Assembly (NCBI GenBank): GCA_045644145.1 | Contig: JAZRGK010000080.1 | Span: forward strand, 65,407-129,406 | Reading direction: 5' to 3' | Source of the DNA: Candidatus Flemingiibacterium sp. | GTDB lineage: Bacteria; Bacillota; Clostridia; Oscillospirales; CAG-272 | DNA length: 64,000 nt | Part shown: piece by piece, positions 1 through 64,000 of the stretch | How the letters are laid out: every line of letters starts with the position of its first letter | Position numbering within the stretch: position 1 is the first letter of the stretch | Notes under the pieces: model-generated | Told to the model about the DNA's origin: nothing | Seen by the model: the letters and a program-made list of their open reading frames with translations, nothing else | The model's database searches: none | Program-made: the position numbers and the translations under genes

Positions 1-78
1 ACATATTGGTTAAAACAAAGAAGCAGGAGTCGCTGCGGAGAACTTCCGGGGTGACTTCTGCTTCTTTGCTTGAATAGT

Positions 79-122
79 AAATAATATACGCACACAGCCG
101 TGGCTGTGTGCGTATATTATTT
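79..122. terminator. Perfect long palindrome (bidirectional intrinsic terminator) immediately downstream of the hom stop
   Basis: The arms aataatatacgcacacagc / gctgtgtgcgtatattatt pair perfectly around a 4-nt loop. A second hairpin (caaagaagcag...ctgcttctttg) lies at 16-68. Confidence 0.7.
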
Positions 123-133
123 CATAATGTATA

Positions 134-1327
134 TTACAGAACACGCATTGCTGTGAATTTTTCGCTGAGTGTTACACCGATCTCCGTAAGACTTACTTCG
201 CCTGTGATTACTGCGTAGCAGTCCTCGCTGTCCTCGATAACCTCGGCATCCAGCATGCATAGACAGTGATTCGGCTTTTTGTCGAAACGGAGATACCATC
301 TTGATTTCAGTCTGTCGGCAGGGAGAATCTCGTCATCCGAAAGACGTTCCCAAACGGGCGTATTATGGGTGGGATGGGAAATGAATGTAGCGATTTCGAT
401 AATGTCGGAAACAACAGCACTCGCTGTAGGAAGCTTGCCTGCGCCGCGACCGTAGAACATCACATCGCCGATAGCGTTTCCGTTAACGAGAACGCCGTTG
501 TATACATCACCGATTCCGGAAAGAGGATTGGAGCGGCGAACCAGTGTGGGAGCTACGCATGCGCTGATCTTGTCGCCAACACGCACTGCCTTACCAATAA
601 GCTTGATGGATGCTCCGAATTTCGCCGCATTTGCCACGTCGCGGAGTGTTACGCCGCGGATGCCTTCGGTCTGCACCTTTTCAGGGGGCATAAGCTTGCC
701 GAATGCCATAGCAGAAAGAATCGCGGTCTTGCGGCAGGTGTCGATTCCGTCAACGTCTGCGGAAGAATCGCGCTCTGCATAGCCTTTTTCCTGAGCCTCG
801 GCAAGTGCGGTGGAGAAGTCCTTGTTCTCGTTTATCATCTGAGTAAGGATATAGTTTGTAGTACCGTTTAATATACCGTTAACCTCGGATATATCGTTTG
901 CGGTAAGACAGTTGCCTATTGGATGTATTACCGGTATGCCGCCGCCAACGCTGGCTTCAAAGAGATAACGGACGTTGTTTTCTGCGGCGATCTTGAGAAG
1001 CTCAGGACCGAATGTTGCCACTACCTCTTTATTTGAGGTAACAACGCTCTTTCCTGCCTTCATTGCCGCCGATGAAAACTCAAACGCCGGGTGAGAACCG
1101 CCCATAAGCTCAGCACAGATCTTTACCTCAGGGTCGTTTAATATAACATTCACATCGTGGACTATTTTATCCTCGAAAGGGTTTCCGGGGAAGTCGCGGA
1201 GATCAAGAATATACTTTATATTGATGTCATCGCCTACACGCTCAGAGATGAGCTTGGCGTTTTGGGTAAGAACCTCGGCAGTACCGCTTCCAACAACGCC
1301 GAAGCCGAAAATTGCTACATTTATCAT
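134..1327 (-). CDS. hom: Homoserine dehydrogenase
   Basis: 397-aa ORF. It has an N-terminal Rossmann motif (FGFGVVGSG), a conserved catalytic core (NGILNGTTNYILT, AEAQEKGYAE.D...DV.G.D) and a C-terminal ACT-like region. Confidence 0.9.
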   Translation of the reverse strand: MINVAIFGFGVVGSGTAEVLTQNAKLISERVGDDINIKYILDLRDFPGNPFEDKIVHDVNVILNDPEVKICAELMGGSHPAFEFSSAAMKAGKSVVTSNKEVVATFGPELLKIAAENNVRYLFEASVGGGIPVIHPIGNCLTANDISEVNGILNGTTNYILTQMINENKDFSTALAEAQEKGYAERDSSADVDGIDTCRKTAILSAMAFGKLMPPEKVQTEGIRGVTLRDVANAAKFGASIKLIGKAVRVGDKISACVAPTLVRRSNPLSGIGDVYNGVLVNGNAIGDVMFYGRGAGKLPTASAVVSDIIEIATFISHPTHNTPVWERLSDDEILPADRLKSRWYLRFDKKPNHCLCMLDAEVIEDSEDCYAVITGEVSLTEIGVTLSEKFTAMRVL

Positions 1328-1415
1328 TGTCGTATTCCTTTTTGTAAAATTAAATATAGTCTATTGTATCACAAAGCTTGCTTTAATGCAACAGAAAATG
1401 AGTGTTTTTGAAAAA

Positions 1416-2843
1416 TCAACTGAAATAGCGCAGAATTGTTTTGATTACGGAATAATTATCATCAAACGGCGGATAACGCAGAGGATTCAGGTCTAGGCTT
1501 GTAGCTTTGAGCACCGAGGACACGGTACTGAATGTATCAAAGCCTGCCTTGCCGTGGTAACGTCCCATGCCGCTCTCTCCAACGCCGCCTATAGGCAGAT
1601 TGGGGTTCGCCATCTGAATAAGTGTGTCATTTACACATCCGCATCCGTAGTCAAGGTTTACCATTACATTTCTCTGCATAGCGCGGCTTCTTGTGAAGAG
1701 ATAGAGCGCAAGAGGCTTGGGACGCTTGCGGATAGTGTTGATTACCACATTTACATCGCTGAACTCAAACACAGGAAGGATGGGACCGAAAATCTCCTCG
1801 GAGAGCAGTTTGCTGTCCATGTCGATTTCTTCCATCAGCGTAAGCGCGATCCTGCCGGTTTTTTCGTTGGCTTCGCCGCCCATGATAACCTTGCCGTCAT
1901 CAATATACGCGCGCAGGCGGTCAAAGTGCATGCGGTTGACTATACGGGGATAGTAATTGTTTTCGCAGGGCGCTTCAGTACAGTATTTGTCGTGGTATTC
2001 CTTTATATAGCCGAGAAGCTCATCCTTAACCGAGCTTTCCACGAAAAGGTAGTCGGGCGCGATATTAGTCTGACCGGCATTTATAAGCTTACCGCATACG
2101 ATGCGGCGTGCCGCAAGACGAAGATTTGCGGTCTTATCTACGATGCAGGGGCTTTTTCCGCCAAGCTCCAGCACAACGGGAGTAAGCTGAGCCGCCGCCG
2201 CTTTCATTACTATGCGCGCCACAGCCGAGCCTCCGGTATAGAACACCATCCCGAACGGCTCGCGTCTGATTGCCTTGATAGCCTCAAAGCTGTCGGTGTA
2301 TGCCGCAATATATTCGCGATCGAAGTATTTGTAAATAAGCTCGTACAGCAGGCGGCTTGTGTTTGGCGCATGCTCGGAAAGCTTCAGTATTGTACAGTTG
2401 CCGGCGGCGATTGAAGAGATGAGCGGTATCATCGCCATCTGGAACGGATAGTTCCAAGGGCAGAAGATCATTACAAGCCCACGGGGATGGGGAATCTTAC
2501 TGCTGGTTGAGGGGAACATATAGAATGGGGTGGGCACACTTCTCGGAGCGCTCCATGCGCGCAGATGGCGTATGGCGTGGTTTATCTCCTGCTCCACCAT
2601 GCCGATTTCTGTGAGATACCCCTCACCGTAGGATTTGCCGAGATCGGCGCGAAGTGCTTCCAGAATAAGCCCTTCGTTGTCTTTTATCATTATTTTTAAG
2701 TTTATAAGGAGCTGACGGCGGAATTTAATATCGCGCGTCTTGCCGGTAGCGAAAAAATCACGCTGAGCGGTTATGATTTCGCGGAGATCTGCCGCAATTT
2801 CATTTACGTCAGAGAGCTTACCTTTTTTATTGTTGTCCTGCAT
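1416..2843 (-). CDS. NAD(P)-dependent aldehyde dehydrogenase (class-3-like)
   Basis: The ORF 1416-2882 was trimmed to the ATG at 2843, which is preceded by GGAGGG. ALDH signatures are present: VVLELGGKSPCIV, EEIFGPILPV, FYTGGSAVAR. Confidence 0.85.
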   Translation of the reverse strand: MQDNNKKGKLSDVNEIAADLREIITAQRDFFATGKTRDIKFRRQLLINLKIMIKDNEGLILEALRADLGKSYGEGYLTEIGMVEQEINHAIRHLRAWSAPRSVPTPFYMFPSTSSKIPHPRGLVMIFCPWNYPFQMAMIPLISSIAAGNCTILKLSEHAPNTSRLLYELIYKYFDREYIAAYTDSFEAIKAIRREPFGMVFYTGGSAVARIVMKAAAAQLTPVVLELGGKSPCIVDKTANLRLAARRIVCGKLINAGQTNIAPDYLFVESSVKDELLGYIKEYHDKYCTEAPCENNYYPRIVNRMHFDRLRAYIDDGKVIMGGEANEKTGRIALTLMEEIDMDSKLLSEEIFGPILPVFEFSDVNVVINTIRKRPKPLALYLFTRSRAMQRNVMVNLDYGCGCVNDTLIQMANPNLPIGGVGESGMGRYHGKAGFDTFSTVSSVLKATSLDLNPLRYPPFDDNYSVIKTILRYFS

Positions 2844-3154
2844 ACTTATTGACCCTCCGATATGATTAAGATACTTATACACAATATATTATACACTATA
2901 AATTGTTAATAAAGCAACCCCCAAAGTAATATTTATTTGGAAAAATGTGCGAAATTTTATATATGAGGGTGGGCTTTGGCTTAACAAGGTGTCTATGTGC
3001 GAAATATTTTACTTAGGATTTGAATTCCCTTGACTTTCCGAAGACACCAAATACAATATCTTGCGGTATAATTATTATAAACCTCGCCTTATGGGGGCGA
3101 GGAACAAATTTTTTGACTTACATAGCATAATGAAGTAAAGAGAGGGTAAAAAGT

Positions 3155-4897
3155 ATGACAATTTTTGATGTGCTTACCATGATAGGCGGACTGTGTCTGT
3201 TCCTTTTTGGTATGAATGTAATGGGTGATGGGCTTGAGCGCCGTGCCGGAAACGGACTTAAGGCGCTGCTTGGAAAGCTCACCGGCAGTAAGCTCAAGGG
3301 CTTTTTAACAGGGCTTGGTGTTACGGCAGTAATTCAGAGTTCCTCAGCAACCACGGTAATGGTGGTTGGCTTTGTAAACTCCAAAATAATGACTCTGAAG
3401 CAGTCCATCGGCGTTATCATGGGTGCCAATATCGGTACTACCGTAACGGCGTGGATACTCAGCCTTGGCGGAATTTCCAGCGATAACATATTTGTAAAGC
3501 TGCTTAAGCCTACATCGTTCACTCCTGTGCTTGCCCTTATAGGCACAGCGCTTTTGATGTTCTCCAAATCCTCAAAGAAGAAGGATGTGGGAACAATACT
3601 TCTCGGATTTGCAACGCTTATGTTCGGTATGGATACAATGTCCTCTGCCGTATCCGGACTTGCTGATGTTCCTGCGTTCCAGAATATGTTCCTTATGTTC
3701 AAGAATCCTATCCTCGGCGTGCTTGTAGGTGCAGTGCTTACCGGTATCATCCAATCAAGCTCGGCATCAGTTGGTATTTTGCAGGCACTTTCCGCAACCG
3801 GTGCGGTATCCTATGGTGCGGCAGTACCGATCATAATGGGTCAGAATATTGGTACATGCGTGACCGCACTGCTTTCATCTGTAGGAACAAACAAGAACGC
3901 AAGACGTGCGGCGGTTATACATCTTTCCTTTAATGTTATAGGAACCGTTATATGGCTCAGCGTATTCAGTATTGTATCTGCGGTGTTCAGTCCTGCAATA
4001 CTTGATATGTCCGCAAGCTATCTCGGTATTGCCGTGGCACATTCGGCGTTCAATATACTGTGTACCGCACTTTTACTTCCCATGTCCTCTGTGCTTGAGA
4101 AAATCGCATATAAAATCGTTCCCGATGGCAGCGAGGGCGAAAAGACCGTTGAGCTTGATGACAGACTTCTTGCTACACCTACAATTGCACTTGCCGAGAG
4201 CAATGCGATTGCCTGCAAAATGGCACGGTTGGCTGTTGAGGGATTTGAAGAAAGCCTTTCTCTTGTTGCGGTGTATGATTCCGCAGCGGCAGATAAGATA
4301 CGCGAGCTTGAAGATAAGACCGACCATTACGAGGATGTACTCGGCACATATTTAACCAAGATATCCAGTCACCAGCTTGGCGATGAGGAGAGTACGCAGA
4401 TATCTAAGCTTCTTAAAGCTATAGGTGACTTTGAGCGAATTTCCGACCACAGCGTGAATATTCTTGAATCGGTTGAAGAACTCAGAGAGAAGGGAATTGA
4501 ATTTTCTGAGGGAGCCAAAAAGGAGCTTGGTATACTTTGCTCTGCACTCTCCGAGATACTCAGCATGACCCTTACCGCATTTGAAAACAATGATATTGAT
4601 TTAGCATATCATGTTGAGCCCCTTGAACAGGTTATAGACAGACTTAAGGAAAAGCTCAGGGATAGCCATATAATCAGACTCAGAAACGGTGACTGCACGG
4701 TTGAAGCAGGATTTATCTGGGCTGACCTTCTCACAAATCTCGGCAGAACCTCGGACCATTGCTCCAATGTAGCAGGCTGTATTATAGATGCTAAGAACAG
4801 CAATATGAATCTGCATGAATCCCTCAGAGAAATAAAGTCTGCGGATTCCGGATTCAAGGAACATTACGAAAATTACGCCGCAAAATATCTTTCATAA
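3155..4897 (+). CDS. Na/Pi-cotransporter family protein with C-terminal PhoU-like domain
   Basis: 580 aa. The N-terminal half is multi-TM with duplicated QSSSATTVM / QSSSASVGI motifs. The C-terminal half is helical and PhoU-like. An RBS (gagagggt) lies upstream. Confidence 0.85.
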   Translation: MTIFDVLTMIGGLCLFLFGMNVMGDGLERRAGNGLKALLGKLTGSKLKGFLTGLGVTAVIQSSSATTVMVVGFVNSKIMTLKQSIGVIMGANIGTTVTAWILSLGGISSDNIFVKLLKPTSFTPVLALIGTALLMFSKSSKKKDVGTILLGFATLMFGMDTMSSAVSGLADVPAFQNMFLMFKNPILGVLVGAVLTGIIQSSSASVGILQALSATGAVSYGAAVPIIMGQNIGTCVTALLSSVGTNKNARRAAVIHLSFNVIGTVIWLSVFSIVSAVFSPAILDMSASYLGIAVAHSAFNILCTALLLPMSSVLEKIAYKIVPDGSEGEKTVELDDRLLATPTIALAESNAIACKMARLAVEGFEESLSLVAVYDSAAADKIRELEDKTDHYEDVLGTYLTKISSHQLGDEESTQISKLLKAIGDFERISDHSVNILESVEELREKGIEFSEGAKKELGILCSALSEILSMTLTAFENNDIDLAYHVEPLEQVIDRLKEKLRDSHIIRLRNGDCTVEAGFIWADLLTNLGRTSDHCSNVAGCIIDAKNSNMNLHESLREIKSADSGFKEHYENYAAKYLS

Positions 4898-4945
4898 AAA
4901 ACAACCACAAATCACGGCGCGAAAAGTATTTTTCACGCTAAACTC

Positions 4946-4974
4946 TTGACAAAGCGTTTTTTCGGGTGTATAAT
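4946..4974 (+). promoter_or_regulatory. Consensus sigma-A promoter driving the thrS leader
   Basis: TTGACA (4946-4951), a 17-nt spacer, then TATAAT (4969-4974), all read directly. Confidence 0.75.
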
Positions 4975-4989
4975 GTATTGTACAAAGCC

Positions 4990-5250
4990 GAACGGATATG
5001 CTCGTTTGTGTGCGTTTTCAGAGAGGGGCGCGTTGCTGAGAGTGCCCTAACGCCTGTACGGGTCTGTAACCGCCGTTCAGCAGAATATTCTGCATAGGCT
5101 CCGCGCAGGAAATGGCGCGGCGGGTGACTCCGTTATACGTCGGTGCGTTGTGTGACGCTGACAGAGTGAAAAGATCGGGTGGAACCGTGAAGAATTTCTT
5201 CACCCCGAAGGTATGATTTTATTATTATGCCTCGGGGTGTTTTTATATCC
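4990..5250 (+). promoter_or_regulatory. T-box riboswitch leader (tRNA-Thr responsive) with terminator/antiterminator
   Basis: AGAGA element at about 5019. T-box core tcGGGTGGaACCGtG at about 5176-5189. Terminator hairpin caccccgaagg...cctcggggtg followed by TTTTT (5201-5245), directly upstream of thrS. Candidate ACC specifier at 5069-5071. Confidence 0.75.
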
Positions 5251-5281
5251 CCGAGAAAAACGAAAGGAATGGTATTTTACA

Positions 5282-7216
5282 ATGTTCAAAGTAAAGTTTG
5301 AAGGCGTCGAGGCTATGGAATTCGATGCCCCCATCACAGTTTACGAGGCGGCAAAGTCAAAGGAGCTTACCGACCGCTCATCCCTTGCGGCGCTTGTTAA
5401 CGGAAATGTTGTCGCACTTTCCTACGAGCTTTCCGAAGATGCTGATGTGAAGATCCTCACCTTTGCCGATGCTGAAGGGAAGCATGTTTTCTGGCATACC
5501 GCTTCCCACATTCTTGCGCAGGCGGTAAAGCGCCTTTATCCTGCGGCAAAGCTTACTATCGGCCCCGCAATCGAAACGGGCTTCTACTACGACATCGACA
5601 GCGAAGTTGCATTTACTCCCGATATTCTTGCAAATATCGAGGCTGAAATGCAGAAGATCGTTAAGGAAAATCTCCTTATCGAGCGCTTTACTCTCCCGAG
5701 AGATGAGGCTATCAAGCTTATGACGGAAAAGGACGAGCCTTACAAGGTTCAGCTTATCGAGGAGCTTCCCGAGGGCGAGGAGATCTCCTTCTATAAGCAG
5801 GGCGATTTCACCGACCTTTGCGCAGGTCCACACATTTTCTCCACCGGCGCTGTAAAGGCGCTTAAGCTTATTCAGTGCACCGGCGCATATTGGAAGGGCG
5901 ATCAGGCAAATAAGCAGCTTCAGCGTGTTTACGGCGTGGCGTTCCCCTCTAAGGATATGCTCAAGGAGCACCTCGCACAGGTTGAGGAAGCCAAGAAGCG
6001 CGACCACAACAAGCTTGGACGCGAGCTTGAGCTGTTTACAACCGTTGATTCCATCGGTCAGGGACTACCGATCATGCTTCCCAAGGGCGCTCGTATCATT
6101 CAGCTTCTTCAGAGATGGATCGAGGATGAGGAGCAGAAGCGCGGCTATCTTCTCACCAAGACTCCGCTTATGGCTAAATCCGACCTTTACAAGATCTCAG
6201 GCCACTGGGGTCACTACAAGGAAGGCATGTTCGTTCTCGGCGACGAGGAAAAGGACAAGGAAGTGTTCGCACTCCGTCCTATGACCTGCCCATTCCAGTA
6301 TCAGGTATTCTTAAACCGTCAGCGTTCCTACCGTGACCTTCCCATGCGCCTTGGCGAAACATCTACGCTTTTCCGCAACGAGGACAGCGGTGAGATGCAC
6401 GGTCTTATCAGAGTACGTCAGTTCACCATCTCCGAGGGACACCTCATTCTCCGTCCTGAACAGCTTGAGGAAGAATTCAAGGGATGCGTTGAGCTTGCAA
6501 AGTATACTCTTGATACTCTCGGTCTTAGCGAGGATGTATCCTACCGTTTCTCCCAGTGGGATCCTAACAACCGCGACAAGTACGAGGGCACCGACGAGCA
6601 GTGGGCTGAGGCTCAGGATGCAATGAAGAAGATTCTCGACAATCTTGGCATCAAGTACGCTATCGGTATTGGAGAGGCGGCATTCTACGGCCCTAAGCTC
6701 GATATTCAGATCAAGAATGTACACGGTAAGGAAGACACCCTCATAACCATTCAGATCGACCAGCTTCTCGCTGAGCGGTTCGGTATGGAATATATTGATG
6801 TTGACGGTCAGAAGCGCCGTCCGTACATCATCCACAGAACCTCTGTCGGATGCTATGAGCGCACACTTGCGCTGCTTATCGAAAAGTACGCAGGTGCGTT
6901 CCCCACATGGCTTGCTCCCACTCAGATCGCGATCCTGCCCATCGGCTTCGATCAGCACGAGTATGCGGAAGCGCTCAACGCTAAGCTTGAGGCGGCAGGA
7001 ATCCGCACATTCCTTGACGAGCGCAACGAGAAGATCGGTTATAAGATCCGCTCGGCACAGCTCGAAAAGATCCCCTACATGCTGGTTATCGGCGACAACG
7101 AGAAGAACGCAGGTACTGTTGCGGTACGTTCCCGCAAGGACGGCGACCTCGGCGTAATGACTCAGGATGAGTTCCTCGGCAAGGTTCTTACCGAAATTGC
7201 AACAAAGGCAAGATAA
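5282..7216 (+). CDS. thrS: Threonine--tRNA ligase
   Basis: The ORF was trimmed to the ATG at 5282 (MFKVKFEG), which lies after the T-box terminator. TGS-like N-terminus, editing-domain motif HTASHILAQAV, class-II catalytic core and a C-terminal anticodon-binding domain. Confidence 0.95.
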   Translation: MFKVKFEGVEAMEFDAPITVYEAAKSKELTDRSSLAALVNGNVVALSYELSEDADVKILTFADAEGKHVFWHTASHILAQAVKRLYPAAKLTIGPAIETGFYYDIDSEVAFTPDILANIEAEMQKIVKENLLIERFTLPRDEAIKLMTEKDEPYKVQLIEELPEGEEISFYKQGDFTDLCAGPHIFSTGAVKALKLIQCTGAYWKGDQANKQLQRVYGVAFPSKDMLKEHLAQVEEAKKRDHNKLGRELELFTTVDSIGQGLPIMLPKGARIIQLLQRWIEDEEQKRGYLLTKTPLMAKSDLYKISGHWGHYKEGMFVLGDEEKDKEVFALRPMTCPFQYQVFLNRQRSYRDLPMRLGETSTLFRNEDSGEMHGLIRVRQFTISEGHLILRPEQLEEEFKGCVELAKYTLDTLGLSEDVSYRFSQWDPNNRDKYEGTDEQWAEAQDAMKKILDNLGIKYAIGIGEAAFYGPKLDIQIKNVHGKEDTLITIQIDQLLAERFGMEYIDVDGQKRRPYIIHRTSVGCYERTLALLIEKYAGAFPTWLAPTQIAILPIGFDQHEYAEALNAKLEAAGIRTFLDERNEKIGYKIRSAQLEKIPYMLVIGDNEKNAGTVAVRSRKDGDLGVMTQDEFLGKVLTEIATKAR

Positions 7217-7223
7217 GTTCTCT

Positions 7224-7260
7224 CCCGAGGCGGTTTTGAACCGCCTCGGGAATTACTTTT
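7224..7260 (+). terminator. Intrinsic terminator after thrS
   Basis: cccgaggcgg / ccgcctcggg stem followed by a T-rich tract. Confidence 0.7.
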
Positions 7261-7363
7261 GTATGCATTTATTTGGAAAAAGCGGAAATTTTATTTTTTT
7301 TCAAAAAGCTATTGACAAACTGATTCTGTTGTGATATAATATTGTCCGTTGAAAAGATATCGT

Positions 7364-7437
7364 TGGGGATTTGTGTAACGGTAGCACGACAGACTCTGAC
7401 TCTGTTTGTGGGGGTTCGAACCCCTCATCCCCAGCCA
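7364..7437 (+). tRNA. tRNA-Gln(CUG): tRNA-Gln, anticodon CUG, CCA encoded
   Basis: The 74-nt cloverleaf was folded by eye. The acceptor TGGGGAT pairs with ATCCCCA. The anticodon arm is acaga-CTCTGAC-tctgt, with U33 before and A37 after CTG. The T-arm is GGGGTTCGAACCCC, followed by discriminator G and CCA. Confidence 0.85.
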
Positions 7438-7438
7438 G

Positions 7439-7473
7439 AAAAACTCCATCTTGCAAGCAAGATGGAGTTTTTC
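7439..7473 (+). terminator. Intrinsic terminator after tRNA-Gln
   Basis: aaactccatcttgc / gcaagatggagttt stem followed by TTTTT. Confidence 0.8.
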
Positions 7474-7477
7474 AGTT

Positions 7478-7640
7478 ATATTCGCCTGCGGCGAGTTATA
7501 TGCACAAGTGCGTGATATTGCCTTTGGCAGTGGTATGCGCTTCGCGCGCTTGGAGTGACATGGCGAATATAATATCACTGTCAAACAATATCACTTTTGC
7601 GGGCGAAAATATCACGCTGATCACAAGCGAAGCATATCAC
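7478..7640. repeat. Non-coding cluster of ATATCAC boxes flanked by an 11-bp inverted repeat
   Basis: ATATCAC occurs in direct orientation at 7572, 7588, 7609 and 7634, and inverted (GTGATAT) at 7512. The inverted repeat is ttatattcgcc (7478-7488) / ggcgaatataa (7562-7572). Confidence 0.5.
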
Positions 7641-7726
7641 TAAAACCGCAAGGGTTCAAATCTCTGATACAAAATCGAGAAAGCATCTTTTTTCAATGAA
7701 ATATAATAAAAAACTGTGCGTGAAAA

Positions 7727-8605
7727 TCAGCGCACAGTTTTTTCGTATTCCTTCGGGGTTTTGCCCATATAATTTTTGAAGGCTGACAAAAAGCCGTTGT
7801 ATGAGGTATATCCGCAGAGGTATGAAATTTCGGTCAGTGTTAAGTCATTCTGCTTTATCAGCATACAAGCGTGCTCAATGCGTTGTTTTATAAGGGTTTT
7901 TTTGAAACCCTCGGCAAAAAACTTTTTTACAATTCTATGAGCATGTGGGACTGATATGCACAGTTCTTTTGCCAAGTCCTCAATGCTTATTTCTTCATTG
8001 TATCTGTTTTGGAAAAATTGTTCTACGATCTTCCTTTGATTGAAGCTGTTTTCGTTTTCCGAAATTTCAGGCACGGTTTGCTCCTTGTAGGGAAGATGGT
8101 GCTCTTTGATGCGTTTTGCCAGCGTTATAAAAAATACGGACAGCAAAGCGCGGTAAATATGTTCATTTTCCCTCGAAAATTCCTCTGCCAGAAGTTCTCT
8201 TGCGATAGATAACAGCGCGGCATCGTTTATAATGAAATACTCGCTGACGGATTTAAAAATGTTGCTGTAATACATATATTCCGAAAAGCTTTTCGCTTTT
8301 TTTACATGGCTGTAGTTTTGCCTCAGGCTGAACATAAAGTTTGTTTTTTCAAGCGTGTCGCTGTACTTTTTTGGATAATGGCTTGAACTGGGTGCAAGCA
8401 GGCAAATATCCCCTTCGTTTATATGTGCATTTTTTCCGTCAATTTCAATGAGCGCATTTCCGTTAAGTATTATGTGAATTTCGCTGTCCACATGGAAATG
8501 GGTAGTATCCTGCCAGCGGTTTGAGGGGCCGGACTTCAAAGAATCGATATCAACAGTGAATAAAGCATCGCCAAGCGGTATTTCAAACTTATGCACGGTA
8601 ACCAC
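7727..8605 (-). CDS. AraC-family transcriptional regulator (cupin sensor + HTH)
   Basis: 292 aa. The N-terminus is cupin-like. The C-terminus carries the dual AraC HTH (LAKELCISVPHAHRIVKK ... GYTSYNGFLSAFKNYMGKTPKEY). It is divergent from the aminotransferase gene. Confidence 0.85.
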   Translation of the reverse strand: MVTVHKFEIPLGDALFTVDIDSLKSGPSNRWQDTTHFHVDSEIHIILNGNALIEIDGKNAHINEGDICLLAPSSSHYPKKYSDTLEKTNFMFSLRQNYSHVKKAKSFSEYMYYSNIFKSVSEYFIINDAALLSIARELLAEEFSRENEHIYRALLSVFFITLAKRIKEHHLPYKEQTVPEISENENSFNQRKIVEQFFQNRYNEEISIEDLAKELCISVPHAHRIVKKFFAEGFKKTLIKQRIEHACMLIKQNDLTLTEISYLCGYTSYNGFLSAFKNYMGKTPKEYEKTVR

Positions 8606-8781
8606 ACTCCTTTTCTTAAATTATATCAGAGTTCCGGCTGAAAAGCAATATAAATCCAAAAAATCGATCATTTTTTTGCAAAAAAACAAGCAAAATGTTC
8701 GTTGTAATATTCCCGAATTTTTTATATAATTTTTATGTAATGAATTTTATCCCAGTAAAAATATTTTAAGGAGAGTATGTT

Positions 8782-10083
8782 ATGAGATCTTTTGAAAAAA
8801 GCAATGCACTTCTCGAAAGAGAAATCAAAGTAGCCCCTCTTGCTGCACAGACATTCAGTAAGAGCTACCGCTATTTCGTTCCCGGCAGTTCCCCTATGTA
8901 TATTGATCACGGTGAAGGCTCAAAACTTTATGATGTTGATGGCAACGAATTCATCGACTTTATTTGCAGCCTTGGCCCGATTACTCTCGGTTACAACCAT
9001 CCTGAAGTAAACAAGGCGGTTATTGAGCAGCTTAACAAGGGTATTATTTTCTCCACACAGGCGCCCGTAGAGTGCGAGCTGGCAGAAAAGCTTGTTGAGA
9101 TTATTCCCTGTGCAGAAATGGTTAAGTTTGTTAAGAACGGCGGCGATGCAACTACCGCTGCTATCAGACTTGCAAGAGCATATACCGGTCGTGAGCGTGT
9201 AGCAATGTGCGGTTACCACGGTATGCACGACTGGTCCATCGGTGCTTCCGCAAACTACAAGGGTGTTCCGGAGTGCGTTCGCGAGCTTACCAAAACCTTC
9301 AAGTACAATGACATTGCTTCCCTCGAGGAAGTTCTCAGTGCACATCCCGGCGAATATGCGGCAATTATCATGGAGCCTATTCAGTCCACCGGTACTACCA
9401 AGGAATATCTCCAGGCTGTTGTTGACACCGCGCATAAGCATGGCGCTGTAGCTATCTTCGACGAGGTAGTAAGCGGATTCAGATATGCTCTTGGCGGCGG
9501 AAGTGAATATTACGGTGTAACTCCCGATATGGCATCCTACGGTAAGGGCTGTGCAAACGGTATGCCTATTTCCTTCGTTGCAGGTAAGAAGGAGATCATC
9601 AGTCTTATCGAAACTCAGGGCGTATTTATCTCCCACACCTTCGGCGGCGATGCTATCTCTCTTGCCGGTGCGCTTGCAACCATTAAGGTGATGCAGGAAA
9701 ACGATGTGTTTGGTCATGCATGGCGTCTTGGTAAGATCGCAATGGACGGTCTTGTGGCGCTTGTTGAAAAGCACGGTGTAGGTGCAGCTGTTTCTGTAAG
9801 CGGCATTGATCCTCACTGCGGAGTTGCATTTGAGGATGTTGGCTCCCTTAATTACCTTGATATCAACACTATTTACTCTAAGACTATGCTTGAAAACGGC
9901 ATTCTCTGCCATGCATACATCAATATTTGTTTTGCTCACACAGAGGAAGACATAAAGAAGTTCCTCGATGCTGCTGACAAGGCATTTGCACTTATCAAGA
10001 AAGCAATCGACAGCGATAGTGTAGAGGGAATTCTTGAGGACGGCGTAAGAGTTAACCCCATTTTCAAGAGAAACATTAAATAA
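8782..10083 (+). CDS. Class-III PLP-dependent aminotransferase (glutamate-1-semialdehyde aminomutase-like)
   Basis: 433 aa. Motifs seen: GPITLGYNHP, FDEVVSGFR, SYGKGCANGMP (candidate PLP lysine). RBS aaggagag upstream. Confidence 0.8.
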   Translation: MRSFEKSNALLEREIKVAPLAAQTFSKSYRYFVPGSSPMYIDHGEGSKLYDVDGNEFIDFICSLGPITLGYNHPEVNKAVIEQLNKGIIFSTQAPVECELAEKLVEIIPCAEMVKFVKNGGDATTAAIRLARAYTGRERVAMCGYHGMHDWSIGASANYKGVPECVRELTKTFKYNDIASLEEVLSAHPGEYAAIIMEPIQSTGTTKEYLQAVVDTAHKHGAVAIFDEVVSGFRYALGGGSEYYGVTPDMASYGKGCANGMPISFVAGKKEIISLIETQGVFISHTFGGDAISLAGALATIKVMQENDVFGHAWRLGKIAMDGLVALVEKHGVGAAVSVSGIDPHCGVAFEDVGSLNYLDINTIYSKTMLENGILCHAYINICFAHTEEDIKKFLDAADKAFALIKKAIDSDSVEGILEDGVRVNPIFKRNIK

Positions 10084-10121
10084 TGCAACCGTGTACGTTA
10101 CATAACGTACAAAACCCAAAG

Positions 10122-10158
10122 AAAGCTCTCTCCGCAAGCTCGGAGAGAGCTTTTTTCT
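10122..10158 (+). terminator. Intrinsic terminator after the aminotransferase gene
   Basis: aaagctctctccg / cggagagagcttt stem followed by TTTT. Confidence 0.75.
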
Positions 10159-10185
10159 GTAAAAAATACGAAAGGTTATTTTTTT

Positions 10186-10256
10186 GCGCATACTTGTTGA
10201 CATTTCAACAAGTATGCGCTATAATATAATCAACTTGTTGAAACATCAACAAGTTG
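10186..10256 (+). promoter_or_regulatory. Consensus promoter overlapped by two palindromic operators (putative MarR autoregulation sites)
   Basis: TTGACA (10197-10202), 17 nt, TATAAT (10220-10225). IR1 has 15-bp perfect arms at 10186-10200 and 10205-10219. IR2 has 11-bp perfect arms at 10231-10241 and 10246-10256. Both share the core ACTTGTTGA-N4-TCAACAAGT. Confidence 0.75.
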
Positions 10257-10269
10257 AAGGGGGAATAAC

Positions 10270-10734
10270 ATGACGGAACGGTTTGAAATGTTTACGGTGC
10301 TTATTGCGAAGATAAGCAGAAATATCCGAAAGATAAAAAATCAGGAAATGGCGGAATATGGGCTCAGAAGCTCGCATATATCATGTTTATATTATCTTTA
10401 TTGCGCTAGTTCACTGACAGCAACAGAGCTTTGTGACAAATGCGAGGAGGACAAGGCAACCATATCCCGTTCTCTTGATTATCTTGAAAAGAACGGATAT
10501 CTTAAGAGCGAAGTTCAGTGTGCCAAGCGTTATAAGACTCCGCTTATGCTTACTGAAAAGGGCATAGAAGCAGGCAAAAGGATATCGGATAAGATAAATG
10601 CTGTTTTGGACGAAATAAGTACGGAGCTGACGGAGGAAGATCGATCTCAGTTTTATCGCAGTCTTGCGGTGATCAGTGACGGACTTGAAACGATTTGCAG
10701 CCGCCAAGATGCGGTACGGGAGGAACATAAGTGA
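10270..10734 (+). CDS. MarR-family transcriptional regulator
   Basis: 154 aa with a winged-helix region (LTATELCDKCEEDKATISRSLDYLEKNGYL). Its stop overlaps the start of the DegV gene. Confidence 0.85.
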   Translation: MTERFEMFTVLIAKISRNIRKIKNQEMAEYGLRSSHISCLYYLYCASSLTATELCDKCEEDKATISRSLDYLEKNGYLKSEVQCAKRYKTPLMLTEKGIEAGKRISDKINAVLDEISTELTEEDRSQFYRSLAVISDGLETICSRQDAVREEHK

Positions 10735-11567
10735 GAAAGATGAAAATTGTCGCAGACTCATCCTGCGATCTGTTTAACCTTGAGAATACCGAATTTGCAA
10801 CTGCACCTATGAAGGTGATCACTTCGGAGAGGGAATTTGTTGATGATGAGTCACTGGATGCGGCGGTAATGGTTTCTTTTCTTGACAAATATAAGGGAAA
10901 ATCCAAATCGTCATGCCCTAATACTAACGATTGGATAAGAGCTTTCGGAGATGCGGACGATATTTTTTGCGTTACTATAACAAGCGGCCTGTCAGGAAGC
11001 TACAACTCTGCCTGCACCGCAAAACAGATATACGAATCGGAAAATCAGGGTAAACGTGTTTTCGTTATAGATTCGCTTTCCGCAGGTCCGGAAATGACCT
11101 TGATCGTGGAAAAGCTTGAAGCGTGCATAGCAGCAGAGATGGCATATGAAGATATCTGCGATGAAATCACAGCATATCATCAGAGAACGGGACTTCTCTT
11201 TATGCTCAAGTCCCTCAAAACCTTTGCTAATAATGGCAGAGTTTCTCCCGTTGTTGCAAGTCTTGCCGGTATGGCAGGAATATGCGTTGTGGGAAAAGCA
11301 AGCGAAGAAGGCACCCTTCAGCCGCTCCACAAGTGCAGAGGTGAGCGCAAATCCCTTAGTGCCATTGCAGACGAGCTTGAAAATGAAGGCTTTGTTTCCG
11401 GTAAAATCAGTATCGGACACTGCGAAAATGAGCAAGGGGCATTACAGTTAAAAGAACTGCTCCTTGCCAAATTCGGGGATGTTCCGACGGAAATACATAA
11501 ATTCAGAGGGCTTTGCAGTTTCTACGCCGAAAAGGGTGGAGTTCTTGTGGGTTTCGAAAAGGGTTAA
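10731..11567 (+). CDS. DegV-family fatty-acid-binding protein
   Basis: 278 aa. MKIVADSSCDL N-terminus and ITSGLSGSYNSA motif. GTG start with GGGAGGAA 7 nt upstream; an alternative ATG lies at 10740. Confidence 0.85.
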   Translation: MRKMKIVADSSCDLFNLENTEFATAPMKVITSEREFVDDESLDAAVMVSFLDKYKGKSKSSCPNTNDWIRAFGDADDIFCVTITSGLSGSYNSACTAKQIYESENQGKRVFVIDSLSAGPEMTLIVEKLEACIAAEMAYEDICDEITAYHQRTGLLFMLKSLKTFANNGRVSPVVASLAGMAGICVVGKASEEGTLQPLHKCRGERKSLSAIADELENEGFVSGKISIGHCENEQGALQLKELLLAKFGDVPTEIHKFRGLCSFYAEKGGVLVGFEKG

Positions 11568-11607
11568 ATTCTGCTTGGATATTTCCGTAACAGTGATATT
11601 TGAATCT

Positions 11608-11636
11608 GCCGCAGCAATCGATTGCTGCGGCTTTTG
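11608..11636 (+). terminator. Intrinsic terminator after the MarR-DegV operon
   Basis: Perfect palindrome gccgcagcaatc/gattgctgcggc followed by TTTT. Confidence 0.8.
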
Positions 11637-11748
11637 GTTATGAGAAAAAGACAAGAAATGTAGCAGTTTTATTCGGCGCTGTCATTGACAACGAACACTT
11701 TATCATGGTATAATGAACTTAGAAGAAAATTTTCCCATGGAGGTTGAA

Positions 11749-13077
11749 ATGCCAAAAAAATTTGTTCCCGTATTTATAATGTATTTTGTGATCATGGCAT
11801 TCTCCGTTAATGCGTACTTAGCGGCAGAACATATAGGGAAATTTATTGCTGTCCCCATTTCTCTTTTTTTGCTTATCAATATGTTCGGCGGATATCTGTT
11901 TTTGCAATCTGATTCCAAAAGGCTGAAAATTTGTTTCCACGGAGCAGTGCTTCTGCAGCTTTTTCGGTTGACGCTTACCGTATGCATTGCATATCATGCG
12001 ATTCTGGCGGTCATTCTGCTTCCGGATAACGGACGGGCACTTTTATGGAGTGCGGTTTGGTGCTATCTTTTCGAGCTTGTGCTGTTCTGGAACGGAATCA
12101 TATGTGTTTACCTGACATCCGTACAGCTTGGCATAAAGCAGCGCGTTATCGGAATCGTATGCGGTATGATACCGATTGCAAACCTTATTGCGCTTCGTAT
12201 GATAGTAAAAACGGTCTTTAAGGAAGTTGCTTTTGAAACAGAGAAAGAACGTGTAAATAGGGAGCGTGCCTCGGAACAAATCTGCAAAACCAAATACCCG
12301 TTACTGATGGTGCACGGTGTCTTTTTCAGAGATTCCAACTATTTCAATTATTGGGGGCGGATTCCCGGAGAGCTTTTAAGAAACGGAGCTACTGTATATT
12401 ACGGCAACCATCAGTCCGCGGCATCCGTGGCTGACAGCGCAGATGAGCTTGCAGGACGGATAAAAGAGATTATAAAGGAAACGGGCTGTGAAAAGGTAAA
12501 TATAATTGCTCACTCTAAGGGCGGGCTCGACTGTCGGTATGCCTTGGCACATACGGATATTGCCCCATATGTAGCATCAATTACAACCATAAATACACCC
12601 CATCAAGGGTGTCTGTTCGCGGATTATCTACTTAAAAACATCCCCGAGGGATTAAAAAATAAAGTAGCGGATGCATATAATACCACATTAAAAACATTTG
12701 GTGATGCAAACCCGGATTTTCTTACAGCTGCAGGCGACCTTACAGCATCGGCTTGTAAGGCTTTTAACGAAACCGTAGAGATGCCGGAGGGGGTATTTGC
12801 TCAAAGCTTCGGCTCAAAGCTGAACAGAGCCGGAAGCGGAAAATTCCCACTTAATTTCTCTTACCATCTTGTAAAGCATTTTGACGGCGCAAATGACGGG
12901 CTTGTAAGCGAAAATTCGTTTGAATGGGGCAGCAGATACCGTATGCTTACGGCTCCCGGAAAGCGTGGTATTTCACACGGTGATATGATCGACTTGAACA
13001 GAGAAAATATTGAAGGATTTGATGTGCGCGAATTTTATGTAGAGCTTGTAAGTGAACTGAAAAAATCCGGATTTTGA
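11749..13077 (+). CDS. Membrane-anchored alpha/beta-hydrolase (class-2 lipase/esterase-like)
   Basis: The start was trimmed to the ATG at 11749, after GGAGGT. The N-terminal ~180 aa contain several hydrophobic TM segments. The C-terminal domain has LLMVHGVFF and the nucleophile elbow AHSKGG. Confidence 0.75.
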   Translation: MPKKFVPVFIMYFVIMAFSVNAYLAAEHIGKFIAVPISLFLLINMFGGYLFLQSDSKRLKICFHGAVLLQLFRLTLTVCIAYHAILAVILLPDNGRALLWSAVWCYLFELVLFWNGIICVYLTSVQLGIKQRVIGIVCGMIPIANLIALRMIVKTVFKEVAFETEKERVNRERASEQICKTKYPLLMVHGVFFRDSNYFNYWGRIPGELLRNGATVYYGNHQSAASVADSADELAGRIKEIIKETGCEKVNIIAHSKGGLDCRYALAHTDIAPYVASITTINTPHQGCLFADYLLKNIPEGLKNKVADAYNTTLKTFGDANPDFLTAAGDLTASACKAFNETVEMPEGVFAQSFGSKLNRAGSGKFPLNFSYHLVKHFDGANDGLVSENSFEWGSRYRMLTAPGKRGISHGDMIDLNRENIEGFDVREFYVELVSELKKSGF

Positions 13078-13127
13078 AAACTTGTCTTAATAGGACAATA
13101 TTTATTCAAATAAGTCCGCTTGTGCTA

Positions 13128-13157
13128 TTGACATCCCGCAAAAACGCATGATATAAT
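13128..13157 (+). promoter_or_regulatory. Near-consensus promoter of the first BNR gene
   Basis: TTGACA (13128-13133), an 18-nt spacer, then TGaTATAAT (extended -10, TATAAT at 13152-13157). Confidence 0.65.
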
Positions 13158-13199
13158 TACCGTAATCGAAGAACAAAAGTTAAGGGAGAATATATACTT

Positions 13200-14309
13200 A
13201 TGAAAATTATATCCATTGGCGCTCCTGAACTTGTTATGCAGAATCCTGACAGCAGACACGGATATTTTGCATGGCCTACCGCGGCAAGACTCCAGAACGG
13301 TAAGATTGCGGTAGTTGCATCAGGTTACCGTTTGTTCCATGTATGCCCCTTCGGTAAGACTGTAATCTCCTACAGTGAGGATGATGGCAAAACCTATACT
13401 ATTCCGGCACCGGTGTTTGACACACCTCTTGATGACCGTGACGGCGGTATCCTTCCTTTCGGTAAAACGGGGGTTATTGTGACTTCCTTTAACAATACCG
13501 TAGCCGCTCAGCGCGGATGGGCTGAGGGATGGGCAAAGCGCAACAATTTAAAGGACTATGTAGATGCTTATCTTGATACTGTCAAGCCTGAGGATGAGGA
13601 AAAATATCTCGGATCCAGCTTCCGCATCAGTAATGACTGCGGAGTGACATTCGGCCCTATCTATAAGTGCCCCATTTCTTCGCCTCACGGCCCATGCGAG
13701 CTTCCGGATGGAACTATCCTTTGGGTAGGCAGAACCTTCTCTGATGACGGAGAGGCGAATGGCGGTAAGGAGCTTATTAAGGCGTACAAAATAAATCTTG
13801 ACGGAACTTCCGAGCTCGTAGGCGAGATCGAACCTATCTATGTCAACGGAGAGCTTGTAGCCTCCGAGGAGCCGTATGCGTTTGCTCTTGCTGACGGAAC
13901 GATAATTTGCCATATCCGTGCGGAGATCGGCTCACCCAAAAGACTGTTCACCATATTCCAGTCTGTATCCACCGATGGCGGCAAAACCTGGTCGAAACCG
14001 GTACAGCTTCTTGATACGTTCGGCGGTGCGCCTGCGCATATTATGCAGCACTCATCCGGCGCTCTTATTTCCGTTTACGGCGACAGACAGGCGCCCTTCT
14101 ACATCAAGGCTATGATCAGCCTTGACGGCGGCAAGACATGGGATACAGATCATGCGATATACGAAAACGGCATCAGCGCGGATATAGGATATCCTTCAAC
14201 TGTAGAGATGCCGGACGGCTCGCTTCTTACTATCTTTTATGCTGTTCCGGAAAAGGGCGGTACACATCGCACTGTTATTATGCAGCAGAGATGGAAGTTC
14301 GAGATTTAA
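13200..14309 (+). CDS. BNR/Asp-box beta-propeller protein (sialidase-like, no signal peptide)
   Basis: 369 aa. Asp-box motifs SEDDGKTY, SNDCGVTF, STDGGKTWS and SLDGGKTWD. No N-terminal hydrophobic leader. Confidence 0.75.
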   Translation: MKIISIGAPELVMQNPDSRHGYFAWPTAARLQNGKIAVVASGYRLFHVCPFGKTVISYSEDDGKTYTIPAPVFDTPLDDRDGGILPFGKTGVIVTSFNNTVAAQRGWAEGWAKRNNLKDYVDAYLDTVKPEDEEKYLGSSFRISNDCGVTFGPIYKCPISSPHGPCELPDGTILWVGRTFSDDGEANGGKELIKAYKINLDGTSELVGEIEPIYVNGELVASEEPYAFALADGTIICHIRAEIGSPKRLFTIFQSVSTDGGKTWSKPVQLLDTFGGAPAHIMQHSSGALISVYGDRQAPFYIKAMISLDGGKTWDTDHAIYENGISADIGYPSTVEMPDGSLLTIFYAVPEKGGTHRTVIMQQRWKFEI

Positions 14310-14340
14310 TATGTTTTCTTTGATTCGCGCTTGTGTTTGG

Positions 14341-14379
14341 GGTGTACATGCTCTTTTGGAGCATGTACACCTCAGTTTT
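14341..14379 (+). terminator. Intrinsic terminator between the BNR paralogues
   Basis: ggtgtacatgctc / gagcatgtacacc stem followed by a T-run. Confidence 0.75.
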
Positions 14380-14439
14380 GTTAGTGGGCGCAGTATTTTG
14401 CGTACATTGTGAATTTTGTAAGTATTTCTTCGTAAGTGC

Positions 14440-14468
14440 TTGACAGCGCTTCGCGATGTCTGTATAAT
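14440..14468 (+). promoter_or_regulatory. Consensus promoter of the second BNR gene
   Basis: TTGACA (14440-14445), 17 nt, TATAAT (14463-14468). Confidence 0.7.
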
Positions 14469-14551
14469 AATATTACTCCCTCCCGCGATCAGATCATCGG
14501 GAACACAAACGGTAATAGGGAGATGTTTATGTTCTGGAAAGGAATAGCATT

Positions 14552-15667
14552 ATGAAAATCACGACTATCGGCGCTCCCGAAATTATCATGCAAAACCCTT
14601 ACAGCAGACACAAATATTTTGCATGGCCCACGATAACAAGACTTCAGAACGGCAAGCTTGCGGTAATTGCTTCCGGTTACCGTCTTTACCATGTATGCCC
14701 TTTTGGTAAGACCGTACTTTCCTATAGCGAGGACGAAGGAAAAACATGGACTATCCCCGCTCCCGTTATTGATACCGTGCTTGATGACCGTGACGGCGGT
14801 ATCATGACATTTGGCAAGAGCGGCGTGCTTGTTTCATCCTTTAACAATACATTTGCTATACAGCGCGAGTGGGCTAAGGGCTGGGCTGTAAAGATGAACG
14901 TTAAGGAATATGTGGACGGCTATCTTGATATTTCAAATGAGGAAGATCAGGACAAATACCTCGGCCCTACATTCCGTATAAGCAATGATTGCGGTGTAAC
15001 CTTTGGTGACATTCACAAGTGTCCCGTAACCTCTCCCCACGGCCCCTGCGAGCTTAAGGACGGCACTATTCTGTGGGTAGGCAGAATGTTCAGTAAGGAC
15101 AATGCTGTTAATGAAGGAGAAGAAATTCGGTCGTATAAGGTGAACCTTGACGGAAGCTGCGAATATCTCGGCGCTATCGAAAGTATTGAGATAAACGGTG
15201 AAAAGATGCTCTCCTGTGAGCCTCATGCCTTTGCACTTGATGACGGTACGGTTATTTGCCATATCCGAGTGCAGTCTATCCGCAATACGGATCTGATCAC
15301 CTCCAACACATTTACCATATTCCAGTCCATCTCTCAGGACGGCGGAAAGACCTGGTCAAAGCCCGAACAGATTCTTGCAACTCGCGGCGGAGCGCCGGCT
15401 CACATTATGAAGCATTCCTCAGGTGTCCTGATCTCTGCTTACGGTTACCGTGACATGCCTTTCGGCATAAAGGTGATGATAAGTACCGATAACGGCAAGA
15501 CTTGGGATGTTGATCATGACATCTACAAAAACGAAATAAGTCCTGATATCGGCTATCCCGCAACGGTGGAGCTTGAGGACGGTTCGCTACTTACGGTGTT
15601 CTACGCTATCCCTGAAAATGGAATGCCTGCTGTTATCATGCAGCAGAGATGGAAGCTGGAAGCCTAA
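14552..15667 (+). CDS. BNR/Asp-box beta-propeller protein, paralogue of 13200-14309
   Basis: 371 aa and collinear with the upstream protein, roughly two-thirds identical by eye. Asp-boxes SEDEGKTW, SNDCGVTF, SQDGGKTWS and STDNGKTWD. Confidence 0.75.
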   Translation: MKITTIGAPEIIMQNPYSRHKYFAWPTITRLQNGKLAVIASGYRLYHVCPFGKTVLSYSEDEGKTWTIPAPVIDTVLDDRDGGIMTFGKSGVLVSSFNNTFAIQREWAKGWAVKMNVKEYVDGYLDISNEEDQDKYLGPTFRISNDCGVTFGDIHKCPVTSPHGPCELKDGTILWVGRMFSKDNAVNEGEEIRSYKVNLDGSCEYLGAIESIEINGEKMLSCEPHAFALDDGTVICHIRVQSIRNTDLITSNTFTIFQSISQDGGKTWSKPEQILATRGGAPAHIMKHSSGVLISAYGYRDMPFGIKVMISTDNGKTWDVDHDIYKNEISPDIGYPATVELEDGSLLTVFYAIPENGMPAVIMQQRWKLEA

Positions 15668-15770
15668 AGGCTTCAAGCTGGGAAGTTTTATGCTTCCGTG
15701 TCACGGACACGGATTTCCTGCGGAAACCACACAAAACGTCACGCATAGTGAAAATGAAAATACATTAAGA

Positions 15771-15805
15771 ATTGCGCCTGCGCTTTGCCGCAGGCGCAAT
15801 TTTGC
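15771..15805 (+). terminator. Intrinsic terminator after the second BNR gene
   Basis: ttgcgcctgcg / cgcaggcgcaa stem followed by TTTT. Confidence 0.75.
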
Positions 15806-15832
15806 TTGAAAAAACCGTACGCACGCAATAAT

Positions 15833-15865
15833 ATAATTGACATTGTGTCAATTATATGTTAAAAT
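15833..15865 (+). promoter_or_regulatory. Promoter with a palindromic operator, upstream of the TerB/ATPase/helicase operon
   Basis: TTGACA (15837-15842), 17 nt, TAAAAT (15860-15865). The palindrome ATAATTGACA-ttg-TGTCAATTAT (15833-15855) overlaps the -35 element. Confidence 0.6.
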
Positions 15866-15902
15866 AATATAATACCAAAATATACAGATGGGGGCGAAAT
15901 AA

Positions 15903-17633
15903 GTGGGCGATAAACCGAAAAATATGGCGGATGTTGATAATTTTTGGGATCTCGAATCCCTGCTTCCAAAGAAACGCCCCGTAAATCCGGGTGTCAGACG
16001 GTTAAATACCGATACGGTTGAAATATCCGTAGGCTCTGGCGATATCATTCCGGATAAAACTGCTCCCATACCGCCGCGCCGTGGCTCCGGTGCCATTTCG
16101 GAAATTTCCGGTAAAAAAGATGTGGCGCGCAGGCTTAATGAGCTTTCTATGCGCACAAGATCGGAGGAATATCGCTCAAAGCCTCTTGATCCGTACCTTA
16201 TATACGAGGCGAAGGACAGTCTTATAAGTCGTGTGGAGGTGTCTGCGTGGAGTTCACGCTTTAATTTTTACGAGAACTTCCTATCCGACGCCAAGCGGCT
16301 TTGGGGACGCGCCGGAGCGCCCTGCGACAATGTATCCTTCTTTTCATATGTCCCACAGTATTCACAGCTTAAATACGCACAGCTTAAGTGGTATCTTTGG
16401 TGGCGTGAAAACGTCCGTAACGGCGTATATCTGAAGACCGATTTTTGCTATATTCTTCTTTATATCTACGAGATCATCAACACGCCGGATGTTATGCCGC
16501 CGTCGGAAGGTGTGGAGAAGCTTTGCGATATCTGGCTTAATTATCGCACAGAGCATCGGCGTATTGACAGCTATATGTGCGACTGGCTGTGCGATTATTG
16601 CTTGATTCACGGCGTCCCTTGCCCGTTCAGGCGTCTTGAGCCGATTATTGGCGATATCGTTGAAACGGCAAGCCTTAAGGAATTTTATATTGATATAAGA
16701 AATGGGGACAGTGCAGCGAGGATTCTTGCATATTCCTCTGCCTACGACTGGCATAAGAGCCGGTATGTAACTCCCGAAAATGTGGGGTTGTTTGCCTATC
16801 ATATAAAAGCCGCCTTTGAAAAAGCCTACAGAGAAATACTTTCCGAAAAGGATGACAGCTTGGCAAAAGAATTCCGCATGGAGCGGACTGCATACGACGG
16901 CGCACTGTGTGTATACAGCCTGAAGCGTACCATAGCGGTGGAATATATATCTTATACACGTTCACCGAGATTCAGATTTGCGGTTACGGACATTATAAAA
17001 TACAGCGAAAACCGCATCCGTATGGCGCTTGGCATAAAATCAAGACTTAAGACGGAATCCCTTACGGATAAGCTAAAGGCGTGTCTTGATGCTTACTTTG
17101 ACGAGCATCTTCCGCCGCCCAAAAAGAGCAGGTCATCCGTATGCGCGGGTTCAGAGCCTGTAGTGCACGAATACGACAAGCTGTATGAGCCGGTGACATC
17201 ATCGCTTTCCCTTGAAAATGCACTGGAAATCGAAAAAAACTCATGGAGTACCACAGAAATACTTGTTTCCGCTTTTGATAATACAGGGAAAGTGGAAGCC
17301 CATGCGGAAGCTCCGACGCTAACCGAGGAATTGCCGCCTATACAGCCCACCGCGGAGAACATTTCTTCAGGTTCGGATTCATCCGATGAATTCGAAGCGT
17401 TTGTATCTTCCATTGATGATAAGATGAGAAATACGCTTAAAATGCTTGCAGAGGGTGATGGGCAGGCGCTTGCAAAATCGGCTCAGAAGTACGGCGTTTT
17501 AGTGGATGCTCTTGCTGACATGATAAACGAAGCGGCGTTTGATATTATAGGTGACAGTATTATCGAGGCGGACGGCGGCGCTTACAGATTTATTTCCGAT
17601 TACGAAGGAGATATTAAAAAATGGCTGAAATGA
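15903..17633 (+). CDS. sngA: TerB-N / TerB-C domain protein (Shango SngA-like)
   Basis: 576 aa with a GTG start after GGGGG; an alternative ATG lies at 15924. The central region has a TerB-N-type signature (FFSYVPQYSQLKYAQLKWYLWWRENVRNG...YILLYIYEIIN). The C-terminal ~120 aa are TerB-C-like (FVSSIDDKMRNTLKML...DALADMINEAAFDIIGDSII). Confidence 0.7.
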   Translation: MGDKPKNMADVDNFWDLESLLPKKRPVNPGVRRLNTDTVEISVGSGDIIPDKTAPIPPRRGSGAISEISGKKDVARRLNELSMRTRSEEYRSKPLDPYLIYEAKDSLISRVEVSAWSSRFNFYENFLSDAKRLWGRAGAPCDNVSFFSYVPQYSQLKYAQLKWYLWWRENVRNGVYLKTDFCYILLYIYEIINTPDVMPPSEGVEKLCDIWLNYRTEHRRIDSYMCDWLCDYCLIHGVPCPFRRLEPIIGDIVETASLKEFYIDIRNGDSAARILAYSSAYDWHKSRYVTPENVGLFAYHIKAAFEKAYREILSEKDDSLAKEFRMERTAYDGALCVYSLKRTIAVEYISYTRSPRFRFAVTDIIKYSENRIRMALGIKSRLKTESLTDKLKACLDAYFDEHLPPPKKSRSSVCAGSEPVVHEYDKLYEPVTSSLSLENALEIEKNSWSTTEILVSAFDNTGKVEAHAEAPTLTEELPPIQPTAENISSGSDSSDEFEAFVSSIDDKMRNTLKMLAEGDGQALAKSAQKYGVLVDALADMINEAAFDIIGDSIIEADGGAYRFISDYEGDIKKWLK

Positions 17634-18991
17634 CACGGAAGATACCCAAAAGAATACTCGCGAGCCTGCTTTCTTCCATCTCTGCAGGCGTTGTGCCCCG
17701 TATGGGTGCACCCTATATCGCTATCGGAAGAGGCGAGGAGATCGAAGCTCTGCTTTCCGACTTAGAGGCGGTCAACGGCGGCGGCGGCTCTATGCGCTTT
17801 ATTATCGGTAAATACGGAAGCGGCAAGAGCTTTCTTATACAGCTTGTGCGCGGTTTTGCTATTGAGCGAGGATTTATAACGGCTGATGCAGATCTTTCGC
17901 CTGAACGCCGTATCTGCGGTTCAAAGGGTACGGGGATTGCTACCTACCGTGAGCTTATACGCAATCTTGCATCCAAATCCGCCCCCGAGGGCGGTGCGCT
18001 TGGACAGATAATCGGCAAATGGCTGTCGGATTTACAGTCTGCGGTGGCAGCGGAGGGGTATGAGATCGGAAGCGAAGCTTTTATTAAAGAGCTGACAGCA
18101 CGCATATATACCTGCACAAGGGAGCTTGAAGCGCAGATCGGCGGTTTTGATTTTGCCACTGTGCTGACTAAGTATTACAGAGCATACATGGACGGTGACG
18201 AGGAGAAAAAATCCGCCTGCATGCGTTGGCTCAGAGGGGAATATTCCAACAAGACGGAGGCCAGAAATGCTATAGGTACGGCTATCGGCGGCATTGTTGA
18301 CGACGATAATTGGTATGAGTATATCAAGCTGCTTGCGGTATTTTTCAGGAAAATCGGTTATCGGGGATTGGTGGTGTTCATTGACGAGTGCGTGAATCTC
18401 TACAAAATAGCAAACCGAATTTCCCGTGAAAACAACTACGAAAAGCTTCTTTCCATGTTCAACGATACGCTTCAGGGAAAGGCAGAGGGGCTTGCGCTGA
18501 TTTTCGGCGGCACACCTCAGTTCCTTGAAGATACAAGACGCGGACTTTTCTCCTACGAGGCCCTGAGAAGCCGACTTTCGGACGGACAGTTCCAAAAGGA
18601 GGGCGTAAAGAATCTTATCGGTCCCGTAATTCGTCTGCGCCGGCTTTCGGACGATGAGCTTTTTGCTCTTGTTGCCAGACTTACCGCGCTGCATGGTCAG
18701 AACTACTCTTGGGAACCTCGCGTTACAAATGAAGACATGCTTGCTTTTTTAAAGCTCTGCCTTGACAGGGCAGGGGCGGATACTATGATAACTCCCCGCG
18801 AGATCATACGGGACTATGTGACCGTACTAAATATTCTGATGCAGAACGAGAACTTGTCTTTTGCCGACATTGTTGGCAGTGGAATCGTAAGGCTTTCCCA
18901 TGGCGAGGATGAGGAATCGGGGCTTATCGCCGATACAGCGGATAAGTCCGGCACAGTAACGGATTTTTCAGCTATTGATATCGAAATATAA
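17621..18991 (+). CDS. sngB: DUF2791/BrxC-BrxD-type P-loop ATPase (Shango SngB-like)
   Basis: 456 aa. Walker A GKYGSGKS at aa 63-70 and Walker-B-like VVFIDE. The start overlaps the upstream stop by 13 nt. Confidence 0.7.
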   Translation: MAEMTRKIPKRILASLLSSISAGVVPRMGAPYIAIGRGEEIEALLSDLEAVNGGGGSMRFIIGKYGSGKSFLIQLVRGFAIERGFITADADLSPERRICGSKGTGIATYRELIRNLASKSAPEGGALGQIIGKWLSDLQSAVAAEGYEIGSEAFIKELTARIYTCTRELEAQIGGFDFATVLTKYYRAYMDGDEEKKSACMRWLRGEYSNKTEARNAIGTAIGGIVDDDNWYEYIKLLAVFFRKIGYRGLVVFIDECVNLYKIANRISRENNYEKLLSMFNDTLQGKAEGLALIFGGTPQFLEDTRRGLFSYEALRSRLSDGQFQKEGVKNLIGPVIRLRRLSDDELFALVARLTALHGQNYSWEPRVTNEDMLAFLKLCLDRAGADTMITPREIIRDYVTVLNILMQNENLSFADIVGSGIVRLSHGEDEESGLIADTADKSGTVTDFSAIDIEI

Positions 18992-19119
18992 GCATTTCAA
19001 CGGATGGTTGTAAAATTAAGAAAGGATATACTTCCATGAATAAGGCTGTTGAATATATGAACAAGCGATGGCTCGGTGAGCGTGTACGCATGCCGGACGA
19101 AGTTGCTGCGGTATAGACT

Positions 19120-21387
19120 ATGGCAGATAATGACATTTTCTACCGATTCTCGCCGTTTATCCAGGATTTTATATACAGAAACGGTTGGCAGGATCTGCGC
19201 GCGGTACAGCTTGCGGCGGCAGAGGTTCTTTTTGACACAGACAAAAATCTGCTTATCACATCATCTACCGCATCCGGAAAAACCGAAGCGGCATTCTTCC
19301 CCATAATCTCGCAGATGTATGAGGATATGCCGAGGAGCGTAGGAGTGCTGTATATTGCGCCTTTGAAAAGCCTTATAAACGACCAATTTTCAAGACTCGA
19401 TGAGCTTCTTGATATGACGGGGATTCCGGTCTTCCATTGGCATGGTGACGTTGCCGCGTCCCATAAAAATAAGCTTCTTAATGAGCCGAGAGGAATACTT
19501 CAGATAACTCCGGAGTCCCTTGAAAGCATGCTTATGAACCGCTCCAACGATTTTGTGCGGCTTTTCGGCGATCTCCGCTATGTGGTTATCGACGAAATAC
19601 ACACGCTTACCGGCACGGACAGAGGAAATCAGATAATTTGTCAGCTTGTGCGCCTTGCAAGGCTTATCGGACACACGCCAAGGCGAATCGGTCTTTCCGC
19701 TACTGTAGGCGATGCCGTACTTGCGGCAAAATGGCTTGGGGGCGGAACGGATAGGGAAACGGCTGTCCCCGAAATAATCGAGGGAAAAGCAAAATGGCGG
19801 CTTGGGATGGAGCATTTCTTCATTCAAAATGACAGCTTTGACCAAAGTAGTGATTTCTCTATGGGAGATGTATCGGAAGAATCAGGTTCGCCTGAGGCTG
19901 AGCCGTCCCACGGCAGGGTAGAGATAGACTCTGGGTATGAGTATATCTACGACTGCGCCAAAAATAAAAAGGCGATCATATTTTCAAACTCCCGTGAGGA
20001 AACGGAATACGTTACCGCCACTATGCGACAAATTGCGGATAACCGTCACGAGCCTGACATTTTTCTCATTCATCACGGAAATCTTTCCGCTTCAATACGG
20101 GAAGAAGCTGAAACCAAGCTGAAAAACGATGATGAGAAATACGTTACCTGCGCCACGGTCACAATGGAGCTTGGTATAGATATCGGAAAGCTTGAGAGGA
20201 TCATACAGAATGATGCCCCAAACTCGGTTTCAAGCTTTCTCCAACGCCTTGGACGCTCCGGCAGACGTGAAGCACCGCCGGAAATGATGATGGTGTTCCG
20301 CGAGGAAAATCCTCTGCCAAATGCTCCGCTTCCCCAGCTTATTCCTTGGGGATTCTTAAGAGCTATCGCTATTGTTCAGCTCTATATAGAGGAAAAGTTT
20401 ATTGAGCCGCCGTCGGAAAAGAAGCTTCCCTTCAGTCTTGCTTTCCAACAAACCTTAAGTATACTTGCGGCGTCAGGCGAGCTGACGCCAAAACGTCTTG
20501 CGGACACTGTTCTGTCCCTGCCGGCGTTCTCACGCATGGATAGAGAAGACTACCGCACACTTATTATCAGCATGCTTCAGAACGATTTTTTAGAGCTTAC
20601 AGAAGAAAAGGGGCTTATAATCGGTCTTAAAGGCGAGCGGCTTATAAACAGCTTCAAATTCTATGCCGTATTCAAGGACAGCGAGGATTACACCGTTCGC
20701 TGTGAATCGGATGAGATCGGTACTATAACCACACCGCCGCCGGTGGGTGACAGATTTGCCCTTGCAGGACGTGTGTGGGAGGTGGAGGAGCTTGATATAC
20801 TGAGGAAGCTTATATATGTAAAACCGGTCAAGGGAAAAATGGAGGTTTCATGGCCCGGCGACTATGGGGAAATACACACGCGGATCTTGGAGCGCATGCA
20901 CCGCATACTGTGCGAGGATACCGTATATCCGTATCTTAAACCCAATGCGCAGCGCCGACTTGAAATCGTGCGGAATCTTGCTCGCAACACTGGGCTTACT
21001 TCACATTCCATCCTACCGCTTGGGGGATACACATGGTGTCTGTTCCCGTGGCTTGGTACGCGTTCCTTCCGCACACTGCGCAAATTCATTATGAATAATG
21101 CGGCGCGCTTCAAGATAACAAATATTGAGTTTGAGGGCTGTTACTATATGATGTTCAAAATGGAATCGGGCAGTGATTACGGACTTATCAAGGGGCTGTG
21201 TGACGTAATGGAGCGCGAGGGTATTGATAGATCGAAGCTTGTGAATGTAAACGAAATGCCGGTGTTTGAAAAGTACGATGACTATATTCCGGCAGAGCTT
21301 CTTCGCCGTCAGTATGCCGAGGATAAGCTGCGCACGGATGAAATAAGGTTTCGTCTGCCGCAGATACTTTCGGAATACGAGGATTAA
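19120..21387 (+). CDS. sngC: Lhr-like DEAD/DEAH-box (SF2) helicase (Shango SngC-like)
   Basis: 755 aa. Motif I SSTASGKTEA, motif II VVIDEIH, motif III LSAT, motif VI QRLGRSGRR, plus a long C-terminal domain. Confidence 0.8.
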   Translation: MADNDIFYRFSPFIQDFIYRNGWQDLRAVQLAAAEVLFDTDKNLLITSSTASGKTEAAFFPIISQMYEDMPRSVGVLYIAPLKSLINDQFSRLDELLDMTGIPVFHWHGDVAASHKNKLLNEPRGILQITPESLESMLMNRSNDFVRLFGDLRYVVIDEIHTLTGTDRGNQIICQLVRLARLIGHTPRRIGLSATVGDAVLAAKWLGGGTDRETAVPEIIEGKAKWRLGMEHFFIQNDSFDQSSDFSMGDVSEESGSPEAEPSHGRVEIDSGYEYIYDCAKNKKAIIFSNSREETEYVTATMRQIADNRHEPDIFLIHHGNLSASIREEAETKLKNDDEKYVTCATVTMELGIDIGKLERIIQNDAPNSVSSFLQRLGRSGRREAPPEMMMVFREENPLPNAPLPQLIPWGFLRAIAIVQLYIEEKFIEPPSEKKLPFSLAFQQTLSILAASGELTPKRLADTVLSLPAFSRMDREDYRTLIISMLQNDFLELTEEKGLIIGLKGERLINSFKFYAVFKDSEDYTVRCESDEIGTITTPPPVGDRFALAGRVWEVEELDILRKLIYVKPVKGKMEVSWPGDYGEIHTRILERMHRILCEDTVYPYLKPNAQRRLEIVRNLARNTGLTSHSILPLGGYTWCLFPWLGTRSFRTLRKFIMNNAARFKITNIEFEGCYYMMFKMESGSDYGLIKGLCDVMEREGIDRSKLVNVNEMPVFEKYDDYIPAELLRRQYAEDKLRTDEIRFRLPQILSEYED

Positions 21388-21659
21388 CCGCGGCGCTTTA
21401 TCTCTATATCCAGTGCCATCGTTCCGCCTATGGTAAGCAAAAGTGACATAAGTATGTGTTCCATTTCAAGGGCGAATGTACCGTACATGCGTGCCGCATC
21501 GTATGTATCAAGGGATGCTCTTTTAAAAACTGTTGCCACAAGCACAGCCGAAATCGGTGCAAGCAGGCGTGTGAGCATGCGGAATGCGGCAGGCGATATG
21601 CCTTCGAAAAATTTTGCTTTTTGCTGTTTCAATGTTTTGTACCTCATTTTTTGTTTCAT
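21384..21659 (-). CDS. Hypothetical small protein with two hydrophobic segments, convergent on the helicase gene
   Basis: 91-aa ORF whose stop codon overlaps the helicase stop. No clear SD sequence, so it may not be coding. Confidence 0.3.
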   Translation of the reverse strand: MKQKMRYKTLKQQKAKFFEGISPAAFRMLTRLLAPISAVLVATVFKRASLDTYDAARMYGTFALEMEHILMSLLLTIGGTMALDIEIKRRG

Positions 21660-21773
21660 ATATCTATTGTAACATAAATGAGTAGAAATTTCATCAATCG
21701 GATTATGGAAGCCTTGCCTTTGATTGTCCGTTTTCGGACGGCAGGTTTCATATATCCTGAGAGGGGGATTATT

Positions 21774-22568
21774 ATGGGAAATTCACGGATCGGAATATCA
21801 AGCGCCTGCTTCTATCCTGAAGAAACGCTTGATTCCATAAAAAAATGCATAGATCTCGGTTTTGCCAATATTGAGATATTCATGAACAGCTTTTCGGAGC
21901 TTGAAGAACCGTATCTTAAGAGAATAGACACGCTTTGCAAGGGAAACGGCGTGAAAGTCACATCGATTCACCCATTTACGTCGGGTTTTGAGTATATGTA
22001 CTTCTTCTCCGCATACAAGAAGCGTGCAAAGGATTCTATCGACTATTTCTATCGCAAGTATTTCTATGCTGCGGCATATTTGGGGGCAGATTATTTCGTT
22101 TTCCACGGTGATTCTCTGAAAACTCCGTTTTTCGGTATGGACAACTACTGCGAGGTGCTGTCTATGCTTATGGAAGCAGCAAAAAGCGAGGGAGTAACCC
22201 TTATTCACGAAAATGTATCCGCGACCAAGGCAGGAAATCCCGATTTTATGAAAGAGATACATGATCGTTTCGGCGTTGGCGGAATAAAGTTTGTTTTTGA
22301 TCTTAAGCAAACCGTCAGGGGCGGTTATGATCCTCATAAGATGCTTGATGCAATGGGTGACGACATTGTTCATGTGCATATTAACGATTGGTTTGACGGT
22401 GAGTGCCGCTTGCCTTACGCCGGTGCTCTCGATGTTGATGAGATAATATCACGACTTGAATCCGACGGCTATAACGGTAAGTATATAATAGAGGTTTATC
22501 GCCAGAATTTCAAGCATGAATCGGAGATTTCCGGGGCGGCAAGGCTGCTTCGGGAGAGAGGCTTATAG
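21774..22568 (+). CDS. Sugar-phosphate isomerase/epimerase (xylose-isomerase-like TIM barrel)
   Basis: Trimmed to the ATG at 21774, after GAGGGGG. Begins MGNSRIGISSACFYPEE; contains FVFHG and IHENV motifs typical of AP-endonuclease-2/TIM family proteins. Confidence 0.75.
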   Translation: MGNSRIGISSACFYPEETLDSIKKCIDLGFANIEIFMNSFSELEEPYLKRIDTLCKGNGVKVTSIHPFTSGFEYMYFFSAYKKRAKDSIDYFYRKYFYAAAYLGADYFVFHGDSLKTPFFGMDNYCEVLSMLMEAAKSEGVTLIHENVSATKAGNPDFMKEIHDRFGVGGIKFVFDLKQTVRGGYDPHKMLDAMGDDIVHVHINDWFDGECRLPYAGALDVDEIISRLESDGYNGKYIIEVYRQNFKHESEISGAARLLRERGL

Positions 22569-22583
22569 TATATTCGGCTGAAG

Positions 22584-22616
22584 GAGTCACCGGATTTCCC
22601 GGTGGCTCTTTTTTGC
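22584..22616 (+). terminator. Intrinsic terminator after the isomerase gene
   Basis: agtcaccgg / ccggtggct stem followed by TTTTTT. Confidence 0.7.
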
Positions 22617-22756
22617 ATTATCACCATAGTTATTTACCGTTATTTATATGAATTTCGTCACCCTATTACATTGACCAAAAAACGTACTGAATAATCAGCG
22701 AAATTACCAATTGACTTTTTAACACAGATACTATATAATAGATATTGCACGGTCAA

Positions 22757-22808
22757 AATACTATATCTTGTGGTATTTGCTTTTTTTGAATACTATATTT
22801 TGTGGTAT
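22757..22808 (+). promoter_or_regulatory. Tandem NrdR boxes upstream of nrdD
   Basis: Two near-identical boxes, AATACTATATCTTGTGGTAT (22757-22776) and AATACTATATTTTGTGGTAT (22789-22808), lie 32 bp apart. They resemble the NrdR-box consensus (acaCwAtATaTwGtgt). Confidence 0.7.
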
Positions 22809-22884
22809 CGTGCCGATTTTAGACCACAGCCCTGTTTGATATATACGGGCAATACACATACATATTTTGTGAAGGAGATACACC

Positions 22885-25224
22885 ATGATTACCAAGATAA
22901 TCAAGCGTGACGGACGCGAAGCTCCGTTCAATATCGAGAAGATCGCACATGCTATATTCATGGCTGCGGAAGCTGTTGGCGGACATGATTACGGTACTGC
23001 CATGAACCTTGCATGCAAGGTTGCCGAAACTCTTGAGGCGGAGTGCGGCGAGCAGTGCACACCTACCGTTGAACAGATTCAGGATACGGTTGAAAAGGTG
23101 CTTGTAAATAACGGTCATGCGCGTACAGCCAAGGAGTTCATTCTTTACAGAGCACAGCGCACAAGAGTACGCGAAATGAACACCAAGCTTATGAAGACCT
23201 ACGAGGACCTTACCTTCAAGGCGGCTAAGGATTCCGATATCAAGCGCGAGAATGCCAATATCAACGGCGATACCGCTATGGGTACTATGCTCAAATACGG
23301 TTCCGAGGGTGCTAAGCAGTTCTACGAGATGTATATTCTCGACCCCGTACACGCAAAGGCGCACAATGAGGGCGATATACATATTCACGATATGGACTTC
23401 CTTACCCTTACCACCACCTGCTGTCAGATAGATATTCTGAAGCTGTTTGAAAAGGGCTTCTCCACCGGACACGGTTTTCTCCGTGCCCCCAACGACATCG
23501 CAAGCTATTCGGCTCTTGCCTGCATTGCGATTCAGTCCAATCAGAACGATCAGCACGGCGGTCAGTCCATACCTAACTTTGAGTACGGCATGGCTCCGGG
23601 GGTAAAAAAGACTTATAAGAAGCATTACAGAAAGAATCTTGCGAAAGCTCTCGAGCTTCTCTGCGGTGTTGAGGATGCAGATAATACCGCAAGAGCACTG
23701 CTTGATTCTCTTAAGAATGAGGCAACTCTTGCAAATACTTCAACATTTGTGTCCGAGATCACCTCTGTGCTTACCGAAAAGTACGGCGCAGAGAATGTTT
23801 CGCGCATTGTGGAATTTACCCGCAAGTATGCCCTTTCGGAAACCGAGCGCGCTACATATCAGGCAATGGAAGCACTTATACACAATCTTAACACTATGCA
23901 CTCCCGTGCAGGTGCGCAGATCCCGTTCAGCTCATTAAACTACGGTCTTGATACCTCTGCAGAGGGCAGACTTGTTATGAAGTCCATTCTTCTTGCTACC
24001 GAGGCAGGTCTTGGAAACGGCGAAACTCCCATATTCCCAATTCAGATACTTAAGGTTAAAGAGGGCATCAACTACAATCCCGGCGATCCGAACTACGACC
24101 TCTTCAAGCTTGCATGCAAGGTTTCCGCGAAGCGTCTGTTCCCCAACTTCTCCTTCATCGACGCTCCTTACAATCTGCGTTACTATCAGCCCGGAAGACC
24201 CGAAACCGAGGTTGCATACATGGGCTGCCGTACCCGCGTAATGGCGAACGTGTACGATAAGGACAATGAAGTTGTGACCGGAAGAGGAAACCTCAGCTTC
24301 ACATCAATAAATCTTCCCAGAATCGCTATTAATGCCAAGGGTAACATTGATTGGTTCTTCGATGAGCTTGACCGCAAAATCAGCATTGTATTCGATCAGC
24401 TTCTTGACCGATTCAAGATTCAGTCCGAGAAGACTGTACGTAACTATCCGTTCCTAATGGGACAGGGAATATGGCTCGGTTCGGACAAGCTTGGTATAGA
24501 CGACAAGGTCGGTGAGGTGCTGAAGCATGGTACACTGACAGTTGGATTCATCGGTCTTGCAGAGTGCCTGAAGGCGCTTACCGGTAAGCATCACGGTGAG
24601 TCGAAAGATGCGCAGAATCTCGGTCTTGAAATAATCGGCTTTATGCGTAAGCGTGCTGACGAAGCCGCAAAGAAGTACGGACTGAATTTCAGTGTCATCG
24701 GAACTCCCGCAGAGGGTCTTTCGGGAAGATTTGTGCGTATGGACAAGAAGAAGTTCGGCGAAATCAAGGGCGTAACCGACCGCGACTATTATACCAACTC
24801 CTTCCATGTTCCCGTATACTATCCCATTTCCGCAAACGAGAAGATCAAGCTTGAGGCACCCTATCATGAGCTTACAAACGCAGGTCACATCACCTACGTT
24901 GAGCTTGACGGTGATCCGATGGAGAACCTTGACGCATTCGAGCAGGTTATCCGCTGCATGAAGGAATCCGGCGTAGGTTACGGCTCTATCAATCACCCTG
25001 TAGACCGCGATCCCGTTTGCGGCTACACGGGCATCATTGGTAACGAGTGCCCCTGCTGTGGCCGTACCGAGGATGACGGAAAGGGTAAGTTCGAGCGTAT
25101 CCGCCGTATTACCGGTTATCTTGTAGGTACGCTTGACAGCTTCAACGACGCAAAACGCTCCGAGGTTGACGACAGAGTTAAGCACTCAGTTGCCGCAACC
25201 GCTGAGGATGAGCTGTTTAATTAA
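22885..25224 (+). CDS. nrdD: Anaerobic ribonucleoside-triphosphate reductase (class III)
   Basis: 779 aa. N-terminal ATP-cone (MITKIIKRDGREAPFNIEKI), a C-terminal Cys cluster (CGYTGIIGNECPCCG) and the glycyl-radical motif RIRRITGYLVG. Confidence 0.95.
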   Translation: MITKIIKRDGREAPFNIEKIAHAIFMAAEAVGGHDYGTAMNLACKVAETLEAECGEQCTPTVEQIQDTVEKVLVNNGHARTAKEFILYRAQRTRVREMNTKLMKTYEDLTFKAAKDSDIKRENANINGDTAMGTMLKYGSEGAKQFYEMYILDPVHAKAHNEGDIHIHDMDFLTLTTTCCQIDILKLFEKGFSTGHGFLRAPNDIASYSALACIAIQSNQNDQHGGQSIPNFEYGMAPGVKKTYKKHYRKNLAKALELLCGVEDADNTARALLDSLKNEATLANTSTFVSEITSVLTEKYGAENVSRIVEFTRKYALSETERATYQAMEALIHNLNTMHSRAGAQIPFSSLNYGLDTSAEGRLVMKSILLATEAGLGNGETPIFPIQILKVKEGINYNPGDPNYDLFKLACKVSAKRLFPNFSFIDAPYNLRYYQPGRPETEVAYMGCRTRVMANVYDKDNEVVTGRGNLSFTSINLPRIAINAKGNIDWFFDELDRKISIVFDQLLDRFKIQSEKTVRNYPFLMGQGIWLGSDKLGIDDKVGEVLKHGTLTVGFIGLAECLKALTGKHHGESKDAQNLGLEIIGFMRKRADEAAKKYGLNFSVIGTPAEGLSGRFVRMDKKKFGEIKGVTDRDYYTNSFHVPVYYPISANEKIKLEAPYHELTNAGHITYVELDGDPMENLDAFEQVIRCMKESGVGYGSINHPVDRDPVCGYTGIIGNECPCCGRTEDDGKGKFERIRRITGYLVGTLDSFNDAKRSEVDDRVKHSVAATAEDELFN

Positions 25225-25246
25225 AATAGAACCTATTATTAAACCA

Positions 25247-25345
25247 CACCGCCGAGAGTAACCGTAACGGTCGCTCTCGGCGGCTTTGTTATAGACTGAT
25301 TTACAATTTTATGATATAATTATTTTAATTCCCCCAACCTTTTCA
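25247..25345 (+). repeat. Terminator-promoter cassette, copy A
   Basis: Hairpin ccgccgagag...ctctcggcgg (25249-25283), then tttgttatagactgatttacaattttaTGaTATAAT (TATAAT at 25315-25320) and ccaacctttt. Near-identical to copy B. Confidence 0.85.
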
Positions 25346-25416
25346 TTATGATTTGTGTCTAAAAGACAAGCGCTTAGAAAATGGAAATTTCCGATTTCAG
25401 AGAAAGGAGAGTGCAT

Positions 25417-28400
25417 ATGTACTATCAAAACGAACCGGACGAAACGCTGGTAATGCTTACACTTGCGGGCGAGCAGACGGCATATGAGGTTTTGGTAACA
25501 CGTTATCAGAAGCTTGTGATATCCGCCGCGATGAAGATAACCAAAAATCACTTTATGGCGGAAGATGCCGCGCAGGATGCCTTTGTTACGGCTTGGATGA
25601 AACTGAACACTCTGCAAGATACGAAAAAGTACGCTTCATGGGTGTGTCGTATAGCTAAAAACTGTGCTCTTAATATGATAAGCAGATACCGCAGCTTCCT
25701 TCCGCTTGATGTGGTGGATAACCTAAATATTTTCGACGACAGTTCGGATAACCCGGCAGAGTTGTATGCACTGTCCGAGGAACGAAATGAAGTTGATAAA
25801 ACCGTTGAGCGGCTGCCGGAAAAGGTACGTCAGATCATTCATCTGCATTATTTTGAAGACCTTTCTATCGCGGAGATCGCAGACCGGATGCGAATTTCCG
25901 AAGGAACGGTCAAGTGGCAGCTTCACGACGGCAGAAAACGAATCAGAAAGGAACTTTGCGCTATGAATGAAAAGTATAACGATACTCTTGTACAGCGTGT
26001 TATGAAAAAGGTTGAAGAACTGAAATTATGGCAGGTCAAGAACGATAAAAGCGGTTTTGAAAAGGTATACAAAGAAGTGCTTCGCGAGGTAGAGGAGCTT
26101 CCCGAATGCAGAGAAAAACAGCACGCGCTTGCCGATGTCCTGATGCGCGGTTGGTGGTGGCTTCCCGGCAAAAAGAACGATGCTCTGTTTTCCCGTATTG
26201 CGGATGCCGCCATGGAAGGTAAAAACGAGGAGGTAATGACCTTTATCGTCACCCGTGAGGATTCAAAGGTATACGGCAGTGCGAAAGTGAATTTCATCCG
26301 TGACAAGCAGATTCCCCGTCTTGAAAAAGCAGGCTTTATTAAGGCTCTCGGACGCGAATGGTTCTGGCTTGGCAACGAGTTGTTCCGAGAGGGAAAAGTA
26401 GAGGAAGGTCACGCCGCATATGACAAGGTTGAAGAAATTCTCACAAGCGGAGATGCTTATCGCATACTCGTGCCTTATGCAAGAAAGATGGAAGAAGTGC
26501 TCTCCACACGCTACAAGGATACGGGCAAAGAACGATATCGTATCGGCGGTTCGGCAGAGGAGTACCGCATAATTGACGGAAAACTGCACTACTTCTCCGA
26601 GCAAGGCTTTGGAGAAGGCTGGGTTGCCTCGGTAAATTATAAGAGTGCCCAGATTTTCCGCAATGCATCAAGCTGCGACGGACAATTCTTTGCGGATATT
26701 GCAGTGGGCGAAACTCACACCGGCACTGACGGTACAAAGCTTTCCTATATTTCGGACGGTGAATCGCTGAACACGCCTGCAGGCAGATTTGACGGATGTC
26801 AGCTCTGGGAAGTAAGACGTTGGACGGACACACAAAAAATCGTATGCAAAACCTACTACAAAGAGGGCATCGGCATTGTTCGCCAGGAGCTTACAACTGA
26901 TGGAGCGACCGACAGCCATACGCTTAGTGCATATGAAATTAAAGGCGGAGAGGGACTTCTTCCCCTTTTGCCAGGCAATAGTTGGGAATACGCCCCATCG
27001 TATTCCCTAGATACGATTTCGTCCGAACTTAAAATCACTGTGGATTTTGTTTGTGATGAACGAATACTTGTTTCTCATTTCGAAAACACCGAACGACTTA
27101 AGTACGACGAAAATTCCTGGCTTGATGCCGTGCAAGAAATTGCCAATGAATACTGCCGTGAGAATGGCGGAAACTGGCGTATATGCGACGTTTATCCTGC
27201 CATGGAGCGTGCGGAGCGGCTTGCCGTGACTCCTATGGAAAAGGCACACACCAAAGCGGCGGTATCTACGGTACGGAGAATACTCGCTACAGACCCAACC
27301 TTCAATCCCGACCACACTGCCACGGGACATTGGAATTTCTTCTGCAGGACATACATCAGAAAGAAGTCCGATTCTCTTATTCTTACCGATTATAACTCCA
27401 GATGGAGTTTCGAGTGGAAAAATACCGGCAGCATGGGCGCAGCAGAGGATCCTATTCTGTATAACGATATCTACGGTATTCTCCGGGATGCGGCAAACTG
27501 CCTCTGGTCTGACGAATGGCGAATCGGCGCATCACCTATCGTGGAATATGACAGGTACGGAAGCGCAATCAAAACGCAGATCACCTGCGAGGATGGCGGA
27601 ACAGTCACGACGAAGGCCGGAACTTTTGAAAACTGCTTCAAGCTTTGCCTTGATATTAGCGGGATGGGCGACGGACTTACCTACCGAGGTGGCAAGAAGG
27701 CTTACTATTTTGCCGATGGGATCGGAATTGTCCGCACCGAGAACGAATTTTGCGGCGGTGCAAAGACAGCAGTTTACGAGCTTACCTCATACGAGGGTGT
27801 GGGCGAGGGATTCATGCCCATAGCGGACGGTCTTGTTCGTCGATATGATGCCCTCGACCTAACTGACGGCTTTGTGGGTGCTGTAGAATACACCTATGCG
27901 GCGGATGAGGACGGCGACATCGTTGTATTTGCTGACCGCACAGGTATCCGCGAGCTTCCGCCGACGATCACGCAGTATAGCGCGATTCAGGGCGAGATGA
28001 TTGAACAGCAGCTCTGCGATGCCGGAAAATGGCAAGAAGGTCAGCTTATGTATGGGGTGAACAACTTCCATCTGATACTTCATCTTCTTGGAAGACCCAG
28101 CCACAATATTCACACCGCTAAAAGATCGGTGGATGTACAGAGCTTCAATATGAAAATCATGGAGCTTCTGGGTGAAAACGGCGAGGTGCCGCCTGCGTGG
28201 TACAGCCTCTATTCATGGACTGCACTTATCAGATCCGCTGCCTTATTCGGCAACGGCGAAAAGGACGAGGGATACCGCAGTCTTGAAACAGCCATTGAAT
28301 ACGCCGAAAAAGCTGCCGCTTTTAATAAAGGTGCGCTTCTTGATGCCGGCAACAGTCATGTTCTCGGTGGAGTCAAGTATGTGAAGGGATGCGGCAGAAT

Positions 28401-28581
28401 CCAGCTTCCGAACGGAAGGTGCGAGCCGATCAACTATGACTATTGGATGGACTCATATGACAAGCTCATTTTTGACGTGCTGAACGCCCCCCGCGGATGG
28501 TCATGGTTTAATTCCGCACGCGGGGAGGACCGGTTCAAGGAATGCATTGAGCGCGCAGGTAAAATAGGCCAAAAGGCATAA
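25417..28581 (+). CDS. Sigma-70/ECF-like factor fused to a ~870-aa C-terminal domain lacking a TM segment
   Basis: Trimmed to the ATG at 25417, after AAAGGAGAG. Region 2 (AEDAAQDAFVTAWMKL) and region 4 HTH (LSIAEIADRMRISEGTVKWQLHDGRKRI) lie in the first ~190 aa. The remainder has no hydrophobic TM segment and contains an internal duplicated module. Confidence 0.8.
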   Translation: MYYQNEPDETLVMLTLAGEQTAYEVLVTRYQKLVISAAMKITKNHFMAEDAAQDAFVTAWMKLNTLQDTKKYASWVCRIAKNCALNMISRYRSFLPLDVVDNLNIFDDSSDNPAELYALSEERNEVDKTVERLPEKVRQIIHLHYFEDLSIAEIADRMRISEGTVKWQLHDGRKRIRKELCAMNEKYNDTLVQRVMKKVEELKLWQVKNDKSGFEKVYKEVLREVEELPECREKQHALADVLMRGWWWLPGKKNDALFSRIADAAMEGKNEEVMTFIVTREDSKVYGSAKVNFIRDKQIPRLEKAGFIKALGREWFWLGNELFREGKVEEGHAAYDKVEEILTSGDAYRILVPYARKMEEVLSTRYKDTGKERYRIGGSAEEYRIIDGKLHYFSEQGFGEGWVASVNYKSAQIFRNASSCDGQFFADIAVGETHTGTDGTKLSYISDGESLNTPAGRFDGCQLWEVRRWTDTQKIVCKTYYKEGIGIVRQELTTDGATDSHTLSAYEIKGGEGLLPLLPGNSWEYAPSYSLDTISSELKITVDFVCDERILVSHFENTERLKYDENSWLDAVQEIANEYCRENGGNWRICDVYPAMERAERLAVTPMEKAHTKAAVSTVRRILATDPTFNPDHTATGHWNFFCRTYIRKKSDSLILTDYNSRWSFEWKNTGSMGAAEDPILYNDIYGILRDAANCLWSDEWRIGASPIVEYDRYGSAIKTQITCEDGGTVTTKAGTFENCFKLCLDISGMGDGLTYRGGKKAYYFADGIGIVRTENEFCGGAKTAVYELTSYEGVGEGFMPIADGLVRRYDALDLTDGFVGAVEYTYAADEDGDIVVFADRTGIRELPPTITQYSAIQGEMIEQQLCDAGKWQEGQLMYGVNNFHLILHLLGRPSHNIHTAKRSVDVQSFNMKIMELLGENGEVPPAWYSLYSWTALIRSAALFGNGEKDEGYRSLETAIEYAEKAAAFNKGALLDAGNSHVLGGVKYVKGCGRIQLPNGRCEPINYDYWMDSYDKLIFDVLNAPRGWSWFNSARGEDRFKECIERAGKIGQKA

Positions 28582-28587
28582 TAATAC

Positions 28588-28686
28588 TACCGCCGAGAGC
28601 AACCGTTGTGGTTGCTCTCGGCGGGTTTGTTGTAGACTGATTCACAATTTTATGATATAATTATAAAAAAGTTCCAACCTTTTGTG
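28588..28686 (+). repeat. Terminator-promoter cassette, copy B
   Basis: Hairpin at 28590-28624, then tttgttgtagactgattcacaattttaTGaTATAAT (TATAAT at 28656-28661) and ccaacctttt. Confidence 0.85.
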
Positions 28687-28732
28687 GAATCCGTGTCTAT
28701 ATAGGTGAAAGCTTTCAACGAGGTACAAACAA

Positions 28733-30415
28733 GTGAACAGACAAGATGCCGAAAAGATTATAATTGAATATCTCAAACCCATATTCGGCTTTACGCTGAA
28801 GCGGTGTAAAAACGCACACGATGCGGAAGATCTATCGCAGGATATTGTATTAAAGGCGTTCCGCGCACTTCTCATCAAAGACGATATCGGGGATGTCAGC
28901 AAATTTATTTGGACGATTGCTCATAATGCGTTCAGCAATTACTATAGAGATGCCGCCAAAAGCATCATAGGTGTATCGATTGATGAGGTGGCAGAGATAA
29001 TTGCTGATCCCGACTCGATGTTGGATAATGACGATAATGCTGATACCATACATAGATTGCAGAGCGAAAAAGCGTATCTTTCCAAACTCCAACGCAAGAT
29101 CGTAATTGCATACTATTTTGAAAATCGCAAGCAAGCCGATATTGCTAAAGATTTGAATATTCCTCTCGGAACGGTCAAGTGGCACTTGTTTGATGCGAAA
29201 AAAGAATTAAAACGAGGTATAGATACTATGAGAAAAACAAGTGAACTGAAATTTAATCCCATCAAATTCCACACATACGGTATTAACGGTTCCATTGGAA
29301 CAAAAAACTTAGATGAATTCTTTCGGTCTACTTTGGCACAGAATATTTGCTATTGCGTACGCAATGAGGCAAAAACAATCAATGAGATTGCCGATGATAT
29401 TGGTGTTTCGCCTGTTTATGTGGAAACTGAGGTTAATTTCCTTGAAGAGTACGGCTTTTTGGAGGAGCAAAGGGACAAGTATATCGTCAATTTCATAATC
29501 AGTGAACCAACTGCAGAACTGCTCACAATGCAGGATGCGATGTATAAGAAAGCCGCAGGATTGTTTGCAAATGAGCTTTACGATGAACTGATTGCATCGG
29601 GACTGATTGATCATTCCGATATTTTGTGTGGACAGACCGATAAACTGATCACCTTGACGGAAAGTACTCGTGCGGATCAAAACTTCCTTCTGTGGTCGCT
29701 TATCCCGTATATTGCGGCAGAATCTGGCGAAAAATTGGTGGAAGATAAAATTTCCTTTGAAGAGGTTGCGACTGTTCGTCCAGATGGTGCTCATAATATT
29801 TGTCACGCAGCCGTTGTCCCGGATAATGTGGAGTTGCCAGAAGATTATGTATATATGAAAAACTGGTGCGGGCCGTTCAGATATCCGAACAAACAGTATT
29901 CCGAGGGGAACATTTCGTTTTGGCAGCTTGATACTGAGTGGTCGGGACGAAGAATGAGTGTCAGCAAAATGTACGCAGAGAATGTTGATCGAGTTTTAGC
30001 TCTCGAAAAGCGTGAGGATGAGGACGGTCTGCTTTCAAAGGATGAGTACGCTTGGCTATCAGAGCTTGGTTATATCAAAACCAACGGAGATTATGACGGA
30101 CACTTTAAGTCCTCTTGGCAGATCGTAACGCTTACGAGCAAGGAAATCAAAAATAAACTCCTTGCAGTTGGCGAGAATATTAAGATAAAACACAAGGATA
30201 AATTTGATGCAATCAAAGCACATTATGTCGAAGCGGTACTCGATTCCGTGCCGGCTCATCTACGCCGGGTAAAGGAATATGAGCTTCAGTTTCTATTCCA
30301 CGCTGACGGATGGTTCCTACTTCACTGTATTGTTGCACTTTTGAGCAACGGCAAGCTAAAGCAGCCTACCGATGGGCAAAGGAAAGTGCTTACAACGCTC
30401 ATTGTTCAAAATTAA
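28733..30415 (+). CDS. Sigma-70/ECF-like factor fused to a ~370-aa C-terminal domain containing an extra winged-helix-like segment
   Basis: 560 aa with a GTG start after GAGGT. Region 2 (AEDLSQDIVLKAFRAL) and region 4 (ADIAKDLNIPLGTVKWHLFDAKKEL). A downstream HTH-like segment reads TINEIADDIGVSPVYVETEVNFLEEYGFL. Confidence 0.75.
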   Translation: MNRQDAEKIIIEYLKPIFGFTLKRCKNAHDAEDLSQDIVLKAFRALLIKDDIGDVSKFIWTIAHNAFSNYYRDAAKSIIGVSIDEVAEIIADPDSMLDNDDNADTIHRLQSEKAYLSKLQRKIVIAYYFENRKQADIAKDLNIPLGTVKWHLFDAKKELKRGIDTMRKTSELKFNPIKFHTYGINGSIGTKNLDEFFRSTLAQNICYCVRNEAKTINEIADDIGVSPVYVETEVNFLEEYGFLEEQRDKYIVNFIISEPTAELLTMQDAMYKKAAGLFANELYDELIASGLIDHSDILCGQTDKLITLTESTRADQNFLLWSLIPYIAAESGEKLVEDKISFEEVATVRPDGAHNICHAAVVPDNVELPEDYVYMKNWCGPFRYPNKQYSEGNISFWQLDTEWSGRRMSVSKMYAENVDRVLALEKREDEDGLLSKDEYAWLSELGYIKTNGDYDGHFKSSWQIVTLTSKEIKNKLLAVGENIKIKHKDKFDAIKAHYVEAVLDSVPAHLRRVKEYELQFLFHADGWFLLHCIVALLSNGKLKQPTDGQRKVLTTLIVQN

Positions 30416-30421
30416 TAGCAG

Positions 30422-30458
30422 CACCGCCGAGAGTAACCGTTGTGGTCGCTCTCGGCGG
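30422..30458 (+). repeat. Terminator-promoter cassette, copy C (hairpin only, truncated)
   Basis: The hairpin ccgccgagag...ctctcggcgg (30424-30458) is conserved. The promoter half of the cassette is absent, and similarity to copies A and B stops at 30458, 12 nt before the recombinase stop codon. Confidence 0.8.
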
Positions 30459-30470
30459 TAATGTTAAGCC

Positions 30471-32066
30471 TTAATTCATATAATCATAGTAAAAAACAAA
30501 TCCGAACCAATTTCGATTTACGAAATAGTTCGGATTTGTTACGTTTGGTGACCCTAAAGAGTCCACAGACGAACACTCGGAGAGTGCGCTTTCTACGTCA
30601 GAAATGGTAATATTTACACCTATATGACCGCCTCCGGAGGGGTCAAACACGATTTTTGCATGATCATCGTACAGGTATATGGCTACAATAAAGTTTTTTA
30701 TAAGATTTTCACGGTATTTTGGATCGTCTATATCACCGTTCCGGAACGATAGGAGAAATGTCTTTAGTTCTTCTACATTGATTTCCGGTATATTAACGGT
30801 AAGCTCGGCAAGCTGTGCCTTCACTTTTGCCTGGTCAGATTCAAGCTCAATCAGCCTGCTCTTTGTGGTATCTGTGAGTACACCTGCCTCGATGGCACGC
30901 ATAATGTTTTGTATTGCCACATCGTTGGCTTTTTTTCGTTCTTCAAGAATCACGATGTCCGGGTTATCCCGTTGCTCATCGAAGTACCGTGCAACGCCTT
31001 CGGCAATCTGCGTAATAACCGGCTCATTCAAGATGTGCTGGTAAACACCCATTGCTACATCGTATTCGAGCTGATCTCGTCGGACGTCTTTCTTTCGGCA
31101 TCCTCCGCCGGATCGTTTATCTTTGCAAGCGTAATAGTGGTGTTTTGTTCCTGATTTGCTTGTACCGCACATTCCTATCATCGGCTCTCCGCATTCACCA
31201 CAGAAGAGAAGTCCCGTAAGAAGGTATCTTTCGTTGGTGCGGCTTTTGCCGCGCGGATTCTTTTTGTTTTTCAAAATATACTGTACCTCCTCGAATTGAT
31301 GTTTTTCGATTATTTGAGGCATACCACCTTCGACGCGGATTCCGTCGAATATGTATGTACCCGTGTAGCGTTCATTTGATACGATAGTAGCGAAGCTGTT
31401 CTTGCCCCATTCGTTGCCACGACGATTTTTTATACCTCTCGCGTTGAGATCGGCGGCGATACTCATAAACATCTCGCCTGCTTCCACGCGAGCGAATATT
31501 TCTTTAACTATTGGGGCGGTGGTTTCGTCTATTACGAAGTGCCCGGCTTTGTCCGATTTATACCCATACGGCGCAGGACCGTTTGCGCGGCACTTCATAG
31601 CGTTGTCGGCTTGGTTGCGCTTTATATCCTCGCTCAAATTCTCGCTGTAAAACTGATTGAGATTCATCATTGTACGCCTTGCGAATCTGCCGGAGGCGTT
31701 ATCCGCAAAGGCTTCTTTAGCGTAGAAGACTTGTATGCCGTATTTATCCATTTCGCTTTCAAATATGAGCGCGTTGACCATATTTCGGGCGATACGGCTT
31801 GATTTGTAAGCGATTACAGCGGCGAAGACACCTTTTTCAGCATCCCGGCGAAGCTTCTGATACTGCGGTCGGCGGTCGGAACGTCCCGATACTGCGCTGT
31901 CTGCATAGACGCCGACAACAGAAAGATTATTGGCAGCGGCATACGCCTTGCACTCTGCAACTTGCTGTTCTATGGATTCTTCGCGCTGATTATGCGATGA
32001 AAAGCGAGCATATATCACGGCAGGTATTTCGCCGAGAGGGGATATTTGCTTGTTTGTTCGCGCCAT
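30471..32066 (-). CDS. Large serine recombinase (prophage integrase)
   Basis: Trimmed to the ATG at 32066, after AAAGGAG. Resolvase-type N-terminus (AVIYARFSSHNQREESIEQQ), recombinase domain, zinc ribbon (CGECGEPM...HHYYAC) and a coiled-coil region. Confidence 0.9.
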   Translation of the reverse strand: MARTNKQISPLGEIPAVIYARFSSHNQREESIEQQVAECKAYAAANNLSVVGVYADSAVSGRSDRRPQYQKLRRDAEKGVFAAVIAYKSSRIARNMVNALIFESEMDKYGIQVFYAKEAFADNASGRFARRTMMNLNQFYSENLSEDIKRNQADNAMKCRANGPAPYGYKSDKAGHFVIDETTAPIVKEIFARVEAGEMFMSIAADLNARGIKNRRGNEWGKNSFATIVSNERYTGTYIFDGIRVEGGMPQIIEKHQFEEVQYILKNKKNPRGKSRTNERYLLTGLLFCGECGEPMIGMCGTSKSGTKHHYYACKDKRSGGGCRKKDVRRDQLEYDVAMGVYQHILNEPVITQIAEGVARYFDEQRDNPDIVILEERKKANDVAIQNIMRAIEAGVLTDTTKSRLIELESDQAKVKAQLAELTVNIPEINVEELKTFLLSFRNGDIDDPKYRENLIKNFIVAIYLYDDHAKIVFDPSGGGHIGVNITISDVESALSECSSVDSLGSPNVTNPNYFVNRNWFGFVFYYDYMN

Positions 32067-32106
32067 GTATATGCTCCTTTCTGTGTTGTGCGGGAGAGGG
32101 GATTTT

Positions 32107-32823
32107 TTACACCCTACCAATAACACGACCAACGCATTTGATTGTGTCGTATTGGCTGAATTTAATATCCTTATACTTTTCATTGAGGGAGATCAGACGG
32201 TCTACCCCATATTTTTTTATATAGCCATCGCCGTTGACGATGTATACGCCGACTTCGCCCTCATCGAGCGCGTCACATTGTTCAACAAGCACTACGTCGC
32301 CGTCATAGTATATTGGTTCCATGCTGTCGCCCGATATGGTAAGCGCGAAATCCGCTTGACGAGCTTCGGGAGAATCGGGAACAGATATAGTTTCCCATGC
32401 ATTGTTATCATCAAGCATAAAACCGATTCCGGCAGATACCTTATACAAGCTGTGGCGAATGGAATACATGGGTTGCTTTTTCTCCGGCTTTATAGGTGTT
32501 ATGCTACGAGTGTATTCTTCGTCAAGAACCATACCCATTATCTTTTTGCCGTGTGCATCAAGCATACGGTATTTTTTTATCATCTCGCGTTCTGAAGCGC
32601 TTAATATATCGCCCTTCATTGATTCTATTTCATCTTGATACAAATAGTTTGCATCACATTTTAATGCGGCGAAGAGCTTTATAAGAATATTCTCATTAGG
32701 TGAGCTTATTCCGCTTTCATAGTTTCCTATGCTCCCTTTTGAAACACCAACCAATTTAGCAAGCTCGGGCTGTGTGTAACCGAGTTCTTCCCGGCGTTGC
32801 TTGATTCTTGTGCTTAAACTCAT
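32107..32823 (-). CDS. CI/LexA-like phage repressor (XRE HTH + S24 peptidase)
   Basis: Trimmed to the ATG at 32823. HTH region RREELGYTQPELAKLVGVSKGSIGNYESG. Candidate Ala-Gly cleavage site (VSAGIG). S24 catalytic motif SGDSMEP and a downstream Lys (GYIKKYG). Confidence 0.85.
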   Translation of the reverse strand: MSLSTRIKQRREELGYTQPELAKLVGVSKGSIGNYESGISSPNENILIKLFAALKCDANYLYQDEIESMKGDILSASEREMIKKYRMLDAHGKKIMGMVLDEEYTRSITPIKPEKKQPMYSIRHSLYKVSAGIGFMLDDNNAWETISVPDSPEARQADFALTISGDSMEPIYYDGDVVLVEQCDALDEGEVGVYIVNGDGYIKKYGVDRLISLNEKYKDIKFSQYDTIKCVGRVIGRV

Positions 32824-32918
32824 AATTAAAACCTCTTTTATCATTGAAGTTACAACACGATTATAACACACACGAGAGTACAAGTCAAGAAAAATCTCAA
32901 AAAACTTGTAAAAAACTC

Positions 32919-32947
32919 TTGACATCACAAGAAATATATGCTATAAT
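32919..32947 (+). promoter_or_regulatory. Consensus early (lytic) promoter in the CI/Cro intergenic switch
   Basis: TTGACA (32919-32924), 17 nt, TATAAT (32942-32947). It is flanked by repeated AAAAAACTTG motifs (about 32899 and 32960) and the inverted repeat ACAAGT/ACTTGT. Confidence 0.7.
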
Positions 32948-32981
32948 GCAAATGGTCACAAAAAACTTGGGAGGTGATAAC

Positions 32982-33206
32982 GTGGATGGCATTGCTGAAA
33001 ATACACGCAATCTCATTAGGGAGAGGGGATTAAAGAATAAAGCGGTAGCTGTTCGGGCTGGATATTCAGAGAAGCAATTCAGCAGGATAATGACCGGTGC
33101 GAAGCCTATGCGGAGTGAAGATATACTACGAATATCACAGGCACTCGGCGTAACACCTAATGAATTGTTTGGTATACCTGATACGGCAGAGCAGGAAGGA
33201 GGGTGA
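32982..33206 (+). CDS. Cro/XRE-like HTH regulator
   Basis: 74 aa from the GTG at 32982, after GGGAGGTG. HTH region RGLKNKAVAVRAGYSEKQFSRIMTG. Divergent from the repressor gene. Confidence 0.75.
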   Translation: MDGIAENTRNLIRERGLKNKAVAVRAGYSEKQFSRIMTGAKPMRSEDILRISQALGVTPNELFGIPDTAEQEGG

Positions 33207-33211
33207 GAGGA

Positions 33212-33478
33212 ATGGAGAACCAATGCGACATCGAAAGCGAATTTGCTGAAACTTTCAGACATGCAGTTGCGGAAAGCCAAAAAGAACCAATTTCCGAATA
33301 CGCGTCTGATGCGCGCGCATTACACAACATCGCTTTATTAAGCGAAGTATATCGGAAACTGGTTGATGGAATTATTCGGGTTGAACAAAGCGAAGAACTG
33401 TACAAGTATTATACGGAATTGGACCGTGCGTTTCGCAAAGTCATCAAATGTGAGTCTACTGACATAATGCTTGAGTGA
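33212..33478 (+). CDS. Hypothetical early phage protein
   Basis: 88 aa from the ATG at 33212, after GGAAGGAGGG. No recognisable domain. Confidence 0.55.
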   Translation: MENQCDIESEFAETFRHAVAESQKEPISEYASDARALHNIALLSEVYRKLVDGIIRVEQSEELYKYYTELDRAFRKVIKCESTDIMLE

Positions 33479-33531
33479 TAAAAAACGTGTGCTATTGAGG
33501 GGCTACTCAACAGCACACAGGGGTATCGAAA

Positions 33532-33702
33532 TTACTGCTTGTTTAGGTTGTTGTACTCAATTAGGATATCACATATCATCTTTGCGTTCATTCGATAAAT
33601 TTCTTTGATAAGTTTTGTTGTTGCATTGTCGTTGACGAGGCGACTTGAATACTTATCAAGAACTTTGTCGCAGATAGTTTTTATGTCTTTTTCATCTATC
33701 AT
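33532..33702 (-). CDS. Hypothetical 56-aa protein, the only reverse-strand gene inside the early region
   Basis: Not in the ORF track because it is under 60 aa. ATG at 33702 preceded by GGAGGTGATGA. Translation: MIDEKDIKTICDKVLDKYSSRLVNDNATTKLIKEIYRMNAKMICDILIEYNNLNKQ. A hairpin (gtgtgctattgagg...tactcaacagcacac, about 33488-33520) lies beyond its stop. Confidence 0.5.
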   Translation of the reverse strand: MIDEKDIKTICDKVLDKYSSRLVNDNATTKLIKEIYRMNAKMICDILIEYNNLNKQ

Positions 33703-33811
33703 TGGGTCATCACCTCCTTTCTAAGGTGATTATATCACAAACAATCACAAAAATCAACAATTTCAGGAATTCCTAAAAGCAACAAAACACAAAAAACAAA
33801 GGAGAAAAACC

Positions 33812-34057
33812 ATGGAAAACAAAAAATCACCATTACCGGAGCACGTTATCCGTGCAATGCGCAGGGATGACGGCTACATTAGAGCAGAGGCTACAGCAAA
33901 AGGGGTGAGATATATTGTCCACCTTCTTACCGCCAATGGCTACAAGCGGCATTGCAGTATTTCGTATATCCAATTTCACCGGCTTTACAAAGAGGGTTAT
34001 ATCAAGCACGCTGGCGACGGCAAGTGGAAGCTGACCGATAAGGGAAAGGAGGGGTAA
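33812..34057 (+). CDS. Hypothetical early phage protein
   Basis: 81 aa with RBS AAAGGAGAA. Basic, possibly DNA-binding. Confidence 0.6.
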   Translation: MENKKSPLPEHVIRAMRRDDGYIRAEATAKGVRYIVHLLTANGYKRHCSISYIQFHRLYKEGYIKHAGDGKWKLTDKGKEG

Positions 34058-34060
34058 GCC

Positions 34061-34231
34061 GTGGCAAGACCTATACCGGAAGTGAAAATGTTAGAACCCG
34101 GAGAACAGTTGCAAGTTAACCTTGATGCGTGGTCGCCTTGGAAACGTGATCGCTTTTACAAAAACACACTTGATGCGTTTAATCGTTGGAAAAAAGAACA
34201 GTCGGAGGCGACAGCAGATGGGCAAGCATGA
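34061..34231 (+). CDS. Hypothetical 56-aa phage protein
   Basis: GTG at 34061, 6 nt after AAAGGAGGGG. Not in the ORF track (under 60 aa). Overlaps the next gene by 14 nt. Confidence 0.45.
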   Translation: MARPIPEVKMLEPGEQLQVNLDAWSPWKRDRFYKNTLDAFNRWKKEQSEATADGQA

Positions 34232-34466
34232 AGAACGGCTTGAACGAGCGACGCGCCGCAAGCTCGTGAAGCTGTGTAATAGGCAATACACCGTATCAGA
34301 AGCGGTGGCGAAGTACGACAGGGCACATTCGCATTACCAAAAGCTCGTGCGTACCGGCGACGGTGGCGAAAGCTCTGGTGCCCTTATAGCAGACACTGTG
34401 GCATATATCAACGCACTTGCAAGGTATTGCAGTATGCGCGGTGTTGCGCTGAGAGAAATAAGATGA
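34218..34466 (+). CDS. Hypothetical early phage protein
   Basis: 82 aa from the ATG at 34218, after GGAGG (MGKHEERLERA...). Confidence 0.55.
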   Translation: MGKHEERLERATRRKLVKLCNRQYTVSEAVAKYDRAHSHYQKLVRTGDGGESSGALIADTVAYINALARYCSMRGVALREIR

Positions 34467-34482
34467 AAGGAGAATAAAACAA

Positions 34483-35062
34483 ATGATAAACCTCAGCAAA
34501 CTGTACGACAGCGAGCGGTGCCGGCTCATGAGCATCATCAAGACCGGCAAAAAGGAAACGCCGGGCGTGCTCCACTTTAAGGGACTGCCCACCGCAATCG
34601 GAGGCGGTACAAAGGTGCGAGCCATCGAGGACGGCGTTGTAATGTATGTAGGGCAGTGCCACGACATCCACAGCCGTGACAGATGGCGCGGCTTGATCGT
34701 GTCCATTCAAGGGCGTAACGGCACAATCGTTTCCTACGAGCGGTTATCAATCGCTACCGCCAAAGAGGGCGAATACATACACGCCGGTGAGCCTATCGGC
34801 TACGAGGGCAACACGGGAAGGGGGCAGGGAAATATACCTGGCTATCAGATTCGAGCGCAACGAGCGTCTTGTTAACGGCTGTGAATACCTCGGCATACCG
34901 GAAAAGCTTCAGGAGTTCAGAAACGTATCTGAAAGTGCAGAGGAATTGGTATGCAAAGTCTGCCGTTTCGACAGCAAAGAGCGTTACGGAATCAGAAGCT
35001 TACCCTGCGCGGACAGCATATGGGATAAGGTCCTTGCGGCATTTGAATCAAGGAGAGCATGA
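34483..35062 (+). pseudogene. M23/LytM-like domain protein split by a +1 frame change; metal ligands degenerate
   Basis: Frame 1 reads ...GGGTKVRAIEDGVVMYVG...GLIVSIQGRNGTIVSYERL...GEPIGYEGNTGRGQG, then stops. The M23 fold continues in the next frame (ORF 34787-35062) as IYLAIRFERNERLVNGCEYLGIP. The switch lies at about 34820-34840, next to a GGGGG run. Confidence 0.6.
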
Positions 35063-35075
35063 AAGGAGCAGTACC

Positions 35076-35294
35076 ATGACACTTTTACTATCAGTATTAT
35101 ACATAGTATACTTCACCCACCACAGCATACGCCGCTTTGCGCCCTGCTTCCTCGCGGTATCGGGGGACATGCCGTTGTCTGATGTGCGTGTAAGGCGTGC
35201 GAGGCGTGTGAGTCTTGCGTACATCGCAGGTGCGCTTATCTATGCGGCGGCGTGGGCGATGGTGCTTGCGACTGCTATAGCGATGATGTATTAA
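35076..35294 (+). CDS. Small hydrophobic (membrane) phage protein
   Basis: 72 aa from the ATG at 35076, after AAAGGAG. Two hydrophobic segments. Confidence 0.55.
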   Translation: MTLLLSVLYIVYFTHHSIRRFAPCFLAVSGDMPLSDVRVRRARRVSLAYIAGALIYAAAWAMVLATAIAMMY

Positions 35295-35314
35295 TTCAAA
35301 AGGAGTATAGAATC

Positions 35315-35980
35315 ATGTGCAAAATGAAATCGGCTATTATCTTAAAAGACAGGGTATTCATCCCCGACTACGACAGCCACAGCGATATGTTAGAGGAGCT
35401 TAAAATTGCTGACACCCGTACAAACGCAGAACGGCTTTTCGTTCGTGTGGAGCTTTCGCCGAGTGACGGTGACGTGTTCAGCGACATTGATACATGGGTG
35501 TTCAATGTAGATCAGGACATACGCCCCGAGTGGTTTGTTGAGGAAGTAGACAAGGCGCGTATGGTGGAAGCTGTTAAGGCGTGGGCAAAAGACCATATCC
35601 ATATCGGCGTGGACGGCTTAAAGATAGACAGCGGAAGCAATCACTATATCAAGGATTGCAAGGGTGTTGAAATCTGCAACAGCACCGTCGAGGCGTATGA
35701 CAACAGCACCGTCAAGGCGTGGGGCAACAGCACCGTCAAGGCGTGGGGCAACAGCACCGTCGAGGCGTGTGGCAACAGCACCGTCGAGGCGTGGGGCAAC
35801 AGCACCGTCGAGGCGTGGGGCAACAGCACCGTCGTTAAACTCGAATATTCAGCGTTTGACAAGGCACATTTGGTACTCTCCGACAACGCCACATTCAAAG
35901 ATTGTGCGGCAAAAATCATATATCAGTCGGGCGATTGGGAGCTTCGACTTGTAGGAAAGGATGGCAAAATTGGAATCTGA
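35315..35980 (+). CDS. Phage protein with 8-aa tandem repeats (GNSTVEAW)
   Basis: 221 aa from the ATG at 35315, after AAAGGAG. Contains 6.6 consecutive NSTV(E/K)A(W/Y/C)G repeats. Confidence 0.7.
   Translation: MCKMKSAIILKDRVFIPDYDSHSDMLEELKIADTRTNAERLFVRVELSPSDGDVFSDIDTWVFNVDQDIRPEWFVEEVDKARMVEAVKAWAKDHIHIGVDGLKIDSGSNHYIKDCKGVEICNSTVEAYDNSTVKAWGNSTVKAWGNSTVEACGNSTVEAWGNSTVEAWGNSTVVKLEYSAFDKAHLVLSDNATFKDCAAKIIYQSGDWELRLVGKDGKIGI
35677..35834 (+). repeat. 24-bp in-frame tandem repeat, about 6.6 copies
   Basis: The unit caacagcaccgtcgaggcgtgggg starts at 35677, 35701, 35725, 35749, 35773, 35797 and 35821 (partial), with point variants. Confidence 0.95.
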
Positions 35981-36140
35981 TATAAAAGCCGCAGAGGAGC
36001 GCTACGTTCGTGATCTGACGGCGGAGAATACTGAACTGCGAAAAAGGCTGTGTGAGCTGTCCGATGTTATAACGGAGATAGAAACTACACTGTATTCTGA
36101 TATCGAGGTTCGGAGAGGGCATAAGGTGGTTTTCTTATGA
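35961..36140 (+). CDS. Hypothetical coiled-coil 59-aa phage protein
   Basis: ATG at 35961, after AGGAAAGG. ATGA overlap with the next gene. Confidence 0.45.
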   Translation: MAKLESDIKAAEERYVRDLTAENTELRKRLCELSDVITEIETTLYSDIEVRRGHKVVFL

Positions 36141-36502
36141 TGATGACGGCAGAGGAGATAAGACGTGACCATAGGCTTGCGAAGAACCCGGAAGCGCAGG
36201 TGGAAATACTTGCCGACATTAACGAGGTTACACCAAAGATCATCCGGCGTATCATTGCCGGACAGAGTATTGAGGAAGTCATGGATCGAAAGCCGCCCCA
36301 AGCTCGCAAGTCACGGTATGTGCCGAATGGCAAAATAAAGCATTGGACAACAGAAGAGAAAGAACGGCTCGGGCAGATGTGGCGAGAGGGATGTAATCTT
36401 GATGAAATCTCCGCTGTGCTCGGACGTTCTCAAAGTTCCGTCAAGAGTGCGCTGTATCAATACAAGCTATCTTTGCGGTGCAAAAAGAAAAGCCGCATTT
36501 GA
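36137..36502 (+). CDS. Hypothetical phage protein with HTH/Myb-like segments
   Basis: 121 aa. Segment WTTEEKERLGQMWREGCNLDEISAVLGRSQSSVKSALY. Confidence 0.55.
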   Translation: MMMTAEEIRRDHRLAKNPEAQVEILADINEVTPKIIRRIIAGQSIEEVMDRKPPQARKSRYVPNGKIKHWTTEEKERLGQMWREGCNLDEISAVLGRSQSSVKSALYQYKLSLRCKKKSRI

Positions 36503-36627
36503 TGCGCCAACATCAAACACGGCAAAAGTGTGATCTTTCGTAGGAAAGATTACATATACAGTACCAATATTGTAACACAATTATTGATATTTTGCAAGTA
36601 GTTTTAAGAAAAAAGTTAGGAGGCGAT

Positions 36628-36849
36628 ATGGTGTACGTTAATTACGGTCAGATATCGAATCAGCAGGCATCGTATCTTATCGGATGGGTAGTAGATCACA
36701 TGCCGAGGATCTACTACACGGGATATTACGACCACAAAAGCGGCAGTTTTATGCTGTATCCGCGAAATGTGGCGTGTCCCGGCAGCTACGCGCCGGAGCT
36801 GTATCAGAAGCGGCGTGTGTATGCGTCCGATATTAAGCCTGCGAGATAA
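36628..36849 (+). CDS. Hypothetical phage protein
   Basis: 73 aa from the ATG at 36628, after TAGGAGG. Confidence 0.5.
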   Translation: MVYVNYGQISNQQASYLIGWVVDHMPRIYYTGYYDHKSGSFMLYPRNVACPGSYAPELYQKRRVYASDIKPAR

Positions 36850-36858
36850 GGAGAGAAA

Positions 36859-37002
36859 ATGAAACCACAATACATATTCCCGATAATACTCATCACGCTT
36901 GACATTGTCGCGGCAGTGTGGTATGGATTAGCGCATGATACGCGCATGGTTATATATTGGATTGCCGCGGCGGTACTTAATGCGGCGGTTACGTTTAAGT
37001 GA
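36859..37002 (+). CDS. Small hydrophobic 47-aa phage protein
   Basis: ATG at 36859, after AAGGAGAG. Translation: MKPQYIFPIILITLDIVAAVWYGLAHDTRMVIYWIAAAVLNAAVTFK. Not in the ORF track. Confidence 0.45.
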   Translation: MKPQYIFPIILITLDIVAAVWYGLAHDTRMVIYWIAAAVLNAAVTFK

Positions 37003-37012
37003 GGTGGGGGAG

Positions 37013-37771
37013 ATGACTATCAAAACAAAGCTATACCACGACAATTTCCAAAACTACAAGCGGTACAACATACCGCGTGCACAGCTTGTAATAGCCGATA
37101 TACCGTATAACGTGGGAGATAAGGCTTACGGCTCGAATCCCATGTGGTATGTCGGTGGCGACAACAAGAACGGTGAAAGCAAGCATGCAAAGTCGGCGTT
37201 CTTCAACGGCGACGGCGATTTTAACCTCAACGAGTATTTCCATTTCTGCCACAAGCTTCTGCGCAAAGAACCGAAAGAGCGCGGCAAAGCTCCGTGCATG
37301 ATTATATTCTGCGCATTTGAGCAGATGGCACCGCTTATTGAGCTTGCACGGAAGCACGGATATATGCACTACATACCGCTTATCTTCTGCAAGAACTACT
37401 CGGCGCAGGTACTTAAGGCTAATATGCGAATCGTAGGTGCTACGGAATATGCGCTGTGCTTGTACCGGGACAAGCTTCCGAAGTTCAACAACATGGGCGA
37501 GGATGGCAAGCGGCATATGGTGTTCAACCACTTCGAGTGGAAGCGTGACAATAGCAAGGAGTACCCGAAGATACACCCGACACAGAAGCCCGTATCGGTG
37601 TTAAAGCGGCTTATCGAAATATTTACCGACGAGGGCGACGTAGTAATAGACCCATGCGCCGGAAGCGGAAGCACGCTTCGCGCGGCTCGGGAGTGTGGGC
37701 GAAACAGTTATGGATTTGAAGTAAGCCGCAAGTTTTACCGTGAGGCTATGGAGAAGATGTTAGGCAATTAA
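37013..37771 (+). CDS. Orphan DNA methyltransferase (beta-class N6-adenine/N4-cytosine type)
   Basis: 252 aa from the ATG at 37013, after GAGGTGGGGG. Motif IV-like DIPYN comes before HPTQKP, and the AdoMet motif VIDPCAGSGST comes last. No adjacent restriction gene. Confidence 0.8.
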   Translation: MTIKTKLYHDNFQNYKRYNIPRAQLVIADIPYNVGDKAYGSNPMWYVGGDNKNGESKHAKSAFFNGDGDFNLNEYFHFCHKLLRKEPKERGKAPCMIIFCAFEQMAPLIELARKHGYMHYIPLIFCKNYSAQVLKANMRIVGATEYALCLYRDKLPKFNNMGEDGKRHMVFNHFEWKRDNSKEYPKIHPTQKPVSVLKRLIEIFTDEGDVVIDPCAGSGSTLRAARECGRNSYGFEVSRKFYREAMEKMLGN

Positions 37772-37794
37772 CAACAGTGAAAGGAGCAATAACA

Positions 37795-38391
37795 ATGGAA
37801 AAATTCACATGGGAAGCGTTTCGCAGTAAGCGAATAGCGGTGAGATGCCGCACAGAGGCAGAGGCAAGAGAGTTTCTTGAATTTTGCAGGCGCGCCGGAT
37901 TTACATGGGGCAACTTTGCCGAGATAATACCGGACAAATACACGCACTACGGTGAGTACAGCGAGTACACCTGCTACATAGCGGGGTGCGATCTTCCGTG
38001 GATGCAGTACCGTTCGCTTTCGTGGGTGCTCGACCACGAGTATACCGTGAGATTCGCCGATGAGGTTATGCGCGAGCTTTGCGAGGCAAAAGCAACTGAA
38101 TGTGGTCATGTGAGCATCAAGTTAAAGGCGGTTAGTGAGCCGCCAAAGGAAACAATAAACCCTCATGCCGCGCGTTGGCGCGATGCGGAGGCAGACAAGC
38201 CTACTGAGAGTGGAGAATACTTCGTTATTGTCAGATGGATAGCCGACGGTGCATTCCACACAGGGAAAGAAATAGCAATGTTTAATGCTGTAAACGGTGG
38301 GTTCGGAAATGTAGATACGCTCGAAGGTGAATATGTTATCACCCATTGGCTTGACGGTGTTCCGCCTGCTCCGGAGGTGGTTGTGCGGTGA
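37795..38391 (+). CDS. Phage protein with C-terminal DUF551-like domain
   Basis: 198 aa from the ATG at 37795, after AAAGGAG. The C-terminus (ESGEYFVIVRW...VITHWLDGVPPAPE) resembles the DUF551 pattern. Confidence 0.55.
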   Translation: MEKFTWEAFRSKRIAVRCRTEAEAREFLEFCRRAGFTWGNFAEIIPDKYTHYGEYSEYTCYIAGCDLPWMQYRSLSWVLDHEYTVRFADEVMRELCEAKATECGHVSIKLKAVSEPPKETINPHAARWRDAEADKPTESGEYFVIVRWIADGAFHTGKEIAMFNAVNGGFGNVDTLEGEYVITHWLDGVPPAPEVVVR

Positions 38392-38966
38392 AAGCAATAC
38401 TCATGAGCATACAGCCGAAGTGGTGCGAGCTTATCGCTTCGGGAAAGAAGACCATCGAGGTCCGTAAGACCAAACCCAAGCTCGATGTGCCGTTCAAGGT
38501 GTATATGTACGAAAGCGGCGGTGATGGTCGAGTAGGAAATCAAAATCTTAATGTTTACATAAAAGGCAATGGGCAAAAGAAAGTCATAGGCGAATTTGTA
38601 TGTGACCAACTTGTATGGGTGATATCTCATCCGGATGTGTTTGCCGGACATGCTTGCTATCATATCAAGCCGATTGAAGATGCTTGCATGACAGAAGATG
38701 AAGCAGAAACTTATTCGAGCGGAGCCGACGTGTACGGCTACCACATCTCCGATCTCGTGATATACGACAAGCCGAAGGAGCTATCAGAGTTCCGCGCCAT
38801 TTGCAAGGAATACGAAAAAGAAAGACCGCGGTGCGGTGACTGTGAGTATTATCACTACGAATGTAATGAGAGTGTTGGATGCTATGTGGAGTGCTCTTGT
38901 GGTGGAGAGAAACCTATAATCCGTCCGCCGCAGTCCTGGTGCTATGTTGAGGAGGTACAAGTATGA
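38388..38966 (+). CDS. ASCH-domain protein
   Basis: 192 aa with a GTG start 8 nt after GGAGGTG. The N-terminus (ILMSIQPKWCELIASGKKTIEVRKTKP) is typical of ASCH. The C-terminus is Cys-rich. Confidence 0.65.
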   Translation: MKAILMSIQPKWCELIASGKKTIEVRKTKPKLDVPFKVYMYESGGDGRVGNQNLNVYIKGNGQKKVIGEFVCDQLVWVISHPDVFAGHACYHIKPIEDACMTEDEAETYSSGADVYGYHISDLVIYDKPKELSEFRAICKEYEKERPRCGDCEYYHYECNESVGCYVECSCGGEKPIIRPPQSWCYVEEVQV

Positions 38967-39328
38967 CTAAACAAGAGCAGATCAATGAACTTCGCGACCT
39001 TATCATGGTAGGTTCGCGTTTGGATATAAACTCCGCAACGGCGTTCGCTGAAACGCTGTACCAAAGAGGGTATCGTAAGCAGGGTGAATGGATAAGCGTT
39101 GACGAGCGACTCCCAGAACGGCAATGCGAATTGCTTGCTTATTACCATTTCGATAACGAAAATGACAGCAAGGGTGAAGCTCGATTTTCGGACAGATCTT
39201 TTGTAAGTGTGTTAACGTATTTTAAGCATGATGCGAAGCCGCACTTTCAGCACGAAAGCACGGGCTTGCGCGTCACCCACTGGATGCCGCTGCCTGAGCC
39301 GCCGAGAATGAAAGGCGGTGCGGAGTGA
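38963..39328 (+). CDS. DUF551-domain phage protein
   Basis: 121 aa. WISVDERLPE...RVTHWMPLPEPP signature. Confidence 0.65.
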   Translation: MTKQEQINELRDLIMVGSRLDINSATAFAETLYQRGYRKQGEWISVDERLPERQCELLAYYHFDNENDSKGEARFSDRSFVSVLTYFKHDAKPHFQHESTGLRVTHWMPLPEPPRMKGGAE

Positions 39329-39729
39329 TGACAGATAACGAGATTATAAAGGCGTTGGAAGAAGAACTCAAAACCGCATTAACAATAAATCATAGATTTG
39401 AAGAAAGCAACGACACCGAAAATCCTGACGACCATAAATTTATAGCACTTTTAAGCAACACTATTAAACTCATCAACCACCTAAAGGCAGAGATTGAGAG
39501 GTTGGAGAGCAATCTTGAATTTGTACGAGGTACAGTTAAGAGATTGCGAGAATATGACGAAGAACGAGATATACAACTTCACGCAAGATTGACCGAGAAA
39601 TCAAGAGCCGAAGCAATCAAAGAGTTTGCGGAGAGGTTGAAAGCGGAGGGATTCAAACACAAGAATTTTGGCGAACTCGTTTATGTTGATAACATCGACG
39701 ATCTTGTAAAAGAAATGGTAGGTGAGTGA
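39325..39729 (+). CDS. Hypothetical coiled-coil phage protein
   Basis: 134 aa. Overlapping start/stop with its neighbours. Confidence 0.55.
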   Translation: MMTDNEIIKALEEELKTALTINHRFEESNDTENPDDHKFIALLSNTIKLINHLKAEIERLESNLEFVRGTVKRLREYDEERDIQLHARLTEKSRAEAIKEFAERLKAEGFKHKNFGELVYVDNIDDLVKEMVGE

Positions 39730-39731
39730 GA

Positions 39732-40304
39732 ATGAATGAGCATGAAAGACTTTGTAAACTACTCGATGAAACATTCGATAATCAATATGCGGCTTATAGG
39801 GCGATCAGTGCAAAACAGACAGCAACGGACTTGCTTGCAAACGGCGTAATCGCACTGCCGTGTAAAGTAGGTGATACTGTGTATCGGATATCTAAGCGAT
39901 ACGGCGAATGGCGTGTGCTTCCAAGGGTGGTCTGCAATATGACATACTCGCTCGATCACTTTTATCGTCCGTCTTGGCGGATATTTACTACCACAGACGA
40001 CAAATTGGGTGAAACGGTGTTCATAACTCGGGAAGAGGCAGAATGTGCTGTTGCCATGAAGAACGGGACAGGAGAAGTAAACAGCGATATAGCTCGCGGC
40101 GAGAATGCAAAGCGCAGCACCACAGAGCTATTGCATGAGCTAACAACACATATGCAAGCGGTGGACAACGGATTCCTTTGGATACACACCGTAGACGGTG
40201 TTACACATTTTGACGTATCGTGTGGAGAAGTGATTTCACGCCTTAATTATTTGAATGAGAAAAACTTAGCTGATGTATTGACACGGCTTAAGCAAACGGA
40301 GTGA
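39732..40304 (+). CDS. Hypothetical phage protein
   Basis: 190 aa from the ATG at 39732; the ORF opens at 39726. Confidence 0.55.
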   Translation: MNEHERLCKLLDETFDNQYAAYRAISAKQTATDLLANGVIALPCKVGDTVYRISKRYGEWRVLPRVVCNMTYSLDHFYRPSWRIFTTTDDKLGETVFITREEAECAVAMKNGTGEVNSDIARGENAKRSTTELLHELTTHMQAVDNGFLWIHTVDGVTHFDVSCGEVISRLNYLNEKNLADVLTRLKQTE

Positions 40305-40308
40305 TAAC

Positions 40309-40614
40309 ATGTACATATGCAACAGATGCGGACATCTTGTCGATGAAGTGCCCACAGAAAAGTGGCGGCACACAGAGCTTGAGGGCGCGTACTACGAGGA
40401 AGAGGAAATGCCGTGCAGTTGCGGCGGCGAGTTTGTAGAGGCTTACGAGTGCGAGTGCTGCGGCGAATACGAAGCCGAGAACGAGCTTAACAACGGTTGG
40501 TGCCGTTCCTGTGTGGCGGATTTGTGTGCCGCCCAAGGGCTTGATCCTAAGCGGCATGCAATGGAGATATACGAGCTTATCGAGGATGAGCGTGAGGCGG
40601 TATGGAAATATTAA
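40309..40614 (+). CDS. Zinc-ribbon phage protein
   Basis: 101 aa with Cys pairs CNRCG...CSCGG...CECCG...CRSC. Confidence 0.55.
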   Translation: MYICNRCGHLVDEVPTEKWRHTELEGAYYEEEEMPCSCGGEFVEAYECECCGEYEAENELNNGWCRSCVADLCAAQGLDPKRHAMEIYELIEDEREAVWKY

Positions 40615-40632
40615 ACGAAAGGATTAAATAAC

Positions 40633-41283
40633 ATGGCAAGAATTATAGGAATCATGGGGGAAAGCGGAGCCGGGAAAACTACCTCTATGCGAAATCTTGA
40701 TCCGGCAACCACATATTATTTTGACTGCGACAAAAAAGGGTTATCGTGGCGCGGTTGGAAAAAACAGTACAACGGTGAAGCGAAGAATTACCGCTGTACC
40801 GACGATCAGGCAGAGATACTTGCGATACTTCGCGGCATAAACGAAAAATGTCCAAATATCAAGACCGTTATCCTTGACACACTCAACGGCGTAATGGTTG
40901 CAGATGAAATGCGCAGAAGCCGCGAAAAGGGCTATGACAAGTGGGTTGATCTTGCTGTGGCTGTGTACGGTATTATTGATTATGCACTTCAAATGCGCGA
41001 GGACATGACGGTGATATTTGTATGCCACTCACAGACTGTACGGGATGACAACGGCTATATGTTCACGTCCATCAAAACCAACGGTCAGAAGCTTTCTAAA
41101 ATCGGACTTGAAACCAAATTCCCCATAGTACTCCACGCCAAGTGCATTGACGGGGAATACATTTTTGAAACACAAGCTAATTTTTCCACAGCAAAAACGC
41201 CTCTTGGGCTTTTCTCTAACAAGACTATTCCCAACGATATTGCTACTGTGCTACAAGCGATAGAGGAGTATGAAAATGGCTAA
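40633..41283 (+). CDS. AAA_24/Sak4-like RecA-fold ATPase (recombination)
   Basis: 216 aa. Walker A GESGAGKTT right at the N-terminus and Walker B VILDTL. Confidence 0.7.
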   Translation: MARIIGIMGESGAGKTTSMRNLDPATTYYFDCDKKGLSWRGWKKQYNGEAKNYRCTDDQAEILAILRGINEKCPNIKTVILDTLNGVMVADEMRRSREKGYDKWVDLAVAVYGIIDYALQMREDMTVIFVCHSQTVRDDNGYMFTSIKTNGQKLSKIGLETKFPIVLHAKCIDGEYIFETQANFSTAKTPLGLFSNKTIPNDIATVLQAIEEYENG

Positions 41284-41512
41284 TTTTGACAGTGGAGTAA
41301 AGGCATACGTCACGGGAGAGTGTACAGTAAAGGTGTATTTCCCTATAGACTATCGTGACAACGCAGATGTGAGCTGTTTCCAGTGCAAATTTTTTAGCAG
41401 GAACAACGGTGTATGCCAACTGACAAAGGAAGTAAGCGAATATCCAACAAAACATATCGGAAGTAATTGTCCGCTTGTATTTAGCGGCGAAATAAATGAT
41501 ACAAAGGAGTAA
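41276..41512 (+). CDS. Small Cys-rich phage protein
   Basis: 78 aa from the ATG at 41276, after AGAGGAG. Four Cys are spread through the sequence (GECTV, VSCFQCKF). Confidence 0.5.
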   Translation: MANFDSGVKAYVTGECTVKVYFPIDYRDNADVSCFQCKFFSRNNGVCQLTKEVSEYPTKHIGSNCPLVFSGEINDTKE

Positions 41513-41517
41513 CGATC

Positions 41518-42102
41518 ATGAAACCTATCAACAACTACGAAAATATTCAGGCAAGCACAGGCGAATTTGCAAGACCTACAGCAGGCGGATACATTGCTGT
41601 GATAACATCTGTCAAAGATGTTCAGCTCGATCCCGTCAGCGGCAAGGGTGAATATCTGAACATTCAATACGATTTTGCGGCAGGGGAATTCAAGGGATAT
41701 CACCACGATACGTTTGAAAAATTCGGCTTTTGGGGCGGATCGTTTATTCGCTCATACAAAGAAAAGGCTGTTGGGATGTTCAAGCACTTCACCAACTGCG
41801 TCGAGGAATCGAATCCCGGGTATAGATGGGACTGGAACGAGGTGGGGCTTATCGGCAGATATATTGGCTTAGTGCTTGGCGAAGAGGAATACATCAGCAA
41901 CAAGGACAACACCGTTAAGGTGCGGCTCGTTGTCAAAGAGTTAAAAACACTGAAACAGATACAGGACGGAGATTTCAAAGTGCCGCCTCTTAAAAAGCTT
42001 GATGTCGGTGTACCTACGGCAAACTTTGGCGCACCGCCTATTTTGCCCACAAGTGCACCGCAGTGGGAAACTCTTAGCGGCGACAGTGAGCTTCCGTTTT
42101 AA
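41518..42102 (+). CDS. DUF669-like phage protein with SSB-type acidic C-terminal tip
   Basis: 194 aa immediately after the Sak4-like gene. It ends in ...GDSELPF, resembling the SSB D-D-D-I/L-P-F tail. Confidence 0.6.
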   Translation: MKPINNYENIQASTGEFARPTAGGYIAVITSVKDVQLDPVSGKGEYLNIQYDFAAGEFKGYHHDTFEKFGFWGGSFIRSYKEKAVGMFKHFTNCVEESNPGYRWDWNEVGLIGRYIGLVLGEEEYISNKDNTVKVRLVVKELKTLKQIQDGDFKVPPLKKLDVGVPTANFGAPPILPTSAPQWETLSGDSELPF

Positions 42103-42105
42103 GCT

Positions 42106-42669
42106 ATGGATATGAGGCAGATAAAAGCGATTGAGGCGGCGAATAAAGCTCGCATACTTTCGGTGTGCGAGGGCTGCCCCGATTGCAGTGGTATATACTT
42201 CCTGCTTCGCGAGGAAGACGGATTCAGATATGCGTACATAGGGCAGGCGAAACGCCTGCTCACCCGTCTTGCTGGACATCTGCGCGGTTATCAGCATATT
42301 GATCTATCGATTCGCAAGCACGGGCTTTACAGTGTAGACAATCCCACAGGATGGCGGATACATTTTCTTGAATTCCCGGAGAGTCAACTTGACGAAATGG
42401 AGCGCGAATACATACGCAAATACGCTACAGCAGGCTATCAGCTCCGCAACAAGACCGATGGCGGTCAGGGTAAGGGCAAGACGGGTATTGCTGATAATAA
42501 GCCCTCACGGGGCTATTACGACGGTGTTGAGCAAGGCAAGAAGAACACACGCAGGTTTATTTGCGACTTGTTCGCAAAGCATCTTGATTTTAAACCCAAA
42601 TCAGACAAGCCCACAAAGCATCAGCAAAGGGCGATGGAGAAGTTTGCGGCATTTTTGCGAGGGGAATGA
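42106..42669 (+). CDS. GIY-YIG nuclease-family protein
   Basis: 187 aa. GIYFLL...YAYIGQAKRLLTRLAGH...EREYI pattern. Confidence 0.6.
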   Translation: MDMRQIKAIEAANKARILSVCEGCPDCSGIYFLLREEDGFRYAYIGQAKRLLTRLAGHLRGYQHIDLSIRKHGLYSVDNPTGWRIHFLEFPESQLDEMEREYIRKYATAGYQLRNKTDGGQGKGKTGIADNKPSRGYYDGVEQGKKNTRRFICDLFAKHLDFKPKSDKPTKHQQRAMEKFAAFLRGE

Positions 42670-42677
42670 GGTGCATT

Positions 42678-43604
42678 ATGGCTGAGCCAAATACATTTAT
42701 AAAATTACATAGAAGCATCTTGAATAGTGCGGTATTCACGGATGCGGAAGTCTTGCGGTTGTGGATATATTTTCTCTGCCAAGCTTCAACTGAGGACAGA
42801 GAAATCATAGTTTCCGGTACGGTTGTCAAGCTGAAAAGAGGGCAGCTTATCACGGGGCGAAAAAAGCTGTCACAGGCTCTTGGGGTTTCGGAAAGCAAAG
42901 TTTATCGAATGATGAAGACGCTTGAAGAAACACAGTGTATAACAACTGAAGCGGTTAGCAATTTTTCTGTAACGACTATTGTTAACTGGTCAAAGTTTCA
43001 AGCTCCCTCAAAAAAAGTGAACAGCACTCGAACAGCAGGCGAACAAAAAAACGAACAGCAGATTTGTCGCGAAAATCCTTATAACATGGGTGAAATTCCA
43101 AAACATCACCCAAAAAGTGAACAGCAGGCGAACAGCACAACAACGAAAAATCGAACAGCAGGCGAACAGCAGGCGAACAGCACTCGAACAGCAGGCGAAC
43201 ACAATACAAGAAATATAAAGAATTATAAAGAATTATATAATTATATAAAGTGTGTAGAGCCGACTGCGCCGGCACACGCGCACATATCAGAAGCACCGTT
43301 GCACGGCGCTTATAAAAACGTCCTGTTGTCAGACGAGGAATTCGAAGCACTCAAACAGCGATTCCCAAATGATTGGGGGGCAAGAATCGATAGGCTTTCT
43401 AAGTACATGGCTGACAGCAAGAAAACATATGCTTCGCACTATGATACCATTATGACATGGGCAGAGCAGGATGAGGCGAAAAAACGCAACGAGAGACGCA
43501 CAACGCCTTGTAACGGTTTTGACGAAAACGAAGCGTTTGCCGCTGCTCTTGAACGGTCGAGGCAGGTAATGGAGCGGAAGTGTAGATTGGAGGAGGTAGA
43601 ATGA
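42678..43604 (+). CDS. Phage replisome organizer / replication initiator (winged-helix N-terminus)
   Basis: 308 aa from the ATG at 42678; an alternative ATG lies at 42666. The N-terminus (FIKLHRSILNSAVFTD...LWIYFLCQA...GQLITGRKKLSQALGVSESKVYRMMKTLE) is typical of phage replication organizers. The low-complexity middle is encoded by iterons. Confidence 0.7.
   Translation: MAEPNTFIKLHRSILNSAVFTDAEVLRLWIYFLCQASTEDREIIVSGTVVKLKRGQLITGRKKLSQALGVSESKVYRMMKTLEETQCITTEAVSNFSVTTIVNWSKFQAPSKKVNSTRTAGEQKNEQQICRENPYNMGEIPKHHPKSEQQANSTTTKNRTAGEQQANSTRTAGEHNTRNIKNYKELYNYIKCVEPTAPAHAHISEAPLHGAYKNVLLSDEEFEALKQRFPNDWGARIDRLSKYMADSKKTYASHYDTIMTWAEQDEAKKRNERRTTPCNGFDENEAFAAALERSRQVMERKCRLEEVE
43019..43250 (+). 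repeat. Putative phage origin: GAACAGCA iterons (11-bp phased) plus an AT-rich tract
   Basis: GAACAGCA starts at 43019, 43030, 43053, 43119, 43130, 43153, 43164, 43175 and 43186, with a partial copy at 43197. The last five are exactly 11 bp apart. The AT-rich tract aatacaagaaatataaagaattataaagaattatataattatataaag follows (43203-43250). Confidence 0.7.
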
Positions 43605-44008
43605 CGCTTAGGGAGCTATCACAGCTATACCACCTTAAATGCGAGATTGAGAAAGACAAAAAGCGGCTCGCAGAACTTCAAAGCAAAGCCTATGCCGCAT
43701 CTTCGCCGAATCTATCGGGTGAAGGTGTCTGTTCCGGAGTTGGCGACCGTGTGGGGAGATATGCTTTAGAAGTTGCGGAGATAGAGCAAATTATAAAAAG
43801 CAAAATGGATCGATGCGTTCGTGAAAGGTTAAAGCTCGAGAAATATATCGCCGATATACCGGATAGCCTAACCAGGCGAATATTTACACTCCGATTCGTT
43901 GATGGCTTGTCATGGCTCAAAGTAGCGCGCGCTATCGGTGGAAGCATGACATCAGACTGCGCAAGAATGATATGCAACCGTTACATAGAAAAAGCAGAGC
44001 AAAAATGA
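43601..44008 (+). CDS. Late-gene transcriptional activator candidate (DUF1492 / sigma-region-4-like)
   Basis: 135 aa and the last gene before terS. The C-terminus (RRIFTLRFVDGLSWLKVARAIGGSMTSDCARMICNRYI) resembles a sigma region-4 HTH. Confidence 0.55.
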   Translation: MTLRELSQLYHLKCEIEKDKKRLAELQSKAYAASSPNLSGEGVCSGVGDRVGRYALEVAEIEQIIKSKMDRCVRERLKLEKYIADIPDSLTRRIFTLRFVDGLSWLKVARAIGGSMTSDCARMICNRYIEKAEQK

Positions 44009-44201
44009 AAGTTGTTCGTTTTGTTCGCTTTATATGTGATATAATGGTATCGTCGAGAGGTATACAGAGGTGTACTTCTCGATTTGCATTAACACCGTCT
44101 TACACTCCGGACGGTGCGAGGGTAAAGGGAAATGAACGCCGCACGAATGCAGTTGGTGGAGGCAGTGGCGTACTAAATCGAAAAGGAAGGCGGTGAGTCG
44201 T

Positions 44202-44708
44202 ATGGCAAAAGGTAAATACGAAAAGTGGCTTGAGCCGGACGGCTTACTGCTGCTTGAGGCTTGGGCACGGGATGGCTTGACGGATGAGCAAATTGCCCAC
44301 AATATGGACGTTGCATACTCCACTTTGCGTGCATGGCGTGATAAGTTTTCGGCACTTTCGGCAGCCCTAAAAAAGGGCAAGGAAGTCGTTGACGTAGAAG
44401 TCGAGAACGCTTTATTAAAAAAAGCTCTTGGCATCAAGGAAACCGTCTTGAAACCAATAAAGGTTAAAGAGGTTTTATACGAAGACGGTAAGCGGATAAA
44501 AGAGACGGAGCGCATTGAATATGCGGAGGAGCAGGTATATGTTCCCCCCGAAACAGCTGCTATAATCTTTTGGCTTAAGAACCGACGTCCCGATCTATGG
44601 CGTGACAAACAAAGTATGGAGCTTTCCGGAGAGGTTAAAAATAACCCTTTTGCCGGGTTAACCACCGATCAGCTTATTAAATTGGCAGATGCCGGTGATA
44701 GCGATTGA
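44202..44708 (+). CDS. Terminase small subunit
   Basis: 168 aa from the ATG at 44202, after AAGGAAGG. HTH region (GLTDEQIAHNMDVAYSTLRAWR) and AAIIFWLKNRRPDLWRDK. Positioned before terL. Confidence 0.75.
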   Translation: MAKGKYEKWLEPDGLLLLEAWARDGLTDEQIAHNMDVAYSTLRAWRDKFSALSAALKKGKEVVDVEVENALLKKALGIKETVLKPIKVKEVLYEDGKRIKETERIEYAEEQVYVPPETAAIIFWLKNRRPDLWRDKQSMELSGEVKNNPFAGLTTDQLIKLADAGDSD

Positions 44709-46102
44709 GTGCGGCGATTAAACTAGGTGCTAAAATAGAACTCGCAAAACGTGACTTTTGGCGATACTGCAATCTTAAAGCTCCAAACTTTTATAAAAAG
44801 GACCGGCAATTCTTAATTGATTTTTGCCACGAGATGCAAGACTTTTACCAAAGTGACGACGAGGTGCTCATTGTCAATATGCCGCCTCGACACGGTAAGA
44901 GCCGTACCGCTCAATGCTTTGTTGAATGGATCCTTGGGCAGAATCAAACGGAAAAGATAATGACCGGCTCATACAATGAAACGCTTTCAACCAGCTTCGC
45001 CAAAGGCGTACGCAACACCATAGCTGAAGAAAAGGCGGACGAGGATCGTGTTGTGTATTCTGACGTATTCCCGGGCGTCAAAATCAAACAAGGCGACGGT
45101 GCAATGAATTTGTGGAGCCTCGAGGGCGGATATAACAATTACCTTGCAACCTCCCCCACGGGTACCGCCACCGGCTTTGGCGCATCGATCCTTATTATCG
45201 ACGACCTTATAAAATCAGCACTTGAGGCTAATAATGCTGACACCCTCGAGAAGCACTGGGATTGGTTCACCAACACAATGCTCTCCAGACTCGAGGAGGG
45301 CGGCAAAATCATAATAATAATGACACGCTGGCACAGTTTAGACCTCGCCGGGCGTGCATTAGATTTTTATACACAGGCAGGTGCCAAGATACGACACATA
45401 TCATACAAGGCTATGCAGGGTGACGGCACGATGCTGTGCCCGCAAATATTATCCCTACGCTCCTATAAATCAAAAATACGGGCTATGGGTGATGATATTG
45501 CATCTGCAAACTACCAGCAGGAGCCCATTGACATTAAAGGCCGTTTGTATAGCAGCTTTAAGACCTATGACAAACTGCCTACCGATGAAAGCGGGCACTC
45601 ATTATTTACAGCGATCAAAAATTACACAGATACAGCCGACACCGGCGATGATTATCTTTGCAGTATAAGCTACGGTGTTTACAACAAAGAGGCTTATGTG
45701 CTTGATGTGCTTTATACCAAAGCGCCTATGGAGATAACAGAGCCACAAACCGCTCAAATGCTTAAAGCGGGTAATGTGGGCTGGGCTGACATTGAAAGTA
45801 ACAACGGTGGCAGAGGCTTTGCGAGGTCCGTAACAAGGCACTTGGCTGCTTTAGGATCCAATCGTTGTCACATTGAGGCCTTTTACCAAAGTAAAAACAA
45901 AGAGGCTCGCATACTTTCAAATGCGACGTGGGTTATGGATCACATATATTACCCGGCGAACTGGAAAGACCGATGGCCGGAATATTACAAGGCAATGAGC
46001 CGATACCAACGCGAGGGCAAAAATGCGCACGATGATGCGCCTGATGCCACCACGGGTATTGCTGAACGTATAAACAACGGCTCACACTACAGTTTCGATT
46101 AA
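44705..46102 (+). CDS. Terminase large subunit
   Basis: 465 aa with a TTG start overlapping the terS stop. ATPase motifs MPPRHGKS and ILIIDDL. C-terminal RNaseH-like nuclease region with acidic residues (DTADTGDDY, HDDAPDA). Confidence 0.85.
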   Translation: MSAAIKLGAKIELAKRDFWRYCNLKAPNFYKKDRQFLIDFCHEMQDFYQSDDEVLIVNMPPRHGKSRTAQCFVEWILGQNQTEKIMTGSYNETLSTSFAKGVRNTIAEEKADEDRVVYSDVFPGVKIKQGDGAMNLWSLEGGYNNYLATSPTGTATGFGASILIIDDLIKSALEANNADTLEKHWDWFTNTMLSRLEEGGKIIIIMTRWHSLDLAGRALDFYTQAGAKIRHISYKAMQGDGTMLCPQILSLRSYKSKIRAMGDDIASANYQQEPIDIKGRLYSSFKTYDKLPTDESGHSLFTAIKNYTDTADTGDDYLCSISYGVYNKEAYVLDVLYTKAPMEITEPQTAQMLKAGNVGWADIESNNGGRGFARSVTRHLAALGSNRCHIEAFYQSKNKEARILSNATWVMDHIYYPANWKDRWPEYYKAMSRYQREGKNAHDDAPDATTGIAERINNGSHYSFD

Positions 46103-46120
46103 AGCAAGGAGGCGTAAGCC

Positions 46121-47650
46121 GTGAAAACTTTGAATTTTTATGATAAGCCCACGAGCTTGCTGCTTGTTGGCAAGATTGCCGCGTATATAACTCCGGGAAT
46201 GACCGATAAGGAATTCCTCGAACACGAAATCAAAGCCTGGTTCGGTTCTTCTGAACGCAAAAGCCAGATTGAAGGTGACGAGTATTATGACGGCAAGCAC
46301 GATATATTAAAGCGCAAACGCACAGTCATAGGCGAGGGTGGAGAACTGAAGCAGGTTGAAAATCTCCCCAATAACCGTATCGTCGATAATCAATACGCTA
46401 AAATGGTCGACCAAAAGGCTAACTACCTTTGTGGTCGGCCGTTTATCTTCGACACGGAAGACAAGGCACACGCTGAGGCGCTTGATAAGATATTCACCCA
46501 AAAAGTACGTCGTAAGATCCGCATAGCCGCAGAGCGTGCACTCACGGGCGGCAAGGTGTGGGTATTCCCGTACTATAAAACCAAGGACACGCTCTCGTTT
46601 TCGTTATTCCCGGCGCACGAAGTACTACCATTCTGGGCGGATACTGAACACGAGGAGCTCGACTGTGCTGTGCACCTCTTTCCGGTGTATGTATACGACG
46701 GCAAAGGCGACGAGAGTGTCGTCTATAAAGCTGAAGTGCTGCACGGTGGCGGCGTGGATCGCTTTCTGTGGAAAGACGGAACGCTTGTGTACGACAACGA
46801 TGCACCATCTGGCTCGTACGTTACCTTTACGGACGATGAAACGGGTGAGCAGACCGGATATAACTGGGAGCGCTTGCCGCTTGTGTGCTTCAAGGCGAAT
46901 CACCGTGAACAGCCGCTTCTGCGCCGAGTTAAGTGCTTACAGGATGCGCTCAACCTCATGCTTTCAAACGGCGTGAACGCTATGGAGGAAGACGTCCGAA
47001 ACACCGTACTCGTTATCCACAATTACGACGGTGAGGATCTCGGCGAGTTCCGTCGCAACCTCGCTACCTACGGCGCGGTTAAGGTTCGCAGCTTTGAGGG
47101 TTCCGACGGTGCGGTTGACAAGCTTGAGATTGAGCTTAACGTTGACAACTATAAAACCGTTATTGAGCTGCTCAAGAAGGCGATCATAGAGAACGCGCGC
47201 GGATACGACGCTAAGGACGAGCGAATGAACGGCACGCCCAACCAGATGAACATCAGATCTATGTATTCTGACATCGATCTCGATGCGAACGGAATGGAAA
47301 CAGAGTTTCAAGCCGCTTTCGAGGAGCTTCTGTGGTTTGTAAACGTGCATCTGACTAATACCGGCGCAGGCAAGTTTGAAAACGCGGAGGTAAAGGTTAT
47401 ATTTGACCGCGATATACTCGTGAACGAGTCCGAGGCTATCGAGAACTGCGGAAAATCCGCGGGCATACTCAGCGACGAGACCATAGTCAAGCAGCATCCT
47501 TGGGTGGATGATCCCGAGTCGGAGCTTGAACGTATCAAGTCTGAAAAGGAAAAGGCGGCGGCCGAGGCTGACGCTTACCGCTCTGCGTTTGAAAATAATG
47601 CCGGTAATCAGAACGGCGCGCAGAACAACGGCGGCGACGTAGATGAATAA
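46121..47650 (+). CDS. Portal protein (SPP1 gp6-like)
   Basis: 509 aa with a GTG start after GGAGG. NNRIVDNQYAKMVDQKANYLCGRPF signature. Positioned after terL. Confidence 0.85.
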   Translation: MKTLNFYDKPTSLLLVGKIAAYITPGMTDKEFLEHEIKAWFGSSERKSQIEGDEYYDGKHDILKRKRTVIGEGGELKQVENLPNNRIVDNQYAKMVDQKANYLCGRPFIFDTEDKAHAEALDKIFTQKVRRKIRIAAERALTGGKVWVFPYYKTKDTLSFSLFPAHEVLPFWADTEHEELDCAVHLFPVYVYDGKGDESVVYKAEVLHGGGVDRFLWKDGTLVYDNDAPSGSYVTFTDDETGEQTGYNWERLPLVCFKANHREQPLLRRVKCLQDALNLMLSNGVNAMEEDVRNTVLVIHNYDGEDLGEFRRNLATYGAVKVRSFEGSDGAVDKLEIELNVDNYKTVIELLKKAIIENARGYDAKDERMNGTPNQMNIRSMYSDIDLDANGMETEFQAAFEELLWFVNVHLTNTGAGKFENAEVKVIFDRDILVNESEAIENCGKSAGILSDETIVKQHPWVDDPESELERIKSEKEKAAAEADAYRSAFENNAGNQNGAQNNGGDVDE

Positions 47651-49214
47651 CGCAGATTATTGGACACACCGCCTTAAGATCGCCGAGGAGGCTATTCTTA
47701 ACGATGCCTATAAAAGCGTGCAAGAGGTTGAGCGAGTATGCGAGGTGGCTATTGCTGATTGCGACACGCTGATCCGCGCGTGGTATCAACGTCTTGCCGC
47801 AAATAACAACGTATCATACATAGGTGCGAGGAAGCTTCTCGCCGCCGATGAGCTTGAGGAATTCAAATGGACCGTCCGGGAATACATAAAGAAGGGCGAG
47901 GAGAATGCCATATCGGGTGAGTGGGCAAAGCAGCTTGAAAACGCTTCTGCCAGACACCACATCAGCAAATACGAAGCACTTAAGCTTCAGCTGCAGCACC
48001 GAGCGGAGCTCATTTCTCAAGCACGTGCGACAGCCACGGCTAATGCGGCAAAGCACGCCTATACAGATAGCTACTACCACACAGCCTTTGAGATGCAGCG
48101 CGGATTTGGCGCGGGATATTCTTTTCAGGCTGTCGATGACGCTATGCTTGACAAGATACTTGCAAAACCGTGGACGGCTGACGGTCAGACCTTCTCCTTA
48201 CGAATATGGAGCGACAGAAACAAGCTCGTTGACACTATTCAGCAGGAGCTTACACGCTTACTCGTGACAGGCAGCGCAACGCCTGACAAGGCTATTGCCG
48301 CTATTGCCTCGAAGTTCAGGACCGCGAAGGAAAACGCGGGGCGGCTCGTTATGACGGAAAGCTCATATTTTGCGAGCATCGGTCAGAGAGATTGCTACAA
48401 GGAGCTCGACGTCGAACAGTATCAGGTAGTCGGAACGCTTGATAACGGCACGTGTGACAAATGCTCGGAGCTCGACGGGCAAGTGTTTCCGATGAGCGCA
48501 TACCAACCCGGGCTTACGGCTAATCCGTTTCACCCTTGGTGCCGATGCTGTACTGCACCGTATTTTGCGGATATGGAAGGCGTTGGCGAGCGGTGCGCCC
48601 GTGACATCGAAACGGGCAAGGCGTATGCGGTGCCCAGGGATATGACCTATAAGCAGTGGAGGGCTTCTCAAGATGAAAAATATGGTGCCGGAACTGTTGA
48701 CAAAAGCCGTAAAATGCGGTATAATTATAGCGAGGACGAAAAGCAGTACAATGAGTACAAAAGTCGGCTTGGTTCCGATGCTCCAGAAACACTTATGGAT
48801 TTCTGCGAGTTGAAATACGGCAATCCGACTGCTTATTCTGAACTTCGTGAATTATATACATACAAGGGTAGAGTACCAGAGGCTACTTCCGCCGATTACA
48901 AAGCATATAAAGCCGTTAAGGCTACCGGCATAGTGGGATCTGTAAGGGTGCCACCTAAAAGTATTGATGCCTCGGTGCTTACTTTTAACGACGCGCACGC
49001 TACACGCCACGGTTGCACGCTTGAGCAAGCCATTGGCTATGTTAGCAATGCAAAATGCTCCGTTACTCGTAAACGCTGGGATGGCTACCATACGGGATAT
49101 TACAGCGTTGATGGTGCCACCTATGTGGCAGACGAAACGCAGAAAATAAAAACCGCCTTTTCAAAAGAGGACTTTGATCCAACTACTAAGGCTGTTATGG
49201 AGGTGTTTGAATGA
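47643..49214 (+). CDS. MuF / SPP1 gp7-like head morphogenesis protein with ~190-aa C-terminal extension (candidate polymorphic toxin domain)
   Basis: 523 aa. The gp7 core reads WTADGQTFSLRIWSD...GTLDNGTCDKCSELDGQVF...NPFHPWCRCCTAPYF. It is followed by a linker and a distinct C-terminal module (...LTFNDAHATRHGCTLEQAIGYV...). Confidence 0.8.
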   Translation: MNNADYWTHRLKIAEEAILNDAYKSVQEVERVCEVAIADCDTLIRAWYQRLAANNNVSYIGARKLLAADELEEFKWTVREYIKKGEENAISGEWAKQLENASARHHISKYEALKLQLQHRAELISQARATATANAAKHAYTDSYYHTAFEMQRGFGAGYSFQAVDDAMLDKILAKPWTADGQTFSLRIWSDRNKLVDTIQQELTRLLVTGSATPDKAIAAIASKFRTAKENAGRLVMTESSYFASIGQRDCYKELDVEQYQVVGTLDNGTCDKCSELDGQVFPMSAYQPGLTANPFHPWCRCCTAPYFADMEGVGERCARDIETGKAYAVPRDMTYKQWRASQDEKYGAGTVDKSRKMRYNYSEDEKQYNEYKSRLGSDAPETLMDFCELKYGNPTAYSELRELYTYKGRVPEATSADYKAYKAVKATGIVGSVRVPPKSIDASVLTFNDAHATRHGCTLEQAIGYVSNAKCSVTRKRWDGYHTGYYSVDGATYVADETQKIKTAFSKEDFDPTTKAVMEVFE

Positions 49215-49390
49215 AAACAGTATATTGTCCCGTTATTGATGGGCAGATAGATGGTTCCACCTGTCTGGATATTGTGCTTGTAGCTGACCATGAGGCAAAG
49301 TCCACCATACTGCCTAAAAATATAAAGTGGGATGATGAGCAATGCAGAAAATGTAAGGCATGTAAGTATCACGCTGACGGCGACGATTAA
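49211..49390 (+). CDS. Small Cys-rich 59-aa ORF coupled (ATGA) to the MuF gene; candidate immunity protein
   Basis: Translation: MKTVYCPVIDGQIDGSTCLDIVLVADHEAKSTILPKNIKWDDEQCRKCKACKYHADGDD. Not in the ORF track. Followed by a hairpin and T-run at 49421-49450. Confidence 0.45.
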   Translation: MKTVYCPVIDGQIDGSTCLDIVLVADHEAKSTILPKNIKWDDEQCRKCKACKYHADGDD

Positions 49391-49420
49391 AACTCTTATT
49401 CTCACAACTCAATAACCCAA

Positions 49421-49450
49421 GCTCGACACACGAAAGTGTGCCGGGCTTTT
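49421..49450 (+). terminator. Hairpin and T-run after the MuF-associated small ORF
   Basis: gctcg-acacac-gaaa-gtgtg-ccgggc followed by TTTT; the stem is imperfect. Confidence 0.45.
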
Positions 49451-49539
49451 GTTATACTTTCCCTTAGCCGCAGGGTTACGCGGCAAATCCTTCAACCGCA
49501 GGCGAAGCGGTATAAAAATCACGCAGAAAGGATAGCACG

Positions 49540-50181
49540 ATGAAAAACATACACGAAATCCTGAAAGAGCTCGGCATCGAGATACCAGCCGATAAGAAGG
49601 CTGACTTCGACACGGTTGTAAACGAAAATTATAAGACCGTTGCCGAGGTTGACAAGATCCGCACGGCGCGTGATACCTACAAGCAGTCGCTTGAGGATGC
49701 GCAGAAGACGCTTAAATCCTTCGAGGGTGTCAACGTGGACGAGCTGAAGGGCGAGATAACCAAGCTCACCAACGATCTTGCCGCCAAGGATGCGGAGCAT
49801 CAGCAGAAGCTTGACGATATGGATTTCAACTCTACCGTTGATTCCGCAATAAAAGCCAAGGGCGCAAAGAACGCCAAGGCAGTGCGCGCGCTGCTTGATC
49901 TGGAAACGCTCAAGGCTTCCAAGAACAGAGAGGGCGACATCAATGCGGCTTTAGACAAGGTCGCGGCAGATGAAGCGTACCTCTTTGGTGCTGCGGATCC
50001 AAAGGGTGGTGGAACGCCCAATTTTACGGGCATGCAACCCGGTAATCCCGGCGGCAACACACCGCCTGCAAACGTAGATACATTCGCAACGCGCCTTGCC
50101 GAGGCGAGAAAAAACGGCAACACAGCAGCGGCGGTCGCTATTAAGCGAGAAGCCGCGGAAAACAACGTATTTTTAATGTGA
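49540..50181 (+). CDS. Capsid scaffolding protein
   Basis: 213 aa, helical and charged, with an Ala/Gly/Pro-rich tail. Positioned directly before the major capsid gene. Confidence 0.7.
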   Translation: MKNIHEILKELGIEIPADKKADFDTVVNENYKTVAEVDKIRTARDTYKQSLEDAQKTLKSFEGVNVDELKGEITKLTNDLAAKDAEHQQKLDDMDFNSTVDSAIKAKGAKNAKAVRALLDLETLKASKNREGDINAALDKVAADEAYLFGAADPKGGGTPNFTGMQPGNPGGNTPPANVDTFATRLAEARKNGNTAAAVAIKREAAENNVFLM

Positions 50182-50199
50182 AAGGATAGGTAAAAAAAT

Positions 50200-51159
50200 A
50201 TGCCAACTGTAAATGGAACGGGCAACACTTGGAATCTGCCCAACTACGCTGGTGAGCTTTTCACTTGCTCTCCCACCAAAACCCCTCTTCTCTCTATGAT
50301 CGGTGGTCTCACCGGCGGTATGAAGACAGAGAACGACGAGTTCGCCACGGGCGTGCTCTATGAATTCCCCACAGCATCGCAGCCTGATATTTCAGAAACT
50401 GCTTCCGAAAAGGCGCCCGCCGCAAGTGCGCTTTCGCGTAATCAGGAGACTAACGTCACTCAGATCTTCCACGAAACCGTGTCGATCACTTATGCAAAGC
50501 AGGCTAATCGCGGCAAGCTTCAGGGCCTCAATACCGCAGGTGCACAGCCCAATCCCGCAAACGAGCTTGACTGGCAGGTAGCACGCAGACTCGAGAAGAT
50601 CGCTCAGGACGTCGAATACACGTTCATCAACGGCGTTTATCAGAAGTCTACCGGCGCGAACGTTGCAAACAAGACACGCGGTATGCTCGAGCTTTGCTCT
50701 AACGGTACTACCATCGCTGCGGCAGACGCGGCACTTTCTCTCGACCTGCTCAAGGCACTCTATAAGGAGATGGCAGACGGCGGTGCGGCATTCGGCAATA
50801 TGGTACTTCTTTGCGGCTCTTACCAGAAGCAGGCTATCACCGCGCTTTACGAGAAGCAGCTCGGATATAACAAGGCGGCTTCCCGTAACGTGGGCGGTAT
50901 GAATATTACCGAACTCGAAAACGACTTCTTCAAGATGGGCGTAGCTTACGATCCCTTTATGCCTGCGGACAAAATCCTCATCACGGACATTGCGGCACTC
51001 GCTCCCGTGTTCCAGGAAGTTCCCGGCAAGGGCGTCCTTTTCCTCGAGGATCTCGCAAAGGAAGGTGCTTCCGAGCGCAAGCAGATCTACGGTCAGATTG
51101 GCCTTGCACACGGTCCCGCATTTCTCCACGGTTCTATTACTGGCCTCAAGGCAGAATAA
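50200..51159 (+). CDS. Major capsid protein (HK97-fold, DUF5309-like)
   Basis: 319 aa. N-terminal WNLPNYAGELF...TPLLSMIGG signature. Position and size fit a major capsid protein. Confidence 0.8.
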   Translation: MPTVNGTGNTWNLPNYAGELFTCSPTKTPLLSMIGGLTGGMKTENDEFATGVLYEFPTASQPDISETASEKAPAASALSRNQETNVTQIFHETVSITYAKQANRGKLQGLNTAGAQPNPANELDWQVARRLEKIAQDVEYTFINGVYQKSTGANVANKTRGMLELCSNGTTIAAADAALSLDLLKALYKEMADGGAAFGNMVLLCGSYQKQAITALYEKQLGYNKAASRNVGGMNITELENDFFKMGVAYDPFMPADKILITDIAALAPVFQEVPGKGVLFLEDLAKEGASERKQIYGQIGLAHGPAFLHGSITGLKAE

Positions 51160-51174
51160 TCGGAGGTGCCAAGT

Positions 51175-51462
51175 ATGTTTAAGATTACAGCCAAGGCAAA
51201 GAACGGCAATATCTGGGACGGCAAGCGCCTCGTGAAGGTTCTTGAGACAGAGGACGCCGCTGTCGCTGAGCGCTTTAAGACACAGGGCTGCACGGTCGAG
51301 GAGATCGAGGAAGATATAGCCCTCGAGAAAATGACCGCGGCACAGCTCAAGAAGTACGCTAAGAAGAACAAGATCGACATCGGTGACGCGGCAAGTGCGG
51401 AGGATGTTCTCGCTATTATCAAGGCTGCTACCGAGGGCGGTCCTGCCAACACCAACGAATAA
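51175..51462 (+). CDS. Hypothetical head-associated protein with Rho_N/SAP-like motif
   Basis: 95 aa from the ATG at 51175, after GGAGGTG. Contains MTAAQLKKYAKKNKIDIGDAASAEDVLAIIKAA. Confidence 0.55.
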   Translation: MFKITAKAKNGNIWDGKRLVKVLETEDAAVAERFKTQGCTVEEIEEDIALEKMTAAQLKKYAKKNKIDIGDAASAEDVLAIIKAATEGGPANTNE

Positions 51463-51479
51463 GTAGGGAGGTGCGGTCG

Positions 51480-51863
51480 ATGATATCGCAATCTGACGTT
51501 ATAGCGAGACTTAAAATCTTTGGATACAGTGCCAAAGAGAGTGATTCGCTCGCTATCGATTATTCTATAAACCGTGCGGCAGAACAGATCTGTGCCAGCA
51601 TTAACCGCACCGACATACCCGACGGGCTGTATCATATGATCGTCGATATGGCAACGGGATATTTCCTGCGTGACCTTAAAAACGCAGGAAAGCTCGGAGA
51701 AAATTTTGATTTTTCTGTGCCAGTCACTAATATCAGCGAAGGCGATGTGTCTGTGGATTTTGCGGATACGAGTACACCCGAGGAGAGGCTTGACGTAATG
51801 ATAAACGGTCTCGTAAATCCACCTCCGAGCGTTTTTGCGGCATTCAGGAGGATCAAATGGTAA
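51480..51863 (+). CDS. Head-tail connector (gp6-like) protein
   Basis: 127 aa from the ATG at 51480, after GGGAGGTG. The call rests on position and size. Confidence 0.55.
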   Translation: MISQSDVIARLKIFGYSAKESDSLAIDYSINRAAEQICASINRTDIPDGLYHMIVDMATGYFLRDLKNAGKLGENFDFSVPVTNISEGDVSVDFADTSTPEERLDVMINGLVNPPPSVFAAFRRIKW

Positions 51864-52234
51864 ACGGTATCGATTTACGCGCTTACGGCAGCGCTATCAA
51901 GCGTCTTTGGGACGGTAAGTGCACCGTTATTATACGCGAACCTAAGACCAACGAAGTCAACGGGCGGACAGAAGATGAGGAGAAAGCTCTTTACACCGAT
52001 GAGCCGTGCCGAATATCATTTGACACAGTTGACAGTGCAGAGAGTTCGGACGGAGCTTCACGCCCCGTCCAGAGCATCAAGCTGTTTATCGATGCGAAGC
52101 TCGACATCCCTGCCGGTTCTAAAATCACGGTTACACGAAAAGGTGTGACAGCAGACTATGAGCGAAGCGGTAAACCCGCCGTGTACTCTTGTCACCAGGA
52201 GATCTCGCTCGAGCTATTTCGAGGGTGGGCATAA
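51857..52234 (+). CDS. Head closure / head-tail adaptor protein
   Basis: 125 aa. The call rests on position in the module and SPP1 gp16-like size. Confidence 0.5.
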   Translation: MVNGIDLRAYGSAIKRLWDGKCTVIIREPKTNEVNGRTEDEEKALYTDEPCRISFDTVDSAESSDGASRPVQSIKLFIDAKLDIPAGSKITVTRKGVTADYERSGKPAVYSCHQEISLELFRGWA

Positions 52235-52878
52235 TGGCAAAATGGGGAAGTTGTGATTTTTCGCAGTTCAAGTCTTTGCAGGAACGTCTGCAAAAACTTG
52301 AAGATGCTGATCTCGACACATTTTGTCGTGATGCCTCCAAAGAACTCGCGGCAAGACTACTCGCACTGGTCATTCCTCGTACTCCTGTAGGCACAAAGCC
52401 GGAGCTTCAAGGCTCAAAAACTGAAAAGGTTGAGGGCGCGAGCGGTAAAAAACGCACATTTCTTACCGCAGAAGGAGCAAGGTTAGCGCAGTACTGGGGT
52501 GGATATGACGGGGGCACGCTACGACGAGGTTGGACCGCTAAAACACACGAAGAAGCAGAAGGCGGCAGTGGCAAACCATCTGCCGCCCAAGCTGCGGAGT
52601 ATGCGGAGTCGCTCACGGTAACCAAAAGCGGTAACGACTATATCATCGAAATCATAAACCCGGTGCTGTATGCCGAGTACGTCGAGTACGGTCACCGACA
52701 GACTCCCGGTCGCTACGTTCCAGCGATAGGTAAGCGTCTGAAGAACGGATGGGTGCAAGGCAAATATATGCTCACAATATCCGAGGAGGATCTCGAGAGG
52801 ATCGCTCCGGGTATTTTACAGAAAAAACTTGAAAACAAATTACGGGAGGTGTTCGGCGGTGGCACAGATAAACTATAA
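52234..52878 (+). CDS. HK97 gp10-family tail-completion protein
   Basis: 214 aa from the ATG at 52234. NPVLYAEYVEYGHR motif. Confidence 0.65.
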   Translation: MAKWGSCDFSQFKSLQERLQKLEDADLDTFCRDASKELAARLLALVIPRTPVGTKPELQGSKTEKVEGASGKKRTFLTAEGARLAQYWGGYDGGTLRRGWTAKTHEEAEGGSGKPSAAQAAEYAESLTVTKSGNDYIIEIINPVLYAEYVEYGHRQTPGRYVPAIGKRLKNGWVQGKYMLTISEEDLERIAPGILQKKLENKLREVFGGGTDKL

Positions 52879-53287
52879 CAGTGTGTTTGATGCGGTAACG
52901 CTGGCGCTTCATAGGGTCTTCCCATCTGCGAAGATACGCGGAGAAGCCGCCAAGCAGGGCTTGAATCCCGGCGACTTTACCGTTTTGCCCATTACCCCCG
53001 CTCATACCGGGCAAATGGGTTCACGCGCGCAGAGGAGTGTAACGTTTGACGTTATTTACTATCCTGCCGCGGAGAATAGCCGCGCGGAGTGCCTGAATGT
53101 CGCCGAGCGCTTGCCTTATATTCTCGGTACCGTCAGCACACCGGAGGGCGACTGCGTGCACGGTACGGGGTTTGAGTGCAGAATAAGCGACGACGTACTG
53201 CATTGTATCGTGCGCTATCCGTATTTTGTGTACGTTCCCAAAGAGAGCGAACCGATTGAATCGCTATCAATAATACAGGAGGTTTAA
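52859..53287 (+). CDS. Hypothetical tail-terminator-position protein
   Basis: 142 aa from the GTG at 52859, after GGGAGGTG. The call rests on position only. Confidence 0.45.
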   Translation: MAQINYNSVFDAVTLALHRVFPSAKIRGEAAKQGLNPGDFTVLPITPAHTGQMGSRAQRSVTFDVIYYPAAENSRAECLNVAERLPYILGTVSTPEGDCVHGTGFECRISDDVLHCIVRYPYFVYVPKESEPIESLSIIQEV

Positions 53288-53291
53288 TACT

Positions 53292-53468
53292 ATGTCAAAG
53301 GTCAGCACCGAGGCGGCGTCTGTTCATACGAAAAAACAACTGCTTGCCTCAAAGAAATACGCCAACAGGCAGGATATTATCAACGCCCTGCTTGAGGATG
53401 GCAAGACCTACACCACCGCCCAGGTGGATGCGTTGATTGAAAAATTCATGAAAGGACAGGTAAAGTAA
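53292..53468 (+). CDS. Hypothetical 58-aa phage protein
   Basis: The ATG at 53292 fills the gap before the sheath gene. Not in the ORF track. Confidence 0.4.
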   Translation: MSKVSTEAASVHTKKQLLASKKYANRQDIINALLEDGKTYTTAQVDALIEKFMKGQVK

Positions 53469-53469
53469 T

Positions 53470-54792
53470 ATGGCACACGGTGGCGGCACCTGGCTTACCC
53501 AAAACAAGGTAATGCCCGGTACTTATATCAATTTTACCAGTTTGGCCAAGGCTACGGCGGCTCTTTCCGACAGAGGCATTGCCGCAGCGCCCTTTGAGCT
53601 GAATTGGGGCCCGGAGGGTACCGTTTTTGAGGTAACATCCGGCGATTTCCAGAAAAACAGCAAGGCCATTTTCGGCTACGGCTACGATGCCCCGGAAATG
53701 CTTGCATTGCGTGAGATTTTCTGCCACGCAACCAAAGTTTACTGCTTCCGTTTGGGTACGGGCGGCGTAAAGGCTACCAATACCTACGGTACAGCAAAGC
53801 ATCCCGGCACTCGTGGCAATGACATTACCATTGTTGTTGCCAAGAATGTTGACGATGAGAACGCCTACGATGTAAGCACTCTTGTTGGCGGCTCTGTGTA
53901 CGAAACCCAGACCGTTGCGGGTGCATCCAGCCTTGTTGACAACGATTTTGTTGTGTTCAAAAAGGATGCAACTCTCAAGGATGAGGCAGGCGTACCTATG
54001 ACCGGCGGCACGAACTGTGCAAGCATCACCGGCGAACATCACCAGGCTTTCCTTGACAAGATCGAAAGCTACGCATACAACGCACTTTGCTGCCCTGCAT
54101 CCGATGCCTCGGTTGTAACCCTTTACGCAAAGTTTGCGGAGCGTGTGCGTGACACCATCGGCTCCAAATTCCAGGTAATTGCTTGGCAGCCTGCGGCTGA
54201 CTATGAGGGCGTTATCGGCGTTTGGAATGAGGCAACCCACGGATCCATTGCGAATGTTGCAAAGCACGCCCTTGTATATTGGACGGCTGGTGCACAGGCA
54301 GGGGTTGCTGTCAATAAATCGCTCACTAATTCCGTGTATGATGGTGAGCTCATTGTGGATGTGGAATACACCCAGGCAGAGCTTGAGGCTTGCATTAAAG
54401 CCGGCAAGTTTATGCTCCACAATGTAAACGGCACGGTGCGTGTTTTGGAGGATATTAACACCCTCGTTACCCTCAACGATGAAAAGGGTGAGATTTTCCA
54501 GAGCAACCAGACCGTAAGAGTGTGCGACCAGATCGCCAACGATGTTGCGGTGCTCTTTAACACCCGCTATGTTGGCCAGGTACCGAATGATGCCTCTGGG
54601 CGTGCTACCCTCTGGAACGATATTGTTAAGCTGGTGCAGGAGCTTGAGCGCATCCGTGCGGTTGAGGACTTTGACACCGACACAGTAACGGTAGAGGTTG
54701 GCGATAACAAAAAGGCGGTACTGCTCACTATCAACGGCCTTAACATTGTAAATGCGATGAGCCAGCTCTATATGAGCGTTATTATTCAGTAA
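53470..54792 (+). CDS. Contractile tail sheath protein (XkdK-like)
   Basis: 440 aa. The N-terminus (GGGTWLTQNKVMPGTYINF) is typical of Firmicutes sheath proteins. Followed by the tube gene. Confidence 0.85.
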   Translation: MAHGGGTWLTQNKVMPGTYINFTSLAKATAALSDRGIAAAPFELNWGPEGTVFEVTSGDFQKNSKAIFGYGYDAPEMLALREIFCHATKVYCFRLGTGGVKATNTYGTAKHPGTRGNDITIVVAKNVDDENAYDVSTLVGGSVYETQTVAGASSLVDNDFVVFKKDATLKDEAGVPMTGGTNCASITGEHHQAFLDKIESYAYNALCCPASDASVVTLYAKFAERVRDTIGSKFQVIAWQPAADYEGVIGVWNEATHGSIANVAKHALVYWTAGAQAGVAVNKSLTNSVYDGELIVDVEYTQAELEACIKAGKFMLHNVNGTVRVLEDINTLVTLNDEKGEIFQSNQTVRVCDQIANDVAVLFNTRYVGQVPNDASGRATLWNDIVKLVQELERIRAVEDFDTDTVTVEVGDNKKAVLLTINGLNIVNAMSQLYMSVIIQ

Positions 54793-54806
54793 AGGAGGCA
54801 ACGTAA

Positions 54807-55283
54807 ATGGATAGCACAAAGATTATGGCAACCAATGATGCACCGGTTGCGAAATTTGCCGAGGTATTTGTTACCCTCAATGGTAAGCGTTATGCAATGC
54901 TTATGTGTAAAAACTTTGAGGGCAAGGCCAGCATTTCCACCCAGGATGTTCCCCGTATGGGCTCCATCATTATGGGTAAGAAACCCACAACCGTTGAGCT
55001 TTCTTTCTCAATGACCATCTACAAGTGCACCGAGATTTTTGATGATGTGCTTGACACATTCATTAAAACCGGTACAATGCCCACTATGGACATCCAGACC
55101 TCAAACGAAGACCCGTCAACCTCGGTAGGACGCAGCACCAAGTCATATAACGACTGCATACTTGATGGCGATGTTCTGCTTTCTCTCGCTGGTAGTGAAG
55201 ATGATTTTATCGAGCAGGAGATCAGCGGCTTCGCAGGAGGCTACACGAGAGGCGAAAAGTACAAGAACCCAGCTTATATGTAA
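54807..55283 (+). CDS. Tail tube protein (XkdM-like)
   Basis: 158 aa with RBS AAAGGAGG. Position and size fit a tube protein. Confidence 0.75.
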   Translation: MDSTKIMATNDAPVAKFAEVFVTLNGKRYAMLMCKNFEGKASISTQDVPRMGSIIMGKKPTTVELSFSMTIYKCTEIFDDVLDTFIKTGTMPTMDIQTSNEDPSTSVGRSTKSYNDCILDGDVLLSLAGSEDDFIEQEISGFAGGYTRGEKYKNPAYM

Positions 55284-55302
55284 TTTTTAGGAGGATATTA
55301 AA

Positions 55303-55731
55303 ATGGCACAGTCACTTAGCGCTTTTATGGCGCAGAACGCGGCTAAGATCGAGAATCGTAAGTATGTTGCCTCTCCCCGATTTGTTGGGAAGGACGGCAA
55401 GCCCATCGAGTGGGAAATCTGCTGTATTAGTGCGGGGGAAAATCAGAAGCTCCGCAAAAACCACACCAGGAGTGTACCCGTAACCGGAAAGCGCGGACAA
55501 TACACGCAGGAGTTTGATGGTGCGGGTTACCAGGCGGCGCTTGCTGCACGATGCGTTGTGTATCCCGATCTCAACGATGCAGGTCTTCAGGAAAGCTACG
55601 GCGCTATGGGCGCGGAACAGCTTATATCTGTAATGCTTAACTCCGGTGAGTTCGACGAGCTTGTATCCGTAATCTTGGATCATAATGGATTCAAGGATAT
55701 GGGCGAGCTTGTGGACGACGCAAAAAACTGA
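55303..55731 (+). CDS. Tail assembly chaperone (XkdN-like, G-type product)
   Basis: 142 aa with RBS TAGGAGG. Positioned between the tube and tape-measure genes. The last codons contain A_AAA_AAC. Confidence 0.7.
   Translation: MAQSLSAFMAQNAAKIENRKYVASPRFVGKDGKPIEWEICCISAGENQKLRKNHTRSVPVTGKRGQYTQEFDGAGYQAALAARCVVYPDLNDAGLQESYGAMGAEQLISVMLNSGEFDELVSVILDHNGFKDMGELVDDAKN
55722..55728 (+). promoter_or_regulatory. Slippery heptamer A_AAA_AAC for programmed -1 frameshifting
   Basis: The zero frame reads GCA AAA AAC TGA. The -1 frame is open from here through 55919. Confidence 0.65.
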
Positions 55732-55733
55732 TA

Positions 55734-55919
55734 TTGGAGGGCGAGATAGAGGCGAATTATGCCTACTACGCCCTCCACAAATTTCGCTGGAAGCCGTCCG
55801 AATTTTTAGCTCTCGATCCACACGAAATGGCCTTTGTGGTCGCGGCAATCGATGTGAGGATCGATAAAGAGAAAAAAGAAGCGGCTGCTATGCAGCGAAA
55901 AACAAAAAGGCGCAGATGA
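55734..55919 (+). CDS. -1 frame extension of the tail chaperone (GT-type product, expressed as a 55303-55919 fusion)
   Basis: A 61-codon ORF in the -1 frame with no credible own RBS or ATG. It ends in a basic tail (KKEAAAMQRKTKRRR). Confidence 0.6.
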   Translation: MEGEIEANYAYYALHKFRWKPSEFLALDPHEMAFVVAAIDVRIDKEKKEAAAMQRKTKRRR

Positions 55920-55964
55920 TGCGGAGCATTCGCCCCGCATCACTGTGCTGAAAAGGAGGTATCT

Positions 55965-57971
55965 ATGGCCGGCGTAAAAACCAAGTTGTCACTTCATGAC
56001 GGTATGACGCCAGTGCTGCGTCACATAAACAACGCTATGAAGCTTATGCTTGGTAATCTTGAAGCTGTACAGCGTGCATCCGGCAAGACCGTTGATGTGC
56101 AGAATTTTGCTAAAATACGCACAGAGCTCGGGGCAGCAGATGCACGCCTTAATGAGATCGAACAGAGTTACCGCGATATAAACGATCAACAGGATAAATT
56201 AAACCGAAAAATTAGTACGGGAACAAGCAATGCAGACGGTTTTCTGAAGAAGATCAAGGGCATCGCGACGGCCTATGTTGGTATAAACAGTGTAAAGCAA
56301 CTCGCTGGGCTGTCAGATACGATGACCGGTTCAACTGCACGTTTGAAGTTGCTTGTTGACGACGACGGAAGTGTAGACGACCTTAAGGCAAAAATATATG
56401 CTTCTGCGCAGAGCGCACGAGCTGGTTACACGGATGTCATGGACACCGTTTCAAAGCTCGGATTTACCGCGGGAAAAGCGTTCAGTGGAACGGACGGAAA
56501 AATAAAAACCGACGAAATAATAAAATTTACCGAAATTCTCAACAAAAACTTTGTTGTTGGCGATGCGTCTGGCGCTGAGCAAGCGAGTGCAATGTACCAG
56601 CTCACCCAGGCGATGAGTTCAGGACGTTTACAAGGCGATGAGTATCGGTCCATAATCGAGAACGCACCTCTGCTTGCCAAGAGTATTGAAGATTACATGA
56701 TCAACGTCAAGGGTGCAACCGGCACGATGAAAGAGTGGGCATCCGAAGGGATGCTTACGGCAGATGTAATAAAAGCTGCAGTATTTAAATCTGCTTCTGA
56801 TGTCGAAAAACGCTTCGAACAAATTCCAATGACGTGGTCTCAAGTGTGGACTGTCGCGTGCAATGCGGCCATCACATTCTTTGACCCACTACTTCGGGGA
56901 ATAAATTGGCTAGCAAATAATTTGGCGATTATAGGTCCATTGGTGTTGGGTATTGGAGCCGCCTTTTTGGTATTTCAGGTGGCAGCACACTGGACACAGA
57001 TCGCATCTATTGCAACAGCCGCATACCACGCTGTTGTGAATTTCTTATCGATCGGTTTCGGGATGTTGCGAGGCAGTACAGCTGCTGCATCAGCTGCGCA
57101 GTTTACTTATAATTCCGCATTGCTTGCCTGCCCAGTTACTTGGATCATAATGGCTATTTTAATTGTCATAGGGCTTTTATATGGTATTATCGGTATAATT
57201 AACAAGGTAACCGACTCTAGTATTTCTGCCACTGGTATTATCGTTGGTGCCCTCGCTACAGCGGGAGCTTTCATTTGGAATCTTATTCTTGGCTTGCTCG
57301 AACTCGTGCTCGGTGTAATTAACTACCTTATTAACCCCTTTATCGAGATTGCAAATTTTATAGGAAATGTGTTTACAAACCCCGTTTCCTCAATTATCTA
57401 TTTGTTCCAGGGGATGGCCGATAATGTACTTGGGATACTCCAAAAAATTGCCTCGGCTCTTGATTTTGTTTTTGGTTCCAATATGGCTGATACAGTACAA
57501 GGCTGGCGTGATGGCTTAAAAGACAAAGCGGATGCGCTCGTTGCAGAATATGCACCGAATGAGAATTATCAAGATGTTATAAGCAACTTGGATCTTTCAG
57601 TTGAAGGGTTGGGGCTTAAACGCTGGGCATATACAGACGCATGGAATTCAGGTTACAGTGCTGGTGAGAATCTGGAAGGAATCTTTGACAGCATCGTGGA
57701 TACGAATTATCTCGGAGACATAGCAGAAGACACGTCTATGCTTGCAAGCACCGTCGATAAAACTCAAGAGGAGCTCGCATATCTCCGCGACATAGCTGAA
57801 CAGGAAGCAATAAACAGATTTACAACTGCCGAAGTTAAGATCGATATGACAGGTATGACAAACCGCATCGACGGCTCTATGGATATAGACGGTGTAGTGA
57901 CTCAGCTCACAGATGGCTTCGTTGAAGCGCTGTCTACGGCATCAGAGGGGGTACATAACGATGGCATATAA
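55965..57971 (+). CDS. Tail tape measure protein
   Basis: 668 aa with RBS AAAGGAGG. Helical N-terminus, a long central hydrophobic/Gly-Ala-Ile-rich region. Positioned after the chaperone pair. Confidence 0.85.
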   Translation: MAGVKTKLSLHDGMTPVLRHINNAMKLMLGNLEAVQRASGKTVDVQNFAKIRTELGAADARLNEIEQSYRDINDQQDKLNRKISTGTSNADGFLKKIKGIATAYVGINSVKQLAGLSDTMTGSTARLKLLVDDDGSVDDLKAKIYASAQSARAGYTDVMDTVSKLGFTAGKAFSGTDGKIKTDEIIKFTEILNKNFVVGDASGAEQASAMYQLTQAMSSGRLQGDEYRSIIENAPLLAKSIEDYMINVKGATGTMKEWASEGMLTADVIKAAVFKSASDVEKRFEQIPMTWSQVWTVACNAAITFFDPLLRGINWLANNLAIIGPLVLGIGAAFLVFQVAAHWTQIASIATAAYHAVVNFLSIGFGMLRGSTAAASAAQFTYNSALLACPVTWIIMAILIVIGLLYGIIGIINKVTDSSISATGIIVGALATAGAFIWNLILGLLELVLGVINYLINPFIEIANFIGNVFTNPVSSIIYLFQGMADNVLGILQKIASALDFVFGSNMADTVQGWRDGLKDKADALVAEYAPNENYQDVISNLDLSVEGLGLKRWAYTDAWNSGYSAGENLEGIFDSIVDTNYLGDIAEDTSMLASTVDKTQEELAYLRDIAEQEAINRFTTAEVKIDMTGMTNRIDGSMDIDGVVTQLTDGFVEALSTASEGVHNDGI

Positions 57972-58614
57972 TTGCTACTTGGGGGAGATGCTTATACCTA
58001 CTCCCGCCAAGCTCACAATGAAAATAAAAGGTAAGAACCAGACGCTTACCCTGCTCAACGAAGGCGATATAAACTTTCTGCGAGCTCCGGGGCTTACCGA
58101 AATAACTTTGCCACTCGTGCTCCCTATGCTTGATGGCGTGCACCGTCCCGAGTATTATCTCAATGAACTTGAGAGGTTGAAAATTGAGAAGGCTATAACG
58201 CAGTTCAAAATGCTTCGAACTGCGCCGGACGGAGCGTTGTTGTTTAACACAGATATCAAGGTCAGTGTTGAAGACTACACCATTAAAGAAGATGCAAAAA
58301 ACGGACTTGATCTTTCGGTGGAGGTATCCCTTAAACAGTATCGTGATTATAGCACAAAAACTATAACTGTAAACGATGTGGGTGTTGCGAGTGGTTCAGG
58401 TCAAGCTGTAAGTATAACTGTTGAGCGCGACGACTCTAGTGCGCCCAAAACGGATTCCCATCCTGTGCAAGCAGGTGACACACTGTGGAGCATAGCAAAA
58501 AAGTATTATGGCGATGGTGCTAAATACACCGTTATATATGAAGCCAACAAAAATATTCTTACAGATCCTAACAACATACTTGTCGGACAGGTGCTCACTA
58601 TACCGGAGGTATGA
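57961..58614 (+). CDS. LysM-domain tail/baseplate protein (XkdP-like)
   Basis: 217 aa from the ATG at 57961, after GAGGGGG. C-terminal LysM domain (HPVQAGDTLWSIAKKYYGDGAKYTVIYEANKNILTDPNNILVGQVLTIP). Confidence 0.75.
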   Translation: MAYNCYLGEMLIPTPAKLTMKIKGKNQTLTLLNEGDINFLRAPGLTEITLPLVLPMLDGVHRPEYYLNELERLKIEKAITQFKMLRTAPDGALLFNTDIKVSVEDYTIKEDAKNGLDLSVEVSLKQYRDYSTKTITVNDVGVASGSGQAVSITVERDDSSAPKTDSHPVQAGDTLWSIAKKYYGDGAKYTVIYEANKNILTDPNNILVGQVLTIPEV

Positions 58615-58618
58615 GGAA

Positions 58619-59584
58619 ATGACATATGAACTTTACATACAACACGGCAATACTCGCATGTATCCCCCCGTGGCGGATGGGGTGACGGTGGAGTGGGAAC
58701 GGCAAGGACAGCCGGGCAAGCTTACTTTTGAGGTGGTTAAGACTGAAAGCCTCAGTTTCGAAGAGGGGGATGCGTGTGGGTTTTCTGTGGATGGAACACT
58801 CGCGTTTTTTGGCTTCGTTTTTAATAAGTCGCGCGTGGGCAGTAAACCAGAGCTTATTGAGGTTACTGTTTATGACCAATTGTTTTATCTACGCAACAAA
58901 GATACCTACGTGTATAGTAACAAGACCGCTACTGATGTTGTACGCATGATTGCTGAAGACTTCGGACTAAATGTTGGTTCTCTCGAAGACACGGGTTATA
59001 AAATCGCGTCCAGAACAGAGGATGATGTAAGCCTTATGGATATTATCCAAAATGCACTGGATGAGACACTAACTGCCAAAACACAAATGTATGTGCTCTA
59101 TGACCTTGCCGGCAAGCTTACGCTTAAAAACATTAAAAACATGCGTCTCGGTATTGTGCTCGATAATGAGACTGTCGGCGATTTTGATTATAAGACGAGC
59201 ATAAGCGACAACACATACAACCGAATCAAATTAGTTTACGAAGACAGTGATGCAGGAAAACGCCAGCTATTTATAACACAGGATGGCGCTAACATTAATC
59301 GCTGGGGCGTACTGCAATATTATGAAAAGCTCAGTAGCGCTGCTAACGCAAAAGCGATGGCTGATGCGCTATTGAAGCTTTACAATACCAAAACCCGAAC
59401 GCTCAAGGTGAAAGATGCTCTTGGCGATATACGGGTGCGCGGAGGCACAACTCTTGTGGTGATGCTCGATTTAGGCGATACTATAGTGTCGAATTTTCTG
59501 TTAGTTGAGCAAGTAAAACACTATTTTAAGGAGGGGCAGCACCTTATGGATCTTGGATTGCGGGGTGGTACATTTGTCACTTGA
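58619..59584 (+). CDS. Baseplate hub / XkdQ-like (late control D-like) protein
   Basis: 321 aa from the ATG at 58619, after GGAGGT. The call rests on position and size within the PBSX-like order. Confidence 0.6.
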   Translation: MTYELYIQHGNTRMYPPVADGVTVEWERQGQPGKLTFEVVKTESLSFEEGDACGFSVDGTLAFFGFVFNKSRVGSKPELIEVTVYDQLFYLRNKDTYVYSNKTATDVVRMIAEDFGLNVGSLEDTGYKIASRTEDDVSLMDIIQNALDETLTAKTQMYVLYDLAGKLTLKNIKNMRLGIVLDNETVGDFDYKTSISDNTYNRIKLVYEDSDAGKRQLFITQDGANINRWGVLQYYEKLSSAANAKAMADALLKLYNTKTRTLKVKDALGDIRVRGGTTLVVMLDLGDTIVSNFLLVEQVKHYFKEGQHLMDLGLRGGTFVT

Positions 59585-59960
59585 TATAAACAAACTTATC
59601 AAGGCGGTTAAGCGCGCCGCGCTGGATGCGGTGATGGCACAAAAACCCATGGCTTACTATTTAGGCGAAGTTGAATCGGTCAGTCCATTGCGAATAAGAG
59701 TGGATCAAAAATTGATTCTTACGGATGCCCAGCTCGTTTTAACAAGCGCAGTGCGCGATTTCGATGTTGATATGACAGTGGAGCACACTACGGAAACAGA
59801 AAGCGGCGGCAATGGAGAGGGTGCTTACGACGAACACGCGCACAAGTATGAAGGGCGCAAGCGTTTCTGCGTGCATCTCGGACTTAATGTCGGTGAAAAG
59901 GTTTTTCTTTTGCGCTGTGATGGCGGGCAGAAATTTATTGTTTTGGATAGAGTGAGGTGA
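59574..59960 (+). CDS. XkdR-like small baseplate protein (DUF2577-like)
   Basis: The ORF opens at 59553. TTG at 59574, after GGGGTGG, is the favoured start (MSLDINKLIK...), but the start is uncertain. Confidence 0.5.
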   Translation: MSLDINKLIKAVKRAALDAVMAQKPMAYYLGEVESVSPLRIRVDQKLILTDAQLVLTSAVRDFDVDMTVEHTTETESGGNGEGAYDEHAHKYEGRKRFCVHLGLNVGEKVFLLRCDGGQKFIVLDRVR

Positions 59961-59968
59961 CACAGTCA

Positions 59969-60388
59969 ATGGCTGAATTAAATTATTTGCCAGCATCAGC
60001 CACCGATGTGGATGATACCGCATTTAGTAATGTTAAACTTCCGGGGCACACTTACAAGCTCAATATCAAGCGTGGATGTATTAGAGGGGTTACAGATAAG
60101 GCTGATGCCGTGTTGCAAGCTGTCTATCTTGTACTTAGTGTCGAGAGATATAAATACTCGATATATTCTCGCAACTATGGCGTCGAGCTTGATGATCTCA
60201 TCGGCAAACCTCGTGACTATGCTATGAGCGAAATAGAACGCCGTATCACAGAGGCGTTACTCGTAGACGATAGAATAAAGAGCGTTGACGGGTGGGATTT
60301 TAAAACCACTAAAAAATCAGTTATTGTTACCTTTACAGTGCATACAATATACGGCGATATAGAGACCATAAAGGAGGTAGATGTGTAA
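59969..60388 (+). CDS. XkdS-like baseplate protein (gp25/W-like, DUF2634-like)
   Basis: 139 aa from the ATG at 59969, 8 nt after GAGGTGA. The ORF opens at 59957. Confidence 0.55.
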   Translation: MAELNYLPASATDVDDTAFSNVKLPGHTYKLNIKRGCIRGVTDKADAVLQAVYLVLSVERYKYSIYSRNYGVELDDLIGKPRDYAMSEIERRITEALLVDDRIKSVDGWDFKTTKKSVIVTFTVHTIYGDIETIKEVDV

Positions 60389-60390
60389 AC

Positions 60391-61602
60391 ATGTTCGAGG
60401 GGCAAACTTATGAAGCTTTACTCACAAACGCGCTCGCGAGAGTGAGCCCTTCTATTGATAAACGAGAAGGATCGATGGTGATGAACGGGGTTGCACCATC
60501 AATGGCAGAGCTGGCGCAGCTGTATATTGGTCTTGAATTTATATTAACACTAATGTCAATACACACAATGCCGCGCGAGTTTTTGATAAAACGTGCAGAA
60601 GAACGTAATATGCCAATTAAATCTGCTAGTGCTGCTGTTTTTCGCGCAGAATTCAATACCGATATACCGATTGGGACGAGATTCTCTTGTGAGGATCTCA
60701 ATTTTGTTACGGTAGAAAAACTTACCGACGTAATTGGCAGCATAAGCTACAAGGTTGAGTGTGAGACAAAGGGAACCGTAGCCAATGGATATGCAGGACG
60801 GCTAATTCCCATAGAATATATCAACGGTTTGACCTGTGCGGAGCTGGTAGAACTTATCATCCCTGGCGATGACGAAGAAGACACCGAAGTGCTCCGTCAA
60901 AGGCTGCTTGATAGTTATCAGTCGCAAGCATTCGGCGGAAACAACGCCGATTATGTTGAAAAAGTGACTGCAATAAAAGGCGTAGGTGCAGTTAAGGTCC
61001 ATCCTGTTTGGAACGGTAACATATCTCCCTCCTCGCTTATTCCGAGTGAGATAGTACGGGAGTGGTATGAAAACATTATAACGACGCTGGAAGACGATGT
61101 GGCAGCATGGTTGACCTCTGTATTCACAGCTGCAGACAACAAGCTGTTGACAGTTGGCGGAACAGTTAAGCTTGTAGTTATGGCTTCCGGTAATGTGGTG
61201 CCGTCAGACACCTTCATCGATGAGATACAAACGATTGTTGACCCTGAGCAGAATGCTGGGGAAGGGTTAGGACTCGCTCCTATAGGACACGTGGTGAATG
61301 TTTGCGGCGTGGGAGCTGAGGCTGTTAATATTACACTGAATCTGACGTATGCTGATGGTTGGGATTTTTCCTCATCACGGAGCTACATAGAAAAGGTTAT
61401 AGACGATTATTTCTCAGAACTTGCAACAGAATGGGCGAAATCAAGTCGGCTTATTGTCCGTATTTCCCAGATCGAAAGCAGGATCCTTGCCGCGTGCAGC
61501 ACAATGATCACTGATATTAGCGGCACGAAGATAAACGGTGAAGAGGTCAACCTTTCGTTGCCTGCTGACAGCATACCCGTACGAGGTAATATCGATGGAT
61601 AG
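60391..61602 (+). CDS. Baseplate J-like protein (XkdT-like)
   Basis: 403 aa with RBS AAGGAGGT. Size and order are typical of baseplate J. Confidence 0.7.
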   Translation: MFEGQTYEALLTNALARVSPSIDKREGSMVMNGVAPSMAELAQLYIGLEFILTLMSIHTMPREFLIKRAEERNMPIKSASAAVFRAEFNTDIPIGTRFSCEDLNFVTVEKLTDVIGSISYKVECETKGTVANGYAGRLIPIEYINGLTCAELVELIIPGDDEEDTEVLRQRLLDSYQSQAFGGNNADYVEKVTAIKGVGAVKVHPVWNGNISPSSLIPSEIVREWYENIITTLEDDVAAWLTSVFTAADNKLLTVGGTVKLVVMASGNVVPSDTFIDEIQTIVDPEQNAGEGLGLAPIGHVVNVCGVGAEAVNITLNLTYADGWDFSSSRSYIEKVIDDYFSELATEWAKSSRLIVRISQIESRILAACSTMITDISGTKINGEEVNLSLPADSIPVRGNIDG

Positions 61603-62137
61603 AACGCTTATTGACTATCTCCCGCCAGTTCTTCGAGATATACAAGAGTTTAGAGAGATAAATAAGGCTGTTGAACCCGAACTATCGCTTGCGTGGGATG
61701 CATACGCTCTTTTGCTCGCCAACATATTCCTTGATAGTGCAACGGAACTCGGCGTGAGTATTTGGGAACAAGAACTGCATTTGCTTCCAAAAGACACGGA
61801 TCTCCTTGATGTGCGAAAAGCGCGTATAAAGGCCAAGTGGAATTTAGATGCTCCATACTCGATTCCTTGGCTTAAAAAGTGGCTTTCTGGACTTTGCGGA
61901 CCGATGGGGTATGAAGTGTCAATTTGTGATTATACCATTGACGTACAGCTGGACTATGACACGCTACCCAATACGGACAACCTTGCAAAAGAGATACTTG
62001 ACATGCTGCTAACCGTACGTCCTGCAAATATGGAGATCATGCTTACGGCGTTCTTACAGTCTTATGGTAATGCAACTGTGTCTGCAGGTGCGTCAGAGTA
62101 CAATAACACCATAGAAATATATCCATTAGGAGGATGA
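61595..62137 (+). CDS. XkdU/YmfQ-like baseplate protein (DUF2313-like)
   Basis: 180 aa from the ATG at 61595. The N-terminus (LIDYLPPVLRDIQEFREIN) is typical of this family. Confidence 0.65.
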   Translation: MDRTLIDYLPPVLRDIQEFREINKAVEPELSLAWDAYALLLANIFLDSATELGVSIWEQELHLLPKDTDLLDVRKARIKAKWNLDAPYSIPWLKKWLSGLCGPMGYEVSICDYTIDVQLDYDTLPNTDNLAKEILDMLLTVRPANMEIMLTAFLQSYGNATVSAGASEYNNTIEIYPLGG

Positions 62138-62139
62138 AA

Positions 62140-62931
62140 ATGCCTAACAAATATAGCACAGTAATAACCACTGTCGGTGCATCAATGATAGCAGATTGCT
62201 TGCTTAACGGGAAAAAGCTTAATATAACGCAAGCCGCTGCGGGTGATGGCGACGGAACATACTATGTGCCGACCGTAGATCAGAAATCATTAAAAAACGA
62301 GAGATGGCGAGGTGAAATTGCCGCTGTTGGTATTAATACCGTTAACCCGAATATGTTCGATGTCAAAGTGGTTATCGCTGACGATGCAGAGACCTTTACG
62401 GTACGAGAAGTCGGATTATTTGACGGCGAGGGCAATTTAATTGCTATTTGCAACACTCCGGACACCGAGAAGGTAAACAGTTCTGCTGGCATCTCTGGCA
62501 AACTCACGATTTTAATGCATATAGTCGTTGCCGATTCTTCTACGTTGACATTTACAATAAATCCGTCGTTGAACACTATTGGTTACGACGAAGTTACGGG
62601 TTTAATTACCGCCCACAACAGCGACACAGATGCGCATCCGGGGGCGTTTGCATCAAAGCCGGTAATCTTCACCGTTCCCATCGATACGGAGTGGACAGCA
62701 GATGCAGAGAAAGGCGGATATACGCAGACAGTCGCACTCGAGAGCATCCTTGAAACCGACGTCCCCGACGTTGACGTGCTTCTTGGCGACGACCTTGATG
62801 CAAACGAGCTTTATAAGAAAGCGTGGGCGTGTGTTGACCGAGTGACAACCGCTGACGGCTCTATTATACTTCGTGCGCCGAATACTGCACCGATAAGCGC
62901 ATTTACAATCAGACTTAAGGTGGTGAGATAA
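62140..62931 (+). CDS. Tail-collar fibre protein
   Basis: 263 aa from the ATG at 62140, 6 nt after TAGGAGG. The N-terminus (YSTVITTVGASMIADCLLNGKKLNITQAAAGDGDG...) resembles phage tail-collar fibre N-terminal domains. Confidence 0.65.
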   Translation: MPNKYSTVITTVGASMIADCLLNGKKLNITQAAAGDGDGTYYVPTVDQKSLKNERWRGEIAAVGINTVNPNMFDVKVVIADDAETFTVREVGLFDGEGNLIAICNTPDTEKVNSSAGISGKLTILMHIVVADSSTLTFTINPSLNTIGYDEVTGLITAHNSDTDAHPGAFASKPVIFTVPIDTEWTADAEKGGYTQTVALESILETDVPDVDVLLGDDLDANELYKKAWACVDRVTTADGSIILRAPNTAPISAFTIRLKVVR

Positions 62932-63336
62932 ATGGCAGAAGCATTTATTACCCGAAGAAACAGCACGAACGATCCTGTTGTATTAACGCACGATGCAACC
63001 GAAACTACTACAGAAATGATTTTTCCTGAACTTGTTGGGAAAAGAAGCTTCTCTTTGGTTTGTGTTAGCAATTCCAGTTGCGGTTTTGATGGTGCAACTG
63101 AGATATATTATGTACATGGTATTTTTTGTGATGAGGGAGATATTTTTGTCGTATATACAGATGAACACAATTATAACGCGAAATATGGATATGAGTTAGA
63201 AGTACCATATAAAATTGAATTCGATAGTGCAACCGGTAGAATCTATGCGGTGTATAATGACAACAATCCGAGTACTAGTGGTAAGCCTGTTAGATTTAAG
63301 AGCGCAACAAAATGGTTGTGCCATATTTACGAATAG
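62932..63336 (+). CDS. Hypothetical tail-fibre-associated protein
   Basis: 134 aa with RBS AAGGTGGTGAG. No recognisable domain. Confidence 0.5.
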   Translation: MAEAFITRRNSTNDPVVLTHDATETTTEMIFPELVGKRSFSLVCVSNSSCGFDGATEIYYVHGIFCDEGDIFVVYTDEHNYNAKYGYELEVPYKIEFDSATGRIYAVYNDNNPSTSGKPVRFKSATKWLCHIYE

Positions 63337-63357
63337 CGCGTGGAGGTAACAGTACCA

Positions 63358-64000
63358 ATGAAATTCAATATAAACGGTGTTCAAATAATCGTAACCGAAG
63401 ACGAAACACTTGTCGAAGGTTCTGTCAAGGTTCACACCGCCGAATTTGAGTTTGACGCTTCGTGGGGAGAGTATACCCCTATTTCGGTGTTCAAACGCGG
63501 CGACGAACTGCGAGAGCAAGTGATATCGGACGGCAAGTGCGAAATCCCGTGGGAAGTGCTTCAAAAAGGTCTTGGCGGATATTTGGTAGTAGGCGTTTAC
63601 GGAATAACCGACACCAAGAGGCGTCCTACGCTGTGGGCGGCACCGAAGGTGGTGCATCCCGGAACTGCATCGGGCGATGAGTCGCGAGATCCTACGCCGG
63701 ATATACAGCAACAGCTTGTGAAGATGCTTAATGTTGGTGTTGAGAATATTGATGGTGGGCATCGTGTCACATTCAACGATGTAGGCGGCGAGAAAACATT
63801 TGATGTTATGGATGGCACAAGCGTAGCGGTGGCATCAGTCAAAACTTCTATTGCATCGGGCGGTACGAATACAGTGACGTTTACCGATGGTACGGAGCTT
63901 AAAGTCAAAAACGGTTCGCAGGGAGCACGGGGCCCGGCGGGCGATCCCGGCACCAGCGTGGCGGTAGCATCGGTTACCGAATCGAATGAATCGGGCGGCG
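63358..64000 (+). CDS. Tail fibre protein, 5' partial (runs off the window)
   Basis: ATG at 63358, after TGGAGGT, with the frame open to the window end. Not in the ORF track because no stop is reached. Contains a short collagen-like run (GSQGARGPAGDPG) at about 63920-63960. Confidence 0.65.
   Translation, partial: MKFNINGVQIIVTEDETLVEGSVKVHTAEFEFDASWGEYTPISVFKRGDELREQVISDGKCEIPWEVLQKGLGGYLVVGVYGITDTKRRPTLWAAPKVVHPGTASGDESRDPTPDIQQQLVKMLNVGVENIDGGHRVTFNDVGGEKTFDVMDGTSVAVASVKTSIASGGTNTVTFTDGTELKVKNGSQGARGPAGDPGTSVAVASVTESNESGG

Follow-up and report, generated by a model that had tools for sequence, protein, structure and literature searches.

The three adjacent and co-directional genes sngA, sngB and sngC (Table 1) very probably form a complete, intact and apparently functional Shango (SngABC) anti-phage system on the chromosome of a gut bacterium of the Clostridia that resembles Ca. 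Flemingiibacterium, as far as can be judged from their sequences. The ORF listing of the window, i.e. the whole 64,000-nt stretch of DNA that was analysed, contained the genes exactly as claimed in the first-pass annotation, with products of 576, 456 and 755 aa. The Shango call made there was confirmed with the PADLOC models, since SngA, SngB and SngC were the top matches of the three proteins, with near full-length coverage and in the order of the genes. The Pfam domains expected for the trio were all found as well: TerB_N and TerB_C in the first protein, BrxC_BrxD (formerly DUF2791) in the second, DEAD and Helicase_C in the third. Because of these PADLOC and Pfam matches, the motifs, the fold and the recurring A-B-C order, the locus is regarded as a further member of a known, validated system and not as a new system type. 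Shango was described in 2022-2023 and is protective in P. aeruginosa PA14 and in E. coli (Johnson et al. 2023, PMC10250203; Millman et al. 2022); the first-pass annotation is accurate in this respect, and also in that no mechanism has been published for the system.

Table 1. Features of the Shango locus and of its two edges; positions are those of the window.
Feature	Position	Strand	Description
Terminator hairpin, upstream BNR-repeat gene	15772..15800	+	GC-rich hairpin followed by a T-run; left edge of the locus
Candidate operator	15831..15857	.	Perfect 12-bp inverted repeat ATATAATTGACA-ttg-TGTCAATTATAT; overlaps the -35
sngA promoter (predicted)	15837..15865	+	TTGACA 15837-42, 17-nt spacer with TG, TAAAAT 15860-65; 11/12 consensus
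sngA	15903..17633	+	576 aa; GTG start; TerB_N and TerB_C domains
sngB	17621..18991	+	456 aa; BrxD-like ORC/Cdc6-type AAA+ ATPase, PF10923 (formerly DUF2791)
Internal promoter-like site (putative)	18762..18789	+	3' end of sngB; TTGACA-16-TATGAT; 11/12
YbaK-type aminoacyl-tRNA editing gene stub	19036..19116	+	26 codons; in-frame internal deletion; likely coupling uORF for sngC
sngC	19120..21387	+	755 aa; Lhr/BrxHI-like SF2 helicase
Small 2-TM protein gene	21384..21659	-	91 aa; tail-to-tail with sngC, 4-nt overlap of the sngC stop

The TerB_N-like core and the TerB_C-like tail ascribed to gene 1 were both recovered in Pfam, the former with an E value of 6.7e-20 (72 bits, cut-off 25) at aa 137-238, where the FFSYVPQYSQL stretch (aa 146-156) is located, and the latter with 7.2e-10 (39.7 bits, cut-off 26.3). 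The PADLOC SngA model was matched at 2.4e-48 (aa 80-575 on model positions 63-527 of 528), and the alignment places the ATG or GTG starts of the relatives at the GTG of sngA. The TerB domain proper (PF05099) was absent from the Pfam matches of SngA. A tellurite-resistance (ter) operon, which calls for TerB proper together with TerC/TerD/TerZ, was rejected, since gene 1 codes only for TerB_N and TerB_C and the neighbours are of other families (see below). SngA is a predicted soluble TerB_N/TerB_C protein, for which the AF2 model has a pLDDT of 79. Its linkers are long and disordered and its C-terminus is winged-helix-like, with a similarity of the last ~70 aa to wHTH DNA-binding domains (prob 0.98, E 0.29); the structure search with the core gave no significant match (best E 0.29). 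A D-x-F-W-D-L motif is conserved in the N-terminal part, its FWDL being kept even at ~32% identity. SngA was the least conserved protein of the trio in 42 of the 42 loci compared, with a mean identity of 47.5% versus 74.1% and 75.6% for the other two; the disordered linkers account for part of this fast divergence, and the identity of the folded core (56.5%) was likewise below that of SngB and SngC. In other phyla the relatives of SngA were detectable solely through the TerB_N core.

Gene 2 had been described as a P-loop NTPase overlapping gene 1 by 13 nt, and both the motifs and the overlap are present. SngB carries intact Walker A (GKYGSGKS, 63-70) and Walker B (VVFIDE, 251-256) sequences, so that the numbering of the Walker A lysine as K69 is correct, and the overlap of its start with the sngA stop is kept in the relatives. 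It matched the PADLOC SngB model at 9.8e-167, the next-best being BrxD (2.8e-48), and Pfam BrxC_BrxD (PF10923) at 1.3e-153 over positions 1-411 of 414. SngC matched its PADLOC model at 4.6e-241 (positions 5-713 of 720), followed by BrxHI at 3e-126. The SF2 helicase with a long C-terminal domain announced for gene 3 was borne out by the motifs ASGKTEA (51-57), DEIH (158-161), SAT (193-195) and QRLGRSGRR (375-383), by the invariance of helicase motifs I, II, III and VI in the alignment with the relatives, and by the fold. In the predicted model, which is of mediocre quality (pLDDT 67), the secondary-structure elements follow the order RecA1, RecA2, wHTH, small beta-barrel and alpha+beta CTD. Foldseek returned the Lhr core 5v9x as the best match of this model (E 1e-20, 826 columns), then MrfA and Hel308; the modelled fold of SngC is that of the Lhr core, with an end-to-end match. 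The same domain order is found in the BrxHI architecture (PMC12839542), and SngC clusters with BrxHI, DruE and DpdJ in a defence-specific SF2 clade (PMC12278908). An Lhr/ligase-associated or MrfA repair helicase was tried and rejected, as the scores of SngC were far below the equivalog cut-offs (TIGR04121, 196.7 vs 850; PRK13767, 196.1 vs 849; PRK09751, 118.3 vs 1496) and its gene neighbours are SngA-SngB rather than ligase/MPE or MrfB.

In the Pfam, PADLOC and NCBIfam profile searches none of the three proteins showed a domain of a nuclease, toxin or membrane effector, which is consistent with the modest, 10-100-fold protection reported for Shango. Neither could TM-like segments be found in SngA, SngB or SngC. 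The membrane surveillance idea of the literature is therefore unsupported here, although the proteins may bind membranes peripherally.

Co-occurrence of the trio as a block, which had been proposed as a check of the call, was observed in varied contexts and phyla: the A-B-C order was present in most of the 80 related loci (Clostridia, Bacteroidales, Victivallaceae, Treponema, Dehalococcoidales, Bifidobacteriaceae), and the annotated Clostridium plasmid pCF002-344 carries the trio as well. In the exceptional loci either inserted genes separate B from C, or sngC is missing and A-B stands alone. In the window the neighbour genes of the trio encode BNR-repeat, alpha/beta-hydrolase, TIM-barrel and NrdD proteins, and the flanks of the locus are free of defence islands, tRNA, repeats and mobile-element genes. 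In the Ca. Flemingiibacterium-like relatives Shango is located at the same chromosomal site, adjoining the TIM-barrel gene and in most cases also nrdD. Shango co-diverges with the flanking genes and looks vertically inherited in the clade: mean pairwise identities were 83-84% for SngB and SngC, 86% for NrdD and 71.5% for the TIM gene, and the distance correlations of Shango versus flank (0.5-0.8) are comparable to those of flank versus flank (0.41-0.63). Thus the placement of the locus in an 'accessory stretch' could not be upheld. The prophage said to lie about 9 kb away is real; it starts 9.1 kb after sngC with a serine integrase gene (30471..32183, - strand), followed by terminase, portal, head, tape-measure, baseplate and fibre genes.

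A fixed position and a conservation like that of NrdD are atypical for a defence system and leave room for a role in genome maintenance. The SngABC proteins of this clade may have been domesticated for housekeeping genome maintenance or stress response, with phage defence secondary or absent; like the helicases Lhr and MrfA, they might then resolve R-loops, stalled forks or DNA damage. We consider this domestication unlikely. All genus-level relatives share the site, at which Shango adjoins the small gene, the TIM-barrel gene and, as a rule, nrdD, but the loci were gathered by seeding with SngB or a SngB-linked gene, a sampling in which Shango-less genomes of the clade would not show up. The identities of SngB and SngC close to NrdD and above the TIM gene, the correlations as good as those between the flanks and the lack of defence or mobile genes beside the locus are what a housekeeping role would lead one to expect; however, anti-phage activity has been validated for the same family, which is abundant on conjugative plasmids (697 records), the complete loss of sngC in some relatives is unlike an essential housekeeping function, and the fast evolution of SngA is as seen in sensors of variable targets. 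The nearest solved structures, Lhr and MrfA, are indeed DNA-repair helicases, but the NCBIfam cut-offs for such helicases were widely missed (see above).

The boundaries of the operon agree with those proposed, namely terminators or convergent genes: the upstream hairpin is on the left, where the sequence 5' of ~15826 is unrelated in every relative, and the convergent small ORF is on the right. This ORF codes for a protein with two hydrophobic segments and no Pfam or PADLOC match; using a custom HMM it was detected directly 3' of sngC in 27 loci, which makes it a conserved neighbour and a candidate Shango member only. Terminator was not found 3' of sngC. A block of ~75 nt comprising the promoter is conserved 5' of sngA in ~25 genus-level relatives, whereas the flanks farther upstream all differ; this block travels together with sngA. 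A Shine-Dalgarno sequence (GGGGG, 15890-94) precedes sngA. The inverted repeat that overlaps the promoter is a possible operator; the perfect form is confined to the window and locus L003, L001, L002, L005 and L023 have a near-perfect one and the other relatives none, and no regulator gene is present within the sng operon. The claim of one promoter held in so far as a promoter-like site is present ahead of sngA, but a second strong one occurs near the end of sngB and a gap of 128 nt separates sngB from sngC.

Translation of sngA and sngB would be coupled via their overlap. The sngB-sngC gap contains a 26-codon ORF which, according to the alignment, retains the SD, ~19 N-terminal codons and the last ~4 codons of a 156-aa PF04073 gene; this longer gene occupies the same position in L001, L002, L018 and L022. 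Insertions and breakpoints recur at this junction among the relatives. Since sngC has no Shine-Dalgarno sequence of its own and the stub ORF ends 3 nt upstream, sngC is probably translated by re-initiation after the stub. The scar could also mean that sngC was uncoupled or silenced and that the system no longer works; the wide gap with the remnant of a gene intact elsewhere, the missing SD of sngC and the relatives known to have lost sngC after sngB would fit such decay. This is even less likely than domestication, as the three ORFs retain their full length and all their catalytic motifs. Being in frame, the deletion has spared the strong SD of the stub as well as the native stop of the stub, 3 nt ahead of the sngC ATG, hence the arrangement needed for re-initiation is preserved. 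Moreover, the internal promoter-like site is found shortly upstream of sngC, and SngC is 87% identical to that of relatives having a tight B-C junction, which gives no sign of relaxed constraint.

Type 2 BREX (Pgl) systems contain a pair, BrxD-BrxHI, to which SngB-SngC is homologous, but it is highly improbable that the three genes are a piece of such a system rather than Shango: SngB does match BrxD (also NF033438, 1.4e-47) and SngC BrxHI, but the Shango models score far higher, SngB stays below the NF033438 equivalog cut-off (162.7 vs 350 bits), PglX, PglZ, BrxC and PglW are absent among the neighbours in the Pfam and PADLOC scan, and the overlapping preceding TerB_N/TerB_C gene is the Shango-defining feature.

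For the intact Shango system a mechanism can be outlined tentatively. SngA may be the scaffold of the system and its sensor for a phage cue. Candidates for this cue are a protein of the phage and a perturbation, either of DNA or membrane-proximal, during genome entry or early in replication. The fast evolution of SngA, the retained FWDL and the wHTH-like C-terminus are in favour of a sensor role, which rests only on evolutionary rate and architecture, because the core has no significant structural match. SngA might then license ATP binding and oligomerisation of SngB in the fashion of an ORC/Cdc6-type loader, and SngB might load or activate SngC on phage nucleic acid. The latter idea derives from the BrxD and BrxHI matches of SngB and SngC; BrxD, an AAA+ ATPase of the ORC/Cdc6 type, occurs in tight pairing with BrxHI and has been proposed as the loader or activator of the latter (PMC12839542). 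On this tentative scheme SngC would possibly translocate 3'-to-5' on ssDNA and unwind or strip replication, recombination or RNA:DNA hybrid intermediates, and would stall phage replication directly, the cell not being killed. The polarity and the substrates of SngC are extrapolated from those of Lhr.

Comparison with known systems places the locus as follows. Bunzi (BnzA) and Dionysus (DinB) also have Ter-family domains and suspected sensing or membrane-surveillance roles, but they work with TM proteins or pore-forming effectors, while the Sng proteins here are without TM segment and SngA combines TerB_N and TerB_C without TerB proper. The M. smegmatis Lhr core (PDB 5V9X) and MrfA/YprA (PDB 6ZNP) are the best structural and sequence matches of SngC, spanning its whole length (RecA1, RecA2, winged helix, C-terminal domain) at a sequence identity of only ~16-18%; they are stand-alone or repair-operon enzymes, whereas SngC has a TerB_N/C protein and a BrxD-like ATPase as partners. 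In type 2 BREX/Pgl, BrxD-BrxHI is likewise a tightly linked ORC/Cdc6-type AAA+ ATPase and Lhr/Ski2-like helicase, the helicases of both pairs having wHTH, beta-barrel and Lhr-CTD-like domains, and SngB-SngC may work in the same way, the ATPase loading or activating the helicase. In contrast to BREX type 2, PglX, PglZ, BrxC and PglW are missing near SngB-SngC, so there is no methylation-based self/non-self marking, and the partner is the TerB_N/TerB_C protein. The Shango systems of PA14 and E. coli have the same three components in the same order, namely a TerB_N/TerB_C protein, a DUF2791/BrxD-like ATPase and an Lhr-like DEAD/DEAH helicase, and neither nuclease nor toxin domain. The present system differs from them in its host, a gut Clostridia lineage, in the very divergent SngA and in the gene stub at the sngB-sngC junction, and also in that it is fixed in the chromosome and apparently inherited vertically, as opposed to a location in a variable defence hotspot such as cDHS1 or on a plasmid.

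The products of the three genes were compared with the Pfam, PADLOC and NCBIfam models. In Pfam the first protein matched TerB_N (6.7e-20) and TerB_C (7.2e-10), and its top PADLOC match was SngA (2.4e-48), with no next-best match. In case of the second protein BrxC_BrxD (PF10923, formerly DUF2791) was matched over the full length (1.3e-153), and the PADLOC model for SngB (9.8e-167) ranked ahead of that for BrxD (2.8e-48). The third protein carried the DEAD and Helicase_C domains together with a sub-threshold match to the Lhr winged helix, its best PADLOC model being SngC (4.6e-241) and the next BrxHI (3e-126). Each of the SngA, SngB and SngC matches spanned nearly the whole PADLOC model, and the searches suggested by the first-pass annotation thus identified all three genes as Shango components. 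Every defining feature of Shango that can be tested in sequence was found, and we are highly confident that the locus is another member of this already known system. Membership in type 2 BREX was tested and rejected, as was membership in the Lhr/MrfA repair family; NCBIfam holds no Shango models, and the scores of SngB and SngC against its BrxD and repair-helicase equivalogs fell far under the cut-offs. A ter operon was likewise rejected.

The name of Shango and its validation come from work on P. aeruginosa PA14, where the system lowered the plating efficiency 10-100-fold and gave strong protection in liquid culture (PMC10250203), and a parallel discovery was made in E. coli (Millman et al.); the anti-phage role given in the first-pass annotation is confirmed by these two studies. 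A September 2025 preprint states that the working of TerB-domain defence proteins "is still unclear", and no later mechanistic work on Shango was found in the literature searched.

An ORF listing placed all three genes where the first-pass annotation had them, and the motif positions were also correct, including the Walker A K69 of gene 2 and the DEIH of gene 3 (158-161). The description of a tight operon behind one promoter held only in part: the genes are co-directional, but sngB and sngC are separated by a 128-nt gap and a second promoter-like site lies inside sngB. The features of the locus and of its surroundings are collected in the table.

Features of the Shango locus and its surroundings in the window
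Feature	Coordinates	Strand	Remarks
BNR-repeat genes (two, tandem)	13200-14309; 14552-15667		paralogous, directly upstream of Shango
Terminator hairpin	15772-15800		closes BNR-repeat gene, upstream of sngA
Inverted repeat	15831-15857		perfect 12-bp, ATATAATTGACA/TGTCAATTATAT; overlaps -35 of sngA promoter
sngA promoter-like site	15837-42 (TTGACA); 15860-65 (TAAAAT)		17-nt spacer with TG; best sigma-70-like site of the region
sngA	15903..17633	+	576 aa, GTG start
sngB	17621..18991	+	456 aa, 13-nt overlap with sngA
Internal promoter-like site	18762-18789		3' end of sngB; TTGACA-16-TATGAT, 11/12, strong
Stub	19036..19116		26-codon ORF in the sngB-sngC gap
sngC	19120..21387	+	755 aa
Small 2-TM protein gene	21384-21659	-	convergent 91-aa ORF, tail-to-tail with sngC, runs 4 nt into the sngC stop
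ECF-sigma fusion protein genes	25381-28581; 28733-30415		1066 aa and 560 aa, between nrdD and prophage
Serine integrase (large serine recombinase)	30471..32183	-	9.1 kb from sngC
HTH repressor	32107-32928	-
Prophage body	to at least 63 kb		terminase, portal, major head, tape-measure, baseplate and tail-fibre genes

The promoter-like site of sngA is followed by a GGGGG Shine-Dalgarno sequence and the start codon. The block of about 75 nt upstream of sngA that holds this promoter is kept across the genus, while the flanks further out differ, and it thus travels with sngA. Only the window and one related locus, L003, have the inverted repeat in perfect form, and in four relatives it is near-perfect; a conserved operator was therefore rejected, and the palindrome, which is specific to the closest subclade, may be an operator there, for which no cognate regulator was found. 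The site at the 3' end of sngB could, judged from its sequence, drive the stub and sngC independently. No terminator was found downstream of sngC.

The junction of sngB and sngC differs markedly among the relatives. In about 10 genus-level relatives the gap is approx. 13-20 nt and nothing is inserted. In four others (L001, L002, L018 and L022) it holds a gene for a 156-aa YbaK-type aminoacyl-tRNA editing protein (PF04073; about 11392-11862 in L001), in L007-L010 a gene for a CBM9-like protein of approx. 340 aa with a signal peptide, in L020 and L089 a GNAT acetyltransferase gene, the two copies being 60% identical and that of L020 lying alongside PadR and DUF2812, and in L030 and L034 larger inserts. 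The junction is thus a recurrent insertion slot and breakpoint. The inserted genes gave no PADLOC matches, and were rejected as known defence components; they might serve as accessory effectors or just hitch-hike on the defence promoter. The alignment revealed that the stub of the window derives from the YbaK-type gene, intact in four relatives, by an internal deletion that keeps the frame: the strong Shine-Dalgarno sequence is retained along with about 19 codons of the N-terminus and the final approx. 4 codons, and the native stop lies 3 nt ahead of the sngC ATG. Since sngC has no Shine-Dalgarno sequence of its own, translational coupling to it is plausibly preserved by the stub.

The small gene convergent with sngC belongs to a family whose members have two TM segments, conserved polar motifs (...YDAARL...EMEH...GGAL..D...) and a length of approx. 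76-91 aa, and for which neither Pfam nor PADLOC gave a match. Using a custom HMM, it was detected directly after sngC in 27 loci, and it stays with sngC even where the downstream xylose-isomerase-like TIM-barrel gene (TIM gene) is displaced (L002, L022, L085, L089). It is absent from the more distant Shango loci, and in the Shango-less locus L091 a 75-aa gene of the same layout, which the custom HMM did not detect, adjoins the TIM gene. A fourth Shango gene is therefore disfavoured, and the small gene is probably a mere old neighbour rather than a clade-specific partner in the system. Its product might still tether the soluble SngABC proteins at the membrane or signal to them; if true, such a small membrane-tethering protein would supply the link that the 'membrane surveillance' idea lacks.

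In order to follow the trio in other genomes, GTDB species representatives were scanned with SngB, which gave 80 loci. The nearest of these (SngB identity 75-86%) come from Ca. Flemingiibacterium and from other Oscillospirales-type gut and rumen MAGs. When the window proteins were compared with the 80 loci by tblastn, the order sngA-sngB-sngC was observed in most of the loci whose length allowed a judgement, also in Bacteroidales, Victivallaceae, Treponema, Dehalococcoidales and Galliscardovia, and the same tight trio is present on an annotated plasmid of Clostridium estertheticum. The synteny on which the first-pass annotation had staked its reading is thus clearly there. In six more distant relatives (L037-L040, L046 and L051) sngA and sngB occur without sngC within approx. 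9 kb, and unrelated genes follow directly. The sngC gene is thus separable from the other two: sngA and sngB also occur without it, and the sngB-sngC junction tolerates unrelated genes. Relatives of SngB were present in 697 plasmid records, mostly of conjugative enterobacterial plasmids. No SngB relatives were detected in the IMG/VR scan or by tblastn in phage genomes, and carriage on phage was rejected at the sensitivity of these searches.

The first-pass annotation had placed the operon in an accessory stretch, which its surroundings do not support. Upstream a MarR regulator, DegV, an alpha/beta hydrolase and the two BNR-repeat proteins are encoded, downstream the TIM-barrel protein, NrdD (anaerobic ribonucleotide reductase) and the two ECF-sigma fusion proteins; none of the Shango neighbours in the window matched a defence model. 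No Rfam structured RNA, flanking repeats or tRNA integration site was found around the locus, thus it bears no mark of a recent mobile insertion. All genus-level relatives share the right flank beside sngC, which comprises the small convergent gene, the TIM gene and usually nrdD, and the left flank is different in every locus. The BNR-repeat proteins are sialidase-like, with no signal peptide noted; no related Shango locus has their genes in its left flank, which makes this the variable side.

The TIM gene was also used as a seed in order to reduce the ascertainment bias of the SngB-seeded loci, although the census remains biased. Shango adjoins every TIM homologue of at least 60% identity that has an informative left flank, and at this identity no Shango-less site was found among the TIM homologues and contigs. 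A metagenome scan with the TIM gene for an empty site returned one locus only, on an already known contig. Two loci with a TIM identity of 47-48%, L091 and L092, are without Shango. Comparison of the 14 loci with all five genes gave mean pairwise identities of 86% for NrdD, 84% for SngC, 83% for SngB, 71.5% for TIM and 58.6% for SngA. The distances of Shango and flank correlated (0.5-0.8) as well as those of the flanks with each other (0.41-0.63). These identities and correlations are those of genes inherited vertically together at one fixed site, and unlike those of an island gained recently. The broader reading, in which the Shango of the Ca. Flemingiibacterium clade would have become a chromosomal module that is fixed, is passed on vertically and has gained parts specific to the clade (the 2-TM protein and the cargo slot at the junction), is in our judgement improbable.

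Two side observations concern the neighbouring DNA. In both the 1066-aa and the 560-aa protein an N-terminal ECF sigma-factor domain is joined to a long C-terminal extension, and one of the two has a DUF3108-like segment. In L089 a DarT-Macro (DarTG) toxin-antitoxin defence pair (10942-12856) directly follows the Shango-flanking TIM gene, which suggests that in some lineages defence genes can gather at this site. The prophage noticed near Shango is indeed there, the serine integrase being followed by phage structural genes, with its right end beyond or near the end of the window. This co-resident prophage is a natural candidate case of Shango self-tolerance.

The anatomy of the proteins was examined on predicted models. 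In the SngA model (pLDDT 79) a short N-terminal helix bears a D-x-F-W-D-L-x-x-L-L-P motif, which persists even in relatives at approx. 32% identity. Disordered regions (30-68, 409-419 and 462-493) accompany a confident alpha/beta core (approx. 95-405) that holds the TerB_N signature; for this core Foldseek gave no significant match in the PDB and thus no fold assignment. The C-terminal approx. 80 residues showed weak likeness to winged-helix DNA-binding domains (E 0.29, prob 0.98). Sequence searches of the PDB with SngA and SngB returned nothing significant. The SngC model is weaker (pLDDT 67) and is predicted to consist of RecA1, RecA2, a winged helix, a beta-barrel and an alpha+beta C-terminal domain. 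Its best structural match in Foldseek was the M. smegmatis Lhr core, which it matched over its whole length at E 1e-20, with MrfA and Hel308 next, and all helicase motifs were invariant among 42 homologues. Neither TM-like segments nor a nuclease, toxin or pore domain was found in SngA, SngB or SngC.

In the mechanism that we tentatively propose, and hold to be rather less than an even chance, SngA would be the sensor and scaffold that determines specificity, SngB an ATP-driven loader or switch, and SngC an effector translocase disrupting phage recombination or replication intermediates. The outcome would be a direct, non-suicidal block, which is consistent with the modest protection reported for Shango. 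The model starts from the observed identities and intactness of the components, and extrapolates partner interactions, polarity and substrate from the Lhr and BrxD/BrxHI proposals. SngA was the least conserved subunit in all 42 loci; its disordered linkers exaggerate this divergence, but the folded core was also less conserved (56.5%). The consistently fast evolution of SngA, set against a conservation of SngB and SngC like that of core enzymes, suggests that specificity is determined by SngA. A dyad of the BrxD-BrxHI type, the full Lhr-core architecture of SngC and the lack of a nuclease favour a loader plus translocase over DNA cleavage or abortive infection.

The locus adds a Shango example with good support from a lineage of gut Clostridia that is uncultured or little studied, and is useful mainly for annotation. 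Alone it opens no long-standing question, and the mechanism of Shango is no more testable with it than with the already cloned homologues. Its mildly unusual aspects are only the clade-level fixation, the separable helicase with the cargo slot and the small membrane-protein neighbour. The evolutionary rate of SngA, the BrxD-BrxHI-like dyad and the separable sngC are comparative observations that could help the work on the Shango mechanism. SngB is a member of the BrxD family, and in a 2026 comparative study BrxD is classed among the AAA+ ATPases of the ORC/Cdc6 type; it is tightly paired there with BrxHI, the helicase that it is proposed to load or activate (PMC12839542). The order of the elements in the SngC model is the architecture described for BrxHI in the same study, and SngC has been assigned, together with BrxHI, DruE and DpdJ, to an SF2 clade specific to defence (PMC12278908). 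SngB and SngC form the same dyad as BrxD and BrxHI and very probably act in a similar way.

Follow-up and report, generated by a model that had tools for sequence, protein, structure and literature searches.

Two ECF-type sigma factors with large fused soluble extensions in gut Clostridia as putative one-component regulators

Two adjacent genes in a 64,000-nucleotide stretch of Candidatus Flemingiibacterium sp. DNA (the window) encode proteins that begin as sigma factors and continue for hundreds of residues. We wanted to know whether these are genuine sigma factors and, if so, how their activity might be controlled; as a preliminary description made from the sequence letters had pointed out, no separate anti-sigma gene lies near them. 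The genes, which we refer to as sig1 and sig2, are preceded by nrdD; sig1 is followed by another sigma fusion, sig2, and then by a serine recombinase gene and prophage. The units occupy the place where nrdG usually follows nrdD. Our analysis confirmed the observation on which the preliminary description was based; its interpretation as a whole is partly supported. The genes and their sigma cores are as follows.

25381/25417-28581, + strand: sig1 open reading frame, intact, 1054 aa
25417-25965, + strand: sig1 ECF sigma core (aa 1-183), with sigma-2, a linker of ~30 aa and sigma-4 with recognition helix GTVKWQLH
28733-30415, + strand: sig2 open reading frame, intact, 560 aa
28733-29227, + strand: sig2 ECF sigma core (aa 1-165), with a DAED motif and sigma-4 helix GTVKWHLF

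The likely start of sig1 is the ATG at 25417, with AGGAG ahead of it (25405-25409), and sig2 starts with the GTG at 28733, preceded by GAGG (28720-28723). Sigma regions 2 and 4 had been recognised by eye at both N-termini, and the profile searches bear this out. Sigma70_r2 (PF04542) scored 46.8 bits for sig1 and 38.2 bits for sig2 (curated Pfam cut-off 24), Sigma70_r4_2 (PF08281) 55.3 and 41.9 bits (cut-off 25.7), and the NCBIfam model TIGR02937 (sigma70-ECF) 96.4 and 71.1 bits (cut-off 42.9). In NCBIfam this superfamily model alone passes; neither protein reached an equivalog or subfamily cut-off. Sigma70_r1 and Sigma70_r3 gave no match in Pfam, and the linker that joins sigma-2 to sigma-4 is ~30 aa. 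The nearest solved relatives of the cores are SigW, SigL, SigH and SigE, with SigW being the best for sig1 (E 1.5e-22), and the core-binding motif reads AEDAAQD in sig1 and DAED in sig2. Judged by these matches, both cores, which share ~26% identity, are genuine ECF (group 4) domains of the sigma-70 type, with putative polymerase binding and promoter use. Identity with SigI was rejected: no SigI model was among the best 25 NCBIfam matches per protein, and no RsgI-type gene is located downstream.

The sig1-type fusion is present in at least 222 species genomes, and the sig2-type fusion at no fewer than 217 metagenome loci, of gut Clostridia. Among 80 sig1 loci, the extension is in frame behind the sigma core in every complete locus, and the same arrangement is found across 417 clusters at 50% identity; apparent stand-alone copies of the extension were contig-end cuts or frameshifts. 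Sigma core and extension thus form a real, obligate fusion. The genomic context of the orthologues is not conserved, and only a few loci have sig1 and sig2 side by side; the two genes are independent single-gene units. The parts behind the sigma cores are the following.

25966-26202, + strand: sig1 helical segment after sigma-4 (aa 184-262, RVMKKVEE...RGWWWLPG), the most conserved stretch of the protein
26203-28581, + strand: remaining sig1 extension (aa 263-1054 and stop), with helical repeats, beta domain 1, helices, beta domain 2 and a C-terminal helical domain
29228-30415, + strand: sig2 extension (aa 166-560 and stop), with a winged helix-turn-helix at ~aa 193-255 and then an alpha/beta region of ~300 aa

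The sig1 extension indeed comprises ~870 aa, and that of sig2 ~395 aa rather than the 370 first given; the two are not homologous. Neither contains a membrane segment, as had been proposed: averaged over 19 residues, Kyte-Doolittle hydropathy peaks at 0.96 in sig1 and at 1.59 in sig2, the latter in a His/Asp-containing helix (residues 520-538). The check by HMM searches, AlphaFold2 and Foldseek that had been suggested for the C-terminal regions returned weak DUF3108_like, TPR and winged-helix matches and no solved structure. The sig1 extension was modelled with a mean pLDDT of 82.6 and a pTM of 0.77; both beta domains are weakly DUF3108_like in Pfam, which also gave one TPR_2 match (E 0.006, 17 bits vs a cut-off of 27), and nothing in the PDB was found at E < 0.005. 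A helix-turn-helix was undetectable in the Pfam matches and the AlphaFold2 model of this extension. Residues 184-262 show 93% column majority, with 40 of 79 residues invariant, which is above both sigma-2 and sigma-4, and they have the lowest pLDDT (41-59) of a model that omits the sigma core. This combination of top conservation and poor modelling without the core makes them a candidate docking segment.

The sig2 extension was modelled with a pLDDT of 72 and a pTM of 0.72. Its Pfam helix-turn-helix matches are weak, and in Foldseek searches of the PDB and BFVD the winged helix alone matched (~55-100 residues aligned, E >= 0.08), resembling IclR, ArsR, IdeR and SelB-type domains; the alpha/beta region has no known relative in either database. 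No significant match to a whole extension was found in the PDB or BFVD for sig1 or sig2. Pfam gave only the weak, partial matches mentioned, with no zf-HC2 or WD40 in either extension and no SnoaL in the separate extension pieces, even at E <= 10. The preliminary description had held that its hypothesis would weaken if the N-termini failed to match sigma-70 models or if the extensions matched a known anti-sigma or enzyme family; the N-termini do match such models and the extensions match no such family (Pfam, PDB, BFVD), and the hypothesis is therefore not weakened on this account.

The claim that known fused extensions measure one to two hundred residues proved incorrect. Reviews list 19-26 ECF groups in which a regulatory extension is fused to the sigma factor (PMC7826278, PMC8999054), including ECF48/52/53 with up to ~400 aa and ECF57 with WD40-like repeats (PMC8999054). 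In ECF42 (Streptomyces venezuelae Sven_0747, Pseudomonas putida ECF-10), as in sig1, an ECF core carries a soluble helical-repeat extension, and an anti-sigma gene is lacking. In ECF42 the proximal stretch of the extension is thought to touch sigma-4 (PMC8999054, PMC7826278), and sig1 has its highly conserved helical segment right after sigma-4, followed by helical repeats. However, the ECF42 extension is ~200 aa long and made of TPRs, whereas that of sig1 has ~870 aa, two beta domains, a further helical domain and a TPR match below the Pfam cut-off. In addition, no YCII-type neighbour lies beside sig1 or sig2, and their hosts are uncultured gut Clostridia. Membership of ECF42 was rejected on the TPR_2 score and an extension that is four times longer and consists mostly of beta domains. 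ECF41 proteins (M. tuberculosis SigJ, Bacillus licheniformis Ecf41) are likewise single polypeptides lacking an anti-sigma factor, in which the fused domain modulates sigma activity (PMC3426412, PMC5766207), but their extension is ~100 aa with a SnoaL fold and differs from ours in size and folds; with no SnoaL at E <= 10 and extensions of 870 and 395 aa, this membership was also rejected. ECF48/52/53 and ECF57 share long extensions with sig1 and sig2, but the zinc-finger anti-sigma domains and membrane helices of the former and the WD40-like repeats of the latter are absent here; the hydropathy maxima and the missing zf-HC2 match led us to reject membership of ECF48/52/53.

Outside the ECF sigmas, cellulolytic clostridia contain several paralogous SigI factors per genome, each with an autoregulated family-specific promoter (PMC6056542, PMC10575876). 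The sigma fusions similarly form paralogous sets with family-specific promoters in Clostridia, but SigI is non-ECF, carries a C-terminal domain of its own and is under the control of a separate membrane anti-sigma, RsgI, whereas the putative regulator of sig1 and sig2 is fused and cytoplasmic. We found no published account of this type of architecture, in line with the view that it had not been characterised. The "one-component sigma" idea fits the very large soluble extensions and the missing anti-sigma gene, and the category as such is already established (PMC7826278, PMC8999054); the domain make-up and the gene-unit anatomy are undescribed. Such genes, each with a conserved putative terminator and a predicted double promoter of its own, occur in hundreds of uncultured gut Clostridia, so sig1 and sig2 are a real variant of a known way to wire a putative sensor straight to RNA polymerase. 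The non-coding parts of the two units are listed below.

25249-25283, + strand: hairpin 1, 15-bp GC-rich stem then CTTTGTT; 5' boundary of the sig1 unit; -28.2 kcal/mol, z -5.8
25292-25320, + strand: predicted sigma-A-type promoter of sig1, TAGACT, 17 nt, TG-n-TATAAT, extended -10
25334-25360, + strand: predicted ECF-type promoter of sig1, CCAACCTTTT, 11 nt, GTGTCT; begins 14 nt past the sigma-A -10; 0 expected
25368-25392, + strand: two perfect palindromes of the sig1 leader, AAGCGCTT at 25368-25375 (~+1) and GGAAATTTCC at 25383-25392 (~+15)
28590-28624, + strand: hairpin 2, 9 nt past the sig1 stop and 8 nt ahead of the sig2 sigma-A -35; -35.7 kcal/mol
28633-28661, + strand: predicted sigma-A-type promoter of sig2, TAGACT, 17 nt, TG-n-TATAAT
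28674-28698, + strand: predicted ECF-type promoter of sig2, CCAACCTTTT, 9 nt, GTGTCT
28706-28717, + strand: perfect 12-nt palindrome of the sig2 leader, TGAAAGCTTTCA, at ~+1 of the ECF-type promoter
30424-30458, + strand: hairpin 3, 9 nt past the sig2 stop, with no promoter afterwards; -33.2 kcal/mol

The repeated cassette said to bracket the genes is present as three hairpins and two sigma-A-type promoters at the places given for them, but the third hairpin lacks a promoter, and the second, ECF-type promoter of each cassette (25334-25360, 28674-28698) had been overlooked. The sequence TAGACT-N17-TGATATAAT has just these two copies in 64 kb (0 expected), and the whole sig1 stretch including the spacer, TTGTTATAGACtAATTCACAAaTTTATGATATAAT, is also found upstream of many sig1 orthologues. 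The CCAACC...GTGTCT motif conserved ahead of the genes agrees with the AAC / GTC-type promoter of ECF sigmas. It is kept ahead of nearly every sig1 orthologue, and ahead of sig2 orthologues, in both cases down to 54% protein identity. In 1.47 Mb, 143 of the 145 copies of CCAACCTTTT-N-GTGTCT directly precede sigma-fusion genes, and the only other candidate target found was one ABC-transporter promoter (locus L066).

We favour, with a probability of roughly 0.6, the reading that sig1 and sig2 are "one-component" ECF sigmas, self-contained and activated by themselves or by each other, whose regulator is fused as a large cytoplasmic C-terminal module. At the start of a unit, the strong hairpin would block incoming transcription, and the sigma-A-type extended -10 promoter would supply basal expression. 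The ECF-type promoter (CCAACCTTTT / GTGTCT) 14 nt further on could then be read by the encoded sigma or its sister, giving positive feedback. Next come the ~+1 palindrome, the gene and a second hairpin, a putative terminator from the same sequence family. The extension would keep the core inactive, or active, until a cytoplasmic cue arrives, plausibly a ligand or partner: in sig1 through a putative contact of the invariant segment past sigma-4 and a ligand in the beta-barrel-like domains, in sig2 through a ligand or partner that acts on the winged-helix module. What we infer here is that the genes are autoregulated, that the extension controls how active the sigma is, and what kind of signal is involved; for ECF41, ECF42 and ECF238, autoregulation and cis-regulation by fused extensions are established, and extensions correlate with missing anti-sigma factors (PMC7826278, PMC8999054, PMC3426412). 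The favoured reading does not need the +1 palindromes or the conserved hairpin sequence.

Who reads the ECF-type promoter bears directly on the proposed feedback. The -35 and -10 elements, CCAACCTTTT and GTGTCT, are near-identical in the two units despite cores of ~26% identity; one of the two sigmas, or a third, might therefore read both promoters, which would place the genes in another's regulon instead of making them autoregulated. That most sig2 orthologues lack a sigma-A promoter of their own would suit such an arrangement. We nevertheless regard it as improbable: the motif is nearly confined to the front of sigma-fusion genes, and the sig1 and sig2 families (A and B) share both the unusual sigma-4 helix GTVKW(Q/H)L and the -35 element CCAACC, whereas paralogue families with a GTVK(S/Y)RL helix have other -35 and -10 elements. 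As far as sequences can tell, promoter specificity thus tracks the sigma-4 helix across paralogue families. Moreover, the spacer is consistently 2 nt shorter in the sig2 family, as expected if each family reads its own promoter.

The leader palindromes suggest another role for the extension, that of a second DNA-binding or targeting module instead of a sensor gate. Dimers of the putative fusion regulator would bind the family-specific palindrome at +1 of their own promoter, in sig2 through the winged helix, and either repress that promoter, as negative feedback, or help recruit polymerase. A single chain would then serve both as sigma factor and as classical one-component regulator. IclR, MarR and ArsR regulators, its best Foldseek matches, also combine a winged helix with a larger domain, and a palindromic site lies at sig2's own promoter; however, sig2 matches them by the winged helix alone, its distal domain being unmatched, and to our knowledge these families have not been found fused behind a sigma core. 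The winged helix belongs to the best-conserved regions of sig2, with a column majority of 91% (sigma-4, 94%). Perfect palindromes of 8 nt or more lie at fixed offsets past the -10 in 53 of 60 unique sig1 leaders (~6 in shuffles), and such palindromes in 46 of 47 sig2 leaders. Variants remain symmetric, in sig1 as GAGCGCTC, AAGTACTT, GAGTACTC, GGGAATTCCC and GAGATCTC, and in sig2 as TGAATGCATTCA (L152, L153, L155), where a double change preserves symmetry. The palindrome differs from one paralogue family to the next (TGAATATTCA, TGAACGTTCA, AAACCGGTTT), and the palindromes are all too short and loop-less for RNA hairpins. Against this stand the two palindromes in sig1 leaders when the sig1 extension, not homologous to that of sig2, has no detectable helix-turn-helix, and the fact that a palindrome suits a dimer while a sigma factor in holoenzyme is a monomer. 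We therefore consider a DNA-binding extension rather unlikely, and keep to the fused regulator as the preferred reading.

The hairpin CCGCCGAGAG...CTCTCGGCGG has its three copies and no others in 64 kb, with 0 expected from shuffles; folding energies range from -28 to -36 kcal/mol (z -5.8 to -7.7). Their stems are thus very stable. In a terminator scan, hairpin 2 passes whole, whereas hairpin 1 does so only by way of another, 7-bp inner stem (25269-25285), its full stem being followed by the CTTTGTT tail; after hairpin 3 comes TAATGTTAAG, a poor U-tract. The hairpin sequence is conserved across species, much better than coding DNA and with compensatory changes, although the covariation count is inflated because hairpin selection demanded outer-stem pairing. 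It is almost confined to the neighbourhood of sigma-fusion genes, at their 3' end and, in some loci, at the 5' end too. Such properties recall a recombination site like integron attC or REP-type elements, with hairpin-bounded units as mobile cassettes. This would account for the variable genomic context, for arrays of 2-4 units with hairpins between them (L062, L064, L024), for units located where nrdG would be expected, and for DNA similarity to 40 orthologous sig1 loci that starts at 25249-25335, at or just past the upstream hairpin, and never reaches into nrdD. We consider it very improbable, since none of the loci examined has an integron integrase, RAYT or transposase next to a unit, and the serine recombinase gene (30471-32183), which ends 12 nt beyond hairpin 3, belongs to the prophage. 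The hairpin family is present, 5-33 nt past the stop codon, in just ~40% of sig1 orthologues, the others having unrelated terminators, and a selected strong terminator homogenised by gene conversion is a simpler account. An integron-type gene cassette in particular was rejected: each unit has two promoters of its own, which integron cassettes do not, IntI was found in no locus and the sole recombinase is that of the prophage.

The preliminary description had also suggested that the cassette was amplified as a modular unit, which holds only in part. The sigma cores are ~26% identical and the extensions unrelated, and a recent tandem duplication of sig1 and sig2 is therefore ruled out. The two cassettes themselves show 89% identity across 76 nt. 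In many species, the ancestral region ahead of sig1-family genes consists of the hairpin and double-promoter cassette; ahead of sig2 orthologues this cassette is rare (L105, and partially L064 and L116), so that sig2 probably acquired it by copying or conversion within this lineage.

Both sigma-fusion genes, sig1 and sig2, are intact in the window. The likeliest start of sig1 is the ATG at position 25417, with an AGGAG seven nt ahead, and the gene runs to a stop at 28581 (1054 aa); sig2 (560 aa) extends from the GTG at 28733, which a GAGG precedes, to 30415. The preliminary description had recognized sigma-type N-termini by eye, and indeed both proteins match Sigma70_r2 and Sigma70_r4_2 over the Pfam curated cut-offs and exceed the cut-off of TIGR02937, the NCBIfam model of the ECF superfamily. 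None of the NCBIfam equivalog or subfamily models reached its cut-off for either protein. The nearest solved relatives by sequence are SigW, SigL, SigH and SigE, with the match confined to the first 165-185 residues, and the acidic core-binding motif reads AEDAAQD in sig1 and DAED in sig2.

No convincing membrane segment was found in either protein, the top 19-residue hydropathy means being 0.96 (sig1) and 1.59 (sig2). The large extensions are therefore free of transmembrane segments, as had been proposed, and a membrane-anchored fused anti-sigma factor is ruled out. An anti-sigma gene is likewise missing near sig1 and sig2 in the window, where the neighbours are nrdD upstream and a large serine recombinase gene and prophage downstream; this agrees with the earlier observation that no separate anti-sigma gene lies nearby.

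When the sig1 extension alone was used as query, 693 relatives were obtained, the best 120 of which are 63-80% identical, nearly all ~1050 aa long and equipped with the sigma domains. The sig2 extension alone gave 1919 relatives, mostly of 554-566 aa and also with sigma domains. A scan of one genome per species yielded 222 stretches for the sig1 extension, from which 80 loci were retained. All 80 belong to uncultured Clostridia (Oscillospiraceae, Acutalibacteraceae, Faecousia, Flemingiibacterium and unnamed Eubacteriales), and those with a named source come mostly from ruminant or other animal guts. For the sig2 extension, 217 metagenome stretches were found, human gut samples among them. A whole-library search placed the sig1 family in at least 417 clusters at 50% identity, which comprise a long form of ~1050 aa and a short form of ~840 aa without the last helical domain; in both, the match begins around residue 182, i.e., behind the sigma core. 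Several sig1 paralogues can be present per genome, as in the loci L004, L076 and L078 from one MAG.

At every complete sig1 locus the extension follows in frame directly behind the sigma core, and the hundreds of full-length orthologues of conserved length rule out a gene-fusion artefact or pseudogene. A natural split into a sigma gene and a separate regulator gene is also ruled out, because the short “C-terminal only” proteins have other explanations: the proteins P0283, P0303 and P0347 are cut by contig ends, and the copies in loci L020, L037, L059, L064 and L166 carry frameshifts at differing positions. Nor did sig1 and sig2 arise by recent tandem duplication, since their sigma cores are ~26% identical and their extensions are unrelated to each other (hhalign probability <=2%). 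A conserved sig1-sig2 pair or operon can be dismissed as well, as the two are adjacent in only three other loci, in reverse order.

The profile and fold comparison of the C-terminal regions, which the preliminary description had suggested, returned only weak matches, to DUF3108_like, TPR_2 and winged helices. The AlphaFold2 model of the sig1 extension (mean pLDDT 82.6, pTM 0.77) contains the following parts.
aa 190-363: helices
~aa 374-560: beta domain 1
~aa 568-625: helices between the beta domains
~aa 636-845: beta domain 2
~aa 854-1052: C-terminal helical domain
Against Pfam, sig1 gave two partial DUF3108_like matches, one per beta domain, and one sub-threshold TPR_2 match. A Foldseek search of the model against the PDB gave no match under E 0.005; the weak matches, low in TM-score, were open beta-barrel folds or folds for hydrophobic ligands. 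The model of the sig2 extension (pLDDT 72) contains a winged helix-turn-helix at ~aa 193-255, which matches the winged helices of IclR, IdeR, ArsR/SmtB and SelB in PDB/BFVD at E >=0.03, and the rest of this extension has no match in PDB or BFVD. Fold assignment for both extensions failed except for this winged helix.

The best-conserved stretch of sig1, exceeding the sigma domains themselves, is the helical segment of aa 184-262 right behind sigma-4 (93% column majority; 40 of 79 residues invariant). It is also the part modelled with the lowest confidence when the sigma core is left out. From this combination of highest conservation and poorest modelling we infer that the segment would need a partner surface, most simply that of sigma-2/sigma-4.

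Among the branches of bacterial signal transduction, that of the ECF sigma factors with fused extensions is, to our knowledge, the least understood, with only a few types of extension studied so far. They form an established class, at times referred to as the “one-component systems of the sigma world”, with 19 ECF groups carrying C-terminal extensions in the 2021 classification and 26 with N- or C-terminal extensions in a 2022 review (PMC7826278, PMC8999054). Characterized cases include the SnoaL-like extension of ECF41 (~100 aa), the TPR extension of ECF42 (~200 aa), the cysteine-rich extension of ECF238, the WD40-like extension of ECF57, and the fused membrane anti-sigma factors of ECF48/52/53, which reach ~400 aa (PMC7826278, PMC8999054). 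The earlier statement that known extensions span only one to two hundred residues is therefore too narrow, as those of ECF48/52/53 are longer. Sig1 and sig2 show none of the defining features of these groups, and our literature search found no published description of either architecture, in line with the earlier impression that it was uncharacterized. The first interpretation, of one-component sigma factors with a repeated cassette, is reasonable but partly overstated. A regulator fused to an ECF sigma factor is a known principle, and there is as yet no evidence of a new one. What is new are the modules, their size, their obligate fusion over hundreds of clusters, and the conserved anatomy of the unit. 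The two genes represent a large untouched family, sig1 mostly from the gut genomes of animals, ruminants above all, and sig2 from human gut metagenomes as well, with an unusually large sensor-like extension that lacks solved or annotated relatives.

Each unit is bounded by a hairpin, of which there are exactly three copies in the 64 kb, none being expected by chance.
25249-25283: hairpin 1
28590-28624: hairpin 2
30424-30458: hairpin 3
Their folding energies range from -28 to -36 kcal/mol. The TAGACT-N17-TGATATAAT promoter occurs exactly twice in the window. Hairpins and promoters lie where they were first reported, in numbers beyond chance, and over 76 nt cassettes 1 and 2 share 89% identity. 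The hairpin family follows the pattern CCGCCGAGAG-yrACC-loop-GGTyr-CTCTCGGCGG, the sequence of which is conserved across species. Compensatory changes occur in 12 of the 15 stem pairs, a number inflated for the outer pairs, since selection of the sequences demanded pairing of the outer stem. In ~40% of the sig1 orthologues such a hairpin lies 5-33 nt past the stop codon; the family is also found behind sig2 and other fusion paralogues of 540-570 aa, between the genes of arrays of two to four fusion genes (L062, L064, L024, L023, L028, L040), and almost never beside other genes. The simplest reading is that the hairpin is a strong terminator and insulator, selected and homogenized between neighbouring units, although it may instead have a role in recombination or protein binding. 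An Rfam search with the cassette and leader turned up no known RNA family; its only match, SpF25 on the hairpin-promoter cassette (28590-28679), reached 27.7 bits where the gathering score is 48 (E 0.23).

The similarity of the window's DNA to orthologous loci begins at 25249-25335, never enters nrdD, and stops at or just past the downstream hairpin, and the flanking genes vary between loci. These limits define the conserved unit as hairpin, promoters, gene and hairpin. The full sigma-A stretch TTGTTATAGACtAATTCACAAaTTTATGATATAAT is found again, together with its spacer, ahead of the sig1 orthologues of many species, whereas the cassette is rare upstream of sig2 orthologues (only L105 and, partly, L064 and L116). 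For the sig1 family the cassette is an ancestral feature. The proposal of an amplified module thus does not hold for a recent event, sig1 and sig2 not being recent duplicates; it survives insofar as the cassette was probably copied or converted onto sig2 in the lineage of the window.

An ECF-type promoter, CCAACCTTTT-N11-GTGTCT, begins 14 nt past the sigma-A -10 element of sig1. Both the -35 and the -10 element recur in the sig2 orthologues, where the spacer is shorter by 2 nt (CCAACCTTTT-N9-GTGTCT). An AAC/GTC form is typical of ECF promoters, and CCAACCTTTT...GTGTCT has that form. In the 1.47 Mb of related loci plus window the motif occurs 145 times, 143 of them directly upstream of a sigma-fusion gene; of the other two, one stands before a fusion gene that is truncated and one before the gene of a sugar ABC-transporter binding protein (L066). 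In both sig1 and sig2 the recognition helix of sigma-4 reads GTVKW(Q/H)L, which is unusual; fusion paralogues in which it reads GTVK(S/Y)RL differ in their -35 and -10 elements. The specificity of the motif and the shared helix support a predicted auto- or cross-activation of the sigma-fusion genes. Neighbouring target genes were not apparent, as the window holds no further copy of the motif and the 1.47 Mb only one non-sigma target. This regulatory anatomy is unusually easy to read, and with a fixed motif any complete genome can be searched directly for the regulon.

The lone sig1-type promoter before a non-sigma gene among the loci scanned lies at L066 ~5247 (minus strand), upstream of two genes that point away from the sig1 orthologue and encode a permease and the binding lipoprotein (470 aa) of a sugar-type ABC transporter. 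These transporter genes are a possible regulon member.

Perfect palindromes follow GTGTCT at a constant distance of 6-8 nt, i.e., at about +1.
25368-25392: sig1 leader palindromes, AAGCGCTT and a second ~14 nt on (GGAAATTTCC in the window)
28706-28717: sig2 leader palindrome, TGAAAGCTTTCA
They were found in 53 of 60 unique sig1 leaders and 46 of 47 unique sig2 leaders (~6 and ~5 in shuffles), are family-specific across the leaders in L001-L163, and have variants that keep the symmetry (GAGCGCTC, AAGTACTT, GAGTACTC, TGAATGCATTCA, GGGAATTCCC, GAGATCTC). RNA hairpins are ruled out, because the palindromes are too short and loop-less; the RNA structure of the leaders is weak (z-scores -1.98 and +0.51). 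They resemble operator sites that a dimeric protein would bind, and the winged helix of sig2 would be an obvious candidate; unlike sig2, the sig1 extension shows no winged-helix domain. It is conceivable that in these self-contained, hairpin-bounded cassettes a single polypeptide would serve its own promoter in two ways, as the sigma factor and as a dimeric regulator that binds the family-specific +1 palindrome as its operator, with families diversifying and spreading as units in gut Clostridia. We regard this as unlikely, at a probability of roughly 15%; if true, sigma factors would have a way of controlling promoters and of expanding as regulators that is undescribed for any of them. The post-sigma-4 segment, the +1 palindromes and the hairpin offer handles on sigma control without an anti-sigma factor, and the compact, insulated units are possible orthogonal switches for synthetic biology in Clostridia.

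Further fusion paralogues, of 520-570 aa, stand in tandem with sig1 orthologues in L023, L024, L028, L040, L062 and L064, with sigma cores 25-35% identical to that of sig2. At least those of L023, L024 and L062 (1793) lie behind the same hairpin and sigma-A cassette as sig1 and sig2, and every one has an ECF-type promoter and a palindrome of its own; in L028, L040 and L064 the upstream hairpins are different or unseen. A third ECF fusion type, a sigma core with a ~240-aa beta-rich extension, was found at L102 2479-3828 and also at L084 7119, L108 7124, L109 5285 and L110 5286. This type comes with a promoter (AACCTTT-N13-CGTCTATA) and a palindrome (AAACCGGTTT) of its own, and lies ~1.1 kb (L102, L109) to ~3 kb (L084, L108) downstream of sig2 orthologues. 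At L005 1639-1800, a degenerate hairpin and promoter cassette precedes a gene that is no sigma fusion and is served by a separate consensus promoter. Its product begins with MIKIGDFAK, from which we guess at a MerR-like regulator, and the cassette may be what is left of a sigma unit since lost.

A phage or defence origin of sig1 and sig2 is unsupported: PADLOC gave nothing meaningful for them, and PHROG 1740, a 567-position profile of a phage “RNA polymerase sigma factor”, covers only their sigma cores, which indicates that phages also encode ECF-like sigma factors with long, different extensions. In the window, nrdD (anaerobic ribonucleotide reductase, 22885-25224) has no nrdG activase gene directly downstream; that place is taken by the two sigma units and the prophage, the far side of which lies beyond the window. 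The prophage-like stretch (30471-64000) has its insertion point directly adjoining the last sigma unit, and beyond the repressor and its promoters the long ORFs are nearly all on the plus strand up to the window end. The surroundings include the following features.
15903-21387, plus strand: match to the Shango anti-phage defence system, three genes (PADLOC)
30471-32183, minus strand: large serine recombinase, ending 12 nt from hairpin 3
32107-32928, minus strand: CI/LexA-like repressor (HTH_3 and Peptidase_S24)
32860-32947: divergent consensus promoters
In PADLOC the three genes match SngA (E 2.4e-48), SngB (9.8e-167) and SngC (4.6e-241); Pfam recognizes TerB_N/TerB_C, BrxC_BrxD ATPase and DEAD helicase domains in them.
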